Numbered from the stretch's first letter, positions 1-64,000 are shown. The stretch: DNA of 64,000 nucleotides from Tagaea sp. (GCA_965279525.1 CBDIIB010000005.1:1805080-1869079), one strand, 5' to 3'. The notes: generated by a model not told the origin, from the sequence alone. Program-made: numbers and translations.

Positions 1-710
1 GCGCCGACCTCACCGAGACGAACCTGTCGAACTGCATCCTGGGCGGCGCCACCTTCGCCGAAGCGCGCATGATGCGCACGAACCTCGAAGGCGCCGACCT
101 TGCGGCCGTTTCGCTCGACGGCGCGTTCATGCAGGAGGTGCGCCTCGCGCACGCCAAGTATCCGGTCGATCCGATCCGCATTGGCTTCGATCTTGCCGCC
201 GCGGTCGCCGATCACGGCAAGTGGGTCGATACCGAGGGGCGCGAAGGCAAGCAGCTCGATCTCGAAGCTTACGACTTCACCGCCGCCGATCTTTCCAACG
301 CGCGCCTGTCGGCGGCCAAGTTCGTGCGCTGCACGTTCCGCAAGGCGGAGCTTTCCGGCGCCGATCTCACCTTCGCGAACCTGACGGGCTGCCAGTTCAC
401 CAACGCCAACCTGCCCGGCATCAAGGCGCGCGGCGCCAATTTCTCGAAGACGAACCTGATGGGGGCCGACCTGCGCGGGGCCGATTTCAGCGCGCTGCCG
501 CTGGCCCCCGGTGCCGCGCGCGCCACGTGGCCCACGCGCCTTGCCGACTGCCAGGCGACGGGCGCCAATTTCTCGGGCGCCAAGCTCACGGATTCCAACA
601 TGCGCCGGGCCATCCTGCGCGGCGCCGACCTCACCGACGTCGATGCGCGCGGTGCCGACATGGCGCGCGCCGATCTCGTCAAGGCGACGACGACGAACTT
701 CAAGCGCTAG
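1..710 (+). CDS. Pentapeptide-repeat protein, 5' partial
   Basis: Continuous A(D/N)LxX repeats (ADLSNARLSAAKF, ANFSGAKLTDSNM); the frame is open back to the window start. Confidence 0.9.
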   Translation, partial: ADLTETNLSNCILGGATFAEARMMRTNLEGADLAAVSLDGAFMQEVRLAHAKYPVDPIRIGFDLAAAVADHGKWVDTEGREGKQLDLEAYDFTAADLSNARLSAAKFVRCTFRKAELSGADLTFANLTGCQFTNANLPGIKARGANFSKTNLMGADLRGADFSALPLAPGAARATWPTRLADCQATGANFSGAKLTDSNMRRAILRGADLTDVDARGADMARADLVKATTTNFKR

Positions 711-743
711 CCGGCCTCACACGTCGGAAGGCCGTCCGGATTT

Positions 744-1382
744 TTACTGGCTGACCCACAGGATGCGGTGGCAGAAGACGACGTCCGACACTTCGAGGAC
801 GCGTTCGCCGTGCGCCGCGTTGAGCGAGGTGAGCTCGAGCTTGCGCTGGCCCTTGCGGATCAGCTGCTTTGCCATCACTTCGCCCGTCGTGGTCTTGACC
901 ACGCAGCGGTCGCCGCGGCGCAGGCTGGCCTGCGGCGAGACGACGATCGTGTCGCCGTCGCGGTAGACCGGCTCCATGCTGTCGCCCGCGACCATCAGCG
1001 CGTAGGCGTGCGTGTCGGCAAGCTCGGGGAACAGCAGCTCGTCCCAGCCCGCCCCGGTCGGATAGCCGGCATCGTCGAAGAAGCCCTTCTCGCCGGCCTG
1101 CGCGTAGCCGATCACGGGCACGCGGCGCATGGCGCCGGCCACGCTCGGCACGGTGCCGATATAGCCGACGAACTCCGACATCGTGGCGCCGGTCGCCTCG
1201 AGGATCTTGGAGATGCTCTCGGTCGACGGCCAGCGCGGGCGGCCGTCGCGCGAGATGCGCTTGGACTTGTTGAAGGTTGTGGGATCGAGGCCGGCGCGGC
1301 GCGCCAGTCCCGACGGGGAGAAGCCATGATCGCCTGCGAGCTGATCGATGGCCTGCCAAACATCTGCGTGACGGAGAATCAT
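744..1382 (-). CDS. XRE-HTH / peptidase S24 (LexA/CI-like) repressor
   Basis: N-terminal HTH (SPSGLARRAGLDPTTFNKSKR); Ala-Gly site (AQAG), catalytic Ser (GDSM) and Lys (VMAKQL); ATG at 1382 chosen over the upstream start in AT-rich DNA. Confidence 0.9.
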   Translation of the reverse strand: MILRHADVWQAIDQLAGDHGFSPSGLARRAGLDPTTFNKSKRISRDGRPRWPSTESISKILEATGATMSEFVGYIGTVPSVAGAMRRVPVIGYAQAGEKGFFDDAGYPTGAGWDELLFPELADTHAYALMVAGDSMEPVYRDGDTIVVSPQASLRRGDRCVVKTTTGEVMAKQLIRKGQRKLELTSLNAAHGERVLEVSDVVFCHRILWVSQ

Positions 1383-1528
1383 GTGTGAATTTTTACTCAG
1401 GTTGTTGCGGAATGCATTAGGTATGTAAGCCAAAATATATCTTCAAATGAAAATAAACGCAAGTTTGTATGGATTGCGTCCCTGTCAAAGGATGTTTAGC
1501 TTTTGTTCTTTCCATTTCAGGTAGTGAC
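1383..1528. promoter_or_regulatory. AT-rich divergent control region between the repressor and the phage-like operon
   Basis: Sharp AT-rich island; TTGACA on the minus strand at 1483-1488; several GG-N8-C(C/T) boxes. Confidence 0.65.
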
Positions 1529-1996
1529 ATGCGGCGATTCCCAAGGGCGGGCAGGGTGCCGGAAGCGGCAAAGGCGGGTGGTCTTGCCACGGCCGGGGCG
1601 CGTGCCCTCGTCGTGTTCCGCGACCAGACCGAGATCCGCTGGCTCTACGGCCTCCGGCGGGGCTTCCGCCACTGCGCGGTGTGGGTGCGGGCGGGCGATT
1701 TCTGGATCGCACAGGAAACCCTTTCGCATCAGACTTTATTGGGGGTCTGGCCGGCCGGTGACGGGACCGGGCTGGTGGCGGCCCTGCGCGCGTCCGGGCA
1801 CCGGGTCGTGCGCACGCGCATCGCGGCGGCTCCCCGCCGGATCGCCCCGCCGCTGCCGTTCAGCTGTGTGGAATCGGTCAAGCGCGTTCTGGGCATCCAC
1901 GCCTGGGATGTGCTGACCCCCTGGCAGCTCTACCGGCATTTGATCCGGGGGCGTTCAAAATCGATATTGACAATTACCCTAACTAGGAATATTTAA
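1529..1996 (+). CDS. Putative permuted papain-like (NlpC/P60 superfamily) enzyme
   Basis: His before Cys (GFRHC ... FSCVESVKRVLG) and C-terminal TPWQL, the permuted papain-like pattern. Confidence 0.6.
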   Translation: MRRFPRAGRVPEAAKAGGLATAGARALVVFRDQTEIRWLYGLRRGFRHCAVWVRAGDFWIAQETLSHQTLLGVWPAGDGTGLVAALRASGHRVVRTRIAAAPRRIAPPLPFSCVESVKRVLGIHAWDVLTPWQLYRHLIRGRSKSILTITLTRNI

Positions 1997-1997
1997 T
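1967..1997 (+). promoter_or_regulatory. Putative sigma70 promoter for the head genes
   Basis: Perfect TTGACA at 1967-1972, 17-nt spacer, TATTTA(AT) in an AT-rich patch. Confidence 0.55.
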
Positions 1998-2104
1998 AAA
2001 ACAGGCTCGATATTCGGGCAGTTTCGGGTTTCGAAGGGCGCGATTTCGGGCGCCTTGGAACCGGAAATAGGTTTTAGTGCCAACTTTTTTGCTGGAGATG
2101 TCCC

Positions 2105-2320
2105 ATGGGTGGTTTTTTCTCGGCTCCCTCGATTCCCGCTTCGCCGCCACCGCCGCCGCTCCCCGAGCCGGTCGATACCGACAAGGAAGCGCGCGAGGCG
2201 CGCATCAAGGCGCTGATCCGCCGCCGGCGCGGCCGGGCCGGCCTTGTCGCGACCGGCGATCGCGGCGTGCTGCAGGCCCCGGCCGGCGCCTCGCTGCTGG
2301 CGACGAAGCTGGGAGAATGA
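2105..2320 (+). CDS. Small Pro-rich/basic virion protein preceding the portal
   Basis: 71 aa (MGGFFSAP...PPPP...RRRRGR...KLGE); GGAGA RBS; ATGA overlap with the portal; typical podophage pre-portal position. Confidence 0.75.
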   Translation: MGGFFSAPSIPASPPPPPLPEPVDTDKEAREARIKALIRRRRGRAGLVATGDRGVLQAPAGASLLATKLGE

Positions 2321-3873
2321 CGATGGCCGATTTCGATCCGCCCACTTTCGATCCGGCCGCCGCCGCCAGCGAAGCGCTTGCCCGCTACCGGCGCGCGCGC
2401 CAGTCGCGCGGCAACTGGGAAGCGGTCTGGCAGGACTGCTACGAGTTCGCGTTGCCCCAGCGCACGCCGTCGGGGACCGGCGGCATCGAGCGGCGCGGCG
2501 AGCGGCTGTTCGACGGCACAGCCGGCGACGCGGCCGAGCAGCTTGCCGCCTCGCTGATGTCGCAGCTCGTGCCGCCCTGGTCGCGCTGGTTCGGCCTGCA
2601 GCCGGGCAACGAGGTGCCCGAGGCGCATCGCACGGCCGTCGGCGAGGTGCTGGAAAAGGCCGCCGCCACGCTGCAGGCGCATTTCGACCGCTCGAACTTC
2701 GCCATGGAGATCCACCAGTGTTTCCTCGACCTCGTCGTCGCCGGCACGGCGATGCTGCAGTTCGAGGAAGCGCCGGCAGGGGCGGACTCCGCGTTCCGCT
2801 TCGCGGCCGTGCCGCTGGGAAGACTGGCGCTCGACGAGACCGCCGAAGGCGCCTTCGACATCGTCTTCCGCACGAGCGAGCTTTCCGCCGAACGGCTGAT
2901 GGCGCGTTTTCCCGACGCGGCACTGCCCGACGCGATCCGGAAAACCGACCCGCGCGGCAGCGCCGAGCGGCGCTTCACGGTCGTCGAATCGCTGCAGGCC
3001 GAGCGGCCGGGCTTCCGTTATCTCGCCCTGCTCGAGGACGGCACCGACGCGTCCGGCCCCGTCGTGCTAGCGGAGGGGCGTTTCGAGCAGCCGCCGTTCC
3101 TCGCCTTCCGCTGGCTCAAGGCGCCGGGCGAGGTCTATGGCCGCTCGCCCGTGATGAAGGCGCTGCCCGACATCAAGACCGCCAACAAGGTGGTCGAACT
3201 CGTGCTGAAGAACGCGTCGATCGCGGTCACCGGCATCTGGCAGGCGGACGACGACGGCGTGCTCAACCCCGCGAACATCCGCCTGCAGCCGGGCACGATC
3301 ATCCCCAAGGCAGTGGGTTCGGCCGGCCTCACGCCGCTCGAAGCACCCGGGCGCTTCGACGTGTCGAACCTCGTGCTCGACGACCTGCGCAAGCGCATCC
3401 GCCATGCGCTTCTCGCCGACCGTCTCGGGCAGGTCGACAGCCCGACGATGACCGCGACCGAGGTGCTGGAACGTTCGGCGGAGATGTCGCGCATCCTGGG
3501 GGCGACCTATGGCCGCCTGCAGGCCGAACTGCTGACGCCGCTGATCGCGCGCGCCATCGCCATCCTGCGCCGGCGCGGCGAGATCCCGCCCGTGCTGGTC
3601 GACGGGCGCACGGTCGAGCTCCAGTACAAGTCGCCGCTGGCACTCGTGCAAGCGCAGGCCGACGTGCGCAACGCCATGCTGTGGATCACCCAGGCCGCCA
3701 GCCTCGGCCCCGAGGCGATGGCCGTCGTCGATGCCGGGGCCGCCGCACGCTGGATGGCGCGCGCGTTGAGCGTGCCGGCCGATCTCGTCCGTCCGCCGTC
3801 CCCTGTTCTGCCGGGGCCTGTTTCGCCGATGGCGATGCTCGCCCAAGTCCTCACACCCCAACCCCAACAGTGA
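2317..3873 (+). CDS. Podovirus portal (head-to-tail connector), T7 gp8-like
   Basis: 518 aa; motifs RWxxxPGEVYGRSPVMKALPDIK and MTATEVLER; ATGA-coupled start. Confidence 0.93.
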   Translation: MTMADFDPPTFDPAAAASEALARYRRARQSRGNWEAVWQDCYEFALPQRTPSGTGGIERRGERLFDGTAGDAAEQLAASLMSQLVPPWSRWFGLQPGNEVPEAHRTAVGEVLEKAAATLQAHFDRSNFAMEIHQCFLDLVVAGTAMLQFEEAPAGADSAFRFAAVPLGRLALDETAEGAFDIVFRTSELSAERLMARFPDAALPDAIRKTDPRGSAERRFTVVESLQAERPGFRYLALLEDGTDASGPVVLAEGRFEQPPFLAFRWLKAPGEVYGRSPVMKALPDIKTANKVVELVLKNASIAVTGIWQADDDGVLNPANIRLQPGTIIPKAVGSAGLTPLEAPGRFDVSNLVLDDLRKRIRHALLADRLGQVDSPTMTATEVLERSAEMSRILGATYGRLQAELLTPLIARAIAILRRRGEIPPVLVDGRTVELQYKSPLALVQAQADVRNAMLWITQAASLGPEAMAVVDAGAAARWMARALSVPADLVRPPSPVLPGPVSPMAMLAQVLTPQPQQ

Positions 3874-3884
3874 AAGGAAGAACC

Positions 3885-4607
3885 ATGACCGATACGATCG
3901 CGAATTCCCCCGCAACGCCGCCGCCTTCGCGCCCCGACCACGTGCCCGAGAAATTCTGGGACGTGGAGGGCAACCAGGTGCGCGTCGAGGCGCTGTCGAA
4001 ATCCTATTCGGAACTCGAGCGCAAGCTCTCCGGCATGATCCCGGGGCCGAAATCGCCCGAATGGGAGCAGAGCTGGCGCAAGGCGCTGGGCGTGCCCGAA
4101 GCGCCCGACGCCTACCGCATCGCGCCCAAGGACGAACTCGTTTCGGTCGATCCGGAAGTGAACCGCCGCCTGCATGCGGCCGGCTTCACGCCGCAGCAGG
4201 CCCAGCTCGTCTACGACCTCGCGGTCGAGCGGCTCGTCCCGATGGTGCAGGACTATGCCGAGAGCTACCGCACCGAGACCGCGCGCGAGAAGCTCGCGGC
4301 CGAGTTCGGCGGCGCGGATCAATGGGCCGCACTGGCCCCGCAGATCGCGCGCTGGGGCCAGCAGGCCCTGCCTTCGCATGTCTACGCGGCGCTCGCCGCG
4401 TCGCCCGAGGGCGTGCGCGCGATGCACCGCATGATGTCGTCGAAGGAACCGGACCTGCGTGGCTTCGGCGGTGCGGCCGCCCCGCTCGACGAGGAAGGCC
4501 TGCGCAAGCTGATGTCCGACAAGCGCTACTGGCGCGACCACGACCCCGCGGTCGTGCGTGCCGTCAGTGAAGGTTTCAAGCGGCTCTACCCGGATCGCGA
4601 ATCCTGA
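3885..4607 (+). CDS. Capsid scaffolding protein
   Basis: Lies between portal and capsid; RPDHVPEKFWD N-terminus and MSDKRYW...FKRLYP C-terminus; AAGGAAG RBS. Confidence 0.8.
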   Translation: MTDTIANSPATPPPSRPDHVPEKFWDVEGNQVRVEALSKSYSELERKLSGMIPGPKSPEWEQSWRKALGVPEAPDAYRIAPKDELVSVDPEVNRRLHAAGFTPQQAQLVYDLAVERLVPMVQDYAESYRTETAREKLAAEFGGADQWAALAPQIARWGQQALPSHVYAALAASPEGVRAMHRMMSSKEPDLRGFGGAAAPLDEEGLRKLMSDKRYWRDHDPAVVRAVSEGFKRLYPDRES

Positions 4608-4617
4608 TCCGCAGGGC

Positions 4618-4646
4618 TTGACAACAAAACAACCATAGATTATATA
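4618..4646 (+). promoter_or_regulatory. Putative internal sigma70 promoter for the capsid gene
   Basis: TTGACA at 4618-4623, 17-nt spacer, TATATA at 4641-4646; AT-rich patch just after the scaffold stop. Confidence 0.55.
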
Positions 4647-4857
4647 CCGGATCGTTCCGCCCCGCCCTGTGCGCGGGAGAACGGAACGACCCACTTCCTT
4701 CCAGCGCCAACGGGACAACCGGCTTTCCGGCCCCCACGGCACCGCCCGACTTTCCCCCGCGAAACGGGGTCGTGGCTTTCGTGTCCTTTCCGGACGCGGG
4801 CGCCTCGGCAACCCTCGCTTGCGGGTCCCCCGAACCCAACTCGCAACAGAGGGACCC

Positions 4858-5670
4858 ATGCCCGACATCGACAAGGCTTTCGTCAAGCAATACGAGAACG
4901 ACGTCCATCTCGCCTTCCAGCGGATGGGCTCGAAACTGCGCACGAGCGTGCGCTCGAAGAAGAACGTCCAGGGTGCTTCGACCGTCTTCCAGAAAATGGG
5001 TCGCGGCGCCGCCACCACCAAGGCCCGCCACGCGGCCGTGCCCGTGATGAACGTCGACCATGCGACGGTCGAAGTGTTCCTCAAGGATTATTACGCGGGC
5101 GAATGGCTCGACGCGCTCGACGAGATCAAGGCGCCGAGCGACGAGCGTTCGGCGGTCGTCAATTCCGGCGCCTACGCGCTGGGACGCAAGACCGACGAGC
5201 TGATCATCGGCGCACTCCAGACCTCGGCGAACTTCGCCGGGGCCGACACCGACGGTCTCACCAAGGCCAAGATCCTGACCGCGTTCGAGATGCTGGGCGC
5301 TTCCGACGTGCCCGACGACGGTGACCGCTTCGCCATCATCGGGTGGAAGCAGTGGAGCGAGCTGCTCGACATCGACGAGTTCGCCAACGCCGACTATGTC
5401 GGCGCCGACGATCTCCCGTGGCAGGGCACGCAGGCCAAGAAGTGGCTCGGCACCTTGTGGATGCCGCATTCGGGCCTGCTCGCCAGCGGCGGCGTGCGCG
5501 CGTGCCACTGGTACCACAAGGCCGCGGTCGGCCACGCGTCGGGCTGCGAGGTGCGCTCGGACGTGTCGTGGCACGGCGACCGCGCGTCGTTCTTCATCAG
5601 CAACATGATGAGCCAGGGCGCCGGCATCATCGATGCCGCCGGCGTCGTGACCCTGCGCTGCAAGGAATAG
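4858..5670 (+). CDS. Major capsid protein
   Basis: 270 aa; FVKQYENDVHLAFQRMGSKLR and AYALGRKTDELII are typical of podophage capsids; position after the scaffold. Confidence 0.88.
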   Translation: MPDIDKAFVKQYENDVHLAFQRMGSKLRTSVRSKKNVQGASTVFQKMGRGAATTKARHAAVPVMNVDHATVEVFLKDYYAGEWLDALDEIKAPSDERSAVVNSGAYALGRKTDELIIGALQTSANFAGADTDGLTKAKILTAFEMLGASDVPDDGDRFAIIGWKQWSELLDIDEFANADYVGADDLPWQGTQAKKWLGTLWMPHSGLLASGGVRACHWYHKAAVGHASGCEVRSDVSWHGDRASFFISNMMSQGAGIIDAAGVVTLRCKE

Positions 5671-5679
5671 GAGCGAACG

Positions 5680-5949
5680 ATGGCCTTCGAACTCAGGAAC
5701 CTGTCCGTGCTCGCCTACGCGAACGGCTTCACGCTGTGGCACTACGCCACGCCGGATGAAGCCGCCGCGGTCGACGATGCGGGCTACTTCAACGCCGCCG
5801 CCGACATGCTGCGCGCCGGCGACATGATCCTTGCCAACACGGCCACGACGACGGCGCCGCAAAGCGGCGTCTTCGCGGTCGCGACGGTGGCGGCGGGATC
5901 GGTCGATGCCGCGAGCCTGACACCGTTCGGCACGTCCAACCCCGACTGA
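5680..5949 (+). CDS. Small phage structural protein, possibly head decoration
   Basis: 89 aa, AGGAG RBS, directly after the capsid; function inferred from position only. Confidence 0.7.
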   Translation: MAFELRNLSVLAYANGFTLWHYATPDEAAAVDDAGYFNAAADMLRAGDMILANTATTTAPQSGVFAVATVAAGSVDAASLTPFGTSNPD

Positions 5950-5961
5950 CGAAACGGCAAC

Positions 5962-5997
5962 CCGGCGGGCGCGATCGCGTCCGCCGGACTTTCCCTT
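5962..5997 (+). terminator. Hairpin terminator/attenuator between head and tail genes
   Basis: CCGGCGGGCGCG-AT-CGCGTCCGCCGG stem followed by ACTTTCCCTT. Confidence 0.55.
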
Positions 5998-6013
5998 GTC
6001 CGGAGAATCCGCA

Positions 6014-6583
6014 ATGGCCCTCACGTCCATCGCCTTGTGCGCGCGCGCCCTCGTCAAGCTCGGTGCCCGCTCGATCGCCTCGTTCGACGAAGGCACGGCC
6101 GAGGCGGAAGTCGCCGCCGTGCTCTATCCATCCGTGCGCGACGGCCTGCTGTCCGCCCATCCGTGGAGCTTCGCGACCGGCCAGGCCACGCTTGCGCGCC
6201 TTGCGCGCGATCCCGTCGCCGACCACGCCTTCGCCTACCAGCTTCCGGCCGATTTCCTGCGCGCTTTGTCGCTGGGGACGGGCACGCGCGGCCGCGGGAC
6301 CGAATACCGGATCGTGGAATCCACGCTCCACTGCGATGCCGACCAGGTCGTGCTGTCCTACGTGTTCCGGCCCGACGAGACCGGCTTCCCGCCCTTCTTC
6401 GACACGCTGCTGATCGCCACGCTGGCGGCCGAGTTCTGCCTGCCGGTGACGGAAAGCACCAGCCGCGCCGAACTGCTGCGCCGCGTGGCCGAGGGCGAGT
6501 TCCGGCGCGCGCGCCTGATCGACGCCCAGCAGGACACGCCCCAGCGCATCGAGGACTTCACGCTGGTGGAGGCCCGCCGATGA
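6014..6583 (+). CDS. Tail tubular protein A / head-tail adaptor
   Basis: 189 aa; ALCARALVKLGA, HPWSFAT and YQLPADFLR motifs; position. Confidence 0.82.
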   Translation: MALTSIALCARALVKLGARSIASFDEGTAEAEVAAVLYPSVRDGLLSAHPWSFATGQATLARLARDPVADHAFAYQLPADFLRALSLGTGTRGRGTEYRIVESTLHCDADQVVLSYVFRPDETGFPPFFDTLLIATLAAEFCLPVTESTSRAELLRRVAEGEFRRARLIDAQQDTPQRIEDFTLVEARR

Positions 6584-8487
6584 GCGTCGTGCGCATCGCC
6601 AAGACGAGCTTCGCCTCGGGCGAGATCGGACCGGCCATGCTGGGCCGCGTGGACCTGCGCGCGTTCGAGAACGGGGCGCGCACGTTGCGCAACGTCATCG
6701 TGCAGCCGTCGGGCGGCGTGACGCGCCGGCCGGGGCTGGCGCATGTCGCCACGCTGCCGGGCCCGGCCCGGCTGGTCGCGTTCGAGTTCAACACCGAGCA
6801 GGCCTATCTGCTGGCCCTCCTCGACGGGGAGATGCGCGTCTATCGCGAGGGCGTGCAGGTGGCGAGCCTCGCCACACCGTGGACGGGCGCGCAGATCGGC
6901 CAGGTCGCGTGGACGCAGAGTGCGGACACGCTGCTCGTCGTGCATCCCGACGTGCCGCCGCGGCGCATCACGCGCACGTCGCACGCGGCGTGGACGATCG
7001 AGCCGTGGGCCTTTTTCGAGGACAAGGGTGTGCGCCACCAGCCCTACCACAAGTTCGCCGCGACCGACGTCACACTCCAGCCGAGCGGAACGTCGGGCTC
7101 CGTGACGCTGACGGCGTCGGCCGACGCGTTCGTCGCCGGCCATGTCGGCGAGAAGCTGCGCGTCCAGCAGAAGGAGCTGACGGTCACCGCCGTGACGGGT
7201 CCGCGCAGCGCCACCGCCACCCTCGCGACCGACCAGACGCTGCCCGACACGAGCGCGACGCGCGACTGGGAGGAGGCGGCGTTTTCCGCCATCCGCGGCT
7301 GGCCGGTATCGGTCACGTTCCACCAGGACCGGCTCGTCGTCGGCGGTTCGCGCGACCTGCCCAACCGGCTGTGGCTGTCGAAATCGGGCGACCTGTTCAA
7401 TTTCGATCTGGGCACGGGTCTGGACGACGAGGCGATCGAGTTCGCGCTGCTGTCCGACCAGGTCAACGCGATCCGCCACGTCTTCTCGGGTCGCCACCTG
7501 CAGGTCTTCACGTCGGGGGCCGAATGGATGGTGACGGGCGAGCCGCTGACGCCCGAGAACGTCCAGCTCGACCGGCAGACGCGCATCGGCAGTCCGACGG
7601 ACCGTTCGGTACGGCCGCGCGACGTGGATGGTGCGACGCTATTCGTCGGGCGCGGCGGACATGATCTTCGCGAGTTCCTGTTCGCCGATGGCGAGCAGGC
7701 CTATCAGGCGACGGATCTGGCGTTGCTTGCCCCGCATCTGGTGCGCGATCCCGTCGCCATCGAGTACGACCCGGACGACCGGCTGCTGCACGTCGTCAAT
7801 GCCGACGGCACGCTTGCCACGCTGACGGTCTATCGCGCCGAGCAGGTGACCGCGTGGGCGTTGCAGACGACGCTCGGGTACTTCCGTTCGGTCGCGACGG
7901 TGTCGGACGAGACCTATCTTGCGGTCGAGCGCACGGGCATCTGGTCGGTCGAACGCTTCGACCGGTCCTTCGCGACCGACGCTGCCGTGCGGCTTGAGCC
8001 GCCGCAGAACGCCACGCAGTGGACGGGCCTTGCGCATCTCGACGCCAAGAAAGTCGAACTCGTCGGCGACGGCGTGCCGCTGGGCACCGGCATCCCGATC
8101 GGCGGCACACTTGACGTACGGGCACCCGTCGCGTCGCTCGAAGCGGGCCTCGCATTCGCCGCCGTGATCGAACCTCTGCCGCCCACGCTTGCCGCGGCCG
8201 GCGGGGCGAGCCCGCGCAGCGTGCGCCTGATCGAGGCCGCGTTCCGCCTGCTGGAGGCGCGCCAGATGCGCATCGACACCGGCGGCGGTGCCGTCGACGT
8301 GCCGTTCCGCCGCTTCGCCGCCGGCAGCACCCTCGACCAGCCCGTCGCCGGCTTCACCGGCGAGAAACGCGTGCGCGCGTTGGGCTGGAAGCGGGCCGGC
8401 ATCGACGCGCTGTGGCGCATCGAACTGCCGGCACCGCTGCCTTTCACGCTGCTTTCCGTAACCCACGAACTGAAGGTGAATGACTGA
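6580..8487 (+). CDS. Tail tubular protein B / nozzle
   Basis: 635 aa, beta-rich; SFASGEI, GGVTRRPG and WPVSVTFHQDRL motifs; ATGA overlap. Confidence 0.85.
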   Translation: MSVVRIAKTSFASGEIGPAMLGRVDLRAFENGARTLRNVIVQPSGGVTRRPGLAHVATLPGPARLVAFEFNTEQAYLLALLDGEMRVYREGVQVASLATPWTGAQIGQVAWTQSADTLLVVHPDVPPRRITRTSHAAWTIEPWAFFEDKGVRHQPYHKFAATDVTLQPSGTSGSVTLTASADAFVAGHVGEKLRVQQKELTVTAVTGPRSATATLATDQTLPDTSATRDWEEAAFSAIRGWPVSVTFHQDRLVVGGSRDLPNRLWLSKSGDLFNFDLGTGLDDEAIEFALLSDQVNAIRHVFSGRHLQVFTSGAEWMVTGEPLTPENVQLDRQTRIGSPTDRSVRPRDVDGATLFVGRGGHDLREFLFADGEQAYQATDLALLAPHLVRDPVAIEYDPDDRLLHVVNADGTLATLTVYRAEQVTAWALQTTLGYFRSVATVSDETYLAVERTGIWSVERFDRSFATDAAVRLEPPQNATQWTGLAHLDAKKVELVGDGVPLGTGIPIGGTLDVRAPVASLEAGLAFAAVIEPLPPTLAAAGGASPRSVRLIEAAFRLLEARQMRIDTGGGAVDVPFRRFAAGSTLDQPVAGFTGEKRVRALGWKRAGIDALWRIELPAPLPFTLLSVTHELKVND

Positions 8488-9047
8488 TGGGTGGTTTCGC
8501 TCCGACCGATCCGGTCACGGCCGGGATCGCAGGCGTCAGCCTGCTCCACGGCATCGCTAGCTCGGGTGCTGCCGCATCCCACGCGCAGGCGCAAGCCGCC
8601 GCACAGGCGCAGGCCATGCAGGTGCAGGCCGAACGCCAGCGCCAGCTGCTCGAGCGCCAGTACGAGTCACAGACGCGCCAGCGCACCAACCTGCTCGAAC
8701 GCGCGACCGCGAAGGCGCGCGTGTCGTTCGGTGCGCGCGGCATCTCGCCGACCGACGGTTCGGCGGGCGCCATGCTCGACGGCATCGAGACCGATTTCGG
8801 CATCGAGGAGGCCGAACGCTTCCAGGACTACACGATGCAGCGCGACGGGCTGGCGCACGGGCTGGCGGCCTCGCTCCAGCGCATCGACGGCATGCGCCAG
8901 GGCAACTTGCTCGCCGCGGAGTCCGACGTGCAGCGCCGGATCCTCGGCCTGCTGAGCTGGGGCGGCCGGACTTTCGGCCGAAGTGGCGGAAATCAGCGGG
9001 CGCCGACCGGTGATTTCCCCGTTGGCCCCTACGACAACTTCGTCTGA
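8487..9047 (+). CDS. Putative internal virion (ejection) protein, T7 gp14-like
   Basis: 186 aa; Gly/Ala hydrophobic N-terminus, Q/A-rich helix, ARGI...GS motif; position after the nozzle. Confidence 0.65.
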   Translation: MGGFAPTDPVTAGIAGVSLLHGIASSGAAASHAQAQAAAQAQAMQVQAERQRQLLERQYESQTRQRTNLLERATAKARVSFGARGISPTDGSAGAMLDGIETDFGIEEAERFQDYTMQRDGLAHGLAASLQRIDGMRQGNLLAAESDVQRRILGLLSWGGRTFGRSGGNQRAPTGDFPVGPYDNFV

Positions 9048-9063
9048 CGCAAGGAGCACCCTC

Positions 9064-10815
9064 ATGAGCGAACACATCAAGATTGCCGCCCGTCCGCCGC
9101 GCAAGCGCTATCGCGCCGACGGCAGCCAGCGCGTCTTCGCCTTCGACTTCGCGGTCTTCCGGCCCGAAGACATCGAGATCGGCATCGACGGCGCGGTCCT
9201 TTCGGGCGGCTACACCGTCGCGGTCGGCACTGCCGGCAGCGGTGCCGTCACGCTCGACGTGGCACCGCCCGACGGTGCCGCCGTCGTCGTCCAGCGCCGC
9301 CTGCTGCTGCGCCGCGAGACGGATTTCCAGGAAGGCGGCGAGCTGCGCGCCAAGACGCTCAACGACGAACTCGATTTCCAGGCGGCCGCCCTCCAGCAGG
9401 TCGCGAGCGCGGTGGCGCGGTCGCTGCACCTGCCCGACGAAGATGCCGACGATGCCGCAACGCGCCTGCCGCGCGCCGGGCTGCGCGCACGCAAGGCGCT
9501 GGTGTTCGACATGGCCGGCAATCCGGCCGTGTCGGCCGACATATATGTCGACCAGGCGGCGGCGTCGGCGGCGAGTGCCGACGCTGCCGCCGGATCGGCG
9601 ACGGCGGCCGGCACGTCTTCCGCGTCCGCTTCGGCATCCGCTGGTGCAGCACTCGTGTCCGCCGATGCGGCGGCCGCATCGCAAGCACTTGCCGCAACGC
9701 ATCTGGCCGGCACGACCATCCACGCGGGCACGGCTGCCGCCGCCGCATCGGCCGTCGCCGTGCCGTGGACCCATGACGCATCGGTCGCGATCGACGATCC
9801 GGGTCCGGGACGCTTCCGCTTCGATGCGGCCGACCCGTCGGCGGCGGGCGCCATCGCGGTGTCGGCCCTTTCCGCCGATACCGGCGTGCCCGACGTCTCG
9901 GACTTCGTCGCGACGTGGGGGGCCAGCACCAACCCGGCGGTCAAGGGCACGCTGGTCTTGCGCAAGAGCGGCGCGCCGTCGACCTTCGCGGCGTTCGCGA
10001 TCCAGTCGGTCGTCGATCACGGTGCCTGGCTTGCCGTCGCGGTCGCGCATGTCGCGTCGGGCGGAAGCTGGGCGGCGGGCGATCTGGCCCATTTCGGGTT
10101 CGCGCGCGCCGGTGACAAGGGCTTCGACGGGACCGGCACGGTCGTCAGCGTCGCGGCGGGCGACGGGTCGGTCGCGGTCGGCGGCACGCCGTTCGATCGC
10201 ACCGTCGCCGTCGCCGCGAACGGCGTGACGCTGGCCAAGCTCGCCCGAGAAGGATCGCCCGGACAGGTCCTCACGTCGAACGGGGCGGGTGCCGATCCCG
10301 CGTACCAGGCGCTGCCGGCGGGCGTGCCTGCGGGCACGGTCGTGCCCTATGCCGGGGCGAGCGAACCGGCGGGCTGGCTGTTCGCCGCCGGGCAGGCCGT
10401 GAGCCGGTCGGCGTTCGCAGCGCTTTTCGCGGCGATCGGCACGACGTTCGGCAGCGGCGACGGATCGACGACATTCAACCTGCCCGACCTGCGCGGGCGC
10501 GTGGCGGCCGGTCGCGACAACATGAACGGTACTTCCGCCAACCGCCTGACCGCCGGTGGTGCCGGCATCGCGGGCCTGACGCTTGGTGCGGCGGGCGGCA
10601 GCGAGACGCATGCGCTGACGGCCGCCCAGATGCCGGCGCATTCGCACAGCTACGTCGCCGGGGGCGGCGGCATGACGGTCGCGGGCTCCTTCGGCGGCAC
10701 CGACACGACGGCCGGCACGCCGGGCAGCGGCAGCACGTCGGGAGCCGCGGGTTCGGGTGCGGCACATCCCAACGTGCAGCCCACGCTCGTCCTCAACCAC
10801 ATCGTCAAGACCTGA
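9064..10815 (+). CDS. Tail fibre with T7 gp17-type N-terminal anchor and C-terminal collar domain
   Basis: YRADGSQRVFAFDF...DFQEGGELRAKTLNDELD anchor; Ala/Ser stalk; collar motif GWLFAAGQAVSR...TFNLPDLRGR. Confidence 0.88.
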   Translation: MSEHIKIAARPPRKRYRADGSQRVFAFDFAVFRPEDIEIGIDGAVLSGGYTVAVGTAGSGAVTLDVAPPDGAAVVVQRRLLLRRETDFQEGGELRAKTLNDELDFQAAALQQVASAVARSLHLPDEDADDAATRLPRAGLRARKALVFDMAGNPAVSADIYVDQAAASAASADAAAGSATAAGTSSASASASAGAALVSADAAAASQALAATHLAGTTIHAGTAAAAASAVAVPWTHDASVAIDDPGPGRFRFDAADPSAAGAIAVSALSADTGVPDVSDFVATWGASTNPAVKGTLVLRKSGAPSTFAAFAIQSVVDHGAWLAVAVAHVASGGSWAAGDLAHFGFARAGDKGFDGTGTVVSVAAGDGSVAVGGTPFDRTVAVAANGVTLAKLAREGSPGQVLTSNGAGADPAYQALPAGVPAGTVVPYAGASEPAGWLFAAGQAVSRSAFAALFAAIGTTFGSGDGSTTFNLPDLRGRVAAGRDNMNGTSANRLTAGGAGIAGLTLGAAGGSETHALTAAQMPAHSHSYVAGGGGMTVAGSFGGTDTTAGTPGSGSTSGAAGSGAAHPNVQPTLVLNHIVKT

Positions 10816-10817
10816 AC

Positions 10818-12332
10818 ATGAAAAAGAAACCCGCCTTGCCGCCGCCGGCACCGCCTGCCGTGCCCGGCTTTCCCGCATTCGTCAACGACTGGAACGCGCT
10901 GCAGGGGCAGGGCACGCCCGCGTTGCACGCGCGCATGGCCGGCTGGCTTGCCGATGCGCGGGCGTCGCGCGCGGCGGGCCTGGTCCTGCTCGCGTTCCGC
11001 TCGAGCGGCAAGTCGACGCTGATCGGGCTGTTCTGCGCCTGGCTGCTGGCGCGCGATCCCGACCTGCGCGTGCTGGTGCTGGCGGCGGAAGAAGCGCTCG
11101 CGCGCAAGATGGTGCGCAACGTCAAGCGCATCGTCGAGCGGCACCCGGCGACGGCGGGCCTGAAGCCGGTGCGCGCCGACATGTGGGCTTCGGACCAGTT
11201 CGTCGTCGAGCGGCGGGCGGAACTGCGCGACCCCTCGATGCTGGCGCGCGGGCTTGCGGGCAACATCACCGGCAGCCGCGCCGACGTGGTGATCTGCGAC
11301 GACGTCGAGGTGCCCAACACCTGCGACACGCACGCCAAGCGCGTCGAGCTGCGCGAACGGCTGACCGAGATCGACTACGTGCTCGTTCCCGGCGGCCTGC
11401 AGCTCTATATCGGCACGCCGCACAGCTACTATTCGATCTATGCGGCCGAGGCGCGTGCTGAAGCGGGCGAAAGCGTGCCGTTCCTCGACGGCTTCACGCG
11501 CCTGTCGATCCCGGTCGTGGCGCCCGACGGGACCTATGCGTGGCCCGAGCGGTTCGACCTCGCGCGTCTGGATGCGGTGCGCAAGCGCACCGGCCCGCAG
11601 AAGTTCCGCGCGCAGATGATGCTGGAGCCGGTCGCCGACGGTGCCTGCCGGCTCGATCCCGACCGCCTCGTCGCCTACGACTGGCCGCTCGATTATTCGG
11701 AAGGCAACGGGGCGCCGGTCCTTTCGATCGGCGGCAAGCAGATGGTATCGGCCGGCTGCTGGTGGGATCCGTCCTATGGCACCGCGGCGGGCGACAGCTC
11801 CGTCGTCGCGGTCGTGTTCGCCGACAAGGAAGGCCATTGCTATCTGCACGAGGTGAAGTACCTCGCCCTTCCCGCCGGCACGCGCCCCGAGGACGAGGCG
11901 AAGGCGTTCTGCCGCCAGGTCGCCGAGTTCGCCAGGCGCAACCACGTGCCGGTCGTTCGCGTGGAAACCAATGGCCTTGGCGGATTCCTGCCCGGGCTGT
12001 TGCGCGGGGAAATCCTCGCGGCGAAGGCGGGCTGCGGGGCGGTCGGCATCCACAACCGGATACCGAAGGTCCGCCGCATCCTCGACGCGTTCGACGCGCG
12101 TCTGGCCGCCGGCATGCTCCACGCCCATCGCGGCGTGTGGGCGACACCCTTCGTTGCCGAGATGCGCGAGTGGCGTGCCGACCTCAGCGGCGTGCGCGAC
12201 GACGGGCTCGACGCCGTGGCCGGCTGCCTTGCCGGCGAGCCGGTGCGCTTTCCTGCCGTCGCACGCGAAACGCCGCCCGATTGGCGGCCGGGTGCGGGCT
12301 CGCACAAGGCGCGCACCGAGTTCGAGATCTGA
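10818..12332 (+). CDS. terL: Terminase large subunit
   Basis: Walker A AFRSSGKST, Walker B VVICDD, IGTP motif, nuclease acidic residues (WDPS, DDGLDA). Confidence 0.92.
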   Translation: MKKKPALPPPAPPAVPGFPAFVNDWNALQGQGTPALHARMAGWLADARASRAAGLVLLAFRSSGKSTLIGLFCAWLLARDPDLRVLVLAAEEALARKMVRNVKRIVERHPATAGLKPVRADMWASDQFVVERRAELRDPSMLARGLAGNITGSRADVVICDDVEVPNTCDTHAKRVELRERLTEIDYVLVPGGLQLYIGTPHSYYSIYAAEARAEAGESVPFLDGFTRLSIPVVAPDGTYAWPERFDLARLDAVRKRTGPQKFRAQMMLEPVADGACRLDPDRLVAYDWPLDYSEGNGAPVLSIGGKQMVSAGCWWDPSYGTAAGDSSVVAVVFADKEGHCYLHEVKYLALPAGTRPEDEAKAFCRQVAEFARRNHVPVVRVETNGLGGFLPGLLRGEILAAKAGCGAVGIHNRIPKVRRILDAFDARLAAGMLHAHRGVWATPFVAEMREWRADLSGVRDDGLDAVAGCLAGEPVRFPAVARETPPDWRPGAGSHKARTEFEI

Positions 12333-12352
12333 AACGAGGAGAGGGATCTGCA

Positions 12353-12646
12353 ATGGATATGTTCGAACTGACGCCCGGCCTTGCGATCGTCGCGGCCTCC
12401 GACGCGTCGAGCTTCGGCGCGATCGCGTGGCTGTTCTGGAAGCGCCACCAGGACCAGGAACGCATGCTCGATCGGCTGCGCCAGGCCTGTCTCGACGAGA
12501 CGCGCGACCTGCGCCATGCGCTTGCCGAGTTCAAGCTCGAGGTCGCGCGCGGCTACGCGTCGATCGGCTACATCAAGGATGTCGAGAACCGGCTGACGGC
12601 CCACCTGCTGCGCATCGAGGCGAAGCTCGACGGAGTGGGCGCATGA
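12353..12646 (+). CDS. Small membrane-anchored coiled-coil protein of the lysis region
   Basis: 97 aa; hydrophobic N-terminal segment, then a helix ending LLRIEAKLD; GAGGAGAG RBS. Confidence 0.65.
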   Translation: MDMFELTPGLAIVAASDASSFGAIAWLFWKRHQDQERMLDRLRQACLDETRDLRHALAEFKLEVARGYASIGYIKDVENRLTAHLLRIEAKLDGVGA

Positions 12647-13188
12647 TCCCGGCCCTGATCGCCCAGGTCGGTCTGCCGCTGCTCGTCCGGCTCGTGGGCG
12701 GTGCCTTGTCGCAGATCGACCATCCGGCCGCGCGCGCGGCGGCGGACGCACTCGAGACGGCCGGCGGCACGCTGACGCAAGAGCAGGTCGCCGAGGCCAA
12801 CCGCCATCTCGAGGCGATGGCGCGGCTCGAAAGCGAGGAAGGCCGCGAGACGATCCGCGAGGTCAACGCCTCGCTGCGCACCGAGGCCGCCAGCGAGGAC
12901 GCCTATGTGCGGCGCATGCGGCCGACCTTCGGCTACGTGATGGCCGCGACGTGGGCCGCCCAGATGGGGGCGGTGGCGTGGATCGTCGTGCGCAAGCCGG
13001 GCGAGGCCGCCGCGGTGATCGAAGCACTTGGCGCCTTGTCGGTCGTCTGGTCGGTCGGGCTGTCGGTGCTGGGCGTCTATGTCTACAAGCGCTCGTCCGA
13101 CAAGGCGGTGGCGTCGGGGGCGGTGGCGTCGGGAAGTCCGCGGCCGGGCCTGGTCGATGCGATCCGAGGGGCCGTCTTGCGGCGCTAG
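12643..13188 (+). CDS. Holin, 3TM (GTA_holin_3TM-like) family
   Basis: 181 aa; [18 protein letters not shown] followed by two TM helices and KRSSDK. Confidence 0.75.
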
Positions 13189-14855
13189 GCCGCCCCGCCG
13201 CCGGCCGAGTTGCTCAGCAGGCGCTCGGAGATGCGCCGCAGGCCGCCGATGTTCTCGGTGACCGTCGCGAGCGACACGCGCACGCCGGCCGAGCTCGTGC
13301 TGACCGCGTCGATCTCGCGGCTGACGTTCTTGATCTTGGCGGAGACCTCGCGCGAGGCTTCGGCCGTCTGGGCGACGTTGCGCGCGATCTCCTGCGTGGC
13401 CGAGCCCTGTTCTTCCATCGCGGCGGCGATCGCGGTCGCGACCCCGTCGACCTCGCGGATGCGCTCGCCGATCTCGGCCACGGCCGCGACCGCGGCGTCC
13501 GTCGCCGTCTGGATCTCGCCGACCTGGCGGTCGATGTCCTCGGTCGAGCGGCCGGTCTGGTTGGCGAGGTTCTTGACCTCCGATGCCACCACCGCGAAGC
13601 CCTTGCCGGCATCGCCCGCGCGCGCGGCCTCGATCGTGGCGTTCAGCGCCAGCAGGTTGGTGCGCCCGGCGATCTCGCCGATGAGCTTGCTCACCTCGGC
13701 GATCTTGCCCACGGCGTCGGACAGCGAGCGGATCGTCGCCTGCGCGTTCTGGCCGCTCGACACGGCGCTCTTCGTCACGCTCGAGGCGCGCGCGACCTGG
13801 GTGGTGATCTCGTGGATCGACGCCGAAAGTTCCTCGGCCGCGGACGAGACCGTCTGGACATTGACGAGCGCCTGCTCGGATGCCGCGGCGACCGCCTCGC
13901 TCTCGGCCAGCACCTCGCCGGCGAGCTTCGCCATGCCTTGTGCGGCCTCGTCGACGCTGCTCGTCGCGGCGGCGATGGAATCGACGGCGACCGCGGTTTC
14001 CTGGACGGTCGCGGTCATCTCGAGCATCCGGCGCTGGCGGCGCTCTTCGGACTGCGCCGCGGCCTTCGCGGCGTCGGCGCGCAGCCGCTCGTTCTCGACC
14101 GCGTTGTCCTTGAAGAACGAGACCGCGGCCGCCATGTCGCCGACCTCGTCGGTCCGCCCGCTGCCGGGGATCCCGATGGCGACGTCGCCGGCGGCAAGCC
14201 GGCTCATCGCCGACGCCATGGCCCCGACCGGCCGGCCGATGTTGCGCGCAAGCAGGAGCCCGACGATCGCCGCGACGACGACCGTGAGGAGCGCCACCGC
14301 CGAAAGCGCCAGCACGACGTTGTCCACGCTGCGCGTGGCGTCCTGGCGGAAATAGTAGCCGTGCTCCTTCGCGGCCTCGTTGACGATCGTGATCCGCGTC
14401 TCGAGGGTCTTCAGCAGGGCGTCCTTCTCGGCCAGCAGGTTCCCGGGAACCTCGCCGCCGGCCGACGCATCGGCAAAGAGCCGCGTGCGCAACGCTTCCC
14501 ACCGGGCGAGCGTCTCGCGGACATTCGCGATCTGGGTGGCGCTGTCGGGGCCGACCGCCCGCTCCTCGACGATCGCGAGATCGTCGAGGAGGGCCGATTC
14601 CTGGCTCGTCACGGCCTCGATGTCGGGCGGCGTGCCGTCGCGCCGCTGCTGGAGAGCCAGCGTCACCGCGAGGTCGAGCTTGGCGTAGTTCGTCATCGCC
14701 GACGCGGCGAAGTCGCTTGCCATCAACGGCCCGTCATAGAGCGCCTCGGTGAGCGAGGCGGCCTTGCGCAGGCCGATGACGGCATAGCCGCCCATCGCCA
14801 TCGTCATGACGATGACGATGGCGAGGCCGACAAGGATTTTTCCCCGGATACGCAT
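13185..14855 (-). CDS. Methyl-accepting chemotaxis protein
   Basis: TM-periplasmic-TM, HAMP (RTDEVGDMA), signature [33 protein letters not shown]. Confidence 0.95.
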
Positions 14856-14889
14856 TGCCGCGACTCCCGTATGTCGGGGAACGACCCGA

Positions 14890-15210
14890 TTACCTGACGG
14901 TCAGTTTCATCTTCATCTGCGGGTGGATGGCGCAACGCACCTCGCCCGTTCCTTCGCGGTCGAACTTGATGTCGCTCGACTCGCCGGGCTTCTGCACCTT
15001 CAGCTCGAAGGCGATGCCCGGCGACTGCGAATAGACATTGTGGGTGAACGGGTCGTCGTTCTTGAAGACGATGGTGTCGCCCTTGGCGATCGTCATCTCG
15101 GCGACGGCGAACTTCTTGTCGGCCTGGACGACGGTGCTGGTCGCCGCAAGCGCATAGCTGCTTGCGGCACCGGTGGCGATGGCGAGGACGGGCAACATGT
15201 AACGGCGCAT
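14890..15210 (-). CDS. Periplasmic type-1 copper protein (cupredoxin, amicyanin/plastocyanin-like)
   Basis: Signal peptide; THNV and C-x2-H-x2-M (RCAIHPQM) copper ligands. Confidence 0.88.
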
Positions 15211-15254
15211 CTTGGTAGCTCCTTGGATTCGGGTCGACGTATCTTGTCGGGTTT

Positions 15255-16334
15255 TCAGCGGGCCGCGTGATCGACCATCGGCAGGACCGGCACGGGGTAG
15301 GGCGTCTCGGGCGCGTTGAGCGTGAGGAGGAATTCGACGAGATCCGCACTCTCCGTTGCCGTCAGTCCGAGGGGCCGGACATGCTCGGAAAGGCTCGCGC
15401 GCTTCACGTCGCCGCCGCGGTTGTAGTGGTCGATGACCTTGGCGAGATTGGCGACCGACCCGTCGTGCATGTAAGGCGCCGTGCGCCCGATCTCGCGCAG
15501 CGTGGGCGTCTTGAAGGCATGGTTCATGCTCGGCAGGTTGATGATCTTGATCCGCCCGGCATCCTCGTCGGAAAGGCCGATGTCGTAGAAGCTGCTGTCG
15601 GTGAAGTTCCACCCCGAATGGCAGGCCGCACAGTTCGCCTTGGTGTTGAAGAGCATGAAGCCGCGCTTGGCCGTATCGGAGATCGCCTGCTCGTCGCCGG
15701 AGATCCACTTGTCGAACGGTGCCGTACCCGACACGAGGCCGCGTTCGAAGACGCCGATGGCCTTGACGAGATTGTCGATGGTGAGGCCGTCCTTCGGGAA
15801 CGCGGCGCGGAACATCGAGCGGTAGCCGCCGATCGCCGACAATTCCTCGACGAGCTTGTCGAGCGGCTGGTTCATGTTCCGGGGGTTCGCGATGGGCCCC
15901 TTGACGTGGCCTTCGAGATGCTCGGTGCGGCCGTCCCATGCGGTCTGCTCGGTCCAGGCGAGGTTGAGCAGCGTGGGGGAGTTGCGCACGTGCGGCGTTC
16001 CGGCGTGGCCGAAGCTCTTCGGCACGCCGTCGGTCCAGGCGAGGCCCGGAAGATGGCAGGTCGAGCACGAGATGAAGTTCGATCCCGACAGGCGCGGATC
16101 GAAGAACAGCATCTCGCCGAGCTTCGCCTTCTCGGCCGAATAGGGATTGTCGTCGAGATAGGGCACGCTTGCCGGCCGGACATAATCCTTCTTGTACTCG
16201 GCGAGCGTCTTCCAGGGCTTCGGCGCCGGGGCGGTCTGGGCGATCGCTGCGGCAATGCCGACGCCGCCGGCGAGGAGCAGGGCCGCGAGCGCGCCGAAGC
16301 GGCCGAGCGGGCGGGTGTGAAGTTCCGGTCGCAT
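15255..16334 (-). CDS. Diheme cytochrome c peroxidase / MauG family
   Basis: Signal peptide; CSTCH and CAACH; LFFDPRLS, WDGR, FKTPTLR...APYMHDGS. Confidence 0.92.
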   Translation of the reverse strand: MRPELHTRPLGRFGALAALLLAGGVGIAAAIAQTAPAPKPWKTLAEYKKDYVRPASVPYLDDNPYSAEKAKLGEMLFFDPRLSGSNFISCSTCHLPGLAWTDGVPKSFGHAGTPHVRNSPTLLNLAWTEQTAWDGRTEHLEGHVKGPIANPRNMNQPLDKLVEELSAIGGYRSMFRAAFPKDGLTIDNLVKAIGVFERGLVSGTAPFDKWISGDEQAISDTAKRGFMLFNTKANCAACHSGWNFTDSSFYDIGLSDEDAGRIKIINLPSMNHAFKTPTLREIGRTAPYMHDGSVANLAKVIDHYNRGGDVKRASLSEHVRPLGLTATESADLVEFLLTLNAPETPYPVPVLPMVDHAAR

Positions 16335-16421
16335 GATGGTGTTCCTCCAGTTCGCTTTCAGGTCGCGGCAAAGTTAGCCGGAACTGGCTAAAAAGACACT
16401 AACAATGGATGTATATACTGT

Positions 16422-16448
16422 TGTCATACAGTCGTAGAATGTATGACA
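16422..16448. promoter_or_regulatory. Perfect inverted repeat TGTCATACA-N9-TGTATGACA, putative operator
   Basis: Read directly from an AT-rich divergent intergenic region. Confidence 0.6.
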
Positions 16449-16547
16449 TGACGCGTGGCGCACCGACCGCCCCGCCGGCGGCCCCGGCGCGGGGTCGCTT
16501 CGACAGGCTTCATCGCGCGGCCGAAGGGCGCTAGCTTGTTTCGCAGG

Positions 16548-16895
16548 ATGGCGACTCCGATCTATCACATGTGCCGGCGCTCCGAATGGGCGGCCGCCCA
16601 GGCAAGCGGCAGTTACGCCGGGTCTTCGCAGGACCAGGCCGACGGCTTCATCCACTTCTCGACCGCCATACAAATAGTCGCCAGTGCCGCGAAGCATCGC
16701 GCCGGCCAGGACGATCTCGTGCTGATCGAGGTGCCGGCCGAGTCGCTCGGCGACGCGCTGAAATGGGAAGCCGCGCGCGGCGGCGCGCTGTTTCCGCATC
16801 TCTACGGCGCGCTGGCGGTCGGGCACGTGACACGCCATGCGCCGTTGCGCCTCGGCGCCGACGGCCGTCACGTCTTTCCGTGGGGGCTTGCATGA
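16548..16895 (+). CDS. DUF952 family protein
   Basis: DQADGFIHFST and FPHLYG motifs; upstream of pyrD. Confidence 0.9.
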   Translation: MATPIYHMCRRSEWAAAQASGSYAGSSQDQADGFIHFSTAIQIVASAAKHRAGQDDLVLIEVPAESLGDALKWEAARGGALFPHLYGALAVGHVTRHAPLRLGADGRHVFPWGLA

Positions 16896-17959
16896 ACTGG
16901 TACGACCTCGCCTTTCCACTGGTGCGCGGCCTCGATCCGGAAGCCGCACACGGGCTCGCGATCCGCGCCCTTGCCGGCGGTTTCGTGCCCACGCCGGCAC
17001 CGGTCGACGATCCGGCACTGCGCGTGAAGCTGTGGGGGCTGGATTTCCCGAACCCTGTGGGTCTCGCCGCCGGCTTCGACAAGGATGCCGAGGTGCCCGA
17101 CGCGATGCTGGCGCAGGGCTTCGGCTTCGTGGAGATCGGCTCGGTCACGCCGCGCCCGCAGCCGGGCAATCCGAAGAAGCGGCTCTTCCGTCTCACGGCC
17201 GACGAGGGCGTCATCAACCGGCTCGGCTTCAACAGTCGCGGGCTCGACGTGGCCAAGGCCAATCTTTCGGCCCGCAAGCGGCGCGGCATCGTCGGCGTCA
17301 ATCTCGGCAAGAACAAGGAAACCGAGGATGCGGCCGACGACTACGTGAAGGGGGCACTCGCCCTTGCCCCGTTCGCCGACTATCTCGTGTGCAACGTCTC
17401 GTCGCCCAACACGCCGGGCCTGCGCGCCCTGCAAAGCCGCGAGGCGCTCGACGGGTTGGTCGTGCGCGTGCAGGAAGCGCTCGCCACGCTTGGCAGTCCG
17501 CCGCCGCTGGTCTTCAAGATCGCCCCCGACCTTACCGACGCCGATCTGGAAGACGTCGTGCGCGTGGCGCTCGAGCGCAGGCTCGCCGGCCTCATCGTCG
17601 GCAACACGACTCTGTCGCGCCCCGACACGCTCGCCGATCCGCAGAAGGGCGAGACCGGGGGCCTGTCGGGCCGGCCGCTGATGGCGCTTTCCACGCGGAT
17701 GCTGGCGAAGACCCGCCGCCTTGCCGGGCGCGATCTGGTGCTGGTCGGCACGGGCGGCGTGGCCGACGCGCGCGATGCCTATGCCAAGATCCGCGCCGGT
17801 GCTTCGCTCGTGCAGCTCTATTCGGCCCTCGTCTATCGCGGGCCGGGGCTGGCCGCACGCATCTGCCGCGAACTGCCCGCTTTGCTGCGCGCCGACGGTT
17901 TTGCGAGCGTGGCCGACGCGGTCGGGACCGGATCGGCGTTGACCGACGCGCGCGGATAG
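16892..17959 (+). CDS. pyrD: Quinone-dependent dihydroorotate dehydrogenase
   Basis: NPVGLAAGFDK, NVSSPNTPGLR, GGLSG. Confidence 0.97.
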   Translation: MNWYDLAFPLVRGLDPEAAHGLAIRALAGGFVPTPAPVDDPALRVKLWGLDFPNPVGLAAGFDKDAEVPDAMLAQGFGFVEIGSVTPRPQPGNPKKRLFRLTADEGVINRLGFNSRGLDVAKANLSARKRRGIVGVNLGKNKETEDAADDYVKGALALAPFADYLVCNVSSPNTPGLRALQSREALDGLVVRVQEALATLGSPPPLVFKIAPDLTDADLEDVVRVALERRLAGLIVGNTTLSRPDTLADPQKGETGGLSGRPLMALSTRMLAKTRRLAGRDLVLVGTGGVADARDAYAKIRAGASLVQLYSALVYRGPGLAARICRELPALLRADGFASVADAVGTGSALTDARG

Positions 17960-17976
17960 GGAATACCGGACCTTAT

Positions 17977-19095
17977 ATGTCGCCGATCTCCCTCATCCTG
18001 CCGGCCGTCGCCTATGTCGCCGCGAGTTTCGCGGTCGGCTTGACGACGGGCATCCCGCTCGGGCTCGCCGTCTTCGCCGCCGGTGCGGCCGTCCATGCCA
18101 TCGTCGTCGCCGGGAAGCTTGCCGGCGACGTCGACAACGCGGTGCGCGCCCAGGCCCAGATCCGCCGCGAACTGGCGGCCGCGCGCGAGGAAGCGCGCGG
18201 CATCCTCGAGGCGATCGAGAGTGCGGCGCGCACGCGGCCCGACCTCGGCCATGTGATGGGCGAGGTCAAGGTGCTGCAGGGCCTCGTCGAGAAGCTGTCG
18301 GGCCAGCCGGTCCCGCACGCCGACGCGCCCGCCAAGCCCGATCCGTCCTACGGCGACGCGCAGGTGCTCGACATCGTGCGCGATGCGCTGCGCGAGAACC
18401 GCGTCGAGCTCTATGTGCAGCCGATCGTCGACCTGCCGCAGCGCCGCCGCCGCCACTTCGAGTGCTTCAGCCGCGTGCGCGCGCCCGAGGGCAACGTCAT
18501 CGGGCCGGAGCGCTATCTGGCGCTGGCCGAGAAATACGGCCTGGTCACCGCGATCGACAACATGCTGCTGTTCCGCTGCGTGCAGCTCGTGCGCCGCATG
18601 CAGCGCACGAACGCGGGTGCCGGCATCTTCATCAACATCTCCGAGCACACGCTTGCCGATACGCGCTTCTTCGCCGAGTTCGTCACGTTCATGGCGCAGA
18701 ACGCCGACCTTTCGCACAACCTCGTCTTCGAGCTGGCCGAGGGCCACACGCGCCGGCTGACCGAGATCCAGTGGGCCGAGCTCGACCGGCTGGGCAGCCT
18801 CGGCTTCCGCTTCTCGATGGACCAGGTCGCCGACCTGCGCTTCGATCCGGCGGCGCTGGCCAAGCGCAATTTCCGCTTCGTCAAGGTCGACGCGCGCAAG
18901 CTCGTCGATTTCGCCAACGGCGCCAGCGGCGCCGAGTTCCTGCGCCTGCGCACGCAGATGATGGACAGGCACGTCGCCCTCGTGGTCGAGAAGATCGAGA
19001 GCGAGGCCCAGCTGGTCGAGGTGCTCGATCTCGAGGCCGACTACGGCCAGGGATTCCTGTTCGGCGAACCCAAGCCCCTGAAAGAAGAGAAGTGA
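17977..19095 (+). CDS. Membrane-anchored degenerate EAL protein, TipF-like
   Basis: Two N-terminal TMs, coiled coil, YVQPIV; EAL replaced by ECF, DDFG replaced by MDQV; GQGFLFGEP. Confidence 0.8.
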   Translation: MSPISLILPAVAYVAASFAVGLTTGIPLGLAVFAAGAAVHAIVVAGKLAGDVDNAVRAQAQIRRELAAAREEARGILEAIESAARTRPDLGHVMGEVKVLQGLVEKLSGQPVPHADAPAKPDPSYGDAQVLDIVRDALRENRVELYVQPIVDLPQRRRRHFECFSRVRAPEGNVIGPERYLALAEKYGLVTAIDNMLLFRCVQLVRRMQRTNAGAGIFINISEHTLADTRFFAEFVTFMAQNADLSHNLVFELAEGHTRRLTEIQWAELDRLGSLGFRFSMDQVADLRFDPAALAKRNFRFVKVDARKLVDFANGASGAEFLRLRTQMMDRHVALVVEKIESEAQLVEVLDLEADYGQGFLFGEPKPLKEEK

Positions 19096-19955
19096 CGGTC
19101 CGCCTCGACGGCCTTGCGGCGGTCGCCGACCGCTACGACGTGTTCCTGCTCGACATGTGGGGCTGCATCCACGACGGCAACCGCGTGTTCGCCGGCGTGG
19201 CCGACCTGATGGCGCGGCTGCGCAAGCTCGGCAAGCGGACGGTCGTGCTGTCCAATGCGCCGCGCCTCGTTCCCATCCTCGTGCGCCAGATGCCGGATTT
19301 CGGCATCCCGGCGGACGCGTTCGACGGCATCGTCACGTCGGGCGAGGCTGCCTGGCAGGCGCTGGCGAAGGACGAGCACAAACTCGGCAAGCGCTTCTTC
19401 CACATCGGCAAGGAAGCCAACATCACCGATCCCGCCACGATCGGGCACACGATGGTCGACCGGCTTGCCGATGCCGATTTCATCCTCGCGACCGGGGCGG
19501 CCGGCGACGGCACGCTCGACATGGAGGCGCTTGCTCCCGTCATCGCCGAGGCAAAGCAGCGCAACTTGCCGATGGTGTGCGCCAATCCCGATCTCGAGGT
19601 CATGAAGGGCGAGGTGCGCCTCCTGTGCGCCGGGACCCTGGCCCAGCGCTACGAGGAGATCGGCGGGCGCACGATCTATTACGGCAAGCCGCATCGCGCG
19701 GTTTACGAGATGGCGCTGGAGATCGCCGGCAAGCCCGCCGACCGCAGCCGCGTGATCGGCATCGGCGACGCGATGCGCACCGACGTCGCCGGTGCGCGCA
19801 ATGCTGGAATCCACCAGGCGTTCATCCCCGGCGGCATCCATGGCGAGGGCATGAACGCGCCGATGGGAACCTTGCCGGCCGAGGCCGCGATGGACGCCGT
19901 TTCGGCCCAGTTCGGCTTCGCGCCGACATATGTTCTGGCCGAATTGCGCTGGTAG
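19092..19955 (+). CDS. HAD-superfamily IIA hydrolase
   Basis: DMWGCIHDG, CANPD, GKP, IGD...TDV motifs; GTGA-coupled start. Confidence 0.9.
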   Translation: MTVRLDGLAAVADRYDVFLLDMWGCIHDGNRVFAGVADLMARLRKLGKRTVVLSNAPRLVPILVRQMPDFGIPADAFDGIVTSGEAAWQALAKDEHKLGKRFFHIGKEANITDPATIGHTMVDRLADADFILATGAAGDGTLDMEALAPVIAEAKQRNLPMVCANPDLEVMKGEVRLLCAGTLAQRYEEIGGRTIYYGKPHRAVYEMALEIAGKPADRSRVIGIGDAMRTDVAGARNAGIHQAFIPGGIHGEGMNAPMGTLPAEAAMDAVSAQFGFAPTYVLAELRW

Positions 19956-20135
19956 TTTCCGAGTCGCGCGAATCCACCGCCGCGGCGCCCGCCTGCGGAG
20001 TTTTCCGCAGGGCTGTGGACAAGGCCGCCTCGCTCCATTGAATCAATCTGTTGCCGGCCGAATCGGAGAAGCACCGACTCGCGCGGCTAGGAGAGGCCCT
20101 GCCGGCCCGTTACATTTGCAAGGCAGGAGAAGGAC

Positions 20136-22286
20136 ATGGCGGAATTTACCAAGCCGAATCTGGCGGACTGGGACAAGCTCGCGCGCGCCGAACTGAAGGG
20201 TGCGGCACCGGATACGCTTGCCTGGACCACGCCCGAAGGAATCGTCGTCAAGCCGCTCTATACCGAGGCCGATCTTGCCGGGCTCGAACATGTCGGCGGC
20301 ATGCCGGGCATCGCCCCCTATGTGCGCGGGCCGCGCGCCACGATGTACGCCAATCGCCCGTGGACGATCCGCCAGTACGCCGGCTTCTCGACGGCCGAGG
20401 AATCCAACGCGTTCTATCGCAAGGCGCTTGCCGGCGGGCAGGCGGGACTGTCGGTCGCCTTCGATCTCGCCACGCATCGCGGCTACGACAGCGACCATCC
20501 GCGCGTGACGGGCGACGTGGGCAAGGCGGGTGTCGCGATCGATTCGGTCGAGGACATGAAGATCCTGTTCGACGGCATCCCGCTCGAGAAGATGTCCGTC
20601 TCGATGACCATGAACGGCGCGGTGCTGCCCGTTCTCGCCGCCTTCATCGTCGCGGGCGAGGAGCAGGGCGCGACGCAGGCCCAGCTCTCGGGGACCATCC
20701 AGAACGACATCCTCAAGGAGTTCATGGTCCGCAACACGTACATCTATCCGCCGGCGCCCAGCATGCGCATCGTCGCCGACATCATCGCGCACACGGCGGC
20801 GCACATGCCGAAGTTCAACTCGATCTCGATCAGCGGCTACCACATGCAGGAAGCGGGGGCGACCTGCGTGCAGGAGCTCGCCTTCACGCTCGCCGACGGT
20901 CTCGAATACGTGCGCGTGGCCATGGCCAAGGGCCTCGACATCGACGCGTTCGCGCCGCGCCTGTCGTTCTTCTTCGCCATCGGCATGAACTTCTTCATGG
21001 AGATCGCCAAGCTGCGCGCCGCGCGCTTCATCTGGGCGCGCGAGATGAAGAAGCTCAATCCGAAAAAGGCCGACAGCCTGGCGCTGCGCACGCACTGCCA
21101 GACCTCGGGCGTGTCGCTGACCGAGCAGGACCCCTACAACAACGTCGTGCGCACCGCGTTCGAGGCGATGGCGGCGGCACTCGGCGGCACGCAGTCGCTG
21201 CACACCAACTCGTTCGACGAAGCGCTGGCTTTGCCCACGCCGACCTCCTCGCGCATCGCGCGCAACACCCAGCTCATCCTCCAGGAGGAGACCGGCGTGT
21301 CGCGCGTCGTCGATCCGCTGGCGGGCAGCTACTATGTCGAGCATCTGACCGCCTCGATGATCGCCGAGGCCACGAAGCTGATGGACGAGGTCGAGGCCCT
21401 TGGCGGCATGACCAAGGCGGTCGAGAGCGGCATGCCCAAGCTGCGCATCGAAGAGGCCGCCGCCCGCCGCCAGGCGCGCATCGACCGCGGCGAAGAGGTG
21501 GTCGTCGGCGTCAACAAGTACCGCCCGACCGACGCCGAGAAGATCGACATCCTCGACATCGACAATTCAGCCGTTCGCGACAGCCAGATCGCACGGCTCA
21601 AATCCGTGCGCGCGAAGCGGGACGCCAAAGCCGTCGCGGCCACGCTCGAAGCTCTCACCAAGGCCGCTTCGTCCGGCGAGGGCAATCTCCTGACGCTCGC
21701 CATCGAGGCGATGCGCGCGCGCGCCACGGTGGGCGAGGTTTCCGACGCGCTCGAGCGGGTCTATACGCGCCATCGCGCGACGATCCGCTCGGTCACCGGC
21801 ATCTACGGCTCGGCCTATGACGGGGACGCCGGCTTCGGCCGCATCAAGGAAGACGTCGCTGGCTTCGCCAAGACCGAGGGCCGCCGGCCGCGCATGCTGG
21901 TCGTCAAGCTCGGCCAGGACGGGCACGACCGCGGTGCAAAGGTGATCGCCACGGCCTTCGCCGACATCGGCTTCGACGTCGACGTCGGCCCGCTCTTCCA
22001 GACGCCGGAAGAAGCCGCGCGCCAGGCGATCGAGAACGACGTGCATGTCGTTGGCGTGTCCTCGCAGGCCGCCGGCCACAAGACGCTCGTCCCCGCGCTT
22101 ATCGCCGCGCTTCGCGCGGCGGGTGCCGAGGACATCCTCATCGTGTGCGGCGGCGTGATCCCGCCGCAGGACTATCAGGGGCTGCTCGACGGCGGCGTTG
22201 CCGCCATCTACGGCCCCGGCACCAACATCCCGCACGCCGCGGCCGAGATCCTCGGCCTGATCCGGCGCCGCAGGAAAGCAGCCTAG
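20136..22286 (+). CDS. scpA: Methylmalonyl-CoA mutase
   Basis: WTIRQYAGF and the B12-binding QDGHDRG motif. Confidence 0.97.
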
Positions 22287-22329
22287 AACCTATCCGTCGT
22301 CGACCTCCGGCACAGAAGCGAACAAGCAC

Positions 22330-25300
22330 ATGGACGACAAGAAGACCGGCCCCCGCCTCATCCGCACGCTCGAAGCGCAGACGGACCAGACCGTGCGCGC
22401 GGCCAACGATCCGGGCGGGCCGGTCTACGAACCGCTGCCGCCGGTCGGGCGCCGCAGCTTCCTGGTTGCCGCTTCGCTGAGTGCGGCGTGGATCGTCGCC
22501 GTGCTCTGGTACGCGAACGCGCAGGTCGGCTTCTCGGCATTCGGCGAAATGCTGCCCCACGAGCTGGGCGCGTTCGTCGGCGGTGCCGCGATGCCGCTGA
22601 TGGTGCTGTGGTTCGTGTTCGCCTATCTGGCGCGCGGGCGCGACCTTGCCCGGCATGCGCGTGCCCTCGAAGTGCGCCTTTCCGAGCTTGCCTATCCCGC
22701 CGAGCGTGCGGAACTGAAGCTGCGCACGATCGGGGAAAGCCTGCACGAGCAGGCGCAAGCACTGGCCGCCGCGTCCGACAGCGCCACCAATCGCCTGTCC
22801 GAAGCCCGCCAGGGCCTGTCGACGCAGGCAAGCGAGCTCACGACCGTTTCCGACCAGGCCGCGATGCGCGCCATGCAGGTGATGGCCGGCCTTCGCCGCC
22901 ACGCCGACGGGCTGGAGCGCGTCACCGCACTGCTGTCGAGCCGCGTGCAGGTCGTCGAGGCGGCGGTGCGCGAGCAGGCCGACGCGCTTTCCGGCGCTTC
23001 GGACCGCGCCCTTTCCCAGTCGCGCGAGATCAACGCCACGCTGCGCGAGCAGATCGAAACGCTCGCTTCCACCAACGAGAAGACGGCGGCCAATGCCGGC
23101 GCAATCCGCGAAGCGCTGCGCGAACAGTCGCAGGACCTTGCCGAGACGACCGAACGCGCGCGTGCGCGCGCGGCCGAAATCCGTTCGATCCTTGCCGACC
23201 AGAGCTCGGCCCTGATGGACGCCACCGAAGGCGCCCTCGACCGGGCGCGCGAAGTGGGCGAATTGCTGCGCAAGCAGTCCGACGCCTTCGCCGACGCGGC
23301 CGAGACGGCCGAAGGCCGGGCCAGCGCCGCTTCGGTCGAGATGGGCTCGGCCCGCCGATCGGCCGAAGCCGCCAGCGACAATCTTGCCGAAGCCTCCGAC
23401 AAGCTGCTGGGCCTCGCGCGCGAGCTTGCCCGCCAGAGCGACACGACCCAGAACGCGCTGCGCGCCCAGATGGCCACGCTTGCCGAGGCCGCCGGCGACG
23501 CGCAGACGCGCGTCGACACGGCCGGTGCCGCGATCCGCGAGCGTACCGACGACGTGACGACCGCCGCCGTGCGGATGAACGACGTCGCGACGAACCTGGG
23601 TGCCGAGACGCGCAACCTGCAGGCCACGCTGGAAAGGCTCGCCGCGCGTACCGAGGCGTCGAGCGAATCCGTCCGCCGCCAGGGCCACGAGCTTGCCACC
23701 GCCGCCGACCAGGCCGTCGCGCGCGTGCGCGCCGCGGGCGAGGCGTTCCATTCCCAGTCGCGCGAGTTGGCGGACGCCGCCGCACAGGCGCTGGCGCGCG
23801 TGGGTGCCACCACGGCCGGATTCTCGGAAGTCGCGCGCGAAGTCGCGATGCGCACGCAGGAGGCCGAAGCCAAGGCCGCGGCGATCGGCGAGGACATGCG
23901 CCGGCACGGCACGGGTCTCGTCGAGGCGGCCGATACCGCCGGGCGTTCGGCGGGCGAAGCCGGTGCCAAGCTCGCACGCGAGGTCGAAGCGATCCTGCGC
24001 GCGTCGGGTGCGTTGGCGGCCGAGGCGATGTCGACCGAATCGATGCTGCAGACCGAAACGCATCTCGTCGCCGAGGCCGCCCAGCGGGCGCGCGCATCGG
24101 TCGAAGGGGCGGGTGCATCGCTCAAGGCGCGCATGGAGGATCTCGACGCGTCGAGCCGGCGCGTGGGCGAATCGCAGGTGGCGCTGGACGGGCTTGCCCA
24201 GCGCAGCCAGGAATCACTCGACCGCGTGGCCGGGCGTGTCGATGCCTCGGGCGAAGTCGCGCGCCGTCGCGCCGACGAGCTTGTCGTCGCCGCCGACCAG
24301 GCGGCCCAGCGCGTGCGCGTCACGGGCGAGGGCTTCCGCGTGCAGGCGCAGGACATGGTGCATGCCGCCGATCTGGGCCTCGCCCGGTCCGAGGAGCTGG
24401 GCGCCACGCTCAAGCGCCGTGCCGAAGAAATCGATTCCGCCAGCGAGCGCACGACCCAGCGCCTGGATACGCTTGCCGAACATGTGCGCGCGCAAAGCGT
24501 GGCGCTGTCCGACACGGCGGGCGACACGGCCCAGAAGCTCGGCAATTCGGGCGAAGCGGTGCGCCTCAAGGTCGAAGCGCTCGAAGGGGCGGCCGATGCC
24601 GCCATCGCGCGCCTGGGCGATGCGGCGACGTCTGTCGACCGGCGTGCCAAGGATCTCGACACGACGGCGGCCCTTGCCGCCCAGCGTCTGGATGAGAGCG
24701 GCGAGAAGCTGCGCGCGCGCGGGCTGGAAGCCGAAGCCAACGTCGCCGCCGCGACCCAGCGCCTCGACGCCACGGCCGTGGCACTCGGCCAGAACGCGCG
24801 CGAGGTGGCCACGGCGCTCGACCGTGCCGCCGCGCGCATGGAAGCGACCGGCGAGGTCGCGCGCAACGAAGGCGCCCAGCTCGAAGTCGGGGCCGAACAG
24901 GCGGCTGCGCGCGTGCGCATGGCCGGCGACGGATTCCGCCAGGAAACGCAAGGGCTGGTGCGCGCCGCCGAAACCGGCATGGCGCAGTCCGACGCCTATG
25001 CCGAAGCGCTCAAGCATCGCGCCGAAGAGATGGTGCAAACCTCCGCGCGCGTGGGCGAGCGGCTCGACGCGCTGCATGGTTCGCTGCGCGGCCAGACCGT
25101 CGAGCTTGCCGAGACGGCAAGCCAGAAGGCGGGCGAGCTCGACCGGGCAGGCGAAACGCTGCGCCTGAAGGCCGAAGCCATCGAGGCGACGGCCCAGGCC
25201 GCGCGCCTGCGCATCGACGAGGCCGCAAGCGACGTGGCGCGCAACGCCAAGGACCTGGACGCGACCGCCCATCAGGCGACCCAGCGCCTGCGCGACGGCG

Positions 25301-28245
25301 CCGAGCAGCTTCGCCAGCGCACGATGGAGGCCGACGCCAATGTCGCCGCCGCGACCCAGCGCCTCGACGCGACGGCAGCATCCGTCGCCAAGGACGCGCA
25401 CGAGGTCGCCGTCGCGGTCGACCGCGCGTCCGCGCGCATCGAGGCGACGGGGGCCGTCGCCTTGCGCGAGAACGAGCAGCTGGTGCTTGCCGCCGACCAG
25501 TCGACCGCACGCCTGCGCGCCACCGGCGAGACCGTACGCGGCGAGACCAACGCGCTCGTCCATGCCGCGGAAGCCGGCATCGCGCAGTCGGCCGCCTATG
25601 CCGAGACGTTGCGCGTGCGCGGCATCGATCTGTCCGAGACCGCGGCCCGCGTGGGCACGCAGCTGGGCGAATTGCACGAAGCGCTTCGCACCCAGACCAT
25701 CGACCTTGGCACGGTTGCCGAAGACAAGACCGCGATCCTCGCGCGCTCGGCCGAAACGCTGCGCCTGGGGACCGAGGCGATCGACGCCGCTGCCGCTGCC
25801 GCACGCCTGCGCCTCGACGAGGCCGCCGGCGACGTGGCGCGCAACGCGCGCGATTTCGAGGCGACGGCGCACCAGGCCACCCAGCGCCTGCGCGAAGGTG
25901 CCGAGACGCTGCGCCAGCGCGCCAGCGAGGCCGACGCCAACATCGCCGCGACCACGCAGCATCTGGATTCGACCGCCGCGTCGCTCGCCAAGGACGCGCA
26001 CGAGGCGGCCAATGCCGTCGACCGCGCAAGTGCCCGCATGGAAGCGAGTGCGGAAGCCGCACGGCGCGAGAACGAGCAGATCGTGCTCGCCGCCGACCAG
26101 TCGGCCGCGCGCGTGCGCGGAGCGGGCGAGACGTTCCGCACCGAGACGAATGCACTTGTCCATGCCGCCGAGCAGGGGCTCGACCGGGCGGGCCAGCTCG
26201 AGACGGCGATCGCACAGCGCGCGCTGGAAACCAGTGCCGCCGCCGACCGCGCGCTCACGCGCCTCGACGAGGCGGCCGACTCGCTGCGCAAGCGCGGCCT
26301 CGAGATGACCGAGGTGTCGGGCAGTGCCGTGCTTTCGATCGGCAATGCGGGGCAGGTGCTGCGCCGCGAGACCGAGGAGCTTGCGAGCGCATCCGCGCAG
26401 TCGGCCACGCGCGTCAACGAGATCGCGGCCCTTCTCGACCAGCGTTCGGGCGAGCTTGCCTCGATCGCCGCCCAGGCGGGCCAGCGGCTCAAGGAGACGT
26501 CCGAATCGCTGCGGGCGCGCACAAGCGAGCTTGAAGGGTCGGCCGACCGTTCGGCCACGCGCGTGGGCGCCATCGATTCGAGCCTGCGCGACCAGTCGCT
26601 GGCGCTCTTGAAGACGATCGAACAGGTATCGGGCCGCGCGGGTGAAGTGGGCGCCGTTCTCGAAAACCAGGTTGCCGCCGTCGCGCGCGCGTCGGACGAC
26701 GCGACCGCACGTCTGCGTGCGTCTTCCGACGTGTTCCGCGACCGCGCCACCGAGATGCAGGCCCTTTCCGTCGCCACCACCGAGAAGGTCTCGGCGACGG
26801 GTGCCGAAACCGAGCGCCGGCTGCAGGCGCTGGCCACGAACGCGGTCGAGACGGCGGGCCGTCTGGAAGAAAGCGGCGAAGCCTTCCGCCAGCGCCTCGG
26901 CGACATGAACCGGGCGGCCACCAGCGTGGGCGGCCTGCTCGCCGAGGCGAGCGAGACGTTCCGCCGCCACACCGGCGACCTGCAGGTCGCGGTCGACGGC
27001 GCCTTGTCGCGCATCGGCCAGTCGGGCCAGGCGCTGCGCGAGCGCACGGTCGATCTGGGCGGGGCGGCGGACGCCGCCGAAGCGCGCCTCTCCATGGTCG
27101 CCGAACTGCTGCGCGGCAACGCCGGCTCGCTTGCCGACATCGCCGACCGTTCCTCGATCAAGCTCGATGCCTTGGGCGAAGCCCTCGTGCGCCGGGCGGC
27201 CGAGCTTTCCGCCATGTCCGACGGCACGGCCGCGCGCCTTGCCACGGTCGACGCCACGCTGGGCGAGCAGCGCGAGAACCTCGTGCGCACGCTGGAGGAG
27301 CTGGGCGGGCGTGCCAACGAACTTGGCCAGGTGCTGCGCGGCCAGGCCGACCATCTCAACGGCGTCGTCGCCGAAGCGGGCGAACGCCTGTCGGAAGTGG
27401 GCGCCCAGTTCGACCGGCAGGCCCGCGAGGCGGCGGATGCCGCGACGGTGGCCAGCCAGCGCATCGGCGAGACCGGAACGTCGCTGCGCCGCCGCTCGGA
27501 CGAGCTGCAGTCGGCCGCCCAGGATGGCGGCATGAAGCTCGAAGCCACCGGCGAAAGCTTCCGCCGGCGCGCGGAGGAAGTCATGGCCGCCGTCGGCCAG
27601 GCGGCCGCGCGCATCGCGGGCGTGGGCGAAAGCTTCGCGCGCCAGACGCGCGAGCTGGGTGTCGCGATGGATGCCGCCGAGCGGCGTATCGCGGAAGCCG
27701 AACGGCTGCTCGCGGTCCAGTCCGAGACGCTGGATGCCGCGGCCTCGAAGGTCACGCGCGAGGCCTCGGATGCGACCGACGCGTTCCGCCGCCAGGCGGA
27801 CGATCTGGCGGCTGCCGCCGCTTCGGCCAACGACGCGCAGTCGCGCCTTACCTCCAGCGAGTTCGAGGCCAAGCGCGGGCGCTTCCTGCGTGCCTCGCGC
27901 CTCGTGGTCGAGGGCCTCAACTCGCTGTCGATCGATCTCGCGCGCACGCTCGATCCGAGCGTCACCGACCGCGTGCTGAAGGAGTTCCTCGGCGGCGACC
28001 GCGGCGTGTTCGTGCGCCGGCTCCTGCGCCTCAACTGGGGCACCACGGGCCGCGTCGTGCAGAAGCGCTACGGCGAGGACGCGGATTTCCGGCGCTACGT
28101 CACCGACTATCTCACGCAGTACGACCGCCTGATCGCCGACGCGCGCGAGGCCGATCCCGAGAACGTGCTCGTGTCGACCTTCCTGTCGGCCGACGTGGGC
28201 AAGCTCTACATGACGCTGGCGTCGATCGTGGGCTGGAAGAAGTGA
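22330..28245 (+). CDS. Giant membrane-anchored coiled-coil polar landmark protein (TipN/GPR/RgsE-like)
   Basis: 1971 aa; two N-terminal TMs, apolipoprotein-like helical repeats, C-terminal SLSIDLAR...VFVRRL...FRRYV...GKLYMTLA domain. Confidence 0.75.
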   Translation: MDDKKTGPRLIRTLEAQTDQTVRAANDPGGPVYEPLPPVGRRSFLVAASLSAAWIVAVLWYANAQVGFSAFGEMLPHELGAFVGGAAMPLMVLWFVFAYLARGRDLARHARALEVRLSELAYPAERAELKLRTIGESLHEQAQALAAASDSATNRLSEARQGLSTQASELTTVSDQAAMRAMQVMAGLRRHADGLERVTALLSSRVQVVEAAVREQADALSGASDRALSQSREINATLREQIETLASTNEKTAANAGAIREALREQSQDLAETTERARARAAEIRSILADQSSALMDATEGALDRAREVGELLRKQSDAFADAAETAEGRASAASVEMGSARRSAEAASDNLAEASDKLLGLARELARQSDTTQNALRAQMATLAEAAGDAQTRVDTAGAAIRERTDDVTTAAVRMNDVATNLGAETRNLQATLERLAARTEASSESVRRQGHELATAADQAVARVRAAGEAFHSQSRELADAAAQALARVGATTAGFSEVAREVAMRTQEAEAKAAAIGEDMRRHGTGLVEAADTAGRSAGEAGAKLAREVEAILRASGALAAEAMSTESMLQTETHLVAEAAQRARASVEGAGASLKARMEDLDASSRRVGESQVALDGLAQRSQESLDRVAGRVDASGEVARRRADELVVAADQAAQRVRVTGEGFRVQAQDMVHAADLGLARSEELGATLKRRAEEIDSASERTTQRLDTLAEHVRAQSVALSDTAGDTAQKLGNSGEAVRLKVEALEGAADAAIARLGDAATSVDRRAKDLDTTAALAAQRLDESGEKLRARGLEAEANVAAATQRLDATAVALGQNAREVATALDRAAARMEATGEVARNEGAQLEVGAEQAAARVRMAGDGFRQETQGLVRAAETGMAQSDAYAEALKHRAEEMVQTSARVGERLDALHGSLRGQTVELAETASQKAGELDRAGETLRLKAEAIEATAQAARLRIDEAASDVARNAKDLDATAHQATQRLRDGAEQLRQRTMEADANVAAATQRLDATAASVAKDAHEVAVAVDRASARIEATGAVALRENEQLVLAADQSTARLRATGETVRGETNALVHAAEAGIAQSAAYAETLRVRGIDLSETAARVGTQLGELHEALRTQTIDLGTVAEDKTAILARSAETLRLGTEAIDAAAAAARLRLDEAAGDVARNARDFEATAHQATQRLREGAETLRQRASEADANIAATTQHLDSTAASLAKDAHEAANAVDRASARMEASAEAARRENEQIVLAADQSAARVRGAGETFRTETNALVHAAEQGLDRAGQLETAIAQRALETSAAADRALTRLDEAADSLRKRGLEMTEVSGSAVLSIGNAGQVLRRETEELASASAQSATRVNEIAALLDQRSGELASIAAQAGQRLKETSESLRARTSELEGSADRSATRVGAIDSSLRDQSLALLKTIEQVSGRAGEVGAVLENQVAAVARASDDATARLRASSDVFRDRATEMQALSVATTEKVSATGAETERRLQALATNAVETAGRLEESGEAFRQRLGDMNRAATSVGGLLAEASETFRRHTGDLQVAVDGALSRIGQSGQALRERTVDLGGAADAAEARLSMVAELLRGNAGSLADIADRSSIKLDALGEALVRRAAELSAMSDGTAARLATVDATLGEQRENLVRTLEELGGRANELGQVLRGQADHLNGVVAEAGERLSEVGAQFDRQAREAADAATVASQRIGETGTSLRRRSDELQSAAQDGGMKLEATGESFRRRAEEVMAAVGQAAARIAGVGESFARQTRELGVAMDAAERRIAEAERLLAVQSETLDAAASKVTREASDATDAFRRQADDLAAAAASANDAQSRLTSSEFEAKRGRFLRASRLVVEGLNSLSIDLARTLDPSVTDRVLKEFLGGDRGVFVRRLLRLNWGTTGRVVQKRYGEDADFRRYVTDYLTQYDRLIADAREADPENVLVSTFLSADVGKLYMTLASIVGWKK
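24230..26300 (+). repeat. Intragenic tandem repeat, 600-nt (200-aa) period, about 3.5 units; boundaries approximate
   Basis: GCCGA(C/A)CAG ends at 24300, 24900, 25500 and 26100; GCCAA(C/T)(G/A)TCGCCGC recurs at 24736, 25336 and 25936. Confidence 0.9.
28189..28243 (+). repeat. Direct repeat copy 1 (3' end of the TipN-like gene)
   Basis: 55 nt, 2 mismatches versus 29015-29069. Confidence 0.95.
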
Positions 28246-28254
28246 TGCAGGTGG

Positions 28255-28908
28255 CTATTTGCCGATAGACCAGATCGTCCCGCCGTCCGGCGCAGGCGTG
28301 AATTTCATCGGCAACACGACGCGTTTGCCGCAGCCCGCGAAGGTCCAGTCTTCGTTCCAGACGCCATTGCGGACCTTGTCGCCTTCGGTTTCCGCGTGAG
28401 GTGCCTTCGTCAGCGTCGTATGGAAGAGCCGTGCTTCCTTGCAACCTCCAAGTCGCGCGCTTGCGACGACGTAACTTCCGGTCATTGCATCGGCATACAG
28501 CTGGAATGAAGCGATGGAACTGCCGGGCGCAAGCATGCCCGGCTCTGGCGCCGTGCCCGGCTTGGCGGCGAACTGAACATTATACCGCTTGATCTCGCCG
28601 CAGCGCGTGGCGTCGTAGCCGAGCCGCCATGCGCCGCTGGCAGCGTGTGCGGCGCCATCCGGAAGGTTGATCGGACTCTGGATTGTGAGGGTTTCGAGCT
28701 TGATCTGATAGTCGCCGATGCATTCGATTCCAAATGCCCTGTCGAGACGGACAGCGACGTCGATCAGCGTCTTTCGGACTTCACTCGATGCGAGGTACTT
28801 CGCGATAGGCGAACCGGCCTTGATCTGCCGCGGATCGCTTATGATCTCGGCATTGGCCAAAGAAGTCGTAACCACACAGGCAGCAAGGGCCGTTAGCGCG
28901 AATCGCAT
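28255..28908 (-). CDS. Hypothetical secreted protein
   Basis: 217 aa; signal-peptide-like N-terminus, spaced Cys, visibly lower GC than neighbours. Confidence 0.75.
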   Translation of the reverse strand: MRFALTALAACVVTTSLANAEIISDPRQIKAGSPIAKYLASSEVRKTLIDVAVRLDRAFGIECIGDYQIKLETLTIQSPINLPDGAAHAASGAWRLGYDATRCGEIKRYNVQFAAKPGTAPEPGMLAPGSSIASFQLYADAMTGSYVVASARLGGCKEARLFHTTLTKAPHAETEGDKVRNGVWNEDWTFAGCGKRVVLPMKFTPAPDGGTIWSIGK

Positions 28909-29014
28909 TTCGCTCTCCTACGATCGTATACAATCTCCGGAAGCAGTATTGCCGGAGGCGTCGATCAACTCAAGGGAGTCTCACTCGTAGAGTGTCGGCT
29001 CCCGCCGCCTGATC

Positions 29015-29069
29015 GCCGACGTAGGCAAGCTCGACATGACGCTGGCGTCGATCGTGGGCTGGAAGAAGT
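29015..29069 (+). repeat. Direct repeat copy 2 (relic 3' end of the TipN-like gene)
   Basis: 55-nt near-identical copy followed by an in-frame TAG; 29005-29020 also matches 28125-28140. Confidence 0.95.
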
Positions 29070-29078
29070 AGCGGCCGC

Positions 29079-30209
29079 TCAGGCCCGCCAGGCTGGAACG
29101 GCGCGTGCGAGCGTCCACATCAGCCGGTCGAGGTCGGCGGTCATTGCCGTCGTGCGGTCGCGCGTGTTGAGCAGGCCCGCCCAGCTCAGGCCGCTGCGCG
29201 TCCATACCGCGATCGTCGCCGTGCCGCCGAGACTGCCGGTGTGCCACCGGTTCCCGGCCGCGTTGATGCTCCAGCCGCGCGCGTAGCGCGGATTGGCGTC
29301 GGTCGGCCGCGTCATGGCCGCGACGCCGGCCTCCGTCAGCAGCGGGGGCCGCGTGCGGCGTGCCGCGCCGGCGACGAACAATGCCACCTCGGCCGGCGTG
29401 GCGATCCAGCCGCCATGCGAGTCCATCCGGCGGACGTTGTAGGCATAGGGATCGTCGCGGCCGGTCGGGTGGTAGCGGACTTCGTTCGCCTGCCGCTCGC
29501 CACGGGTGTTGCCGGCGATCGCCATGCCGCCGGCACCGGCCGGTGCCAGCACGTTCTCGCGCACGAATGCGTCATAGGGCTTTCCGGTCGCGTGCTCGAT
29601 GATCCGGCCGAGCAGGCAATAGCCGAAATTCGAATAGCTGAAGGCCGTGCCCGGCGCGGACATCACGCGGCGGTTGGCGAGGGTCCACGCGATCAGCCGC
29701 GCATGGCTCATCTCCGGGTGCTGCATCATCGGATCGCTTGCGTCGTTGGGCCAGGCGCCGGCGGTGTGGGTCAGCAGATGGTCGATCGTGACAGCGCGCA
29801 GCGGCGAATCCGCCGCGACCCCGGCGCCCGCCGGCCCGAGCGCGCCGGCGGGACCGAAGACGGCCATGTCCGGCGAAAGCGTGCCGGCCTCGAAAAGCCG
29901 GAACATCGCGGTTGCGGTGACGGGCTTGGAAATGCTGGCGATGCGGAAGCGGTGTGCTGTCGTCAACGCCTCGCCGGCCGACCGGTCGGCGAGGCCATAC
30001 GCACCCTGCCAGACGACCTGGTCGCCCCGCACGATCGCGGCACCGAATCCCGGAACGCCGTGCGCGGCCATGAAGGTCCCGACCGCGGCGTCCATCGCCG
30101 CCCGCTCGGCAGGACCGGGCGCAGCCGGCGTCTGGGCCGCGGCCGGCCGGGCAATCCCGACGGCAGCCGCGAATCCGCCGAACAGCAATCGACGACGGCC
30201 CGGATCCAT
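29079..30209 (-). CDS. Serine hydrolase (beta-lactamase/AmpC-like family), Tat-type signal
   Basis: RRRLLF; SxxK (ASISK), LLTHT, YSN, HTG. Confidence 0.88.
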   Translation of the reverse strand: MDPGRRRLLFGGFAAAVGIARPAAAQTPAAPGPAERAAMDAAVGTFMAAHGVPGFGAAIVRGDQVVWQGAYGLADRSAGEALTTAHRFRIASISKPVTATAMFRLFEAGTLSPDMAVFGPAGALGPAGAGVAADSPLRAVTIDHLLTHTAGAWPNDASDPMMQHPEMSHARLIAWTLANRRVMSAPGTAFSYSNFGYCLLGRIIEHATGKPYDAFVRENVLAPAGAGGMAIAGNTRGERQANEVRYHPTGRDDPYAYNVRRMDSHGGWIATPAEVALFVAGAARRTRPPLLTEAGVAAMTRPTDANPRYARGWSINAAGNRWHTGSLGGTATIAVWTRSGLSWAGLLNTRDRTTAMTADLDRLMWTLARAVPAWRA

Positions 30210-30252
30210 CGGCGTTTCTTGCGCCCGTCCGGGGATCGGAGTCAACGTCCGG

Positions 30253-30750
30253 TCAGTACAGCGACCCGTCGGAGCGGAAGACGAGCGAGTAGCACAGGAA
30301 GATCGCGATCGCGGATCCGCCGTTGGTCATCGGGATGATGATGTTCTCGACCGTCTTGTGCCGTTCCTGATGGCGGAAAGAAAGCTGGCCCCGCCGCCAG
30401 GTGGCCTCGCCCGTGCCGGCCATCCGGCGGTAGCGTTCGAGGATGCCCGGTTCGCGCTCGATCCGGTCCCGGTGCATGTCGATGAACGACTTGCCCGTCG
30501 GATCGCGCTCGAGCGATGCGACCTCCATCGTGCCGCACAGGCGGTAGGAAAGCGCGAACGGTTCGTGCTGCACGTCGAGCATCCAGATGCGCGCGAGAAG
30601 GTCGGGAATGTCGACCGGATCGAAGTTCCGTCGCGACGGCGGCCCGCCATCCGGCGCGATCCTCCGCACATAGCGCCACAGCCGGTCGACGTTCGGATGC
30701 CAGCCCGCGATTCCGTCGGGCGGCACGATCTCGTAGGAAATCGCGCTCAT
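30253..30750 (-). CDS. PAS_5-type PAS domain protein
   Basis: PSRRNFDPVDIPDLL...YRLCGT...DPTGK. Confidence 0.75.
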   Translation of the reverse strand: MSAISYEIVPPDGIAGWHPNVDRLWRYVRRIAPDGGPPSRRNFDPVDIPDLLARIWMLDVQHEPFALSYRLCGTMEVASLERDPTGKSFIDMHRDRIEREPGILERYRRMAGTGEATWRRGQLSFRHQERHKTVENIIIPMTNGGSAIAIFLCYSLVFRSDGSLY

Positions 30751-30817
30751 CGGGATGCGCATCCGGGGGGCAGGCGCGACGTCATGCCACCATGGTATGC
30801 CGTTGCGGCGACGTCCG

Positions 30818-33529
<2,712 letters not shown>

Positions 33530-33728
33530 GCAGACAGACCTCGATAATCGCGGGATTCGCCGACGGGCCGCCCCCGGCGTCGGGCACCGGAGAGATAGGG
33601 CCAGAAGAACGGCATGTCAACGCGGCCCTCGCGGGCGGATTTCGGCCCGGTTCCGGCCTTGTTCGCGCCGGCTTTCCCGTGCAAGAGTTCCGCCGCCCAT
33701 TTCCGGGCCCGATGAAAGGATTTTCCCG

Positions 33729-34592
33729 ATGCTCCGCCTTGCCGCGCGTTTCGCCGTTCTTGCCGTGCTGACCGGTCTTGCCGGCGTTGCCGCGGCCCAG
33801 GCGCCGCGCCCCGTACCGGTCCCGGCGGGCGAGGATCCGGTGGTGGCGCGCGTCGAGGGTGTGGCGATCCGCCGCTCCGACGTGATCAATTTCCAGCGCT
33901 CGCTGCCCCCGCAGCTGCAGCAGATGCCGGTCGAAGCGCTGTTCGAGCCGATCGTCGACCGGCTCGTCTCGCAGAAGCTGATCGCGGCGCAAGGCCGCAA
34001 GGACAACCTGCAGAACGACCCCGAGGTGAAGGCGCGCATCGTGCAGTTCGAGGAGCGCGTGATGCAGGAAACCGTCCTCAACCGCATGCTCGAGACGCGG
34101 ATGACGGATGCCGCCCTGCGCGAGCGCTTCGCCACCTACCAGAAGGAAAATCCCGGCCGCGAGGAGATCCGCGCGCGCCACATCCTGGTCGCCAACGAAC
34201 AGGCCGCCCAGGGCATCATCGCGGAACTGGGCAAGGGCGGCGATTTCACCAAGATCGCCGGCGACCGGTCGATCGATCCGGCCGGCAAGCAGTCGGGCGG
34301 CGATCTCGGCTTCTTCGGCAAGGACGACATGGTGCCGGAATTCTGGACGGCCGCCTCGAGCCTCAAGGCCGGCGAGACGACCAAGGCACCGGTCAAGAGC
34401 CAGTTCGGCTGGCACGTGATCCGCGTCGAGGAGCGCCGCATGGCGTCCGAGAGCTTCGAGGAAGTGCGCGAGAAGCTCGCCGGCGACATGTCGCAGGAGC
34501 TGATGAACGGCTATGTCGAGGACCTGATCAAGAAGGCGAAAGTCGAACGTTTCGCGCTCGACGGCAAGCCGCTGCCGGCCCCGGCGAAGTAG
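33729..34592 (+). CDS. Parvulin-type peptidyl-prolyl isomerase (PpiC/PrsA-like)
   Basis: Signal peptide; ARHILV, GGDLG, SQFGWHVI. Confidence 0.92.
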   Translation: MLRLAARFAVLAVLTGLAGVAAAQAPRPVPVPAGEDPVVARVEGVAIRRSDVINFQRSLPPQLQQMPVEALFEPIVDRLVSQKLIAAQGRKDNLQNDPEVKARIVQFEERVMQETVLNRMLETRMTDAALRERFATYQKENPGREEIRARHILVANEQAAQGIIAELGKGGDFTKIAGDRSIDPAGKQSGGDLGFFGKDDMVPEFWTAASSLKAGETTKAPVKSQFGWHVIRVEERRMASESFEEVREKLAGDMSQELMNGYVEDLIKKAKVERFALDGKPLPAPAK

Positions 34593-34600
34593 TCTTCCCC

Positions 34601-35833
34601 ATGTCGCACGCCGTTTCGCCGCTCGCACCGGCCACGTTTCCCGTCCTTCCCGCGATCGCCGGCATGCGCCTGGCGACGACGCTGACCGGCATGCGCTACA
34701 AGGGCCGCGACGACCTGTTCCTTGCGGCCTTCGCGCCCGGCACGGCCGTCGCGGGCGTGTTCACGTCCAACAAGATGCCCGGCGTGCCGGTCGACTGGTG
34801 CCGCAAGCATATCGCCGGCGGCAGGGCCCGCGGGCTCGTCGTCAATGCCGGCAACGCCAACGTCTTCACCGGCAAGGCGGGTGCGGCCGCCTGCGCCGAG
34901 ACCGCGAAGGCGGCGGCCAAGGCGCTGGGCTGCAAGGCGGGCGAGATCTTCATTTCCTCGACCGGCGTGATCGGCCAGGTGCCGGACGCGGCGAAGCTTT
35001 CGGCCGCGACGTCGGCCGCTGGCCAGCGGCTCGGCACCGCATCGATCGAGGATGCCGCGCGCGCGATGATGACGACCGACACCTTCGCCAAGGGCGCGGG
35101 TGCCACCGCGCGCGTCGGCGGCAAGTCCGTGCGTGTCGCCGGCATTGCCAAGGGCAGCGGCATGATCGCGCCCGCGATGGCCACGATGCTCGCCTACGTG
35201 TTCACCGATGCGGCCGTGTCGCCCGCCGTGCTGCGCGCGATCCTGAAGGACGTGGCCGCGCGCACCTTCAACGCGATCACGGTCGACGGCGACACCTCGA
35301 CATCCGACACGCTGCTCGCGTTCGCCACCGGCGCAGCCGGCAACAAGCCGGTCTCCGGCGTTTCGTCCGCCGACGCGGCTGCATTGAAGAAGGCCATCGA
35401 GGCCGTCTGCCTCGACCTTGCCATCCAGGTCGCCAAGGACGGCGAGGGGGCGCAGAAACTGGTCCAGGTCGACGTGACGGGGGCGGCCAGCGACACGGCC
35501 GCACGCACGATTGGCATGGCGATCGCCAACTCGCCGCTGGTCAAGACCGCCATCGCGGCGGCCGACGCCAACTGGGGCCGCATCGTGATGGCCGTGGGCA
35601 AGAGCGGCGAGAAGGCCGACCGCGACAGGCTGAAGGTTTCGGTCGGCGGCACGGTCATCGCGCGCAAGGGCATGCCCGTGCCCGGCTACGACGAGGCACC
35701 GGTCGCCGCCCACATGCAGGGGCGCGACGTGCGCATCGCGGTCGACATCGGCCTTGGCAAGGGCAAGGCGCGCGTGTGGACCTGCGATCTGACCCACGCC
35801 TATATCGACATCAATGGCAGCTACCGGAGCTGA
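34601..35833 (+). CDS. argJ: Ornithine acetyltransferase ArgJ
   Basis: KGSGMIAPAMATML, DGEG, NWGR, CDL. Confidence 0.97.
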   Translation: MSHAVSPLAPATFPVLPAIAGMRLATTLTGMRYKGRDDLFLAAFAPGTAVAGVFTSNKMPGVPVDWCRKHIAGGRARGLVVNAGNANVFTGKAGAAACAETAKAAAKALGCKAGEIFISSTGVIGQVPDAAKLSAATSAAGQRLGTASIEDAARAMMTTDTFAKGAGATARVGGKSVRVAGIAKGSGMIAPAMATMLAYVFTDAAVSPAVLRAILKDVAARTFNAITVDGDTSTSDTLLAFATGAAGNKPVSGVSSADAAALKKAIEAVCLDLAIQVAKDGEGAQKLVQVDVTGAASDTAARTIGMAIANSPLVKTAIAAADANWGRIVMAVGKSGEKADRDRLKVSVGGTVIARKGMPVPGYDEAPVAAHMQGRDVRIAVDIGLGKGKARVWTCDLTHAYIDINGSYRS

Positions 35834-36275
35834 CGGCTGCGACGATCCGGTGCTGTCGGCGCGGCTGGCGGCACCCGCGCGCGTGCTGCTCGTCGTCGCG
35901 GTGGCGCTGATCGATGCCGACGGACGCGTGCTCCTGGCGCGCCGCCCGCCGGGCAAGGCGATGGCCGGGCTGTGGGAGTTTCCCGGCGGCAAGGTCGCCG
36001 ACGGCGAGACGCCTGAAGCCGCCCTCGTGCGCGAACTCAACGAGGAACTCGGGCTCGATCTTTCGCACGCGTGCCTTGCCCCGCTGACCTTCGCGTCGCA
36101 CCGCTACGAGGATTTCCACCTGCTGATGCCGCTCTATGCGGCGCGCAACTGGAAGGGCATGCCTAGCCCTCGCGAGGGCCAGGAGCTGGCGTGGGTGCGG
36201 CCGAACAGGCTTTCCGAATATCCGATGCCGCCGGCCGACGTGCCGCTGGTGGCGATGCTGCGCGACCTACTTTAG
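35814..36275 (+). CDS. mutT: 8-oxo-dGTP diphosphatase (Nudix); start uncertain
   Basis: Nudix box GGKVADGETPEAALVRELNEELG; position after argJ. Confidence 0.9.
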   Translation: MAATGADGCDDPVLSARLAAPARVLLVVAVALIDADGRVLLARRPPGKAMAGLWEFPGGKVADGETPEAALVRELNEELGLDLSHACLAPLTFASHRYEDFHLLMPLYAARNWKGMPSPREGQELAWVRPNRLSEYPMPPADVPLVAMLRDLL

Positions 36276-37184
36276 CGGGGGCGGGCGCACGTCGAGGGCG
36301 TCGGCCAGACGGTGGACGGCGCTGCCGGGCTTGAGCGCCTTGGGCTGGTTCGCGTGCGGCGCCCACGCGGTCAGGTTCAGCACCTGGAACGTCGCCGGCA
36401 TCCGGTGATCGGCATCGGCGAACAGGTCCTCGTAGATCGCCGCGGCGCGCAGCAGCGTCGAACGCCGCGTGAAATCCTTGCGCCGCTCGAGAATCGCGTT
36501 CGCCTCGCCCATGCCGCGCAGGTCGCGCATCAGGTCGAGCGCGTTCTCGTAGGAAACCGTGATCGTGTCGGCATCGACGACCGGCAGCGCGAAGCCGGCG
36601 CGTTGCAAAAGCGCACCGGCATCGCGCACGTCGGCGAACGGCGACACCCGCGGGCCCGCCCCGCCGGTCTCGGCGACTTCCGCCTCGACAAGAGCCCGGC
36701 GCAGTTCCACCAGCGTCTCGCCGCCGAGGATCGCCGCCAAAAAGAGTCCGTCCGGCTTCAGCGCGCGGCGTGCCTGCAAAAGCGCGCCCGGCAGGTCGTT
36801 GGTCCAGTGTAGCGACAGGCAGCTCACGATCAGGTCGAAGCTGCCGTCGGCGAAGGGCAGGAACTCCTCGTCGGCGACCGCGACGAGGCGGGCGGGGCCA
36901 CCGGCGCAAGGGCGCGCGCGTGCCGCCTTCATCATCGGGCCCGAAAGGTCGCACTGCACGATGGTCTCGATGCCGTCGCGTCCGGCAAGCAGCGGGGCCA
37001 GCACGCCCGTGCGCGCACCCAGATCGAGCACGCGCGGAAAATCGCGCGCGACGTCGTCGAGCCGTTCGACCAGCCGCTCGGCGACTTCCTGAAACAGGAA
37101 GTCGTGATCGGCGAAGTGCCGTGCCGCGCGATCGCGATGGCGGCGCACGGTGCGTCGGTCGAAGATGGAAAGCGGGCTGCCCAT
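36267..37184 (-). CDS. SAM-dependent methyltransferase (BioC/NDUFAF5-like)
   Basis: VLDLGA, LHWTNDLPG, RVSPF; divergent from comF. Confidence 0.88.
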   Translation of the reverse strand: MGSPLSIFDRRTVRRHRDRAARHFADHDFLFQEVAERLVERLDDVARDFPRVLDLGARTGVLAPLLAGRDGIETIVQCDLSGPMMKAARARPCAGGPARLVAVADEEFLPFADGSFDLIVSCLSLHWTNDLPGALLQARRALKPDGLFLAAILGGETLVELRRALVEAEVAETGGAGPRVSPFADVRDAGALLQRAGFALPVVDADTITVSYENALDLMRDLRGMGEANAILERRKDFTRRSTLLRAAAIYEDLFADADHRMPATFQVLNLTAWAPHANQPKALKPGSAVHRLADALDVRPPPLK

Positions 37185-37298
37185 GGGAAATTGGTAGCGC
37201 GTTTCCCGCGCGCGGGAAACCTTGCGCATACGTACCTCGCGATTGACTCGCGGGGGCGCTGCGTGCTGGCATCTTCGCCCGTGGAAATCGCCCGCCGG

Positions 37299-38051
37299 AT
37301 GTCCGAACTGTTCTCGCGCGTCGCGCGCGCCGGTCTCGATGCGGTCGTCCCGCCCACCTGCCTCTCGTGCGAATGCATCGTCGCGTCTCCCGGCGGATTG
37401 TGCGCGTCGTGCTGGCGGGGGCTTGCATGGATCGACCGGCCCTATTGCAAGCAATGCGGCACGCCGTTCGCCGCCGACACCAGCGGTGGTGCGGACGATG
37501 CCGTCTGTGCGGCGTGCCTTGTGCAGCGCTCGCCGCTTTCCCGGGTGCGCGCGGCCTTGCGCTACGACGATGCGAGCCGCGCACTTGTGCTCGGTTTCAA
37601 GCATGCCGACCGCACGCATGCTGCCCCGTTCTTCGGCAAATGGCTGGCGCGTGCCGGCGCCGAGGCGCTCGACGGTGCGGATCTGCTCGTCCCCGTCCCG
37701 TTGCACTGGACGCGGCTGGTCTGGCGCCGTTTCAACCAGTCGGCACTGCTGGCGCACGCACTTGCCCGCGAAAGCGGCGTGGCGTGCATGCCCGACCTGC
37801 TGGTCCGCGCGCGCCGCACGCCGATCCAGGGCACGCTCGGCCGGCTCCAGCGCCAGAAGAACGTGCGCCGGGCCTTTGCCGTCCGCGGGCGGCATCTGGA
37901 CCGCGTCAAGGGTGCGCGGATCGTGCTGGTCGACGACGTGCTGACGACCGGGGCCACGCTTGCCGAGTGCGCGCGCACGCTGCGCCGGGCCGGCGCCGCC
38001 GAAATCCGGGCCGTGACATTGGCCCGCGTCGTGCTTCTGGAAGATGGCTGA
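37299..38051 (+). CDS. comF: ComF family protein; start approximate
   Basis: Zn-ribbon Cys pairs, PVPLH, RRFNQS, LVDDVLTTGAT. Confidence 0.9.
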   Translation: MSELFSRVARAGLDAVVPPTCLSCECIVASPGGLCASCWRGLAWIDRPYCKQCGTPFAADTSGGADDAVCAACLVQRSPLSRVRAALRYDDASRALVLGFKHADRTHAAPFFGKWLARAGAEALDGADLLVPVPLHWTRLVWRRFNQSALLAHALARESGVACMPDLLVRARRTPIQGTLGRLQRQKNVRRAFAVRGRHLDRVKGARIVLVDDVLTTGATLAECARTLRRAGAAEIRAVTLARVVLLEDG

Positions 38052-38127
38052 CATGCAGGCCGGGAGTGGAACTCCGCCGCAGGCACGGCTATCTTTATAG
38101 GCGCACGGTTCGAGGGGGCTTCGGGCG

Positions 38128-38385
38128 ATGACGGCGAAGGTCGAGATCTACACCAGTCCGTTCTGCGGCTACTGCGCGCGCGCCAAGCGTCTGCTGTCGT
38201 CGAAAGGCGTGTCGTTCGTCGAGTACGACGTGCTCGCCGACACGAGCCTGCGCCCGACGATGGAAGCGCGCGCCAACGGCGGCACGACAGTTCCGCAGAT
38301 CTTCATCGACGGCAGGCATGTCGGCGGCTGCGACGACCTGCACGATCTTGACGCGGCAGGCAAACTCGACCCGATGCTGGCTTAA
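38128..38385 (+). CDS. grxC: Glutaredoxin 3
   Basis: CGYC, TVPQIFI, GGCDDL. Confidence 0.95.
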   Translation: MTAKVEIYTSPFCGYCARAKRLLSSKGVSFVEYDVLADTSLRPTMEARANGGTTVPQIFIDGRHVGGCDDLHDLDAAGKLDPMLA

Positions 38386-38909
38386 CGCCTGACGGCCGCG
38401 ATCCGCTGCACAAGCGCCGGCCGCGGCGTTTCCACATAAAGGTGTTCATAGGCGACGACGGCGAGTTCGGGCAGCACCAGCCCCAGCAGTTCGTTGTCGG
38501 CCAGCAGGAAATCCGGATTGGACGGCTTTCCGTAGCGCTCGTTGCCGCGCGCGAAGGTCTCGTAGATCAATGCCCCGCCCGTATCGAGTGCCGCGCGCAA
38601 GTCCGGGAACAGCGGCCGGTGCAGGTAATTCGTCACGACGATGCCGGCGAAACGCCGCGTGCCCATCGGCCACGGCGAACCGTCCTCGAGATCGGCCGCG
38701 ACCGCTTCCACGCCCGGGATGCCGCCTAGCGCCGAAACATCCCGGTCGACCGCGACGACCCGATGGCCGAGCCCTGCGAACAGGCGCGCATGCCGCCCGC
38801 CGCCGGCCGCGAGATCGAGCACGGTCCCGCCGGCCGGCACCAGCCCGGCATGTGCGACGACCCAGGCCGACGGACCGGCCGGGCCGTGGGGTGAATTCGC
38901 GTTCGTCAT
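38382..38909 (-). CDS. Class I SAM-dependent methyltransferase
   Basis: VLDLAAGGGRH, NYLHRPL. Confidence 0.85.
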   Translation of the reverse strand: MTNANSPHGPAGPSAWVVAHAGLVPAGGTVLDLAAGGGRHARLFAGLGHRVVAVDRDVSALGGIPGVEAVAADLEDGSPWPMGTRRFAGIVVTNYLHRPLFPDLRAALDTGGALIYETFARGNERYGKPSNPDFLLADNELLGLVLPELAVVAYEHLYVETPRPALVQRIAAVRR

Positions 38910-38949
38910 CCGCCTTGCCTTCGCCGCCGTTCGCTCCCAAATATAGGCG

Positions 38950-39420
38950 ATGATCGTCTTCAACCTGCAATGCCACAAGGGGCACGGCTTCGAAAGCTGG
39001 TTCAAGGACAGTGCGGCCTATGCCCGCCAGTCCAAGCGCGGCCTCGTGGAATGCCCGGCCTGCGGCTCGACCAAGGTCGAGAAGGCGCTGATGGCCCCGC
39101 GCCTTGCCGGCACGAAGAAGTCGCGCAAGTCGGCCGCCGCCGCACCGGCGGACGCGCCCGCGCAGGCGGCGATGGGCAGCGATCCCGCCGTCGCCAAGGC
39201 GGTCGAGCTCCACAAGGAGCTTTCCAAGCTGCGTGCGCATGTCGAGAAGAATTTCGAGCATGTCGGCGACAAGTTCGCCGAGGAAGCGCGCAAGATCCAT
39301 TACGGCGAGACCAAGCACCGCGACATCTACGGCGAAGCCAGCCCCGAAGATGCCGAAGCGCTGGCCGAGGAGGGCGTGGAGATCGCCCGCATCCCGTGGG
39401 TGCGCGGCAACGACGCGTGA
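38950..39420 (+). CDS. DUF1178 family protein
   Basis: LQCHKGHGFESWF, CPACGS, FAEEARKIHYGE. Confidence 0.9.
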   Translation: MIVFNLQCHKGHGFESWFKDSAAYARQSKRGLVECPACGSTKVEKALMAPRLAGTKKSRKSAAAAPADAPAQAAMGSDPAVAKAVELHKELSKLRAHVEKNFEHVGDKFAEEARKIHYGETKHRDIYGEASPEDAEALAEEGVEIARIPWVRGNDA

Positions 39421-39455
39421 GTTCCGGCCAAAAGACCTGATCCGAGGAGTCCGCG

Positions 39456-41134
39456 TTGCCGCACGACACGCCTTTCATCGCGACGATCGCGATCGGCCTC
39501 GGCCTCGCCTTCCTGTTCGGCCTCGCCGCACAGCGCTTCCGCCTGCCGCCGATCGTGGGATATCTCGCGGCCGGCATCGCGGCCGGCCCGTTCACGCCGG
39601 GCTATGTCGCCGATCCGAAGATCGCGACCGAACTCGCCGAGATGGGCGTGATCCTGCTGATGTTCGGCGTGGGCCTGCATTTCTCGCTCAAGGATCTGTT
39701 GTCCGTCCGCGCGATCGCGATCCCGGGCGCCGTCGGCCAGATCGCCGTCGCCACGCTGCTGGGCATGGGGCTCGCCCACGCGATGGGCTGGCCGTTCGGG
39801 GCCGGAATCGTCTTCGGCCTGGCACTTTCCGTCGCCTCGACCGTCGTGCTGCTGCGCGCGTTGCAGGAGCGCCGCCTGGTCGAGACCGAGCGCGGCCGCA
39901 TCGCGGTCGGCTGGCTCATCGTCGAAGATCTCGCGATGGTGCTGGCCCTCGTCCTGCTGCCGCCGCTCGCGGGCCTGCTCGGCGGGACGCCGGCGCAGTC
40001 GGAAGCCGGCATTCCGCTGCTGGCGCCACTCGGCCTCGGGCCGGTGGGCGAGACGCTGCTGGTGACTGCGGCGAAGGTGGCGCTGTTCGTGGCGTTCATG
40101 CTGGTCGTCGGCCGGCGCGCGGTCCCGGCGGTGCTGCACTATGTCGCGCACACGGGGTCGCGCGAACTTGTTCCGTCTGTCGGTGCTGGCGATCGCACTT
40201 GGGTGTGGCGTACGGAGCCGCCCACCTGTTCGGCGTCTCCTTTGCACTCGGCGCCTTCTTCGCGGGCATGGTGCTGGCGGAATCACCGCTCAGCAGCCAG
40301 GCCGCGCGCGAAACGCTGCCGCTGCGCGATGCCTTCGCCGTGCTCTTCTTCGTGTCCGTCGGAATGCTCTTCGATCCTCTCTCGCTCGTGCGCCAGCCGT
40401 TGCCGATCCTGGCGACCTTCCTGATCATCGTGCTGGGCAAGTCGATCGCGGCCTTCCTCATCGTGCGCGCCTTTGGCTATTCGAAGAACGTGGCGCTGAC
40501 GATCTCGGCAAGCCTCGCGCAGATCGGCGAATTCTCGTTCATCCTCGCCGTGCTCGGCGTCAGCGTCGCGGTCCTGCCCGAAGCGGCGCGCGACCTGATC
40601 GTCGCCGGCGCCATCCTGTCGATCCTGCTCAATCCGCTGTGCTTCCACGTCCTCGATCGCTGGATGACGAAGCACGAGCCCGAAGCGCCGGCAGCACCCG
40701 CACCCGCACCGCCGCCGGCCGCGACGGACAAGCCGCTGGCCCTGGTCGTCGGGCACGGCCGCGTGGGTTCACGCGTGACGCCTTCGCTGATCGCCGCCGG
40801 CTATCCGCTCGTGGTCGTCGACGACACCGACGAAGCGCTCGCGGGCCTTCGCGAGAAGGGCGTGGAAACGCGGCGCGGGCGGTTCGGCGATGCCGGCGGT
40901 CTGGAGGGGCTCGATCTTGCGCGCGTGGGCTGGCTCTTCGTCGCGATCCCCGAGCCGTTCGAAGCCGGCACAGTCGTCGAGACGGTGCGCAAGGCAAGTC
41001 CGTCCGCCCGGATCATCGCGCGTGCGCACAGTGACGAGGCCGTGGCGCATCTGAAGAAACTCGGTGCCGACGACGTCCTGATGGGCGAGGCGGAGATCGC
41101 CAACGGCATGCTGCGGGCGATCTTCGGGCGCTGA
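39456..41134 (+). pseudogene. ybaL: CPA2 cation:proton antiporter (YbaL/Kef-like) with two apparent +1 frameshifts (pseudogene or sequencing error)
   Basis: N- and C-terminal halves lie in different frames; removing one base near 40168 and one near 40202 restores SRELFRLSVLAIALGVAYG; C-terminal TrkA-N domain. Confidence 0.75.
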
Positions 41135-41150
41135 CGCGCGGATTGCCGTC

Positions 41151-41912
41151 TCAGGCCCGGACTGCGAACGCCATGTAGTTGACGTCGAGATCGCGGCCGA
41201 GCTTCCAGGTATCGAGGATCGGGTTGTAGGCGACGCCCGTCATGTGCGTGACCGCGAGGCCGGGTGCGCGCAGCGCGTCGCTGACCTCGCCGGGCCGGAC
41301 GAACTTCTTCCATTCGTGCGTGCCGCGCGGCAGCCAGCCCAGCACGTATTCCGCCCCCACGATCGCCAGCAGGAACGCTTTGGGCGTGCGGTTGAGCGTG
41401 GCGACGAGCATCGCTCCGCCGGGCCGCACGAGACGGCCGCAATCGCCAAGGAACCCGGCCGGATCGGCGACATGCTCGACGACTTCGAGCGACAGCACGG
41501 CATCGAAGACTTCGCCGGCGGCGACGAGGCTTTCGGCCGTCGCGTGGCGATAGTCGATCGCTAAGCCCATGCGCGCGGCATGTGTGGAGGCAATCCCGAT
41601 ATTGCGTGCCGAGGCGTCGATCGCGACGACCGTGGCCCCCAGCCGTGCCATCGGCTCGGCGACCAGCCCGCCGCCGCAGCCGATATCGAGCACGCGCAGG
41701 CCGGCCAGGGGCTTCGCCGCCAGCGGATCGCGCCCGAAATGCTGGGCCAGCCGGTCGCGGATGTAGCCGAGGCGCACCGGGTTGAACTTGTGCAGCGGGC
41801 GGAACTTGCCGTTGGGGTCCCACCATTCGTCGGCCATCGCCGCGAAGCGCGCCACCTCGGCGGGATCGACGCTGGGACCGCTGGCGGCGTCGAGGGCGGG
41901 GGACTGGGTCAA
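41151..41912 (-). CDS. ubiG: Ubiquinone biosynthesis O-methyltransferase
   Basis: [31 protein letters not shown]. Confidence 0.95.
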
Positions 41913-42071
41913 GGTGGCAGGCTCCGTCTTTCAGAAAAATCGAGCGCGAACTTGCCCTGCCCGCGCCAAGACAGTAGATATGGCGCGCTTTTCGCGCCGG
42001 CAATGGCGAAAGCGACGATACTTTGCCAAGTCCATGTCCGGAAAGGCAATTCTGAAGGGGCAAGCGGGTCA

Positions 42072-43292
42072 ATGGCACGCCTGGTACTGAAGTTCGGCGG
42101 AACGTCGGTTGCGAACGTGGAGCGCATCCGCAACGTCGCCGTGCGCGTCAAGCGCGAGGTCGACGCCGGCAACGAGGTCGCGGTCGTGGTTTCCGCCATG
42201 TCGGGACAGACGAACCAGCTCGTCGCGTGGGTCAACGAGATCTCGAAATTCTACGATCCGCGCGAATACGACGCGGTCGTGTCGACCGGCGAACAGGTGA
42301 CGAGCGGCCTTACCGCACTCGCCCTCCAGCAGAACGGCCTCAAGGCGCGCTCGTGGCAGGGATGGCAGATCGCACTTCGCACCGATTCCACGCATTCGAA
42401 GGCGCGCATCGAAAGCATCGACACCGAAGAACTCGACCGGTCGATGCGCGCGGGCGAAGTCGCCGTCATTTCCGGATTCCAGGGGCTGACCGACGACAAC
42501 CGCGTGACCACGCTGGGGCGCGGCGGGTCGGATACGTCGGCGGTGGCGCTGGCGGCAGCCCTCAAGGCCGACCGGTGCGACATCTACACCGACGTCGACG
42601 GCGTCTATACGTGCGATCCCCGGATCGTCACGAAGGCGCGCAAGCTCGACAAGATCACGTACGAAGAGATGCTCGAGATGGCCTCGCTGGGCGCCAAGGT
42701 GCTCCAGACGCGGTCGGTCGAGCTGGCCATGAACCACCGCGTGCGCGTGCAGGTCCTCTCGAGCTTCGAGGACAAGCCCGGCACGATGGTCGTCGACGAG
42801 GAAGAGATCGTGGAAAAGCAAGTCGTCAGCGGGATCGCCTACAGCCGGGACGAGGCCAAGGTGACCCTTACCAAGGTGGCCGACCGTCCGGGCGTGGCCG
42901 CCGCAATCTTCGGCCCGCTCGCGGATGCCGCCATCAACGTGGACATGATCGTCCAGAACATCTCGGACGACGGCAAGGCCACCGACATGACCTTCACGGT
43001 CGGCAAGGCGGACCTCGACCGCTGCGTCAAGCTGCTGAACGACCAGAAGGGCAAGCTCGGCTTCGTCGACCTGAAGCCCGATCCCAACGTCGTCAAGGTG
43101 TCGGTCATCGGCGTCGGCATGCGCAGCCATGCCGGCGTGGCGCTGGCGATGTTCCGCACGCTCGCCGACAAGGGCATCAACATCCAGGTCATCTCGACAT
43201 CGGAGATCAAGATCTCCGTGCTGATCGACGAGCAGTATCTGGAACTCGCACTGCGGGCTCTGCACACGGCCTACGAGCTCGACGCCGCATGA
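42072..43292 (+). CDS. lysC: Aspartate kinase
   Basis: KFGGTSV, TLGRGGSDTSA, two ACT domains. Confidence 0.97.
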   Translation: MARLVLKFGGTSVANVERIRNVAVRVKREVDAGNEVAVVVSAMSGQTNQLVAWVNEISKFYDPREYDAVVSTGEQVTSGLTALALQQNGLKARSWQGWQIALRTDSTHSKARIESIDTEELDRSMRAGEVAVISGFQGLTDDNRVTTLGRGGSDTSAVALAAALKADRCDIYTDVDGVYTCDPRIVTKARKLDKITYEEMLEMASLGAKVLQTRSVELAMNHRVRVQVLSSFEDKPGTMVVDEEEIVEKQVVSGIAYSRDEAKVTLTKVADRPGVAAAIFGPLADAAINVDMIVQNISDDGKATDMTFTVGKADLDRCVKLLNDQKGKLGFVDLKPDPNVVKVSVIGVGMRSHAGVALAMFRTLADKGINIQVISTSEIKISVLIDEQYLELALRALHTAYELDAA

Positions 43293-44350
43293 ACGACGTC
43301 GCCACCCCGGACGCGCGCGACGCCGCTGCCCGCCGGCTCGACCGGCTCTCGGCGCGCGGGCGCGCGGTGCTGGGCACGCGCCATGCGATCATGGGCGGCG
43401 CGATGACGTGGGTTTCCGAGCGCAACCTCGTCGCGGCGATCTCGAATGCCGGCGGCTTCGGCGTGCTTGCCTGCGGTTCGATGAAGCCCGAGATGCTCGC
43501 CGCCGAGATCGCGGCCACGAAGAAGCTGACCGACAAGCCCTTCGGCGTGAACCTGATCGTCATGCACCCGCAGCTCGTCGAGCTGGCGCAGGTGTGCCTC
43601 GACGCGCGCGTCAGCCATGTCGTGCTTGCCGGTGGCATGCCGCCGGGCGACATCCTCAAGAAGCTGAAGGACGGCGGCGCGAAGGTCATCGCGTTTGCAC
43701 CGGCCCTTGTCATCGGCAAGAAGCTCGTCCGCTCGGGCGTCGACGCGCTGGTCATCGAAGGCATGGAGGCCGGCGGCCATATCGGTGCCGTGTCGACCGC
43801 CGTGCTGGCACAGGAAATCCTGCCCGCGATCCGCGAGGTGCCGGTCTTCGTCGCCGGCGGGATCGGACGCGGCGAAGCGATCCTGTCGTTCCTCGAGATG
43901 GGGGCGGCGGGCGTGCAGCTGGGTACACGCTTCGTGTGCGCGCGCGAGAGCGTGGCGCATCCCGATTTCAAGAAGGCCTTCATCCGCGCGGCCGCGCGCG
44001 ACGCGGTCCCCTCGGTCCAGCTCGATCCGCGCTTCCCGGTGATCCCGGTGCGGGCCCTTGCCAACAAGGCCACGCAGGCCTTCAACGCCGCCCAGCGCGA
44101 CATCGCCGCCAAGGTTGATCGCGGCGAGCTCGACATGAAGGCCGCCCAGCTCGAGATCGAGCATTACTGGGCCGGGGCCCTGCGCCGCGCCGCCGTCGAC
44201 GGCGACGTCGAGAACGGCTCGCTGATGGCCGGGCAGTCGGTCGGCATGGTCACGCGCGAGCAGACGACGGCAGAGATCGTCGAGGAACTCGTCGGGCAGG
44301 CGCTCGACGCGCTGGTGGCGCGCGAAAGCGAAGCGGCGGGAGCCGCGTGA
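43289..44350 (+). CDS. Nitronate monooxygenase / FabK-like flavin oxidoreductase
   Basis: GGAMTWVS, EAGGHIG, VQLGTRF, MAGQSVG. Confidence 0.88.
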   Translation: MNDVATPDARDAAARRLDRLSARGRAVLGTRHAIMGGAMTWVSERNLVAAISNAGGFGVLACGSMKPEMLAAEIAATKKLTDKPFGVNLIVMHPQLVELAQVCLDARVSHVVLAGGMPPGDILKKLKDGGAKVIAFAPALVIGKKLVRSGVDALVIEGMEAGGHIGAVSTAVLAQEILPAIREVPVFVAGGIGRGEAILSFLEMGAAGVQLGTRFVCARESVAHPDFKKAFIRAAARDAVPSVQLDPRFPVIPVRALANKATQAFNAAQRDIAAKVDRGELDMKAAQLEIEHYWAGALRRAAVDGDVENGSLMAGQSVGMVTREQTTAEIVEELVGQALDALVARESEAAGAA

Positions 44351-46623
44351 TGCAGACGGCGCTCGGGCCCGGTGCGACGCGCCGCCTGCTCAAGCGCCTG
44401 CGCGACATGATGGCGGCGGCCGGGAGCGCCCAGCAGCGCCTCGACCGCATCGTCAAGATCATCGCCGCCGACCTGATCGCCGAGGTCTGCTCGGTCTACG
44501 TGATGCGCGCGGGCCAGGTGCTCGAGCTGTTCGCGACCGAAGGCCTCAACCAGGACGCCGTCCACAAGACGCGCCTGCGCGTGGGCGAGGGCCTCGTGGG
44601 CGAGATCGCGCATTCGGCGCGCACGCTCGCGCTGTCCGACGCCCAGTCGCATCCCAACTTCGCCTACCGCCCGGAAACGGGCGAGGAAATCTACCACTCG
44701 CTGCTCGGCGTGCCGATCCTGCGCGCGGGCCGGGCACTGGGCGTGCTCGTGCTGCAGAACCGCACCTACCGCGACTACACCGAGGAGGAGGCCGAAACCC
44801 TCCAGACCGTCGCGATGGTGCTGGCCGAACTCGTTTCCGGCGGCGAACTCGTCAGCCCCGAGGAGATGCTGCGCGGCGACGACGTGGGGCTTGGCGCCAC
44901 CGAACGCCTCGACGGCCTCAAGCTCAACGAGGGGATCGCCATCGGCACGGTCGTGCTGCACCAGCCGCGCGTGACCGTGCGCCAGATGGTCGCCGACGAC
45001 CCGCAGGCCGAGGTCAAGCGCCTGCGCGACGCGATGAGCGGCATGCGCGTGGACATCGACCAGATCTTCGAGAAATCGGGTCTCGTCGAAGGCGACGAGC
45101 GCTGGGAGATCCTCGAGACCTACCGCATGTTCGCCGAGGACCGCGGCTGGCTGCAGCGCATCTCGGAAGCCATCGAGACGGGCCTCACCGCCGAGGCGGC
45201 CGTGCAGAAGGTCCAGGAAGACAACCGCGCGCGCCTGACGCAGACGACCGATCCTTATCTTCGCGAACGTGTCGACGATTTCGACGATCTCGCCAACCGG
45301 CTGATGCGCCATCTTTCCGGCGACCGTACGGCGGCGGATGCCGGCGACCTGCCCGACGATACGGTGCTGGTCGCGCGCAATCTGGGGCCGGCCGAGCTGC
45401 TGGAATACGACCGGCGCAAACTGAAGGGCGTCGTGCTCGAGGAAGGCTCGCCCACCGCGCACGTGTCGATCATCGCGCATGCGCTCGACCTGCCGATGGT
45501 CGGGCGCGTGACCGGGCTGCTGGGTCGCGTGGAAAGCGGAGACGCGATCGTCGTCGACGGCATTTCAGGCCAGACGATCCTGCGCCCGCGCGACGACGTG
45601 CGCGAGACCTTCGCCCAGGCGATCCGCCAGCGCGATGCGCTTCGCGCGGGCTATGCCGCGATCCGCAAGCTGCCGGCGGTCACCAAGGACGGCACGCCGG
45701 TCTCGCTCAACATGAATGCAGGCCTCGTCATCGATGTCGACCATCTGGCCGATAGCGGTGCCGACGGCATCGGTCTCTACCGCACCGAAATCCCGTTCAT
45801 GATCCGATCGAGCATGCCCGACGTGGTCGAGCAGACGGATCTCTACCGGCGCATCCTCGACCGTGCCGACGGGCGGCCCGTGGTTTTCCGCACGCTCGAC
45901 ATCGGCGGCGACAAGCTGCTGCCCTATATGGAGAACGTCGCGCAGGAAAATCCCGCCATGGGTTTCCGCGCGATCCGCCTGACGCTCGACAGGCCGGCGA
46001 TCCTGCGCGAACAGGTGCGCGGGCTGCTGCGCGCGGCCGGCGGCCGGCGGCTCGATCTGATGTTCCCGATGGTGGCCGAGGTCGCCGAGTTCGACGCCGC
46101 GCGCGAACTGGTCGAGATCGAGATCGCGCGCGAGCGCAAGCGGGGACGCACGCTGCCCGACCCCATCCACATGGGCACGATGATGGAGGTGCCCTCGCTC
46201 TACTGGCAGCTGCCGCAGCTGCTGAAGCGGGTGGATTTCCTGTCGGTCGGATCGAACGACCTGCTGCAGTTCTTTTTCGCGTGCGACCGGGGCAATCCCG
46301 AGCTGGCGGATCGCTACGACGCGCTCTCGCCGCCAGTCTTGCGGTTCCTGCGCGCCATTGCCGGCGAATGCGAGGCGGCCGGCGTGCCGCTGACGCTGTG
46401 CGGCGATATCGCGAGCCGCCCGTTGGAAGCCATGGCCTTGATCGGTATCGGCTTTCGACGACTTTCGATGCCGTTTCCGGCGATCGGGCCGGTCAAGGCG
46501 ATGGCCCGGAGCCTCGACCTTCCGCCGCTTGCCAAGTATCTCGACGAACTGACGAAGCTTGCCGACCACTCGGTCCGGAAAAAATTGCTGAGTTTTGCCC
46601 GGGATCACAACATTCCAGTTTAG
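44347..46623 (+). CDS. ptsP: PTS enzyme I-Ntr (GAF domain plus EI)
   Basis: N-terminal GAF, TAHVSI phospho-His, GLYRTE, SVGSNDL. Confidence 0.96.
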   Translation: MMQTALGPGATRRLLKRLRDMMAAAGSAQQRLDRIVKIIAADLIAEVCSVYVMRAGQVLELFATEGLNQDAVHKTRLRVGEGLVGEIAHSARTLALSDAQSHPNFAYRPETGEEIYHSLLGVPILRAGRALGVLVLQNRTYRDYTEEEAETLQTVAMVLAELVSGGELVSPEEMLRGDDVGLGATERLDGLKLNEGIAIGTVVLHQPRVTVRQMVADDPQAEVKRLRDAMSGMRVDIDQIFEKSGLVEGDERWEILETYRMFAEDRGWLQRISEAIETGLTAEAAVQKVQEDNRARLTQTTDPYLRERVDDFDDLANRLMRHLSGDRTAADAGDLPDDTVLVARNLGPAELLEYDRRKLKGVVLEEGSPTAHVSIIAHALDLPMVGRVTGLLGRVESGDAIVVDGISGQTILRPRDDVRETFAQAIRQRDALRAGYAAIRKLPAVTKDGTPVSLNMNAGLVIDVDHLADSGADGIGLYRTEIPFMIRSSMPDVVEQTDLYRRILDRADGRPVVFRTLDIGGDKLLPYMENVAQENPAMGFRAIRLTLDRPAILREQVRGLLRAAGGRRLDLMFPMVAEVAEFDAARELVEIEIARERKRGRTLPDPIHMGTMMEVPSLYWQLPQLLKRVDFLSVGSNDLLQFFFACDRGNPELADRYDALSPPVLRFLRAIAGECEAAGVPLTLCGDIASRPLEAMALIGIGFRRLSMPFPAIGPVKAMARSLDLPPLAKYLDELTKLADHSVRKKLLSFARDHNIPV

Positions 46624-46782
46624 GGAATGTTGTGATCCCGAATCGACCCGGACCGGCAGCAGTTGTCGCCATTGTAGCAATTTGCTAAACACGTCAAGTG
46701 CTTGTCTTGCCACCCGTGGCACAGCCGCCCGATCAGGCGGTTTTGTCCGGGTTTTCAAGACGATCCGAGCTTCGAGCGAGCG

Positions 46783-47886
46783 ATGCCAAAGACGCCCACT
46801 AAACGTCAGCATGCATCCGGAACGGGTGCCGGGACCGTATCGGCACCGCCGGTCAACGCGACCGTCGGCCAGCTGCTGCGCGCCGAGCGGACGCGGCGCG
46901 GCTGGCAGATCGCCGACATCGCCAAGCATCTGAAAATCCGCCGCGCACTTCTCGACGCGATCGAGGTGGGCCGCCACCAGGACCTGCCGCGCGGCGCCTA
47001 TGCGATCGGCTTCGTGCGCTCCTATGCCGACCTGCTCGAACTCGACAGCGGCGAACTCGTGCGCCGCTTCAAGCAGGAATCGAGCGGCATCGACGAGCCG
47101 ACCGAACTCACGTTTCCCACGCCGATCAACGAAAGCCGCCTGCCGGGCCGTCTCGTCGTCGCGTTCTCGCTGCTGCTTGCGGTGGGTGCCTATGGCGGCT
47201 GGTACTATTCCACGCTCGACCAGCGCGCACCCGCACCGCGCGTGACGGCCGTGCCCGAAACGCTGGCGGCACGCATTCCGGCACCCGAGCCGGTGGCACC
47301 CCGCACGCCCAGCCCGTCATCCAGCGAAGCGCTTGCCAGGGTCCTGCCGAGCGCTCCGCCGGCCACGGTCGCCGAACCGCCGGCCGCCCTGCCGCCGGCC
47401 GCGTTCGTTCCCACGCCGGCCCCCGCCCAGATCGCGAGCCTGCCTGCCGCACCGCCGCCAGCTGCAGTACCGGCCGCAGTGCCGGCCGACAGCGCGCCGC
47501 GCAGCTTCGGCGAGGCGACCGAGGGCCGCATCGTCATCCGCGCCACGTCCGACAGCTGGACCCAGGTGCGCGATGCCGGCGGCAGCGTCATCTTCTCGCG
47601 CATCCTGCGCGCCGGCGAGAGCTACAACGCCCCCGATCGCGAGGGCTTGACGATGTCGACCGGCAATGCCGGCGGCCTCGACATCCGCGTCGACGGGAAG
47701 GCCGCCCCGGCGGTCGGCCGGCTCGGCTTCGTGCAGCGGTCGGTCTCGCTCGACCCGCAGCGCCTGATCGCCGGCACGGCAGCCAACGAATCGGTTCCGG
47801 CCCGTCCGGCGCCGCCTGCCGCGGCACCCGCCGCGACACCGGCAGCCCCGGCGGAACCCGGCGAAGATCGCGGCTCGCCCGGCTGA
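46783..47886 (+). CDS. rodZ: Cytoskeleton protein RodZ
   Basis: HTH, TM, Pro/Ala linker, GNAGG domain; upstream of ispG. Confidence 0.88.
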   Translation: MPKTPTKRQHASGTGAGTVSAPPVNATVGQLLRAERTRRGWQIADIAKHLKIRRALLDAIEVGRHQDLPRGAYAIGFVRSYADLLELDSGELVRRFKQESSGIDEPTELTFPTPINESRLPGRLVVAFSLLLAVGAYGGWYYSTLDQRAPAPRVTAVPETLAARIPAPEPVAPRTPSPSSSEALARVLPSAPPATVAEPPAALPPAAFVPTPAPAQIASLPAAPPPAAVPAAVPADSAPRSFGEATEGRIVIRATSDSWTQVRDAGGSVIFSRILRAGESYNAPDREGLTMSTGNAGGLDIRVDGKAAPAVGRLGFVQRSVSLDPQRLIAGTAANESVPARPAPPAAAPAATPAAPAEPGEDRGSPG

Positions 47887-47945
47887 GGCCGGGTGCGCTA
47901 TAAAGGCGGGGCAATCGCCCCCGTCCGAGATCCGAGCGCGCCCCG

Positions 47946-49067
47946 ATGTCCGTCGTCCGACCCTACCGCCAGATCCATCGCCGCAAGTGCCGCCAGATCA
48001 TGGTCGGCAAGGTGCCCGTCGGCGGCGACGCGCCGATCACCGTCCAGACGATGACCAACACGCCGACGTCCGACGCCGGCGCCACGATCGACCAGATCCG
48101 CCGCGCCGAGGAGGTCGGGGTCGACATCGTGCGCGTCTCGTGCCCGGACGAGGAGTCGACGGCCGCGCTCAGGCAGATCGTGCGCGCGGCGAACGTGCCG
48201 ATCGTCGCGGACATCCATTTCCACTACAAGCGCGCCATCGAGGCGGCTGAAGCCGGTGCCGCGTGCCTGCGCATCAATCCCGGCAATATCGGCTCGAAGG
48301 ACCGCGTGCGCGAGGTCGTGAAGGCGGCCAAGGATCACGGCTGCTCGATCCGCATCGGCGTCAACGCCGGCTCGCTCGAACGCGAGCTCCTGGAGAAATA
48401 CGGGGAACCGTGCCCCGAGGCGATGGTCGAAAGCGCGCTCACCCACGCCAAGTGCCTCGAGGACGAGGATTTCCGCGAGTTCAAGATCAGCTGCAAGGCG
48501 TCCGACGTGTTCCTGGCGGTCGCGGCCTACCAGCAGCTTGCCGACGCCTGCGACTATCCGCTCCATCTGGGCGTGACCGAGGCCGGTGCCTTGCGCATGG
48601 GCACGGTCAAGTCGGCGATCGGGCTGGGTTCGCTGCTGTGGGCGGGGATCGGCGACACGATCCGCGTCTCGCTCTCGGCCGATCCGATCGAGGAGGTCAA
48701 GGTCGGCTACGACATGCTGAAGTCGCTCGGACTGCGCCGGCGCGGCGTGACGGTCATCGCGTGCCCGTCCTGTGCCCGCCAGCAGTTCGACGTGATCAAG
48801 ACGGTCGAACGGCTGGAAGAACGGCTCAGCAAGATAACCGTGCCGATGACGGTCTCGGTGATCGGCTGCGTGGTCAACGGCCCCGGCGAGGCGCGCGAGA
48901 CCGACATCGGTTTCACCGGCGGGGGCAACGGCACGCACATGGTCTACGTGGCCGGCAATCAGGACCACCGCCTGAAGGACGGCGACATCGTCGAGCATCT
49001 TGCCGAGATGGTCGAGAAGAAGGCCGCCGAGATCCTGGCGCGCGACGCCACCAAGGCGGCCGAGTGA
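47946..49067 (+). CDS. ispG: HMBPP synthase
   Basis: [25 protein letters not shown]. Confidence 0.98.
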
Positions 49068-49108
49068 TGCCGCACCCGCGCGCGCGCCGCTTCTTGTAGA
49101 TCCCCATC

Positions 49109-50367
49109 ATGGACGCGCCCGAAGCCCCCGCGCGCCTCGGCGTCGTGGGCGCAAATCACCGTTCGAGTTCGGCGGCCACGCGCGACGCGCTGTTCGTGCC
49201 GGAAGCCGAGATGCGCGGCTTCCTTGCCGAACTGCGCCGGGCGGGCCTTGCGCAGGCCCTGCTGATCTCGACCTGCGACCGCGTCGAGGTGCAGTTCGCT
49301 GCCGCCGACGTCGCCGCCGGGCGCGCTGCGGTGCTCGACGCCTTCGCACGCCGTCTCGGGCGCGATGCGGGTTCCGAGACCTATGCGCACGAGGGCGAGG
49401 CGGCACTTCGCCATGTCTTCGCCGTCGCCTGTTCGCTCGACAGCCAGGTCGTCGGCGAGCCGCAGGTGCTGGGTCAGGTCAAGGCGGCGCATGCACTGGC
49501 GCGCGAAATGGGCCTTGCCGGCCATGACCTCGACGCGGTCCTCGAGCGCGCCTATGCCGCCGCCAAGCGCGTGCGCAGCGAAACGGCGATCGGCGAACGG
49601 CCGGTGTCGCTTGCCGCCGCCGCCGCGGCCGTCGCGCGCGACGTGCATGGCGAACCGTCGCGCTGTGCGGCCCTGCTCGTGGGGCTTGGCGAGATGGGCG
49701 AACTGCTCGTCGAGCATTTCCGCCGTGCGGGCCTGCGCCAGCTGGCCGTGACCGCGCCTTCGGCCGCGCGTGCGGCCGACATGGCGCGCCGTCTCGAAGC
49801 GCATGTCGTGCCCTATGCGGAGCTTGGCGATGCCGTTGCGAGGGCCGACCTCGTGATCACCGCGCTTGGAACCGGCCGGCCGACGATCGACCCGACACTT
49901 GCGCGCGCTGCCCTGAAGGTCCGGCGCCGCAAGCCGATCCTGTTCCTCGACCTTGGCGTGCCCGACGACGTGGCGCGCGAGGTCGAGAAGATCGACGGCG
50001 CTTTCCGCTACGGCATCGACGATCTGGAGGGCCTGGCGCTCAAGGGCCGGACGGAGCGCGAGGCGTCGACGGGCGAGGCGTGGGCCATCCTTGAAGCCGA
50101 GATCGGCGCTTTCGCGCGCGCGCGCGCCGCGCGCAAGGCCGACGGCGCCATCGTGCGCCTGCGCCGGCATTTCGAGGCCGAGCGCCTGCGCGTGCTGGCC
50201 GAAACCGGCGGCGACGCGGAGCGCGCCACCGAACTTCTCGTCCACCGCCTGCTGCATGGTCCCACGGCGACCTTGCGCGACCTGGCGCAGGGCGACCCGG
50301 CCGAGCGCGCGCACGCCGAAGCGCTGCTGGCGCGCGCCTTCGGCATCGACGAGACGGAGAACAAGAC

Positions 50368-50371
<4 letters not shown>
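49109..50371 (+). CDS. hemA: Glutamyl-tRNA reductase
   Basis: STCDRVE (catalytic Cys), [35 protein letters not shown]. Confidence 0.88.
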
Positions 50372-51428
<1,057 letters not shown>

Positions 51429-51432
<4 letters not shown>

Positions 51433-52271
51433 GGATCGACGCGCTCGTCCGCGAGTCGGCGCTGACGCTCGTTGCGGCCGGGATCGAGAACCCGCGGCTC
51501 GAGGCGCGCGTGATCGTCGGTGCGGCCTCCGGCGTCACGCTGGAAACGATGGTGGCGCATCCCGAGCGCGCGGTCGACGACATGGCGGTTGCGTTCGTCC
51601 AGGCGCTGGTCGAGCGGCGCGTGGCGGGTGCGCCGATGGCTTATCTGATCGGCAGCAAGGAATTCTGGAGCCTCGATTTCTCCGTCACGGCGGCCACGCT
51701 TGTTCCCCGTCCGGACAGCGAGACGCTGGTGGCGGCGGCTCTCGCCTTCGCCGCCGAGCGTGCGCATCCGTGGCGGGCACTCGATCTGGGGACCGGCACC
51801 GGCTGCCTGCTGCTGTCGTTCCTGTCGGAGCGGCCGCACGCCTTCGGCCTGGCGGTCGACCGTAGCGAAGAAGCGCTGGCGGTCGCGGCGGCCAACGCGG
51901 ACTCGCTGGGCCTTGCACCGCGCACCGGCTTCGTGTGCGCCGACTGGGCCGGTCCGCTTGCCGGGCAGTTCGACGTGGTGCTCGCCAATCCGCCTTACAT
52001 CCCGCGCGACGAGATCCCGGGACTTGCCATCGAGGTGCGCGACTTCGAACCGGAATCGGCGCTCGATGGCGGGCCGGACGGGCTCGACTGCTACCGGCGC
52101 ATCCTCGCCGATCTGCCGGGGCTGCTCGCACCCGGCGGAATGGCCTTCTTCGAGGTCGGGATCGGTCAGGCGGCGGATGTCGAGGCGCTGATACGTGCCG
52201 CGGGCCTCGTTCCGGCGGGCATCCAGCGCGACCTTGCCGGCGTGGAACGCTGCGTGCGCGCGACAAAATAG
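51429..52271 (+). CDS. prmC: Release factor glutamine methyltransferase
   Basis: DLGTGTG, NPPY. Confidence 0.96.
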
Positions 52272-52475
52272 CGCTTGGAGCGGACCGGGACCCGGACTAG
52301 TGTCGGGTCGTTGCGGTCGCCACGGCGTTCGCAGCCAAGTGTCGGACCGCGGTTGTCCGGGGCGACACGCGATCGGGTCTGCGGCCTTCAGTGCCGGTCC
52401 CCATCGTCCGCCCCGGTGGCGACATCCCAACCAACCCTTTTTATGGCCGGCTTGTCCGGCCAACAGACGAGGCGA

Positions 52476-53063
52476 ATGCATATGAAGCGTCAGCGCAATC
52501 GAGGCGGCCACAGCGGTGGCGGTCACAGCAACAACTATCGCGGTGGTGGCGGCGGAGGCGGTGGAGGCGGCGGTGGTGGTGGCGGCGGTGGCGGTGGCCG
52601 CTCGAACGTTCCGTTCCGCGCGCAGACCTTCGATTCGAACGGTCCGGAAGTGCGCATCCGCGGCAACGCGTATCAGGTGCTCGAGAAGTATCTCGCCCTC
52701 GCGCGCGACGCTTCGGCCAGCGGCGACCGCGTGGCGGCCGAGAATTTCTACCAGCATGCCGAGCACTATTTTCGCCTGATCAACGCCAATCAGGAACCCT
52801 ACCCGCAGCAGCAGCGTCCGCAGGGCGGTCCGCCGCCCCAGCAGGGCGGCTATGCGCAGGGCCAGCAGGGCGGCGATCCGAACGCCCCGCAGGGTGGCGG
52901 CGGCTCGGAGCCGCCCGGCACGGGCCCGCAGCCGGCCGCACCGGTCGTCGTCCATACCAATCCCGCGCACGCGACCAATGTCGGTGCAGCAACGCAGGGC
53001 GACATGCAGGCCGCCGGCCCGCTGCCGTCGTTCCTGGGCACGCCGCCCGAAGAGAACCGCTAG
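52476..53063 (+). CDS. DUF4167 family protein with a 19-Gly tract; start 52476 or 52482
   Basis: FDSNGPEVRIRG...ENFYQHAEHYFR; position after prmC. Confidence 0.85.
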   Translation: MHMKRQRNRGGHSGGGHSNNYRGGGGGGGGGGGGGGGGGGGRSNVPFRAQTFDSNGPEVRIRGNAYQVLEKYLALARDASASGDRVAAENFYQHAEHYFRLINANQEPYPQQQRPQGGPPPQQGGYAQGQQGGDPNAPQGGGGSEPPGTGPQPAAPVVVHTNPAHATNVGAATQGDMQAAGPLPSFLGTPPEENR

Positions 53064-54007
53064 TTCCTTGGTGCTGCGCGTCCGCGCGCCGGCCGATTTT
53101 TCGTGCCGGCGCGCGCAGCACCTTCCATTTCGGATTTGAGCCAGTCGGCGAAGGCGGTCATCGCCTTCGAATAGCGCCGGTGACGTGCCGTCACCAGCCA
53201 GTAGCCGAGGCGTGACGATTCGACGGCGTCCGGGAACACCGGAACAAGACGCCCGCTCGCCAGATGCTCGGCCACGAGCAATTGCCGGCCGATGGCCAGA
53301 CCCTGTCCGTCGATGGCCGCCTGGAGGACGATGTTGTAGTCCGTCAGTTGCCGGAAATCGCCGTCGCGCAGGTCCACGCCCTTCGCGGCGGACCATGCGG
53401 TCCAGTCGGCCAGCCGCAGCCCCGTCAGCAGCGGGAAGCGGCGCAGGTCCTTCGGTGCCGCGATCTTCCGTTTCGATCTCAAGAATGCCGGGCTTGCGAC
53501 CACCAGAAGCCGCTCGGCCAGCAGAAGCCGCTTCGCGACGTCCGGATAGGCGCCGTCGCCATAGCGGATCGCGAGGTCGGCTGCCGAAGCCGCGATGTCG
53601 GCAAGGTCGAGCGTGGGATCGAGCGTGATCTCGATCGACGGTTCCAATGCCAGAAAATCCGGCAGGCGGCGCACGAGGAAGTTCGCGGCGAAGGACGGCA
53701 GCAGGCTGATGCGCAGCCGCTCGCGCGCGTGCGCTCGGCGGATCCCCGCCGTCGCGGCGGCGAGTGCGGCGAAACCCTTCTGGATCTGTGCCGCGAACCG
53801 CGCGGCGGCCGGCGTCAGTTCGACCGAGCGCGCCTTGCGCACGAAGAGCCGCACGCCGAGAAAGCGTTCGATCTTCGCGACATGATGGCTCACGGCACTT
53901 TGCGAGATCGCCAGTTCCTCGGCCGCGCGCCGGAAGCTCAGCAGGCGGGCGGCGGCCTCGAAGGCGCGCAAGGACTGGAGCGGCGGCATGTCGGGCGAGG
54001 CGCGCAT
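53060..54007 (-). CDS. LysR-family regulator (GcvA-like)
   Basis: PPLQSLRAFEAAAR...SQSAVS HTH; DLAIRYG. Confidence 0.93.
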   Translation of the reverse strand: MRASPDMPPLQSLRAFEAAARLLSFRRAAEELAISQSAVSHHVAKIERFLGVRLFVRKARSVELTPAAARFAAQIQKGFAALAAATAGIRRAHARERLRISLLPSFAANFLVRRLPDFLALEPSIEITLDPTLDLADIAASAADLAIRYGDGAYPDVAKRLLLAERLLVVASPAFLRSKRKIAAPKDLRRFPLLTGLRLADWTAWSAAKGVDLRDGDFRQLTDYNIVLQAAIDGQGLAIGRQLLVAEHLASGRLVPVFPDAVESSRLGYWLVTARHRRYSKAMTAFADWLKSEMEGAARAGTKNRPARGRAAPRN

Positions 54008-54131
54008 CGGCCAATTCTAGCCGTTGCCGAGACATGAGCCAAATAGATCGGTCGGCGGACGCTGTTTGAATTTGCTGTCCGGCGTCGGGGTGCACCAGAA
54101 TCGCCGACATTCCATGGACAGGGTGATTTGT

Positions 54132-55331
54132 ATGCTGACCGACCGCGATATCGAAGAGCTGCGCCGCGATACGCCCGGCACGCAGACCGTCGTCCATTTC
54201 AACCACTCGGGCGCCTCGCTGATGCCGCGCCAGGTGACCGAGGCGATCGGGTTCCAGCTTGCGCAGGAAGCACGGCTGGGGCCGCACGAGGCGGCCGTTC
54301 CTGTTGCCGACCGGCTCGAGAAGATGCGCGCTGATGCCGCTCACCTGCTCGATGCCGATGTGTCGGAGATCGCGATCATGGGCAGCGGCTCGTCCGGTTG
54401 GGGACTGGCGTTCGCCGCCCTGCGGCCGTTCGCGCCGGGTGACCGGATCTTCGTCGGCCGCCAGGAATGGGGCAGCAATCTCGCGACGATGCATCTGATG
54501 GCCGAGCGCACCGGGGCCCGGATCGAGACGATCCCGTGCCATGCCGACGGAAGCGTGGATGCGGCAGCACTCGACCGAATGGTCGACGCGCGCGTCCGGC
54601 TGATCAGCCTCACATGGCTGCCGGCCAATGGCGGCCTCGTCAACGACGCCGCGGCGGTCGGCAAGGTGGCGAACCGGCACGCCATTCCCTATTTCGTCGA
54701 TGCGGGCCAGGCCCTGGGGCAGATCCCGGTGTCGGTCCGCGACATCGGCTGCGACGTGCTGAAGGGGGCGGCGCGCAAGTTCCTGCGCGGTCCGCGCGGC
54801 ACGGCACTCCTTTATGTCCGCCGGTCGATGCTGTCCAAGATGCGGCAGTCGTACTTCGACGTGCTGTCGGCGCCGTGGTCCGGCGGCGAGCCGACGGTCC
54901 GCGAGGGCACCCGCCGGTTCGAATCGGCGGAATCGTCGATCGCACTCTGGCTCGGTCTTGGCGAGGCACTGGCGCTCGCACGCTCGATCGGCGTCGATGC
55001 GATCCGTGCCCGCATCGAACCGATGGCGATCGAACTGCGCCGGCGGCTGGGAAAGATTCCGGGTGTCGAGCTTTGCGACCTGGGCGACGGGCCGCGCTCG
55101 GGTCTCGTGTCGTTCAATATCCGCGGCATGAACGAGCAGGTCGTGCGCCAGCGGCTGACGGCGGAATCCGGCATCAATGTCGGGGCCAACGGGGTGCCCT
55201 ACACGCCGCTCGACATGACCGCGCGCGGGCTATCGGGAATCGTCCGCGCGTCGGTTAGCTATCTCAATACCGAGCGGGAAATGGACATCCTGACGGCGGC
55301 CGTCGCGAAGCTCGCCGCGTCGGCTTCCTAG
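54132..55331 (+). CDS. Class V PLP-dependent enzyme (EgtE-like C-S lyase type)
   Basis: HFNHSGAS, DAGQALG, ARKFLRGPRG (PLP Lys), RASVSY. Confidence 0.85.
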   Translation: MLTDRDIEELRRDTPGTQTVVHFNHSGASLMPRQVTEAIGFQLAQEARLGPHEAAVPVADRLEKMRADAAHLLDADVSEIAIMGSGSSGWGLAFAALRPFAPGDRIFVGRQEWGSNLATMHLMAERTGARIETIPCHADGSVDAAALDRMVDARVRLISLTWLPANGGLVNDAAAVGKVANRHAIPYFVDAGQALGQIPVSVRDIGCDVLKGAARKFLRGPRGTALLYVRRSMLSKMRQSYFDVLSAPWSGGEPTVREGTRRFESAESSIALWLGLGEALALARSIGVDAIRARIEPMAIELRRRLGKIPGVELCDLGDGPRSGLVSFNIRGMNEQVVRQRLTAESGINVGANGVPYTPLDMTARGLSGIVRASVSYLNTEREMDILTAAVAKLAASAS

Positions 55332-56086
55332 GCCGGCTCGATCGTGTCGCCGACGGCCATGGCACCGTCGACGAGCACTTCGGCATAGACGCCGCAATCG
55401 ATGTGGCGGAACCCGTCCTGCAGCAGGCGGGGGATGTTCATGTCGCGCGTCGCGGTCGCGGGGTTGACGGTCGTCGCCGCACAGCGGTCGATGCGCTTCA
55501 GCACTTTGAGGCGCGTCGTGCCGACCACGAGCTCGCGGTCGATCCAGTCGAACTCTTCCCACGCCCGGCCGCCGGAAAAATAGAGATTGGCGCGAAAGCG
55601 GATCGGGTCGACGGGGGCGCGCGCCACGCGCTCGATGTCGGCGATGCTGCCAAGCCCGATGATCGACACGACCTTGCGCGCCGTATCCGAGAACATGTGG
55701 CCCGGGGCCTCGACCAGCTTCGGGTTGCCGCGCGTCTCGCCCGCCATGTAGGCCGCGAAAAACTGCTCGACGAGCATGCGGCCGGTTGCCGCACCGATGT
55801 CGGCGCGCACGACCTGCTTGCCGTCGCGCTCGATCGCCAGCATGCCGGTGGCGCCGTCGTAGTGCGCGCGCAGGCGGGCCAGCCGCTCGTTCTTCGCCAG
55901 CATCAGGAAGTTGTGCTTGGGCATCCAGGCGGGTGCCGAAATGTCGAATCCGCTGGCACCATGGGCAAGCGCGAAGCGGCGGTCGTCAGGCAGCCCTTCG
56001 CCGGCCGTGACGGACACGCGGGTCAGCGTTTCGGCGTTCAGTCCCTTGACGGGATAGCGGCACAGCCGGGCGATCTCGAGCGTCAT
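55328..56086 (-). CDS. MOSC domain protein
   Basis: RYPVKG, DRRFA, RFRAN, RCAAT. Confidence 0.9.
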   Translation of the reverse strand: MTLEIARLCRYPVKGLNAETLTRVSVTAGEGLPDDRRFALAHGASGFDISAPAWMPKHNFLMLAKNERLARLRAHYDGATGMLAIERDGKQVVRADIGAATGRMLVEQFFAAYMAGETRGNPKLVEAPGHMFSDTARKVVSIIGLGSIADIERVARAPVDPIRFRANLYFSGGRAWEEFDWIDRELVVGTTRLKVLKRIDRCAATTVNPATATRDMNIPRLLQDGFRHIDCGVYAEVLVDGAMAVGDTIEPA

Positions 56087-56128
56087 GGCCGACAACGTAC
56101 CCGGCTATGCCGGATCGGCAAAGGGGGG

Positions 56129-56157
56129 CTTGCGAGCCCCGGAATGCATGTCCATAT
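56129..56157 (+). promoter_or_regulatory. Putative RpoH (sigma32) promoter of clpB
   Basis: CTTG at 56129-56132 and CCATAT at 56152-56157, upstream of a heat-shock gene. Confidence 0.5.
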
Positions 56158-56241
56158 CGATCGTAGGGATGCCGCACGAAGCGGGTCCCGGCTTGCCTGT
56201 CCGCCCGCTCTCCGGGGGACGCCTGGAAGGACGCCCAGACC

Positions 56242-58866
56242 ATGGATCTCAACAAATACACCGAACGCGCCAAGGGCTTCCTGCTCAACGCACAGACCCT
56301 TGCCCAGCGCAGCGGCCACCAGCGCCTGACGCCCGAACATCTTCTGAAGACGCTGCTCGACGATCCCGAAGGGCTCGCGGCGGGTCTCATCCGTGCTGCC
56401 GGCGGCGACTCCGCGCGCGCGACCAAGGAAGTGGACGCCGCCCTCGCCAAACAGCCCAAGGTCGAAGGCAGCGGGGCGGGCCAGATCTACATGGCTCCGG
56501 AAACCGGCAAGGTGTTCGAGACCGCCGAGGAGATCGCCAAGAAGGCCGGCGACAGCTTCGTGACGGTCGAGCGCCTGCTGCTCGCCCTTGCCCTCCAGAA
56601 GGGCAGCGGTGCCGCCGACGTGCTGGCCAAGGCCGGCGCGAAGCCCGAGGCGATCAATCGCGCCATCGAGGAGATCCGCAAGGGCCGCAAGGCCGATTCC
56701 GCTTCGGCCGAAGACCAGTACGACGCGCTCAAGAAATATTCGCGCGACCTCACGCAGGCCGCGCGCGACGGCAAGCTCGATCCGGTCATCGGCCGCGACG
56801 AGGAAATCCGCCGCACGATCCAGGTCCTTGCCCGCCGCACGAAGAACAATCCCGTGCTGATCGGCGAACCCGGTGTGGGCAAGACCGCGATCGTCGAAGG
56901 GCTCGCCCAGCGCATCGTCAATGGCGACGTGCCGGAATCGCTGAAGGACAAGCGCCTGCTGTCGCTCGATCTGGGCGCCATGATCGCGGGTGCCAAGTAT
57001 CGCGGCGAATTCGAGGAGCGCCTGAAGGGCGTGCTGCAGGAGATAAACGCGGCCGCCGGCGAGATCGTGCTGTTCATCGACGAGCTGCACACGCTTGTCG
57101 GGGCCGGCAAGGCCGACGGGGCGATGGACGCCTCCAACATGCTGAAGCCCGCACTTGCGCGCGGCGATCTGCATTGCGTGGGCGCCACCACGCTCGATGA
57201 ATACCGCAAGCACATCGAGAAGGACGCCGCACTCGCGCGCCGCTTCCAGCCCGTGTTCGTGTCCGAGCCGTCGGTCGAGGACGCGATCTCGATCCTGCGC
57301 GGCCTCAAGGAGAAGTACGAACTCCATCACGGCGTGCGCATCACGGATGCGGCCATCGTCGCCGCCGCGACCCTGTCGAATCGCTATATTTCCGAGCGTT
57401 TCCTGCCCGACAAGGCGATCGACCTCGTCGACGAGGCGGCCAGCCGCATGCGCATGGCGGTCGATTCCAAGCCCGAGGCGATCGACGAGCTCGACCGGCG
57501 CATCATGCAGCTCAAGATCGAGCGCGAGGCGCTGAAGCGCGAGACCGATGCCGCGTCGAAAGACAGGCTGGAGCGGCTCGACGAGGAACTTGCCGGGCTC
57601 GAGGCGAAGTCGGGCGATCTCACGCGCCAGTGGCGCTCGGAGAAGGAGAGCCTGCAGGGCGGCCAGCGCATCAAGGAACAGCTCGACCAGGCGCGCGCCG
57701 ATTTCGAGGCGGCCCAGCGCAAGGGCGACCTCGCGCGCGCCTCCGAACTCAAATACGCAACGATTCCGGCGCTCGAAAAACAGCTTGCCGCGGGAACCGG
57801 CGGCGGTACCAACCGCCTCATCAACGAGGAGGTGACCGACGCCGACATCGCGGCCGTCGTGTCGCGCTGGACGGGCGTGCCGGTCGACAAGATGCTGTCG
57901 GGCGAGCGCGAGAAGCTGCTGGCGATGGAAACGTCATTGCAGGCGCGGGTTGTCGGCCAGGACGAAGCCGTCGTGGCCGTTTCCGAGGCCGTTCGACGCG
58001 CGCGCGCAGGCCTCCAGGATCCCAACCGGCCGATCGGTTCGTTCCTGTTCCTGGGCCCCACGGGTGTCGGCAAGACGGAACTGACGAAGGCGCTGGCCTC
58101 GTTCCTGTTCAACGACGATCAGGCTTTACTGCGCATCGACATGTCGGAGTACATGGAGAAGCACGCGGTCTCGCGCCTGATCGGCGCCCCGCCGGGCTAT
58201 GTCGGCTACGACGAGGGCGGTGCGCTGACCGAGGCGGTGCGCCGGCGTCCCTATCAGGTGATCCTGTTCGACGAGGTCGAGAAGGCGCATCCGGACGTGT
58301 TCAATGTCCTGTTGCAGGTGCTCGACGACGGCAGGCTCACCGACGGGCAGGGCCGGACGGTCGATTTCAAGAACGCGCTGATCGTTCTCACGAGCAATCT
58401 GGGCAGCGACCTGATCGCGGCCCAGAAGGATGGCGAGGATGTCGAGAACGTGCGCGCCGGCGTGATGGAGGTCGTGCGCGCGGCGTTCCGGCCGGAGTTC
58501 CTCAACCGTCTCGACGACATCCTGCTGTTCCGCCGCTTGAGCCGCGCGAACATGAAGGGCGTGGTCGCGATCCAGCTCAAGCATCTCGAGAAACTGCTGG
58601 CCGATCGCAAGATCGCCATCGAGCTTGACGATGCCGCGCGCGATTGGCTCGCCGATGCGGGCTACGATCCGCTCTATGGGGCGCGTCCGCTCAAGCGGAT
58701 CATCCAGCGCGAGCTGCAGAACCGCCTGGCGACGCAGATCCTGTCGGGAATGGTCAAAGACGGCGACACGGTCCGCGTATCGGTCGAGAAAAACGAGCTC
58801 GCGATTGCGGTAGCGGGTGCTCCTGCGACCGCCGACCACAAGCAGAAGCGTAGGGGGGCGGCCTGA
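56242..58866 (+). CDS. clpB: Chaperone ClpB
   Basis: Two AAA+ modules ([16 protein letters not shown]) and a coiled-coil middle domain. Confidence 0.98.
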
Positions 58867-59012
58867 CCCCCTAAAAAGCCATGCAAAATTTGCATGAGCT
58901 ACATGCGAGGGCCCCTTTTAGCGACGAAAGCTGTCCGGATTAGTTTCAAAACTATTTCGGATCAGTGACTTAACTTAGATATCCACCGTCAAAAAGGACC
59001 GCGTTTTATTGT

Positions 59013-59041
59013 TTGACTTGGGGGGGGCAAACCCCTAGAAA
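59013..59041 (+). promoter_or_regulatory. rRNA operon promoter
   Basis: TTGACT-17 nt-TAGAAA with AT-rich upstream DNA; boxA-like GCTCTTTGAAA at 59106. Confidence 0.7.
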
Positions 59042-59331
59042 CCCGGTCCCACGCCACGAGGACACGGCGGGCGCCGAAAGGCACTCCCGGGAACGAAATG
59101 GCCGCGCTCTTTGAAAAGTGAATACGGAATGGAAGGGATGCGCAGGCGGCGGCTTGGGCTTAAAGTCCAACTCGCTCGCTTTGGCGCATCTTTCTAAACG
59201 ACAGATACGATGTCGTGACTTCGGTCACTTCAACGTGTCAGTCGCGCGTTCAAAGACTAAACGAGCTTGTATAGGACCGTTGATTTGGATCGCAGTCGAG
59301 CGACCTTCGGGTTGCCGCGACGGAACCAAGT

Positions 59332-60830
<1,499 letters not shown>

Positions 60831-61026
60831 GTGCGAACTTTCGAAGACCCTCACGTCTTCAAGATCGCCGTTCCTTGGTTTCGGCAATCGGGTGCAATTC
60901 CCGAAAGCCAACCGGCCCGACCGGGCGATCGATCGATCGCCAGGCGACATCCGGGAGAACTTCGGTTCTCGAACCTCGCCGCCGCCGGCGCATCCCTTCC
61001 CTTAGATCCGCAAAAGACGAGCAGTC

Positions 61027-61103
61027 GGGCTCGTAGCTCAGTTGGTTAGAGCGCGCGCTTGATAAGCGTGAGGTCGGAAGTTCAAATCTTCCCGGGCCCA
61101 CCA
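61027..61103 (+). tRNA. tRNA-Ile(GAT)
   Basis: Cloverleaf, TTGATAA anticodon loop, CCA end. Confidence 0.97.
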
Positions 61104-61144
61104 TTTTCGCCCGCCCACGTTTTCTCGCGCCGGCCCATCCAATC

Positions 61145-61219
61145 GGGGGCGTAGCTCAGTGGGAGAGCACCTGCTTTGCAAGCAGGGGGTCGTCGGTTCA
61201 ATCCCGTCCGCCTCCACCA
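61145..61219 (+). tRNA. tRNA-Ala(TGC)
   Basis: Cloverleaf, TTTGCAA loop, G3:U70 pair, CCA end. Confidence 0.97.
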
Positions 61220-61644
61220 TCTCTACGGTGTCGAGTGCGTCGGGCCTTGAGGCCACGCGGATCTAAAGGAAGTTTCCGTATCCGGGGCAACCTGGTGATG
61301 GAGCAAACGCGACGGACTTGTCCGTCGAAAGTGCTCCTGTGCTGTTTGACATGGTGAAGAGGAAGATATGTTGATGCGTTCGTACGAACGCCTCCGCAAA
61401 CAATTCGAGGAGTTCCCAAACTCCGAAGGATTGGGAGGTGCGTCGGGACGAACGAGTTAGCGTGTCTGATCGAGAATTCGAGCGCGCATTGCTCGGGTTT
61501 CCGGATTTTGCGATCCGGGGATTTCGACTCTGCGCGCGATACTGAGCGCCCCAGGCGAGTTGCCTAGACGGACCTGGGGTTGACGACGACACTGACTCTG
61601 ACCGGTCTTTCGCAAGAAAGCCGGACAGCGTCCGACAAGACGAA

Positions 61645-64000
<2,356 letters not shown>

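Follow-up and report, generated by a model that had tools for sequence, protein, structure and literature searches.

The cluster at positions 744-13188 of a 64,000-nt stretch of Tagaea sp. DNA (the window, meaning the whole stretch that was analysed) appears to be a domesticated podovirus that may serve as a gene transfer agent (GTA), with a T7-type head, short tail, packaging motor and lysis cassette that were presumably kept by an alphaproteobacterial ancestor. Read from sequence, this interpretation is given a probability of roughly 0.55. The domestication itself is well supported by what the cluster contains, by its host-like inheritance and purifying selection, and by the dispersal of the set into separate loci in other lineages. 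Many other Alphaproteobacteria likewise retain, over long evolutionary time, no more than the particle, packaging and lysis genes of a T7-like virus, and if the GTA reading is true, this bacterium may carry a GTA of a kind not yet described.

The locus is compact in Tagaea (12.4 kb) and consists of a divergent S24/HTH repressor gene and 13 close-set plus-strand genes, from orf155 to the holin gene, in the order given in Table 1. From g71 onward, neighboring genes overlap by 4 bp or 1 bp or are separated by gaps of 2-20 bp, the two exceptions being the scaffold-capsid (250 bp) and g89-tubular A (64 bp) junctions. A previous sequence-only reading of the window had placed its genes correctly but overlooked one of 71 aa (2105-2320, here g71). 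It had also described the surroundings as ordinary host genes, and the gene identities agree on both sides: the left flank encodes a pentapeptide-repeat protein, GST, DedA, glutamate synthase and RpoN, and the right flank MCP, cupredoxin and cytochrome c peroxidase. The GC content of the cluster, 0.63-0.735 per kb, is similar to that of the remaining window.

Table 1. Genes and putative elements of the Tagaea cluster (positions counted from the first letter of the window).
Feature	Position	Strand	Matches and remarks
S24-peptidase/HTH repressor	744..1433	-	PF00717 3.5e-20; phrog_4 transcriptional repressor 8.8e-28; HTH_26 2.9e-4, just under cut-off
SOS-box-like direct repeat GTTT-N7-GTTC	1490..1504	+	25 bp upstream of orf155 start
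orf155, conserved protein	1529..1996	+	alternative start possibly 1469
Sigma-70-like promoter TTGACA-N17-TATTTA	1966..1994	+	precedes g71-portal; found by eye
g71, 71 aa	2105..2320	+	stop overlaps portal start (ATGA)
Portal (head-tail connector)	2317..3873	+	PF12236 1e-137; phrog_332 1.9e-101
Scaffolding protein	3885..4607	+	PF05396 Phage_T7_Capsid 1.5e-10; phrog_3742
Scaffold/capsid intergenic region	4608..4857		split point of the set in other lineages
Major capsid protein	4858..5670	+	PF19821 6.6e-78; phrog_3437 9.3e-67
g89, small protein after capsid	5680..5949	+	phrog_18004 3.7e-18
GC-rich hairpin, 11-bp stem	5962..5987	+	between g89 and tubular A
Tail tubular protein A	6014..6583	+	phrog_394 2e-46
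Tail tubular protein B	6580..8487	+	phrog_376 8.1e-141
int186, 186 aa	8487..9047	+	sole match phrog_35077 2.4e-4
Tail fibre	9064..10815	+	Collar PF07484 1.4e-23; phrog_1640; PF03906 T7 fibre N domain 4e-4, below cut-off
Large terminase TerL, T7 gp19 type	10818..12332	+	phrog_38 1.1e-77
g97	12353..12646	+	phrog_29007 8.1e-24
3-TM holin	12643..13188	+	PF11351 GTA_holin_3TM 7.8e-11, above cut-off; phrog_3427 holin

Family matches and phage comparison bear out the T7-type podovirus gene order that had been read from the window: PF12236, PF05396, tubular proteins A and B and a gp19-type TerL stand in T7 order, while the fibre N domain scores below the cut-off (4e-4). The other parts of a T7-like virus are missing, since neither a single-subunit RNA polymerase, replication genes nor large internal core proteins occur in the cluster or its flanks, and no small terminase was found, with no match to PF11123. 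The RNA polymerase profile PF00940 has no match here, but none in the control genomes either. The absence of integrase, att sites and replication genes noted earlier likewise holds for the cluster and its flanks. No att-like direct repeat was found at the cluster and no tRNA gene within 47 kb of it; the nearest tyrosine integrase on the contig lies 860 kb away, and serine recombinases are confined to another contig. An integrase or replication module left of the window was also sought, and none is present in the adjoining 20 kb or in the 40 kb scanned by eye. What remains is a chromosomal set of phage-derived structural genes without replication, integration or excision genes, as in GTAs and other viriforms, rather than the integrase, att sites and joint lysogeny, replication and structural modules of an intact temperate prophage. 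A tailocin, which consists of tail genes only, was rejected because the cluster also has conserved genes for portal, scaffold, capsid and TerL.

The locus occupies the same chromosomal place across the genus, with portal and SecA lying 23-29 kb apart on one contig in 12 genomes and a right flank common to the genus loci. In up to 17 species of the genus, among which SecA diverges by up to 20%, every cluster gene has its full length. Selection is not relaxed, as dN/dS (NG86, 12 genome pairs) is far below 1, at about 0.01-0.5 over the whole cluster: capsid 0.04-0.16, portal 0.03-0.18, tubular A 0.01-0.15, tubular B 0.04-0.28, TerL 0.04-0.46 and int186 0.08-0.48, with 0.03-0.19 for the comparison gene SecA. 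For 13 genomes, a nine-gene tree has the same topology as the SecA tree except within one weakly resolved trio, and pairwise cluster and SecA distances correlate at a Spearman coefficient of 0.95 (78 non-independent pairs). One genus member (G015) has a deletion from portal through TerL. The conserved locus, intact genes, purifying selection and host-congruent tree uphold the earlier description of the element as host-maintained, and an intact or recent prophage was rejected on the basis of the genus-wide position, the congruent tree and the lack of integrase and att sites. Two hallmarks of GTAs are thus found, vertical inheritance (at genus and family level) and purifying selection on structural and packaging genes.

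Beyond the genus, an even sample of 401 alphaproteobacterial genomes from 294 genera contains the portal in 60 genomes (50 genera), the capsid in 69, TerL in 55 and all three in 53. None of 21 genomes from 12 sister genera has the cluster. Patchy presence with incongruent trees had been named in advance as evidence against a GTA; congruence holds at the genus level, but above it the distribution is patchy, and the class-wide tree shows two or more misplacements that are well supported. The named genera form clades in an 80-row portal tree (14 Azospirillum isolates at 99, Ferrovibrio and Caenispirillum each at 100), and in a 59-row tree so do 14 of the 18 GTDB families having at least two carriers, the tree needing 37 label changes where the minimum is 35 and shuffling gives a mean of 52.6. 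Conflicts with host family at high support occur in the class tree for two genomes, G381 (grouped with f92) and G344 (grouped with f10).

The set is divided into two modules, up to 1.6 Mb apart, in at least 16 carriers. Portal and capsid occur together in 59 genomes. The arrangement is compact in 30 of these, and 8 show a rearrangement or a gap of 6-25 kb; in 8 more the modules share a contig at a distance of 60 kb to 1.6 Mb, and in 13 they are on separate contigs. Outside Tagaea, scaffold and capsid can be separated by host genes or by megabases, and the Azospirillum set contains a GGDEF-EAL host gene. Both modules are intact in G283, G237 and G390. The GC content of the locus tracks that of the host, from 0.39 to 0.69, and cluster genes are retained even in genomes of 0.9-1.4 Mb. 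One core gene has a stop or break in seven genomes (G020, G190, G313, G139, G091, G200 and G370), which may be assembly errors, and in G119 the TerL match spans residues 17-322 only.

Several elements point to the control of the cluster. The repressor translation has an Ala-Gly site, and its GDSM motif supplies a Ser that lies 37 residues before a Lys, the spacing of LexA/CI. The repressor gene adjoins orf155-portal in 69 of 80 loci of other genomes, and its dN/dS is 0.02-0.19. All 12 aligned genus genomes retain the SOS-box-like repeat, one of them as GTTC-N7-GTTT. In the genome that carries the Tagaea cluster, lexA itself has GAAC-N7-GAAC upstream; the one-mismatch form is found at 42 places on the two strands of 4.35 Mb. 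LexA or the S24 repressor may bind this putative box. The promoter-like site before g71-portal was not flagged by a consensus promoter scanner; in all 12 genus genomes compared, its -35 hexamer and the TAT..A of the -10 element are conserved, whereas neighboring bases vary. Between g89 and tubular A, a 10-17-bp stem of differing sequence forms at the same place in all 16 genus loci folded (z-scores of -0.97 to -3.94 in the 8 loci tested), and this hairpin is possibly an attenuator.

The less familiar genes are also conserved. The 168 homologues of orf155 at E<=1e-3 are all unnamed and without Pfam assignment, and share invariant His-Cys and Cys-x-Glu motifs; none of 31 members gave a Pfam match, and a PDB sequence search was likewise negative. 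Its atlas neighbors are mainly viral, and the nearest named cluster, a YiiX-like NlpC/P60 hydrolase (0.78), is a lead only. The g71 protein matches no Pfam or PHROG family and is 57-92% identical over 16 genus loci, and 49% in G033. Among 17 genus genomes, g89 is 89 aa long in every one, and capsid is 270 aa and tubular A 189 aa in all but one each; a g89 homologue stands at the equivalent post-capsid position in phage MEP301. The sole gene between tubular B and fibre, int186, probably encodes a small internal or tail protein. The fibre is conserved in its N-terminal anchor and variable toward the distal end: of 15 loci that have a fibre match, 11 align over the first 114-272 residues only. 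By eye, g97 has an N-terminal hydrophobic stretch and a helical remainder; in other lineages it stands before a SleB-type endolysin, which lies between g97 and holin, and it is a putative lysis-cassette partner. No endolysin was found in the Tagaea genome by tblastn or with PF07486 and PF00959.

From these parts a working cycle can be proposed for the GTA. The S24 repressor, autocleavable to judge by its motifs, perhaps together with host LexA at the SOS-box-like repeat, would keep the cluster silent until DNA damage leads to derepression, upon which the sigma-70-type promoter would drive g71-portal-scaffold-capsid and beyond, while the hairpin past capsid-g89 may reduce read-through into the tail genes. 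Procapsids would form on the portal with scaffold, and TerL would fill the heads. The search for a small terminase came up empty, so packaging is probably initiated without regard to sequence and would include host DNA. Large terminases of the T7 gp19 type work together with a small terminase, cut concatemers at defined ends and, to our knowledge, fall outside the headful clades that hold the known GTA terminases; because the Tagaea TerL is of this type, random packaging here is an assumption. Tubular A, tubular B and fibre would finish the particle, and the holin and its partner would lyse the producer to release it. Particles might then bind related cells via the fast-changing fibre tip. Because the large T7-type internal ejection proteins are missing, the DNA perhaps reaches only the periplasm and may then need the uptake machinery of the recipient, as is the case for RcGTA. 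Phage genomes of 34-36 kb indicate a capacity of about 35 kb for the ancestral head type; if head size is unchanged, the complete cluster could fit into one Tagaea particle, unlike in classical GTAs. No particle could hold the whole set in the eight genomes with modules 60 kb to 1.6 Mb apart on one contig.

The same evidence of domestication fits a particle whose benefit is not gene transfer but killing in the manner of PBSX, SOS-triggered altruistic lysis with DNA release, or decoying of phages, with DNA packaging incidental or serving another end. We consider this possible though rather unlikely. An S24 repressor with a LexA-box-like repeat amounts to SOS-type control, which is typical of defective-phage bacteriocins, a fast-changing fibre tip suits strain-specific targeting, and efficient DNA delivery is doubtful where large ejection proteins are absent. 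However, a device purely for killing or lysis has no need of portal and TerL, which are kept under purifying selection in 53 of the 60 carriers, and we know of no podovirus-type bacteriocin.

Explanations that do without domestication fare worse. A mobile satellite or site-specific island, helped by a phage to spread between hosts and inserting each time at one and the same site, is very improbable. In its favor, the sister genera lack the cluster, two host-family conflicts in the portal tree are well supported, and IMG/VR pipelines label such regions proviruses. Against it, neither an integrase nor an att repeat nor a tRNA target was found, the congruence with the SecA tree extends to proportional branch lengths, the GC content matches each host, and split modules are unable to move together. 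That the cluster is the functionless, decaying remnant of a T7-like prophage is scarcely credible and already contradicted by the selection data. Such decay would account for the lack of integrase, replication genes, small terminase, large internal proteins and (in the genus) endolysin, as well as for the seven genomes with a broken core gene, the shortened TerL match and the large deletion. Yet the 13 genes are intact across species as diverged as those above, dN/dS is far below 1, genomes of 0.9-1.4 Mb retain the genes, and both modules can be intact despite separation of up to 1.6 Mb.

Among known systems, the nearest phages share 30-38% portal and 26-31% TerL identity, and the best 80 of 290 IMG/VR relatives are pieces of 4-25 kb, bar one of 94 kb. 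There is a likeness to T7-type podoviruses without RNA polymerase, namely MEP301 (Methylophilales), the HTVC010P-type pelagiphages and Yersinia phages YeP4-6, which have the same order of portal, scaffold, capsid, small protein, tubular A, tubular B and fibre at identities of 22-39%; the cluster TerL resembles those of T7 (gp19) and YeP4 (26-31%). These phages have genomes of 34-36 kb, whereas the Tagaea cluster lacks the small terminase, RusA, SSB and endolysin of MEP301, as well as the four further internal virion genes (567, 161, 464 and 586 aa) that MEP301 has between tubular B and fibre.

Full-text literature searches found no paper describing such an element. Three viriform groups, RcGTA, BaGTA and BhGTA, have an established genetic basis according to the consulted passages of the ICTV viriform paper (PMC9662315). 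BaGTA of Bartonella and VSH-1/BhGTA of Brachyspira resemble the Tagaea cluster as independently domesticated phage-derived particle systems but descend from other phages. None is characterized as T7-like in those passages, and the name Dd1 does not occur in the paper (PMC9662315).

Particles of other kinds offer partial parallels. Dd1 of Desulfovibrio is a short-tailed GTA particle from a host in another phylum, and we know of no genes assigned to it. PBSX-like defective prophages of Bacillus are conserved, repressor-controlled and SOS-inducible, package host DNA and lyse the producer, but differ in their myovirus-type contractile tail, Gram-positive host and unrelated genes. RcGTA of Rhodobacter and Caulobacter is likewise a chromosomal, structure-only, phage-derived set that is host-inherited, under purifying selection and partly dispersed, and both systems have a PF11351 holin. 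RcGTA, however, is a long-tailed siphovirus type whose capsid belongs to the HK97 family, and the unrelated ancestry asserted earlier is supported: PF05065 and PF13547 have no match in the Tagaea genome while the Caulobacter control is positive, and in the 401-genome sample the 34 genomes with PF13547 and the 60 with the portal do not overlap. Control seems to differ as well, appearing SOS-like in the Tagaea cluster, whereas CtrA/GafA govern RcGTA.

Family searches bear out the claim of the sequence-only reading that positions 744-13188 of the window hold a cluster of structural and packaging genes, one of which, encoding a 71-aa protein (g71), had been overlooked. The source genome (4.35 Mb in five contigs, GC 0.65-0.67) carries here one minus-strand and 13 plus-strand genes, including four small genes without a named function, namely orf155, g89, int186 and g97. 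The g71 gene, whose stop overlaps the start of the portal gene, was found by reading of the sequence and has been conserved throughout the genus Tagaea. The further claim that the cluster lies between host genes, with no integrase or att-like repeat, also holds, as both flanks are ordinary host genes, the closest tyrosine integrase is 860 kb away, and the flanking direct repeats are just imperfect and GC-rich. No tRNA was found near the cluster, no serine recombinase on the window's contig, and no T7-type small terminase.

Coordinates and assignments of the cluster genes and of other features discussed (cluster genes in gene order)
Feature	Sequence	Positions	Strand	Assignment or content
Repressor	window		minus	S24-peptidase/HTH (family searches)
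orf155	window	1529-1996	plus
g71	window	2105-2320	plus	71 aa
Portal	window		plus	T7-type, PF12236 (1e-137)
Scaffold	window		plus	PF05396
Capsid	window		plus	PF19821
g89	window	5680-5949	plus
Tail tubular protein A	window		plus	phrog_394
Tail tubular protein B	window		plus	phrog_376
int186	window	8487-9047	plus
Fibre	window		plus	weak T7 N-terminal anchor and Collar domain
Large terminase (TerL)	window		plus	phrog_38
g97	window	12353-12646	plus
Holin	window		plus	3 TM, PF11351
Stretch right of holin	window	13185-16334		MCP, cupredoxin, di-haem cytochrome c peroxidase
Long open frame	window	22261-28245		1,995 codons
Low-GC stretch	window	59000-64000		GC down to 0.54-0.57
tRNA-Ile and tRNA-Ala	window	61027-61219
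Reduced locus	L133 (G015:C38)	about 7300-9800
Alternative fibre region	L025 (G001)	12455-15573
SleB-type endolysin	L136	6961-7455	minus	PF07486
Signalling gene	L064	12549-14963		GGDEF-EAL
Signalling gene	L099	12817-15243		GGDEF-EAL
Portal, two pieces	G091:C2	1262443-1263357 and 1280209-1280850
TerL, two frames	G200:C20	27533-29024
Capsid with stop	G370:C32	264906-265517

The MCP, cupredoxin and peroxidase genes lie between the holin and the genus-wide flank in the source genome and four others (G010, G011, G012 and G017), and represent a clade-specific insertion adjoining the cluster. Elsewhere in the window, the long open frame has coding-like GC3, and the low-GC stretch with its two tRNA genes probably represents an rRNA operon at the contig end.

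Within Tagaea, all but one of the 20 other species genomes have the portal, 18 of them at 71-97% identity and the 19th (G015) as a 49-residue remnant. Eighteen loci that were compared share an identical gene order and orientation, divergent repressor and orf155 included, and their gene gaps coincide with contig ends, except in one genome (G033) where int186, g97 and holin were undetected. In 12 genomes the host marker SecA and the portal share a contig, 23-29 kb apart, and the genus has its right flank beyond the holin in common. Full-length cluster genes are found in up to 17 genus genomes, and pairwise dN/dS is 0.01-0.5 for all of them but the fibre, with the values for capsid, portal and tubular protein A falling within the SecA range. 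A concatenated nine-gene tree of 13 genomes agrees with the SecA tree save for one weakly supported trio, and cluster and SecA pairwise distances are correlated (Spearman 0.95 over 78 non-independent pairs). The synteny, purifying selection and tree congruence that the sequence-only reading had proposed to look for are each found at the level of the genus, and the cluster passes down with its host inside it.

In the genome with the portal remnant, the repressor, orf155, g97 and holin are also kept, and everything from portal to TerL is gone; this loss is a single deletion of about 10 kb and constitutes a natural knockout. In one genus subclade (G001 and kin), the fibre gene encodes an N-terminal protein of 307 aa, and genes of ~800 and 237 aa come next, ahead of TerL; this points to another kind of distal fibre or tailspike module.

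The cluster is well separated from known phages. Identity to the closest phage portals is 30-38%, an unannotated 5-kb fragment at 60% being the one exception, and the closest phage TerLs are of the T7 gp19 type at 26-31%. The T7-type Methylophilales phage MEP301 has the same structural order, but unlike the cluster it also encodes a small terminase, RusA, SSB, an endolysin and, between the position of int186 and the fibre, another four internal virion genes. The inspected lineages of the element have space for one gene of 120-200 aa at most between tubular protein B and the fibre. Relatives occur on 290 IMG/VR contigs; among the best 80 of these, 79 are 4-25 kb long (many being stretches of isolate genomes, about 18 kb in size, that were called as proviruses), one is 94 kb, and none has the look of a 35-45-kb phage.

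Outside Tagaea, the element often occurs as two modules. The repressor, orf155, portal and scaffold remain together, with the repressor adjoining in 69 of 80 loci (of the other 11, 6 reach a contig end first and 5 have room but no match), and the block from capsid to TerL is often elsewhere. Of the 59 genomes in which portal and capsid both occur, 30 have a compact locus, 8 show a gap of 6-25 kb or a rearrangement, 8 have the blocks on one contig but separated by 60 kb to 1.6 Mb, and 13 carry them on different contigs. Both modules are intact in each of the three complete or long assemblies checked. In Azospirillum, a GGDEF-EAL (c-di-GMP) signalling gene directly follows the scaffold, ahead of the capsid (loci L064 and L099), and in strain A26 the 10 kb that follow do not contain the capsid block. 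Locus GC ranges from 0.39 to 0.69 and tracks that of the host. No virus could propagate from parts so scattered, whereas a particle factory run by the host could.

Several individual loci depart from the general pattern. The reduced genomes G358 (0.9 Mb; locus L144) and G111 (L143) have a GC of 0.39-0.40 and keep capsid, g89, tubular proteins A and B and portal, with a TerL that matches only residues 17-211, the ATPase part; the gene order in G358 is scrambled. The portal of G091 is split in two, with 17 kb between the pieces, the TerL of G200 is in two adjacent frames, the capsid of G370 carries a stop, and single stops occur in the portals of G020, G139, G190 and G313, all of which may be assembly errors.

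A scan of one genome per species returned at least 532 loci, and the named hosts among the best 80 of these include Azospirillum, Magnetospirillum, Paramagnetospirillum, Phaeospirillum, Caenispirillum, Ferrovibrio, Telmatospirillum and Terasakiella. In an even sample of 401 alphaproteobacterial genomes, on which the class-wide counts rest, the portal is present in 60 (50 of 294 genera, about one in seven genomes), the capsid in 69, TerL in 55, and all three in 53. Some carrier genomes are just 0.9-1.4 Mb in size, and for the capsid of the 0.9-Mb carriers 3,967 relatives reach E<=1e-60. Isolates of named genera form clades in an 80-row portal tree, from which one locus with a stop inside the match (L048) was left out. 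When hosts are labelled independently by their GTDB family codes, 14 of the 18 families that have two or more carriers come out as clades in the class tree, from which the divided portal of G091 was omitted; four families break this rule, two of them with good support (G381 falls with family f92, and G344 with f10). This indicates predominantly vertical inheritance, accompanied by some transfer or by old duplicate lineages. Agreement with host relationships, as anticipated by the sequence-only reading, extends in large part to the level of families, but distribution above the genus is patchy: in the window's GTDB order the element occurs in 15 of 37 genomes, all of this genus, and in 0 of 21 genomes from 12 other genera. 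Its absence from these sister genera reflects either loss or later gain by the Tagaea ancestor.

The control region offers a candidate route of induction. The repressor translation, read by eye, contains an Ala-Gly site, a Ser and a Lys at LexA-like spacing. All 12 genus genomes compared retain a GTTT-N7-GTTC repeat (1490-1504 in the window) 25 bp upstream of orf155, and the lexA gene of the source genome has GAAC-N7-GAAC, presumably the alphaproteobacterial SOS box. A candidate promoter at 1966-1994, TTGACA-N17-TAT..A, lies ahead of g71 and is likewise kept in 12 of 12 genus genomes; a consensus promoter scan returned no sites. The 16 genus loci that were folded all have a GC-rich hairpin after capsid-g89, of different sequence in each, which resembles the terminator behind T7 gene 10. 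It stands out by its conserved position only; the eight terminator-like sites of a simple scan are no more than in shuffles (6.7 +/- 2.7). An Rfam match to mir-56 (E 0.13) was dismissed as chance.

In other lineages g97, a SleB-type endolysin and the holin lie in a row (L136 and 14 other loci). No SleB-type endolysin was found anywhere in the source genome, which leaves the holin of the Tagaea cluster unaccompanied by any recognisable endolysin. For orf155, there was no Pfam or PHROGs match, Pfam searches with all 31 alignment members gave scattered chance matches only, and the single match of its profile to PDB sequences (E 0.87) was discarded as chance. Through its homologue P0110, orf155 falls in the Atlas among unnamed, mostly viral clusters, with a YiiX-like NlpC/P60 cluster at 0.78; this likeness may serve as a lead only, and a His-Cys ... 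Cys-x-Glu motif in the protein suggests a putative thiol hydrolase.

Four sequencing runs recorded or guessed as RNA matched small shares of the window. Two are plankton cDNA libraries from one sample, whose contigs, 90-98% identical, overlap parts of the genes for repressor, portal, both tubular proteins, TerL, g97 and holin at a depth of 3-7, like that of the flanking peroxidase gene; the other two are probably DNA. The plankton contigs were rejected as a sign of cluster transcription, since they come from relatives, the library may contain DNA and the depth cannot rank genes, and they are therefore no evidence of transcription.

Taken together, domestication of a T7-type particle gene set by its host is well supported, with a probability of roughly 0.9. 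The most economical reading of its product is that the particles would be gene transfer agents (GTAs), because packaging and adsorption genes are conserved, genes for self-propagation are absent and the loci are split. That the set instead serves a PBSX-like or other host function is a serious rival. Since the T7-type ejection proteins are lost, DNA carried by such agents may reach only the periplasm of kin cells. The full proposal, which falls slightly short of even odds, is of a second, ancient, independent, podovirus-derived family of alphaproteobacterial GTAs, SOS-induced, present in lineages where the RcGTA marker was not found, and delivering DNA perhaps only to the periplasm of kin.

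If this GTA proposal is true, virus-like gene exchange reaches Rhodospirillales-type lineages, including the model and agricultural genera Azospirillum and Magnetospirillum, and the element provides a natural experiment on which podovirus parts a host retains or discards. It would also be a caution that provirus predictors class such loci as viruses, as with the IMG/VR contigs. Carriers include Azospirillum, Magnetospirillum, Caenispirillum, Ferrovibrio and Tagaea as well as the lineages with 0.9-1.4-Mb genomes, and the cultivable ones make the element directly testable. As an aside, T7-type replication and transcription proteins operate in mitochondria, and an old T7-like resident of Alphaproteobacteria would be of some interest in that respect.

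No published description of the element was found in the full-text literature, a coverage that does not extend to subscription journals. Mitomycin-induced particles of Azospirillum are reportedly siphovirus-like and are therefore not equated with a product of this element. Such particles, with about 10 kb of DNA, were obtained from A. lipoferum and B510 and taken as GTAs (Boyer et al., 2008, as summarised in PMC3899980). A paper on RcGTA homologues does not use the term 'podovir' (PMC9254644). The sequence-only reading had held the cluster to be unrelated to RcGTA, the siphovirus-type agent, and this is supported in that neither the HK97 capsid family (PF05065) nor the GTA_TIM domain (PF13547) has a match in the source genome. 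Across the 401-genome sample, 34 genomes have GTA_TIM, 60 have the portal and none has both, where chance would give about 5 (Fisher p 0.005, kinship not corrected for). To our knowledge, none of the three genetically known GTA lineages is short-tailed. These three are the only GTA groups with an established genetic basis in the viriform classification (PMC9662315), and the present element, if indeed a GTA, would represent a fourth, independent domestication event.
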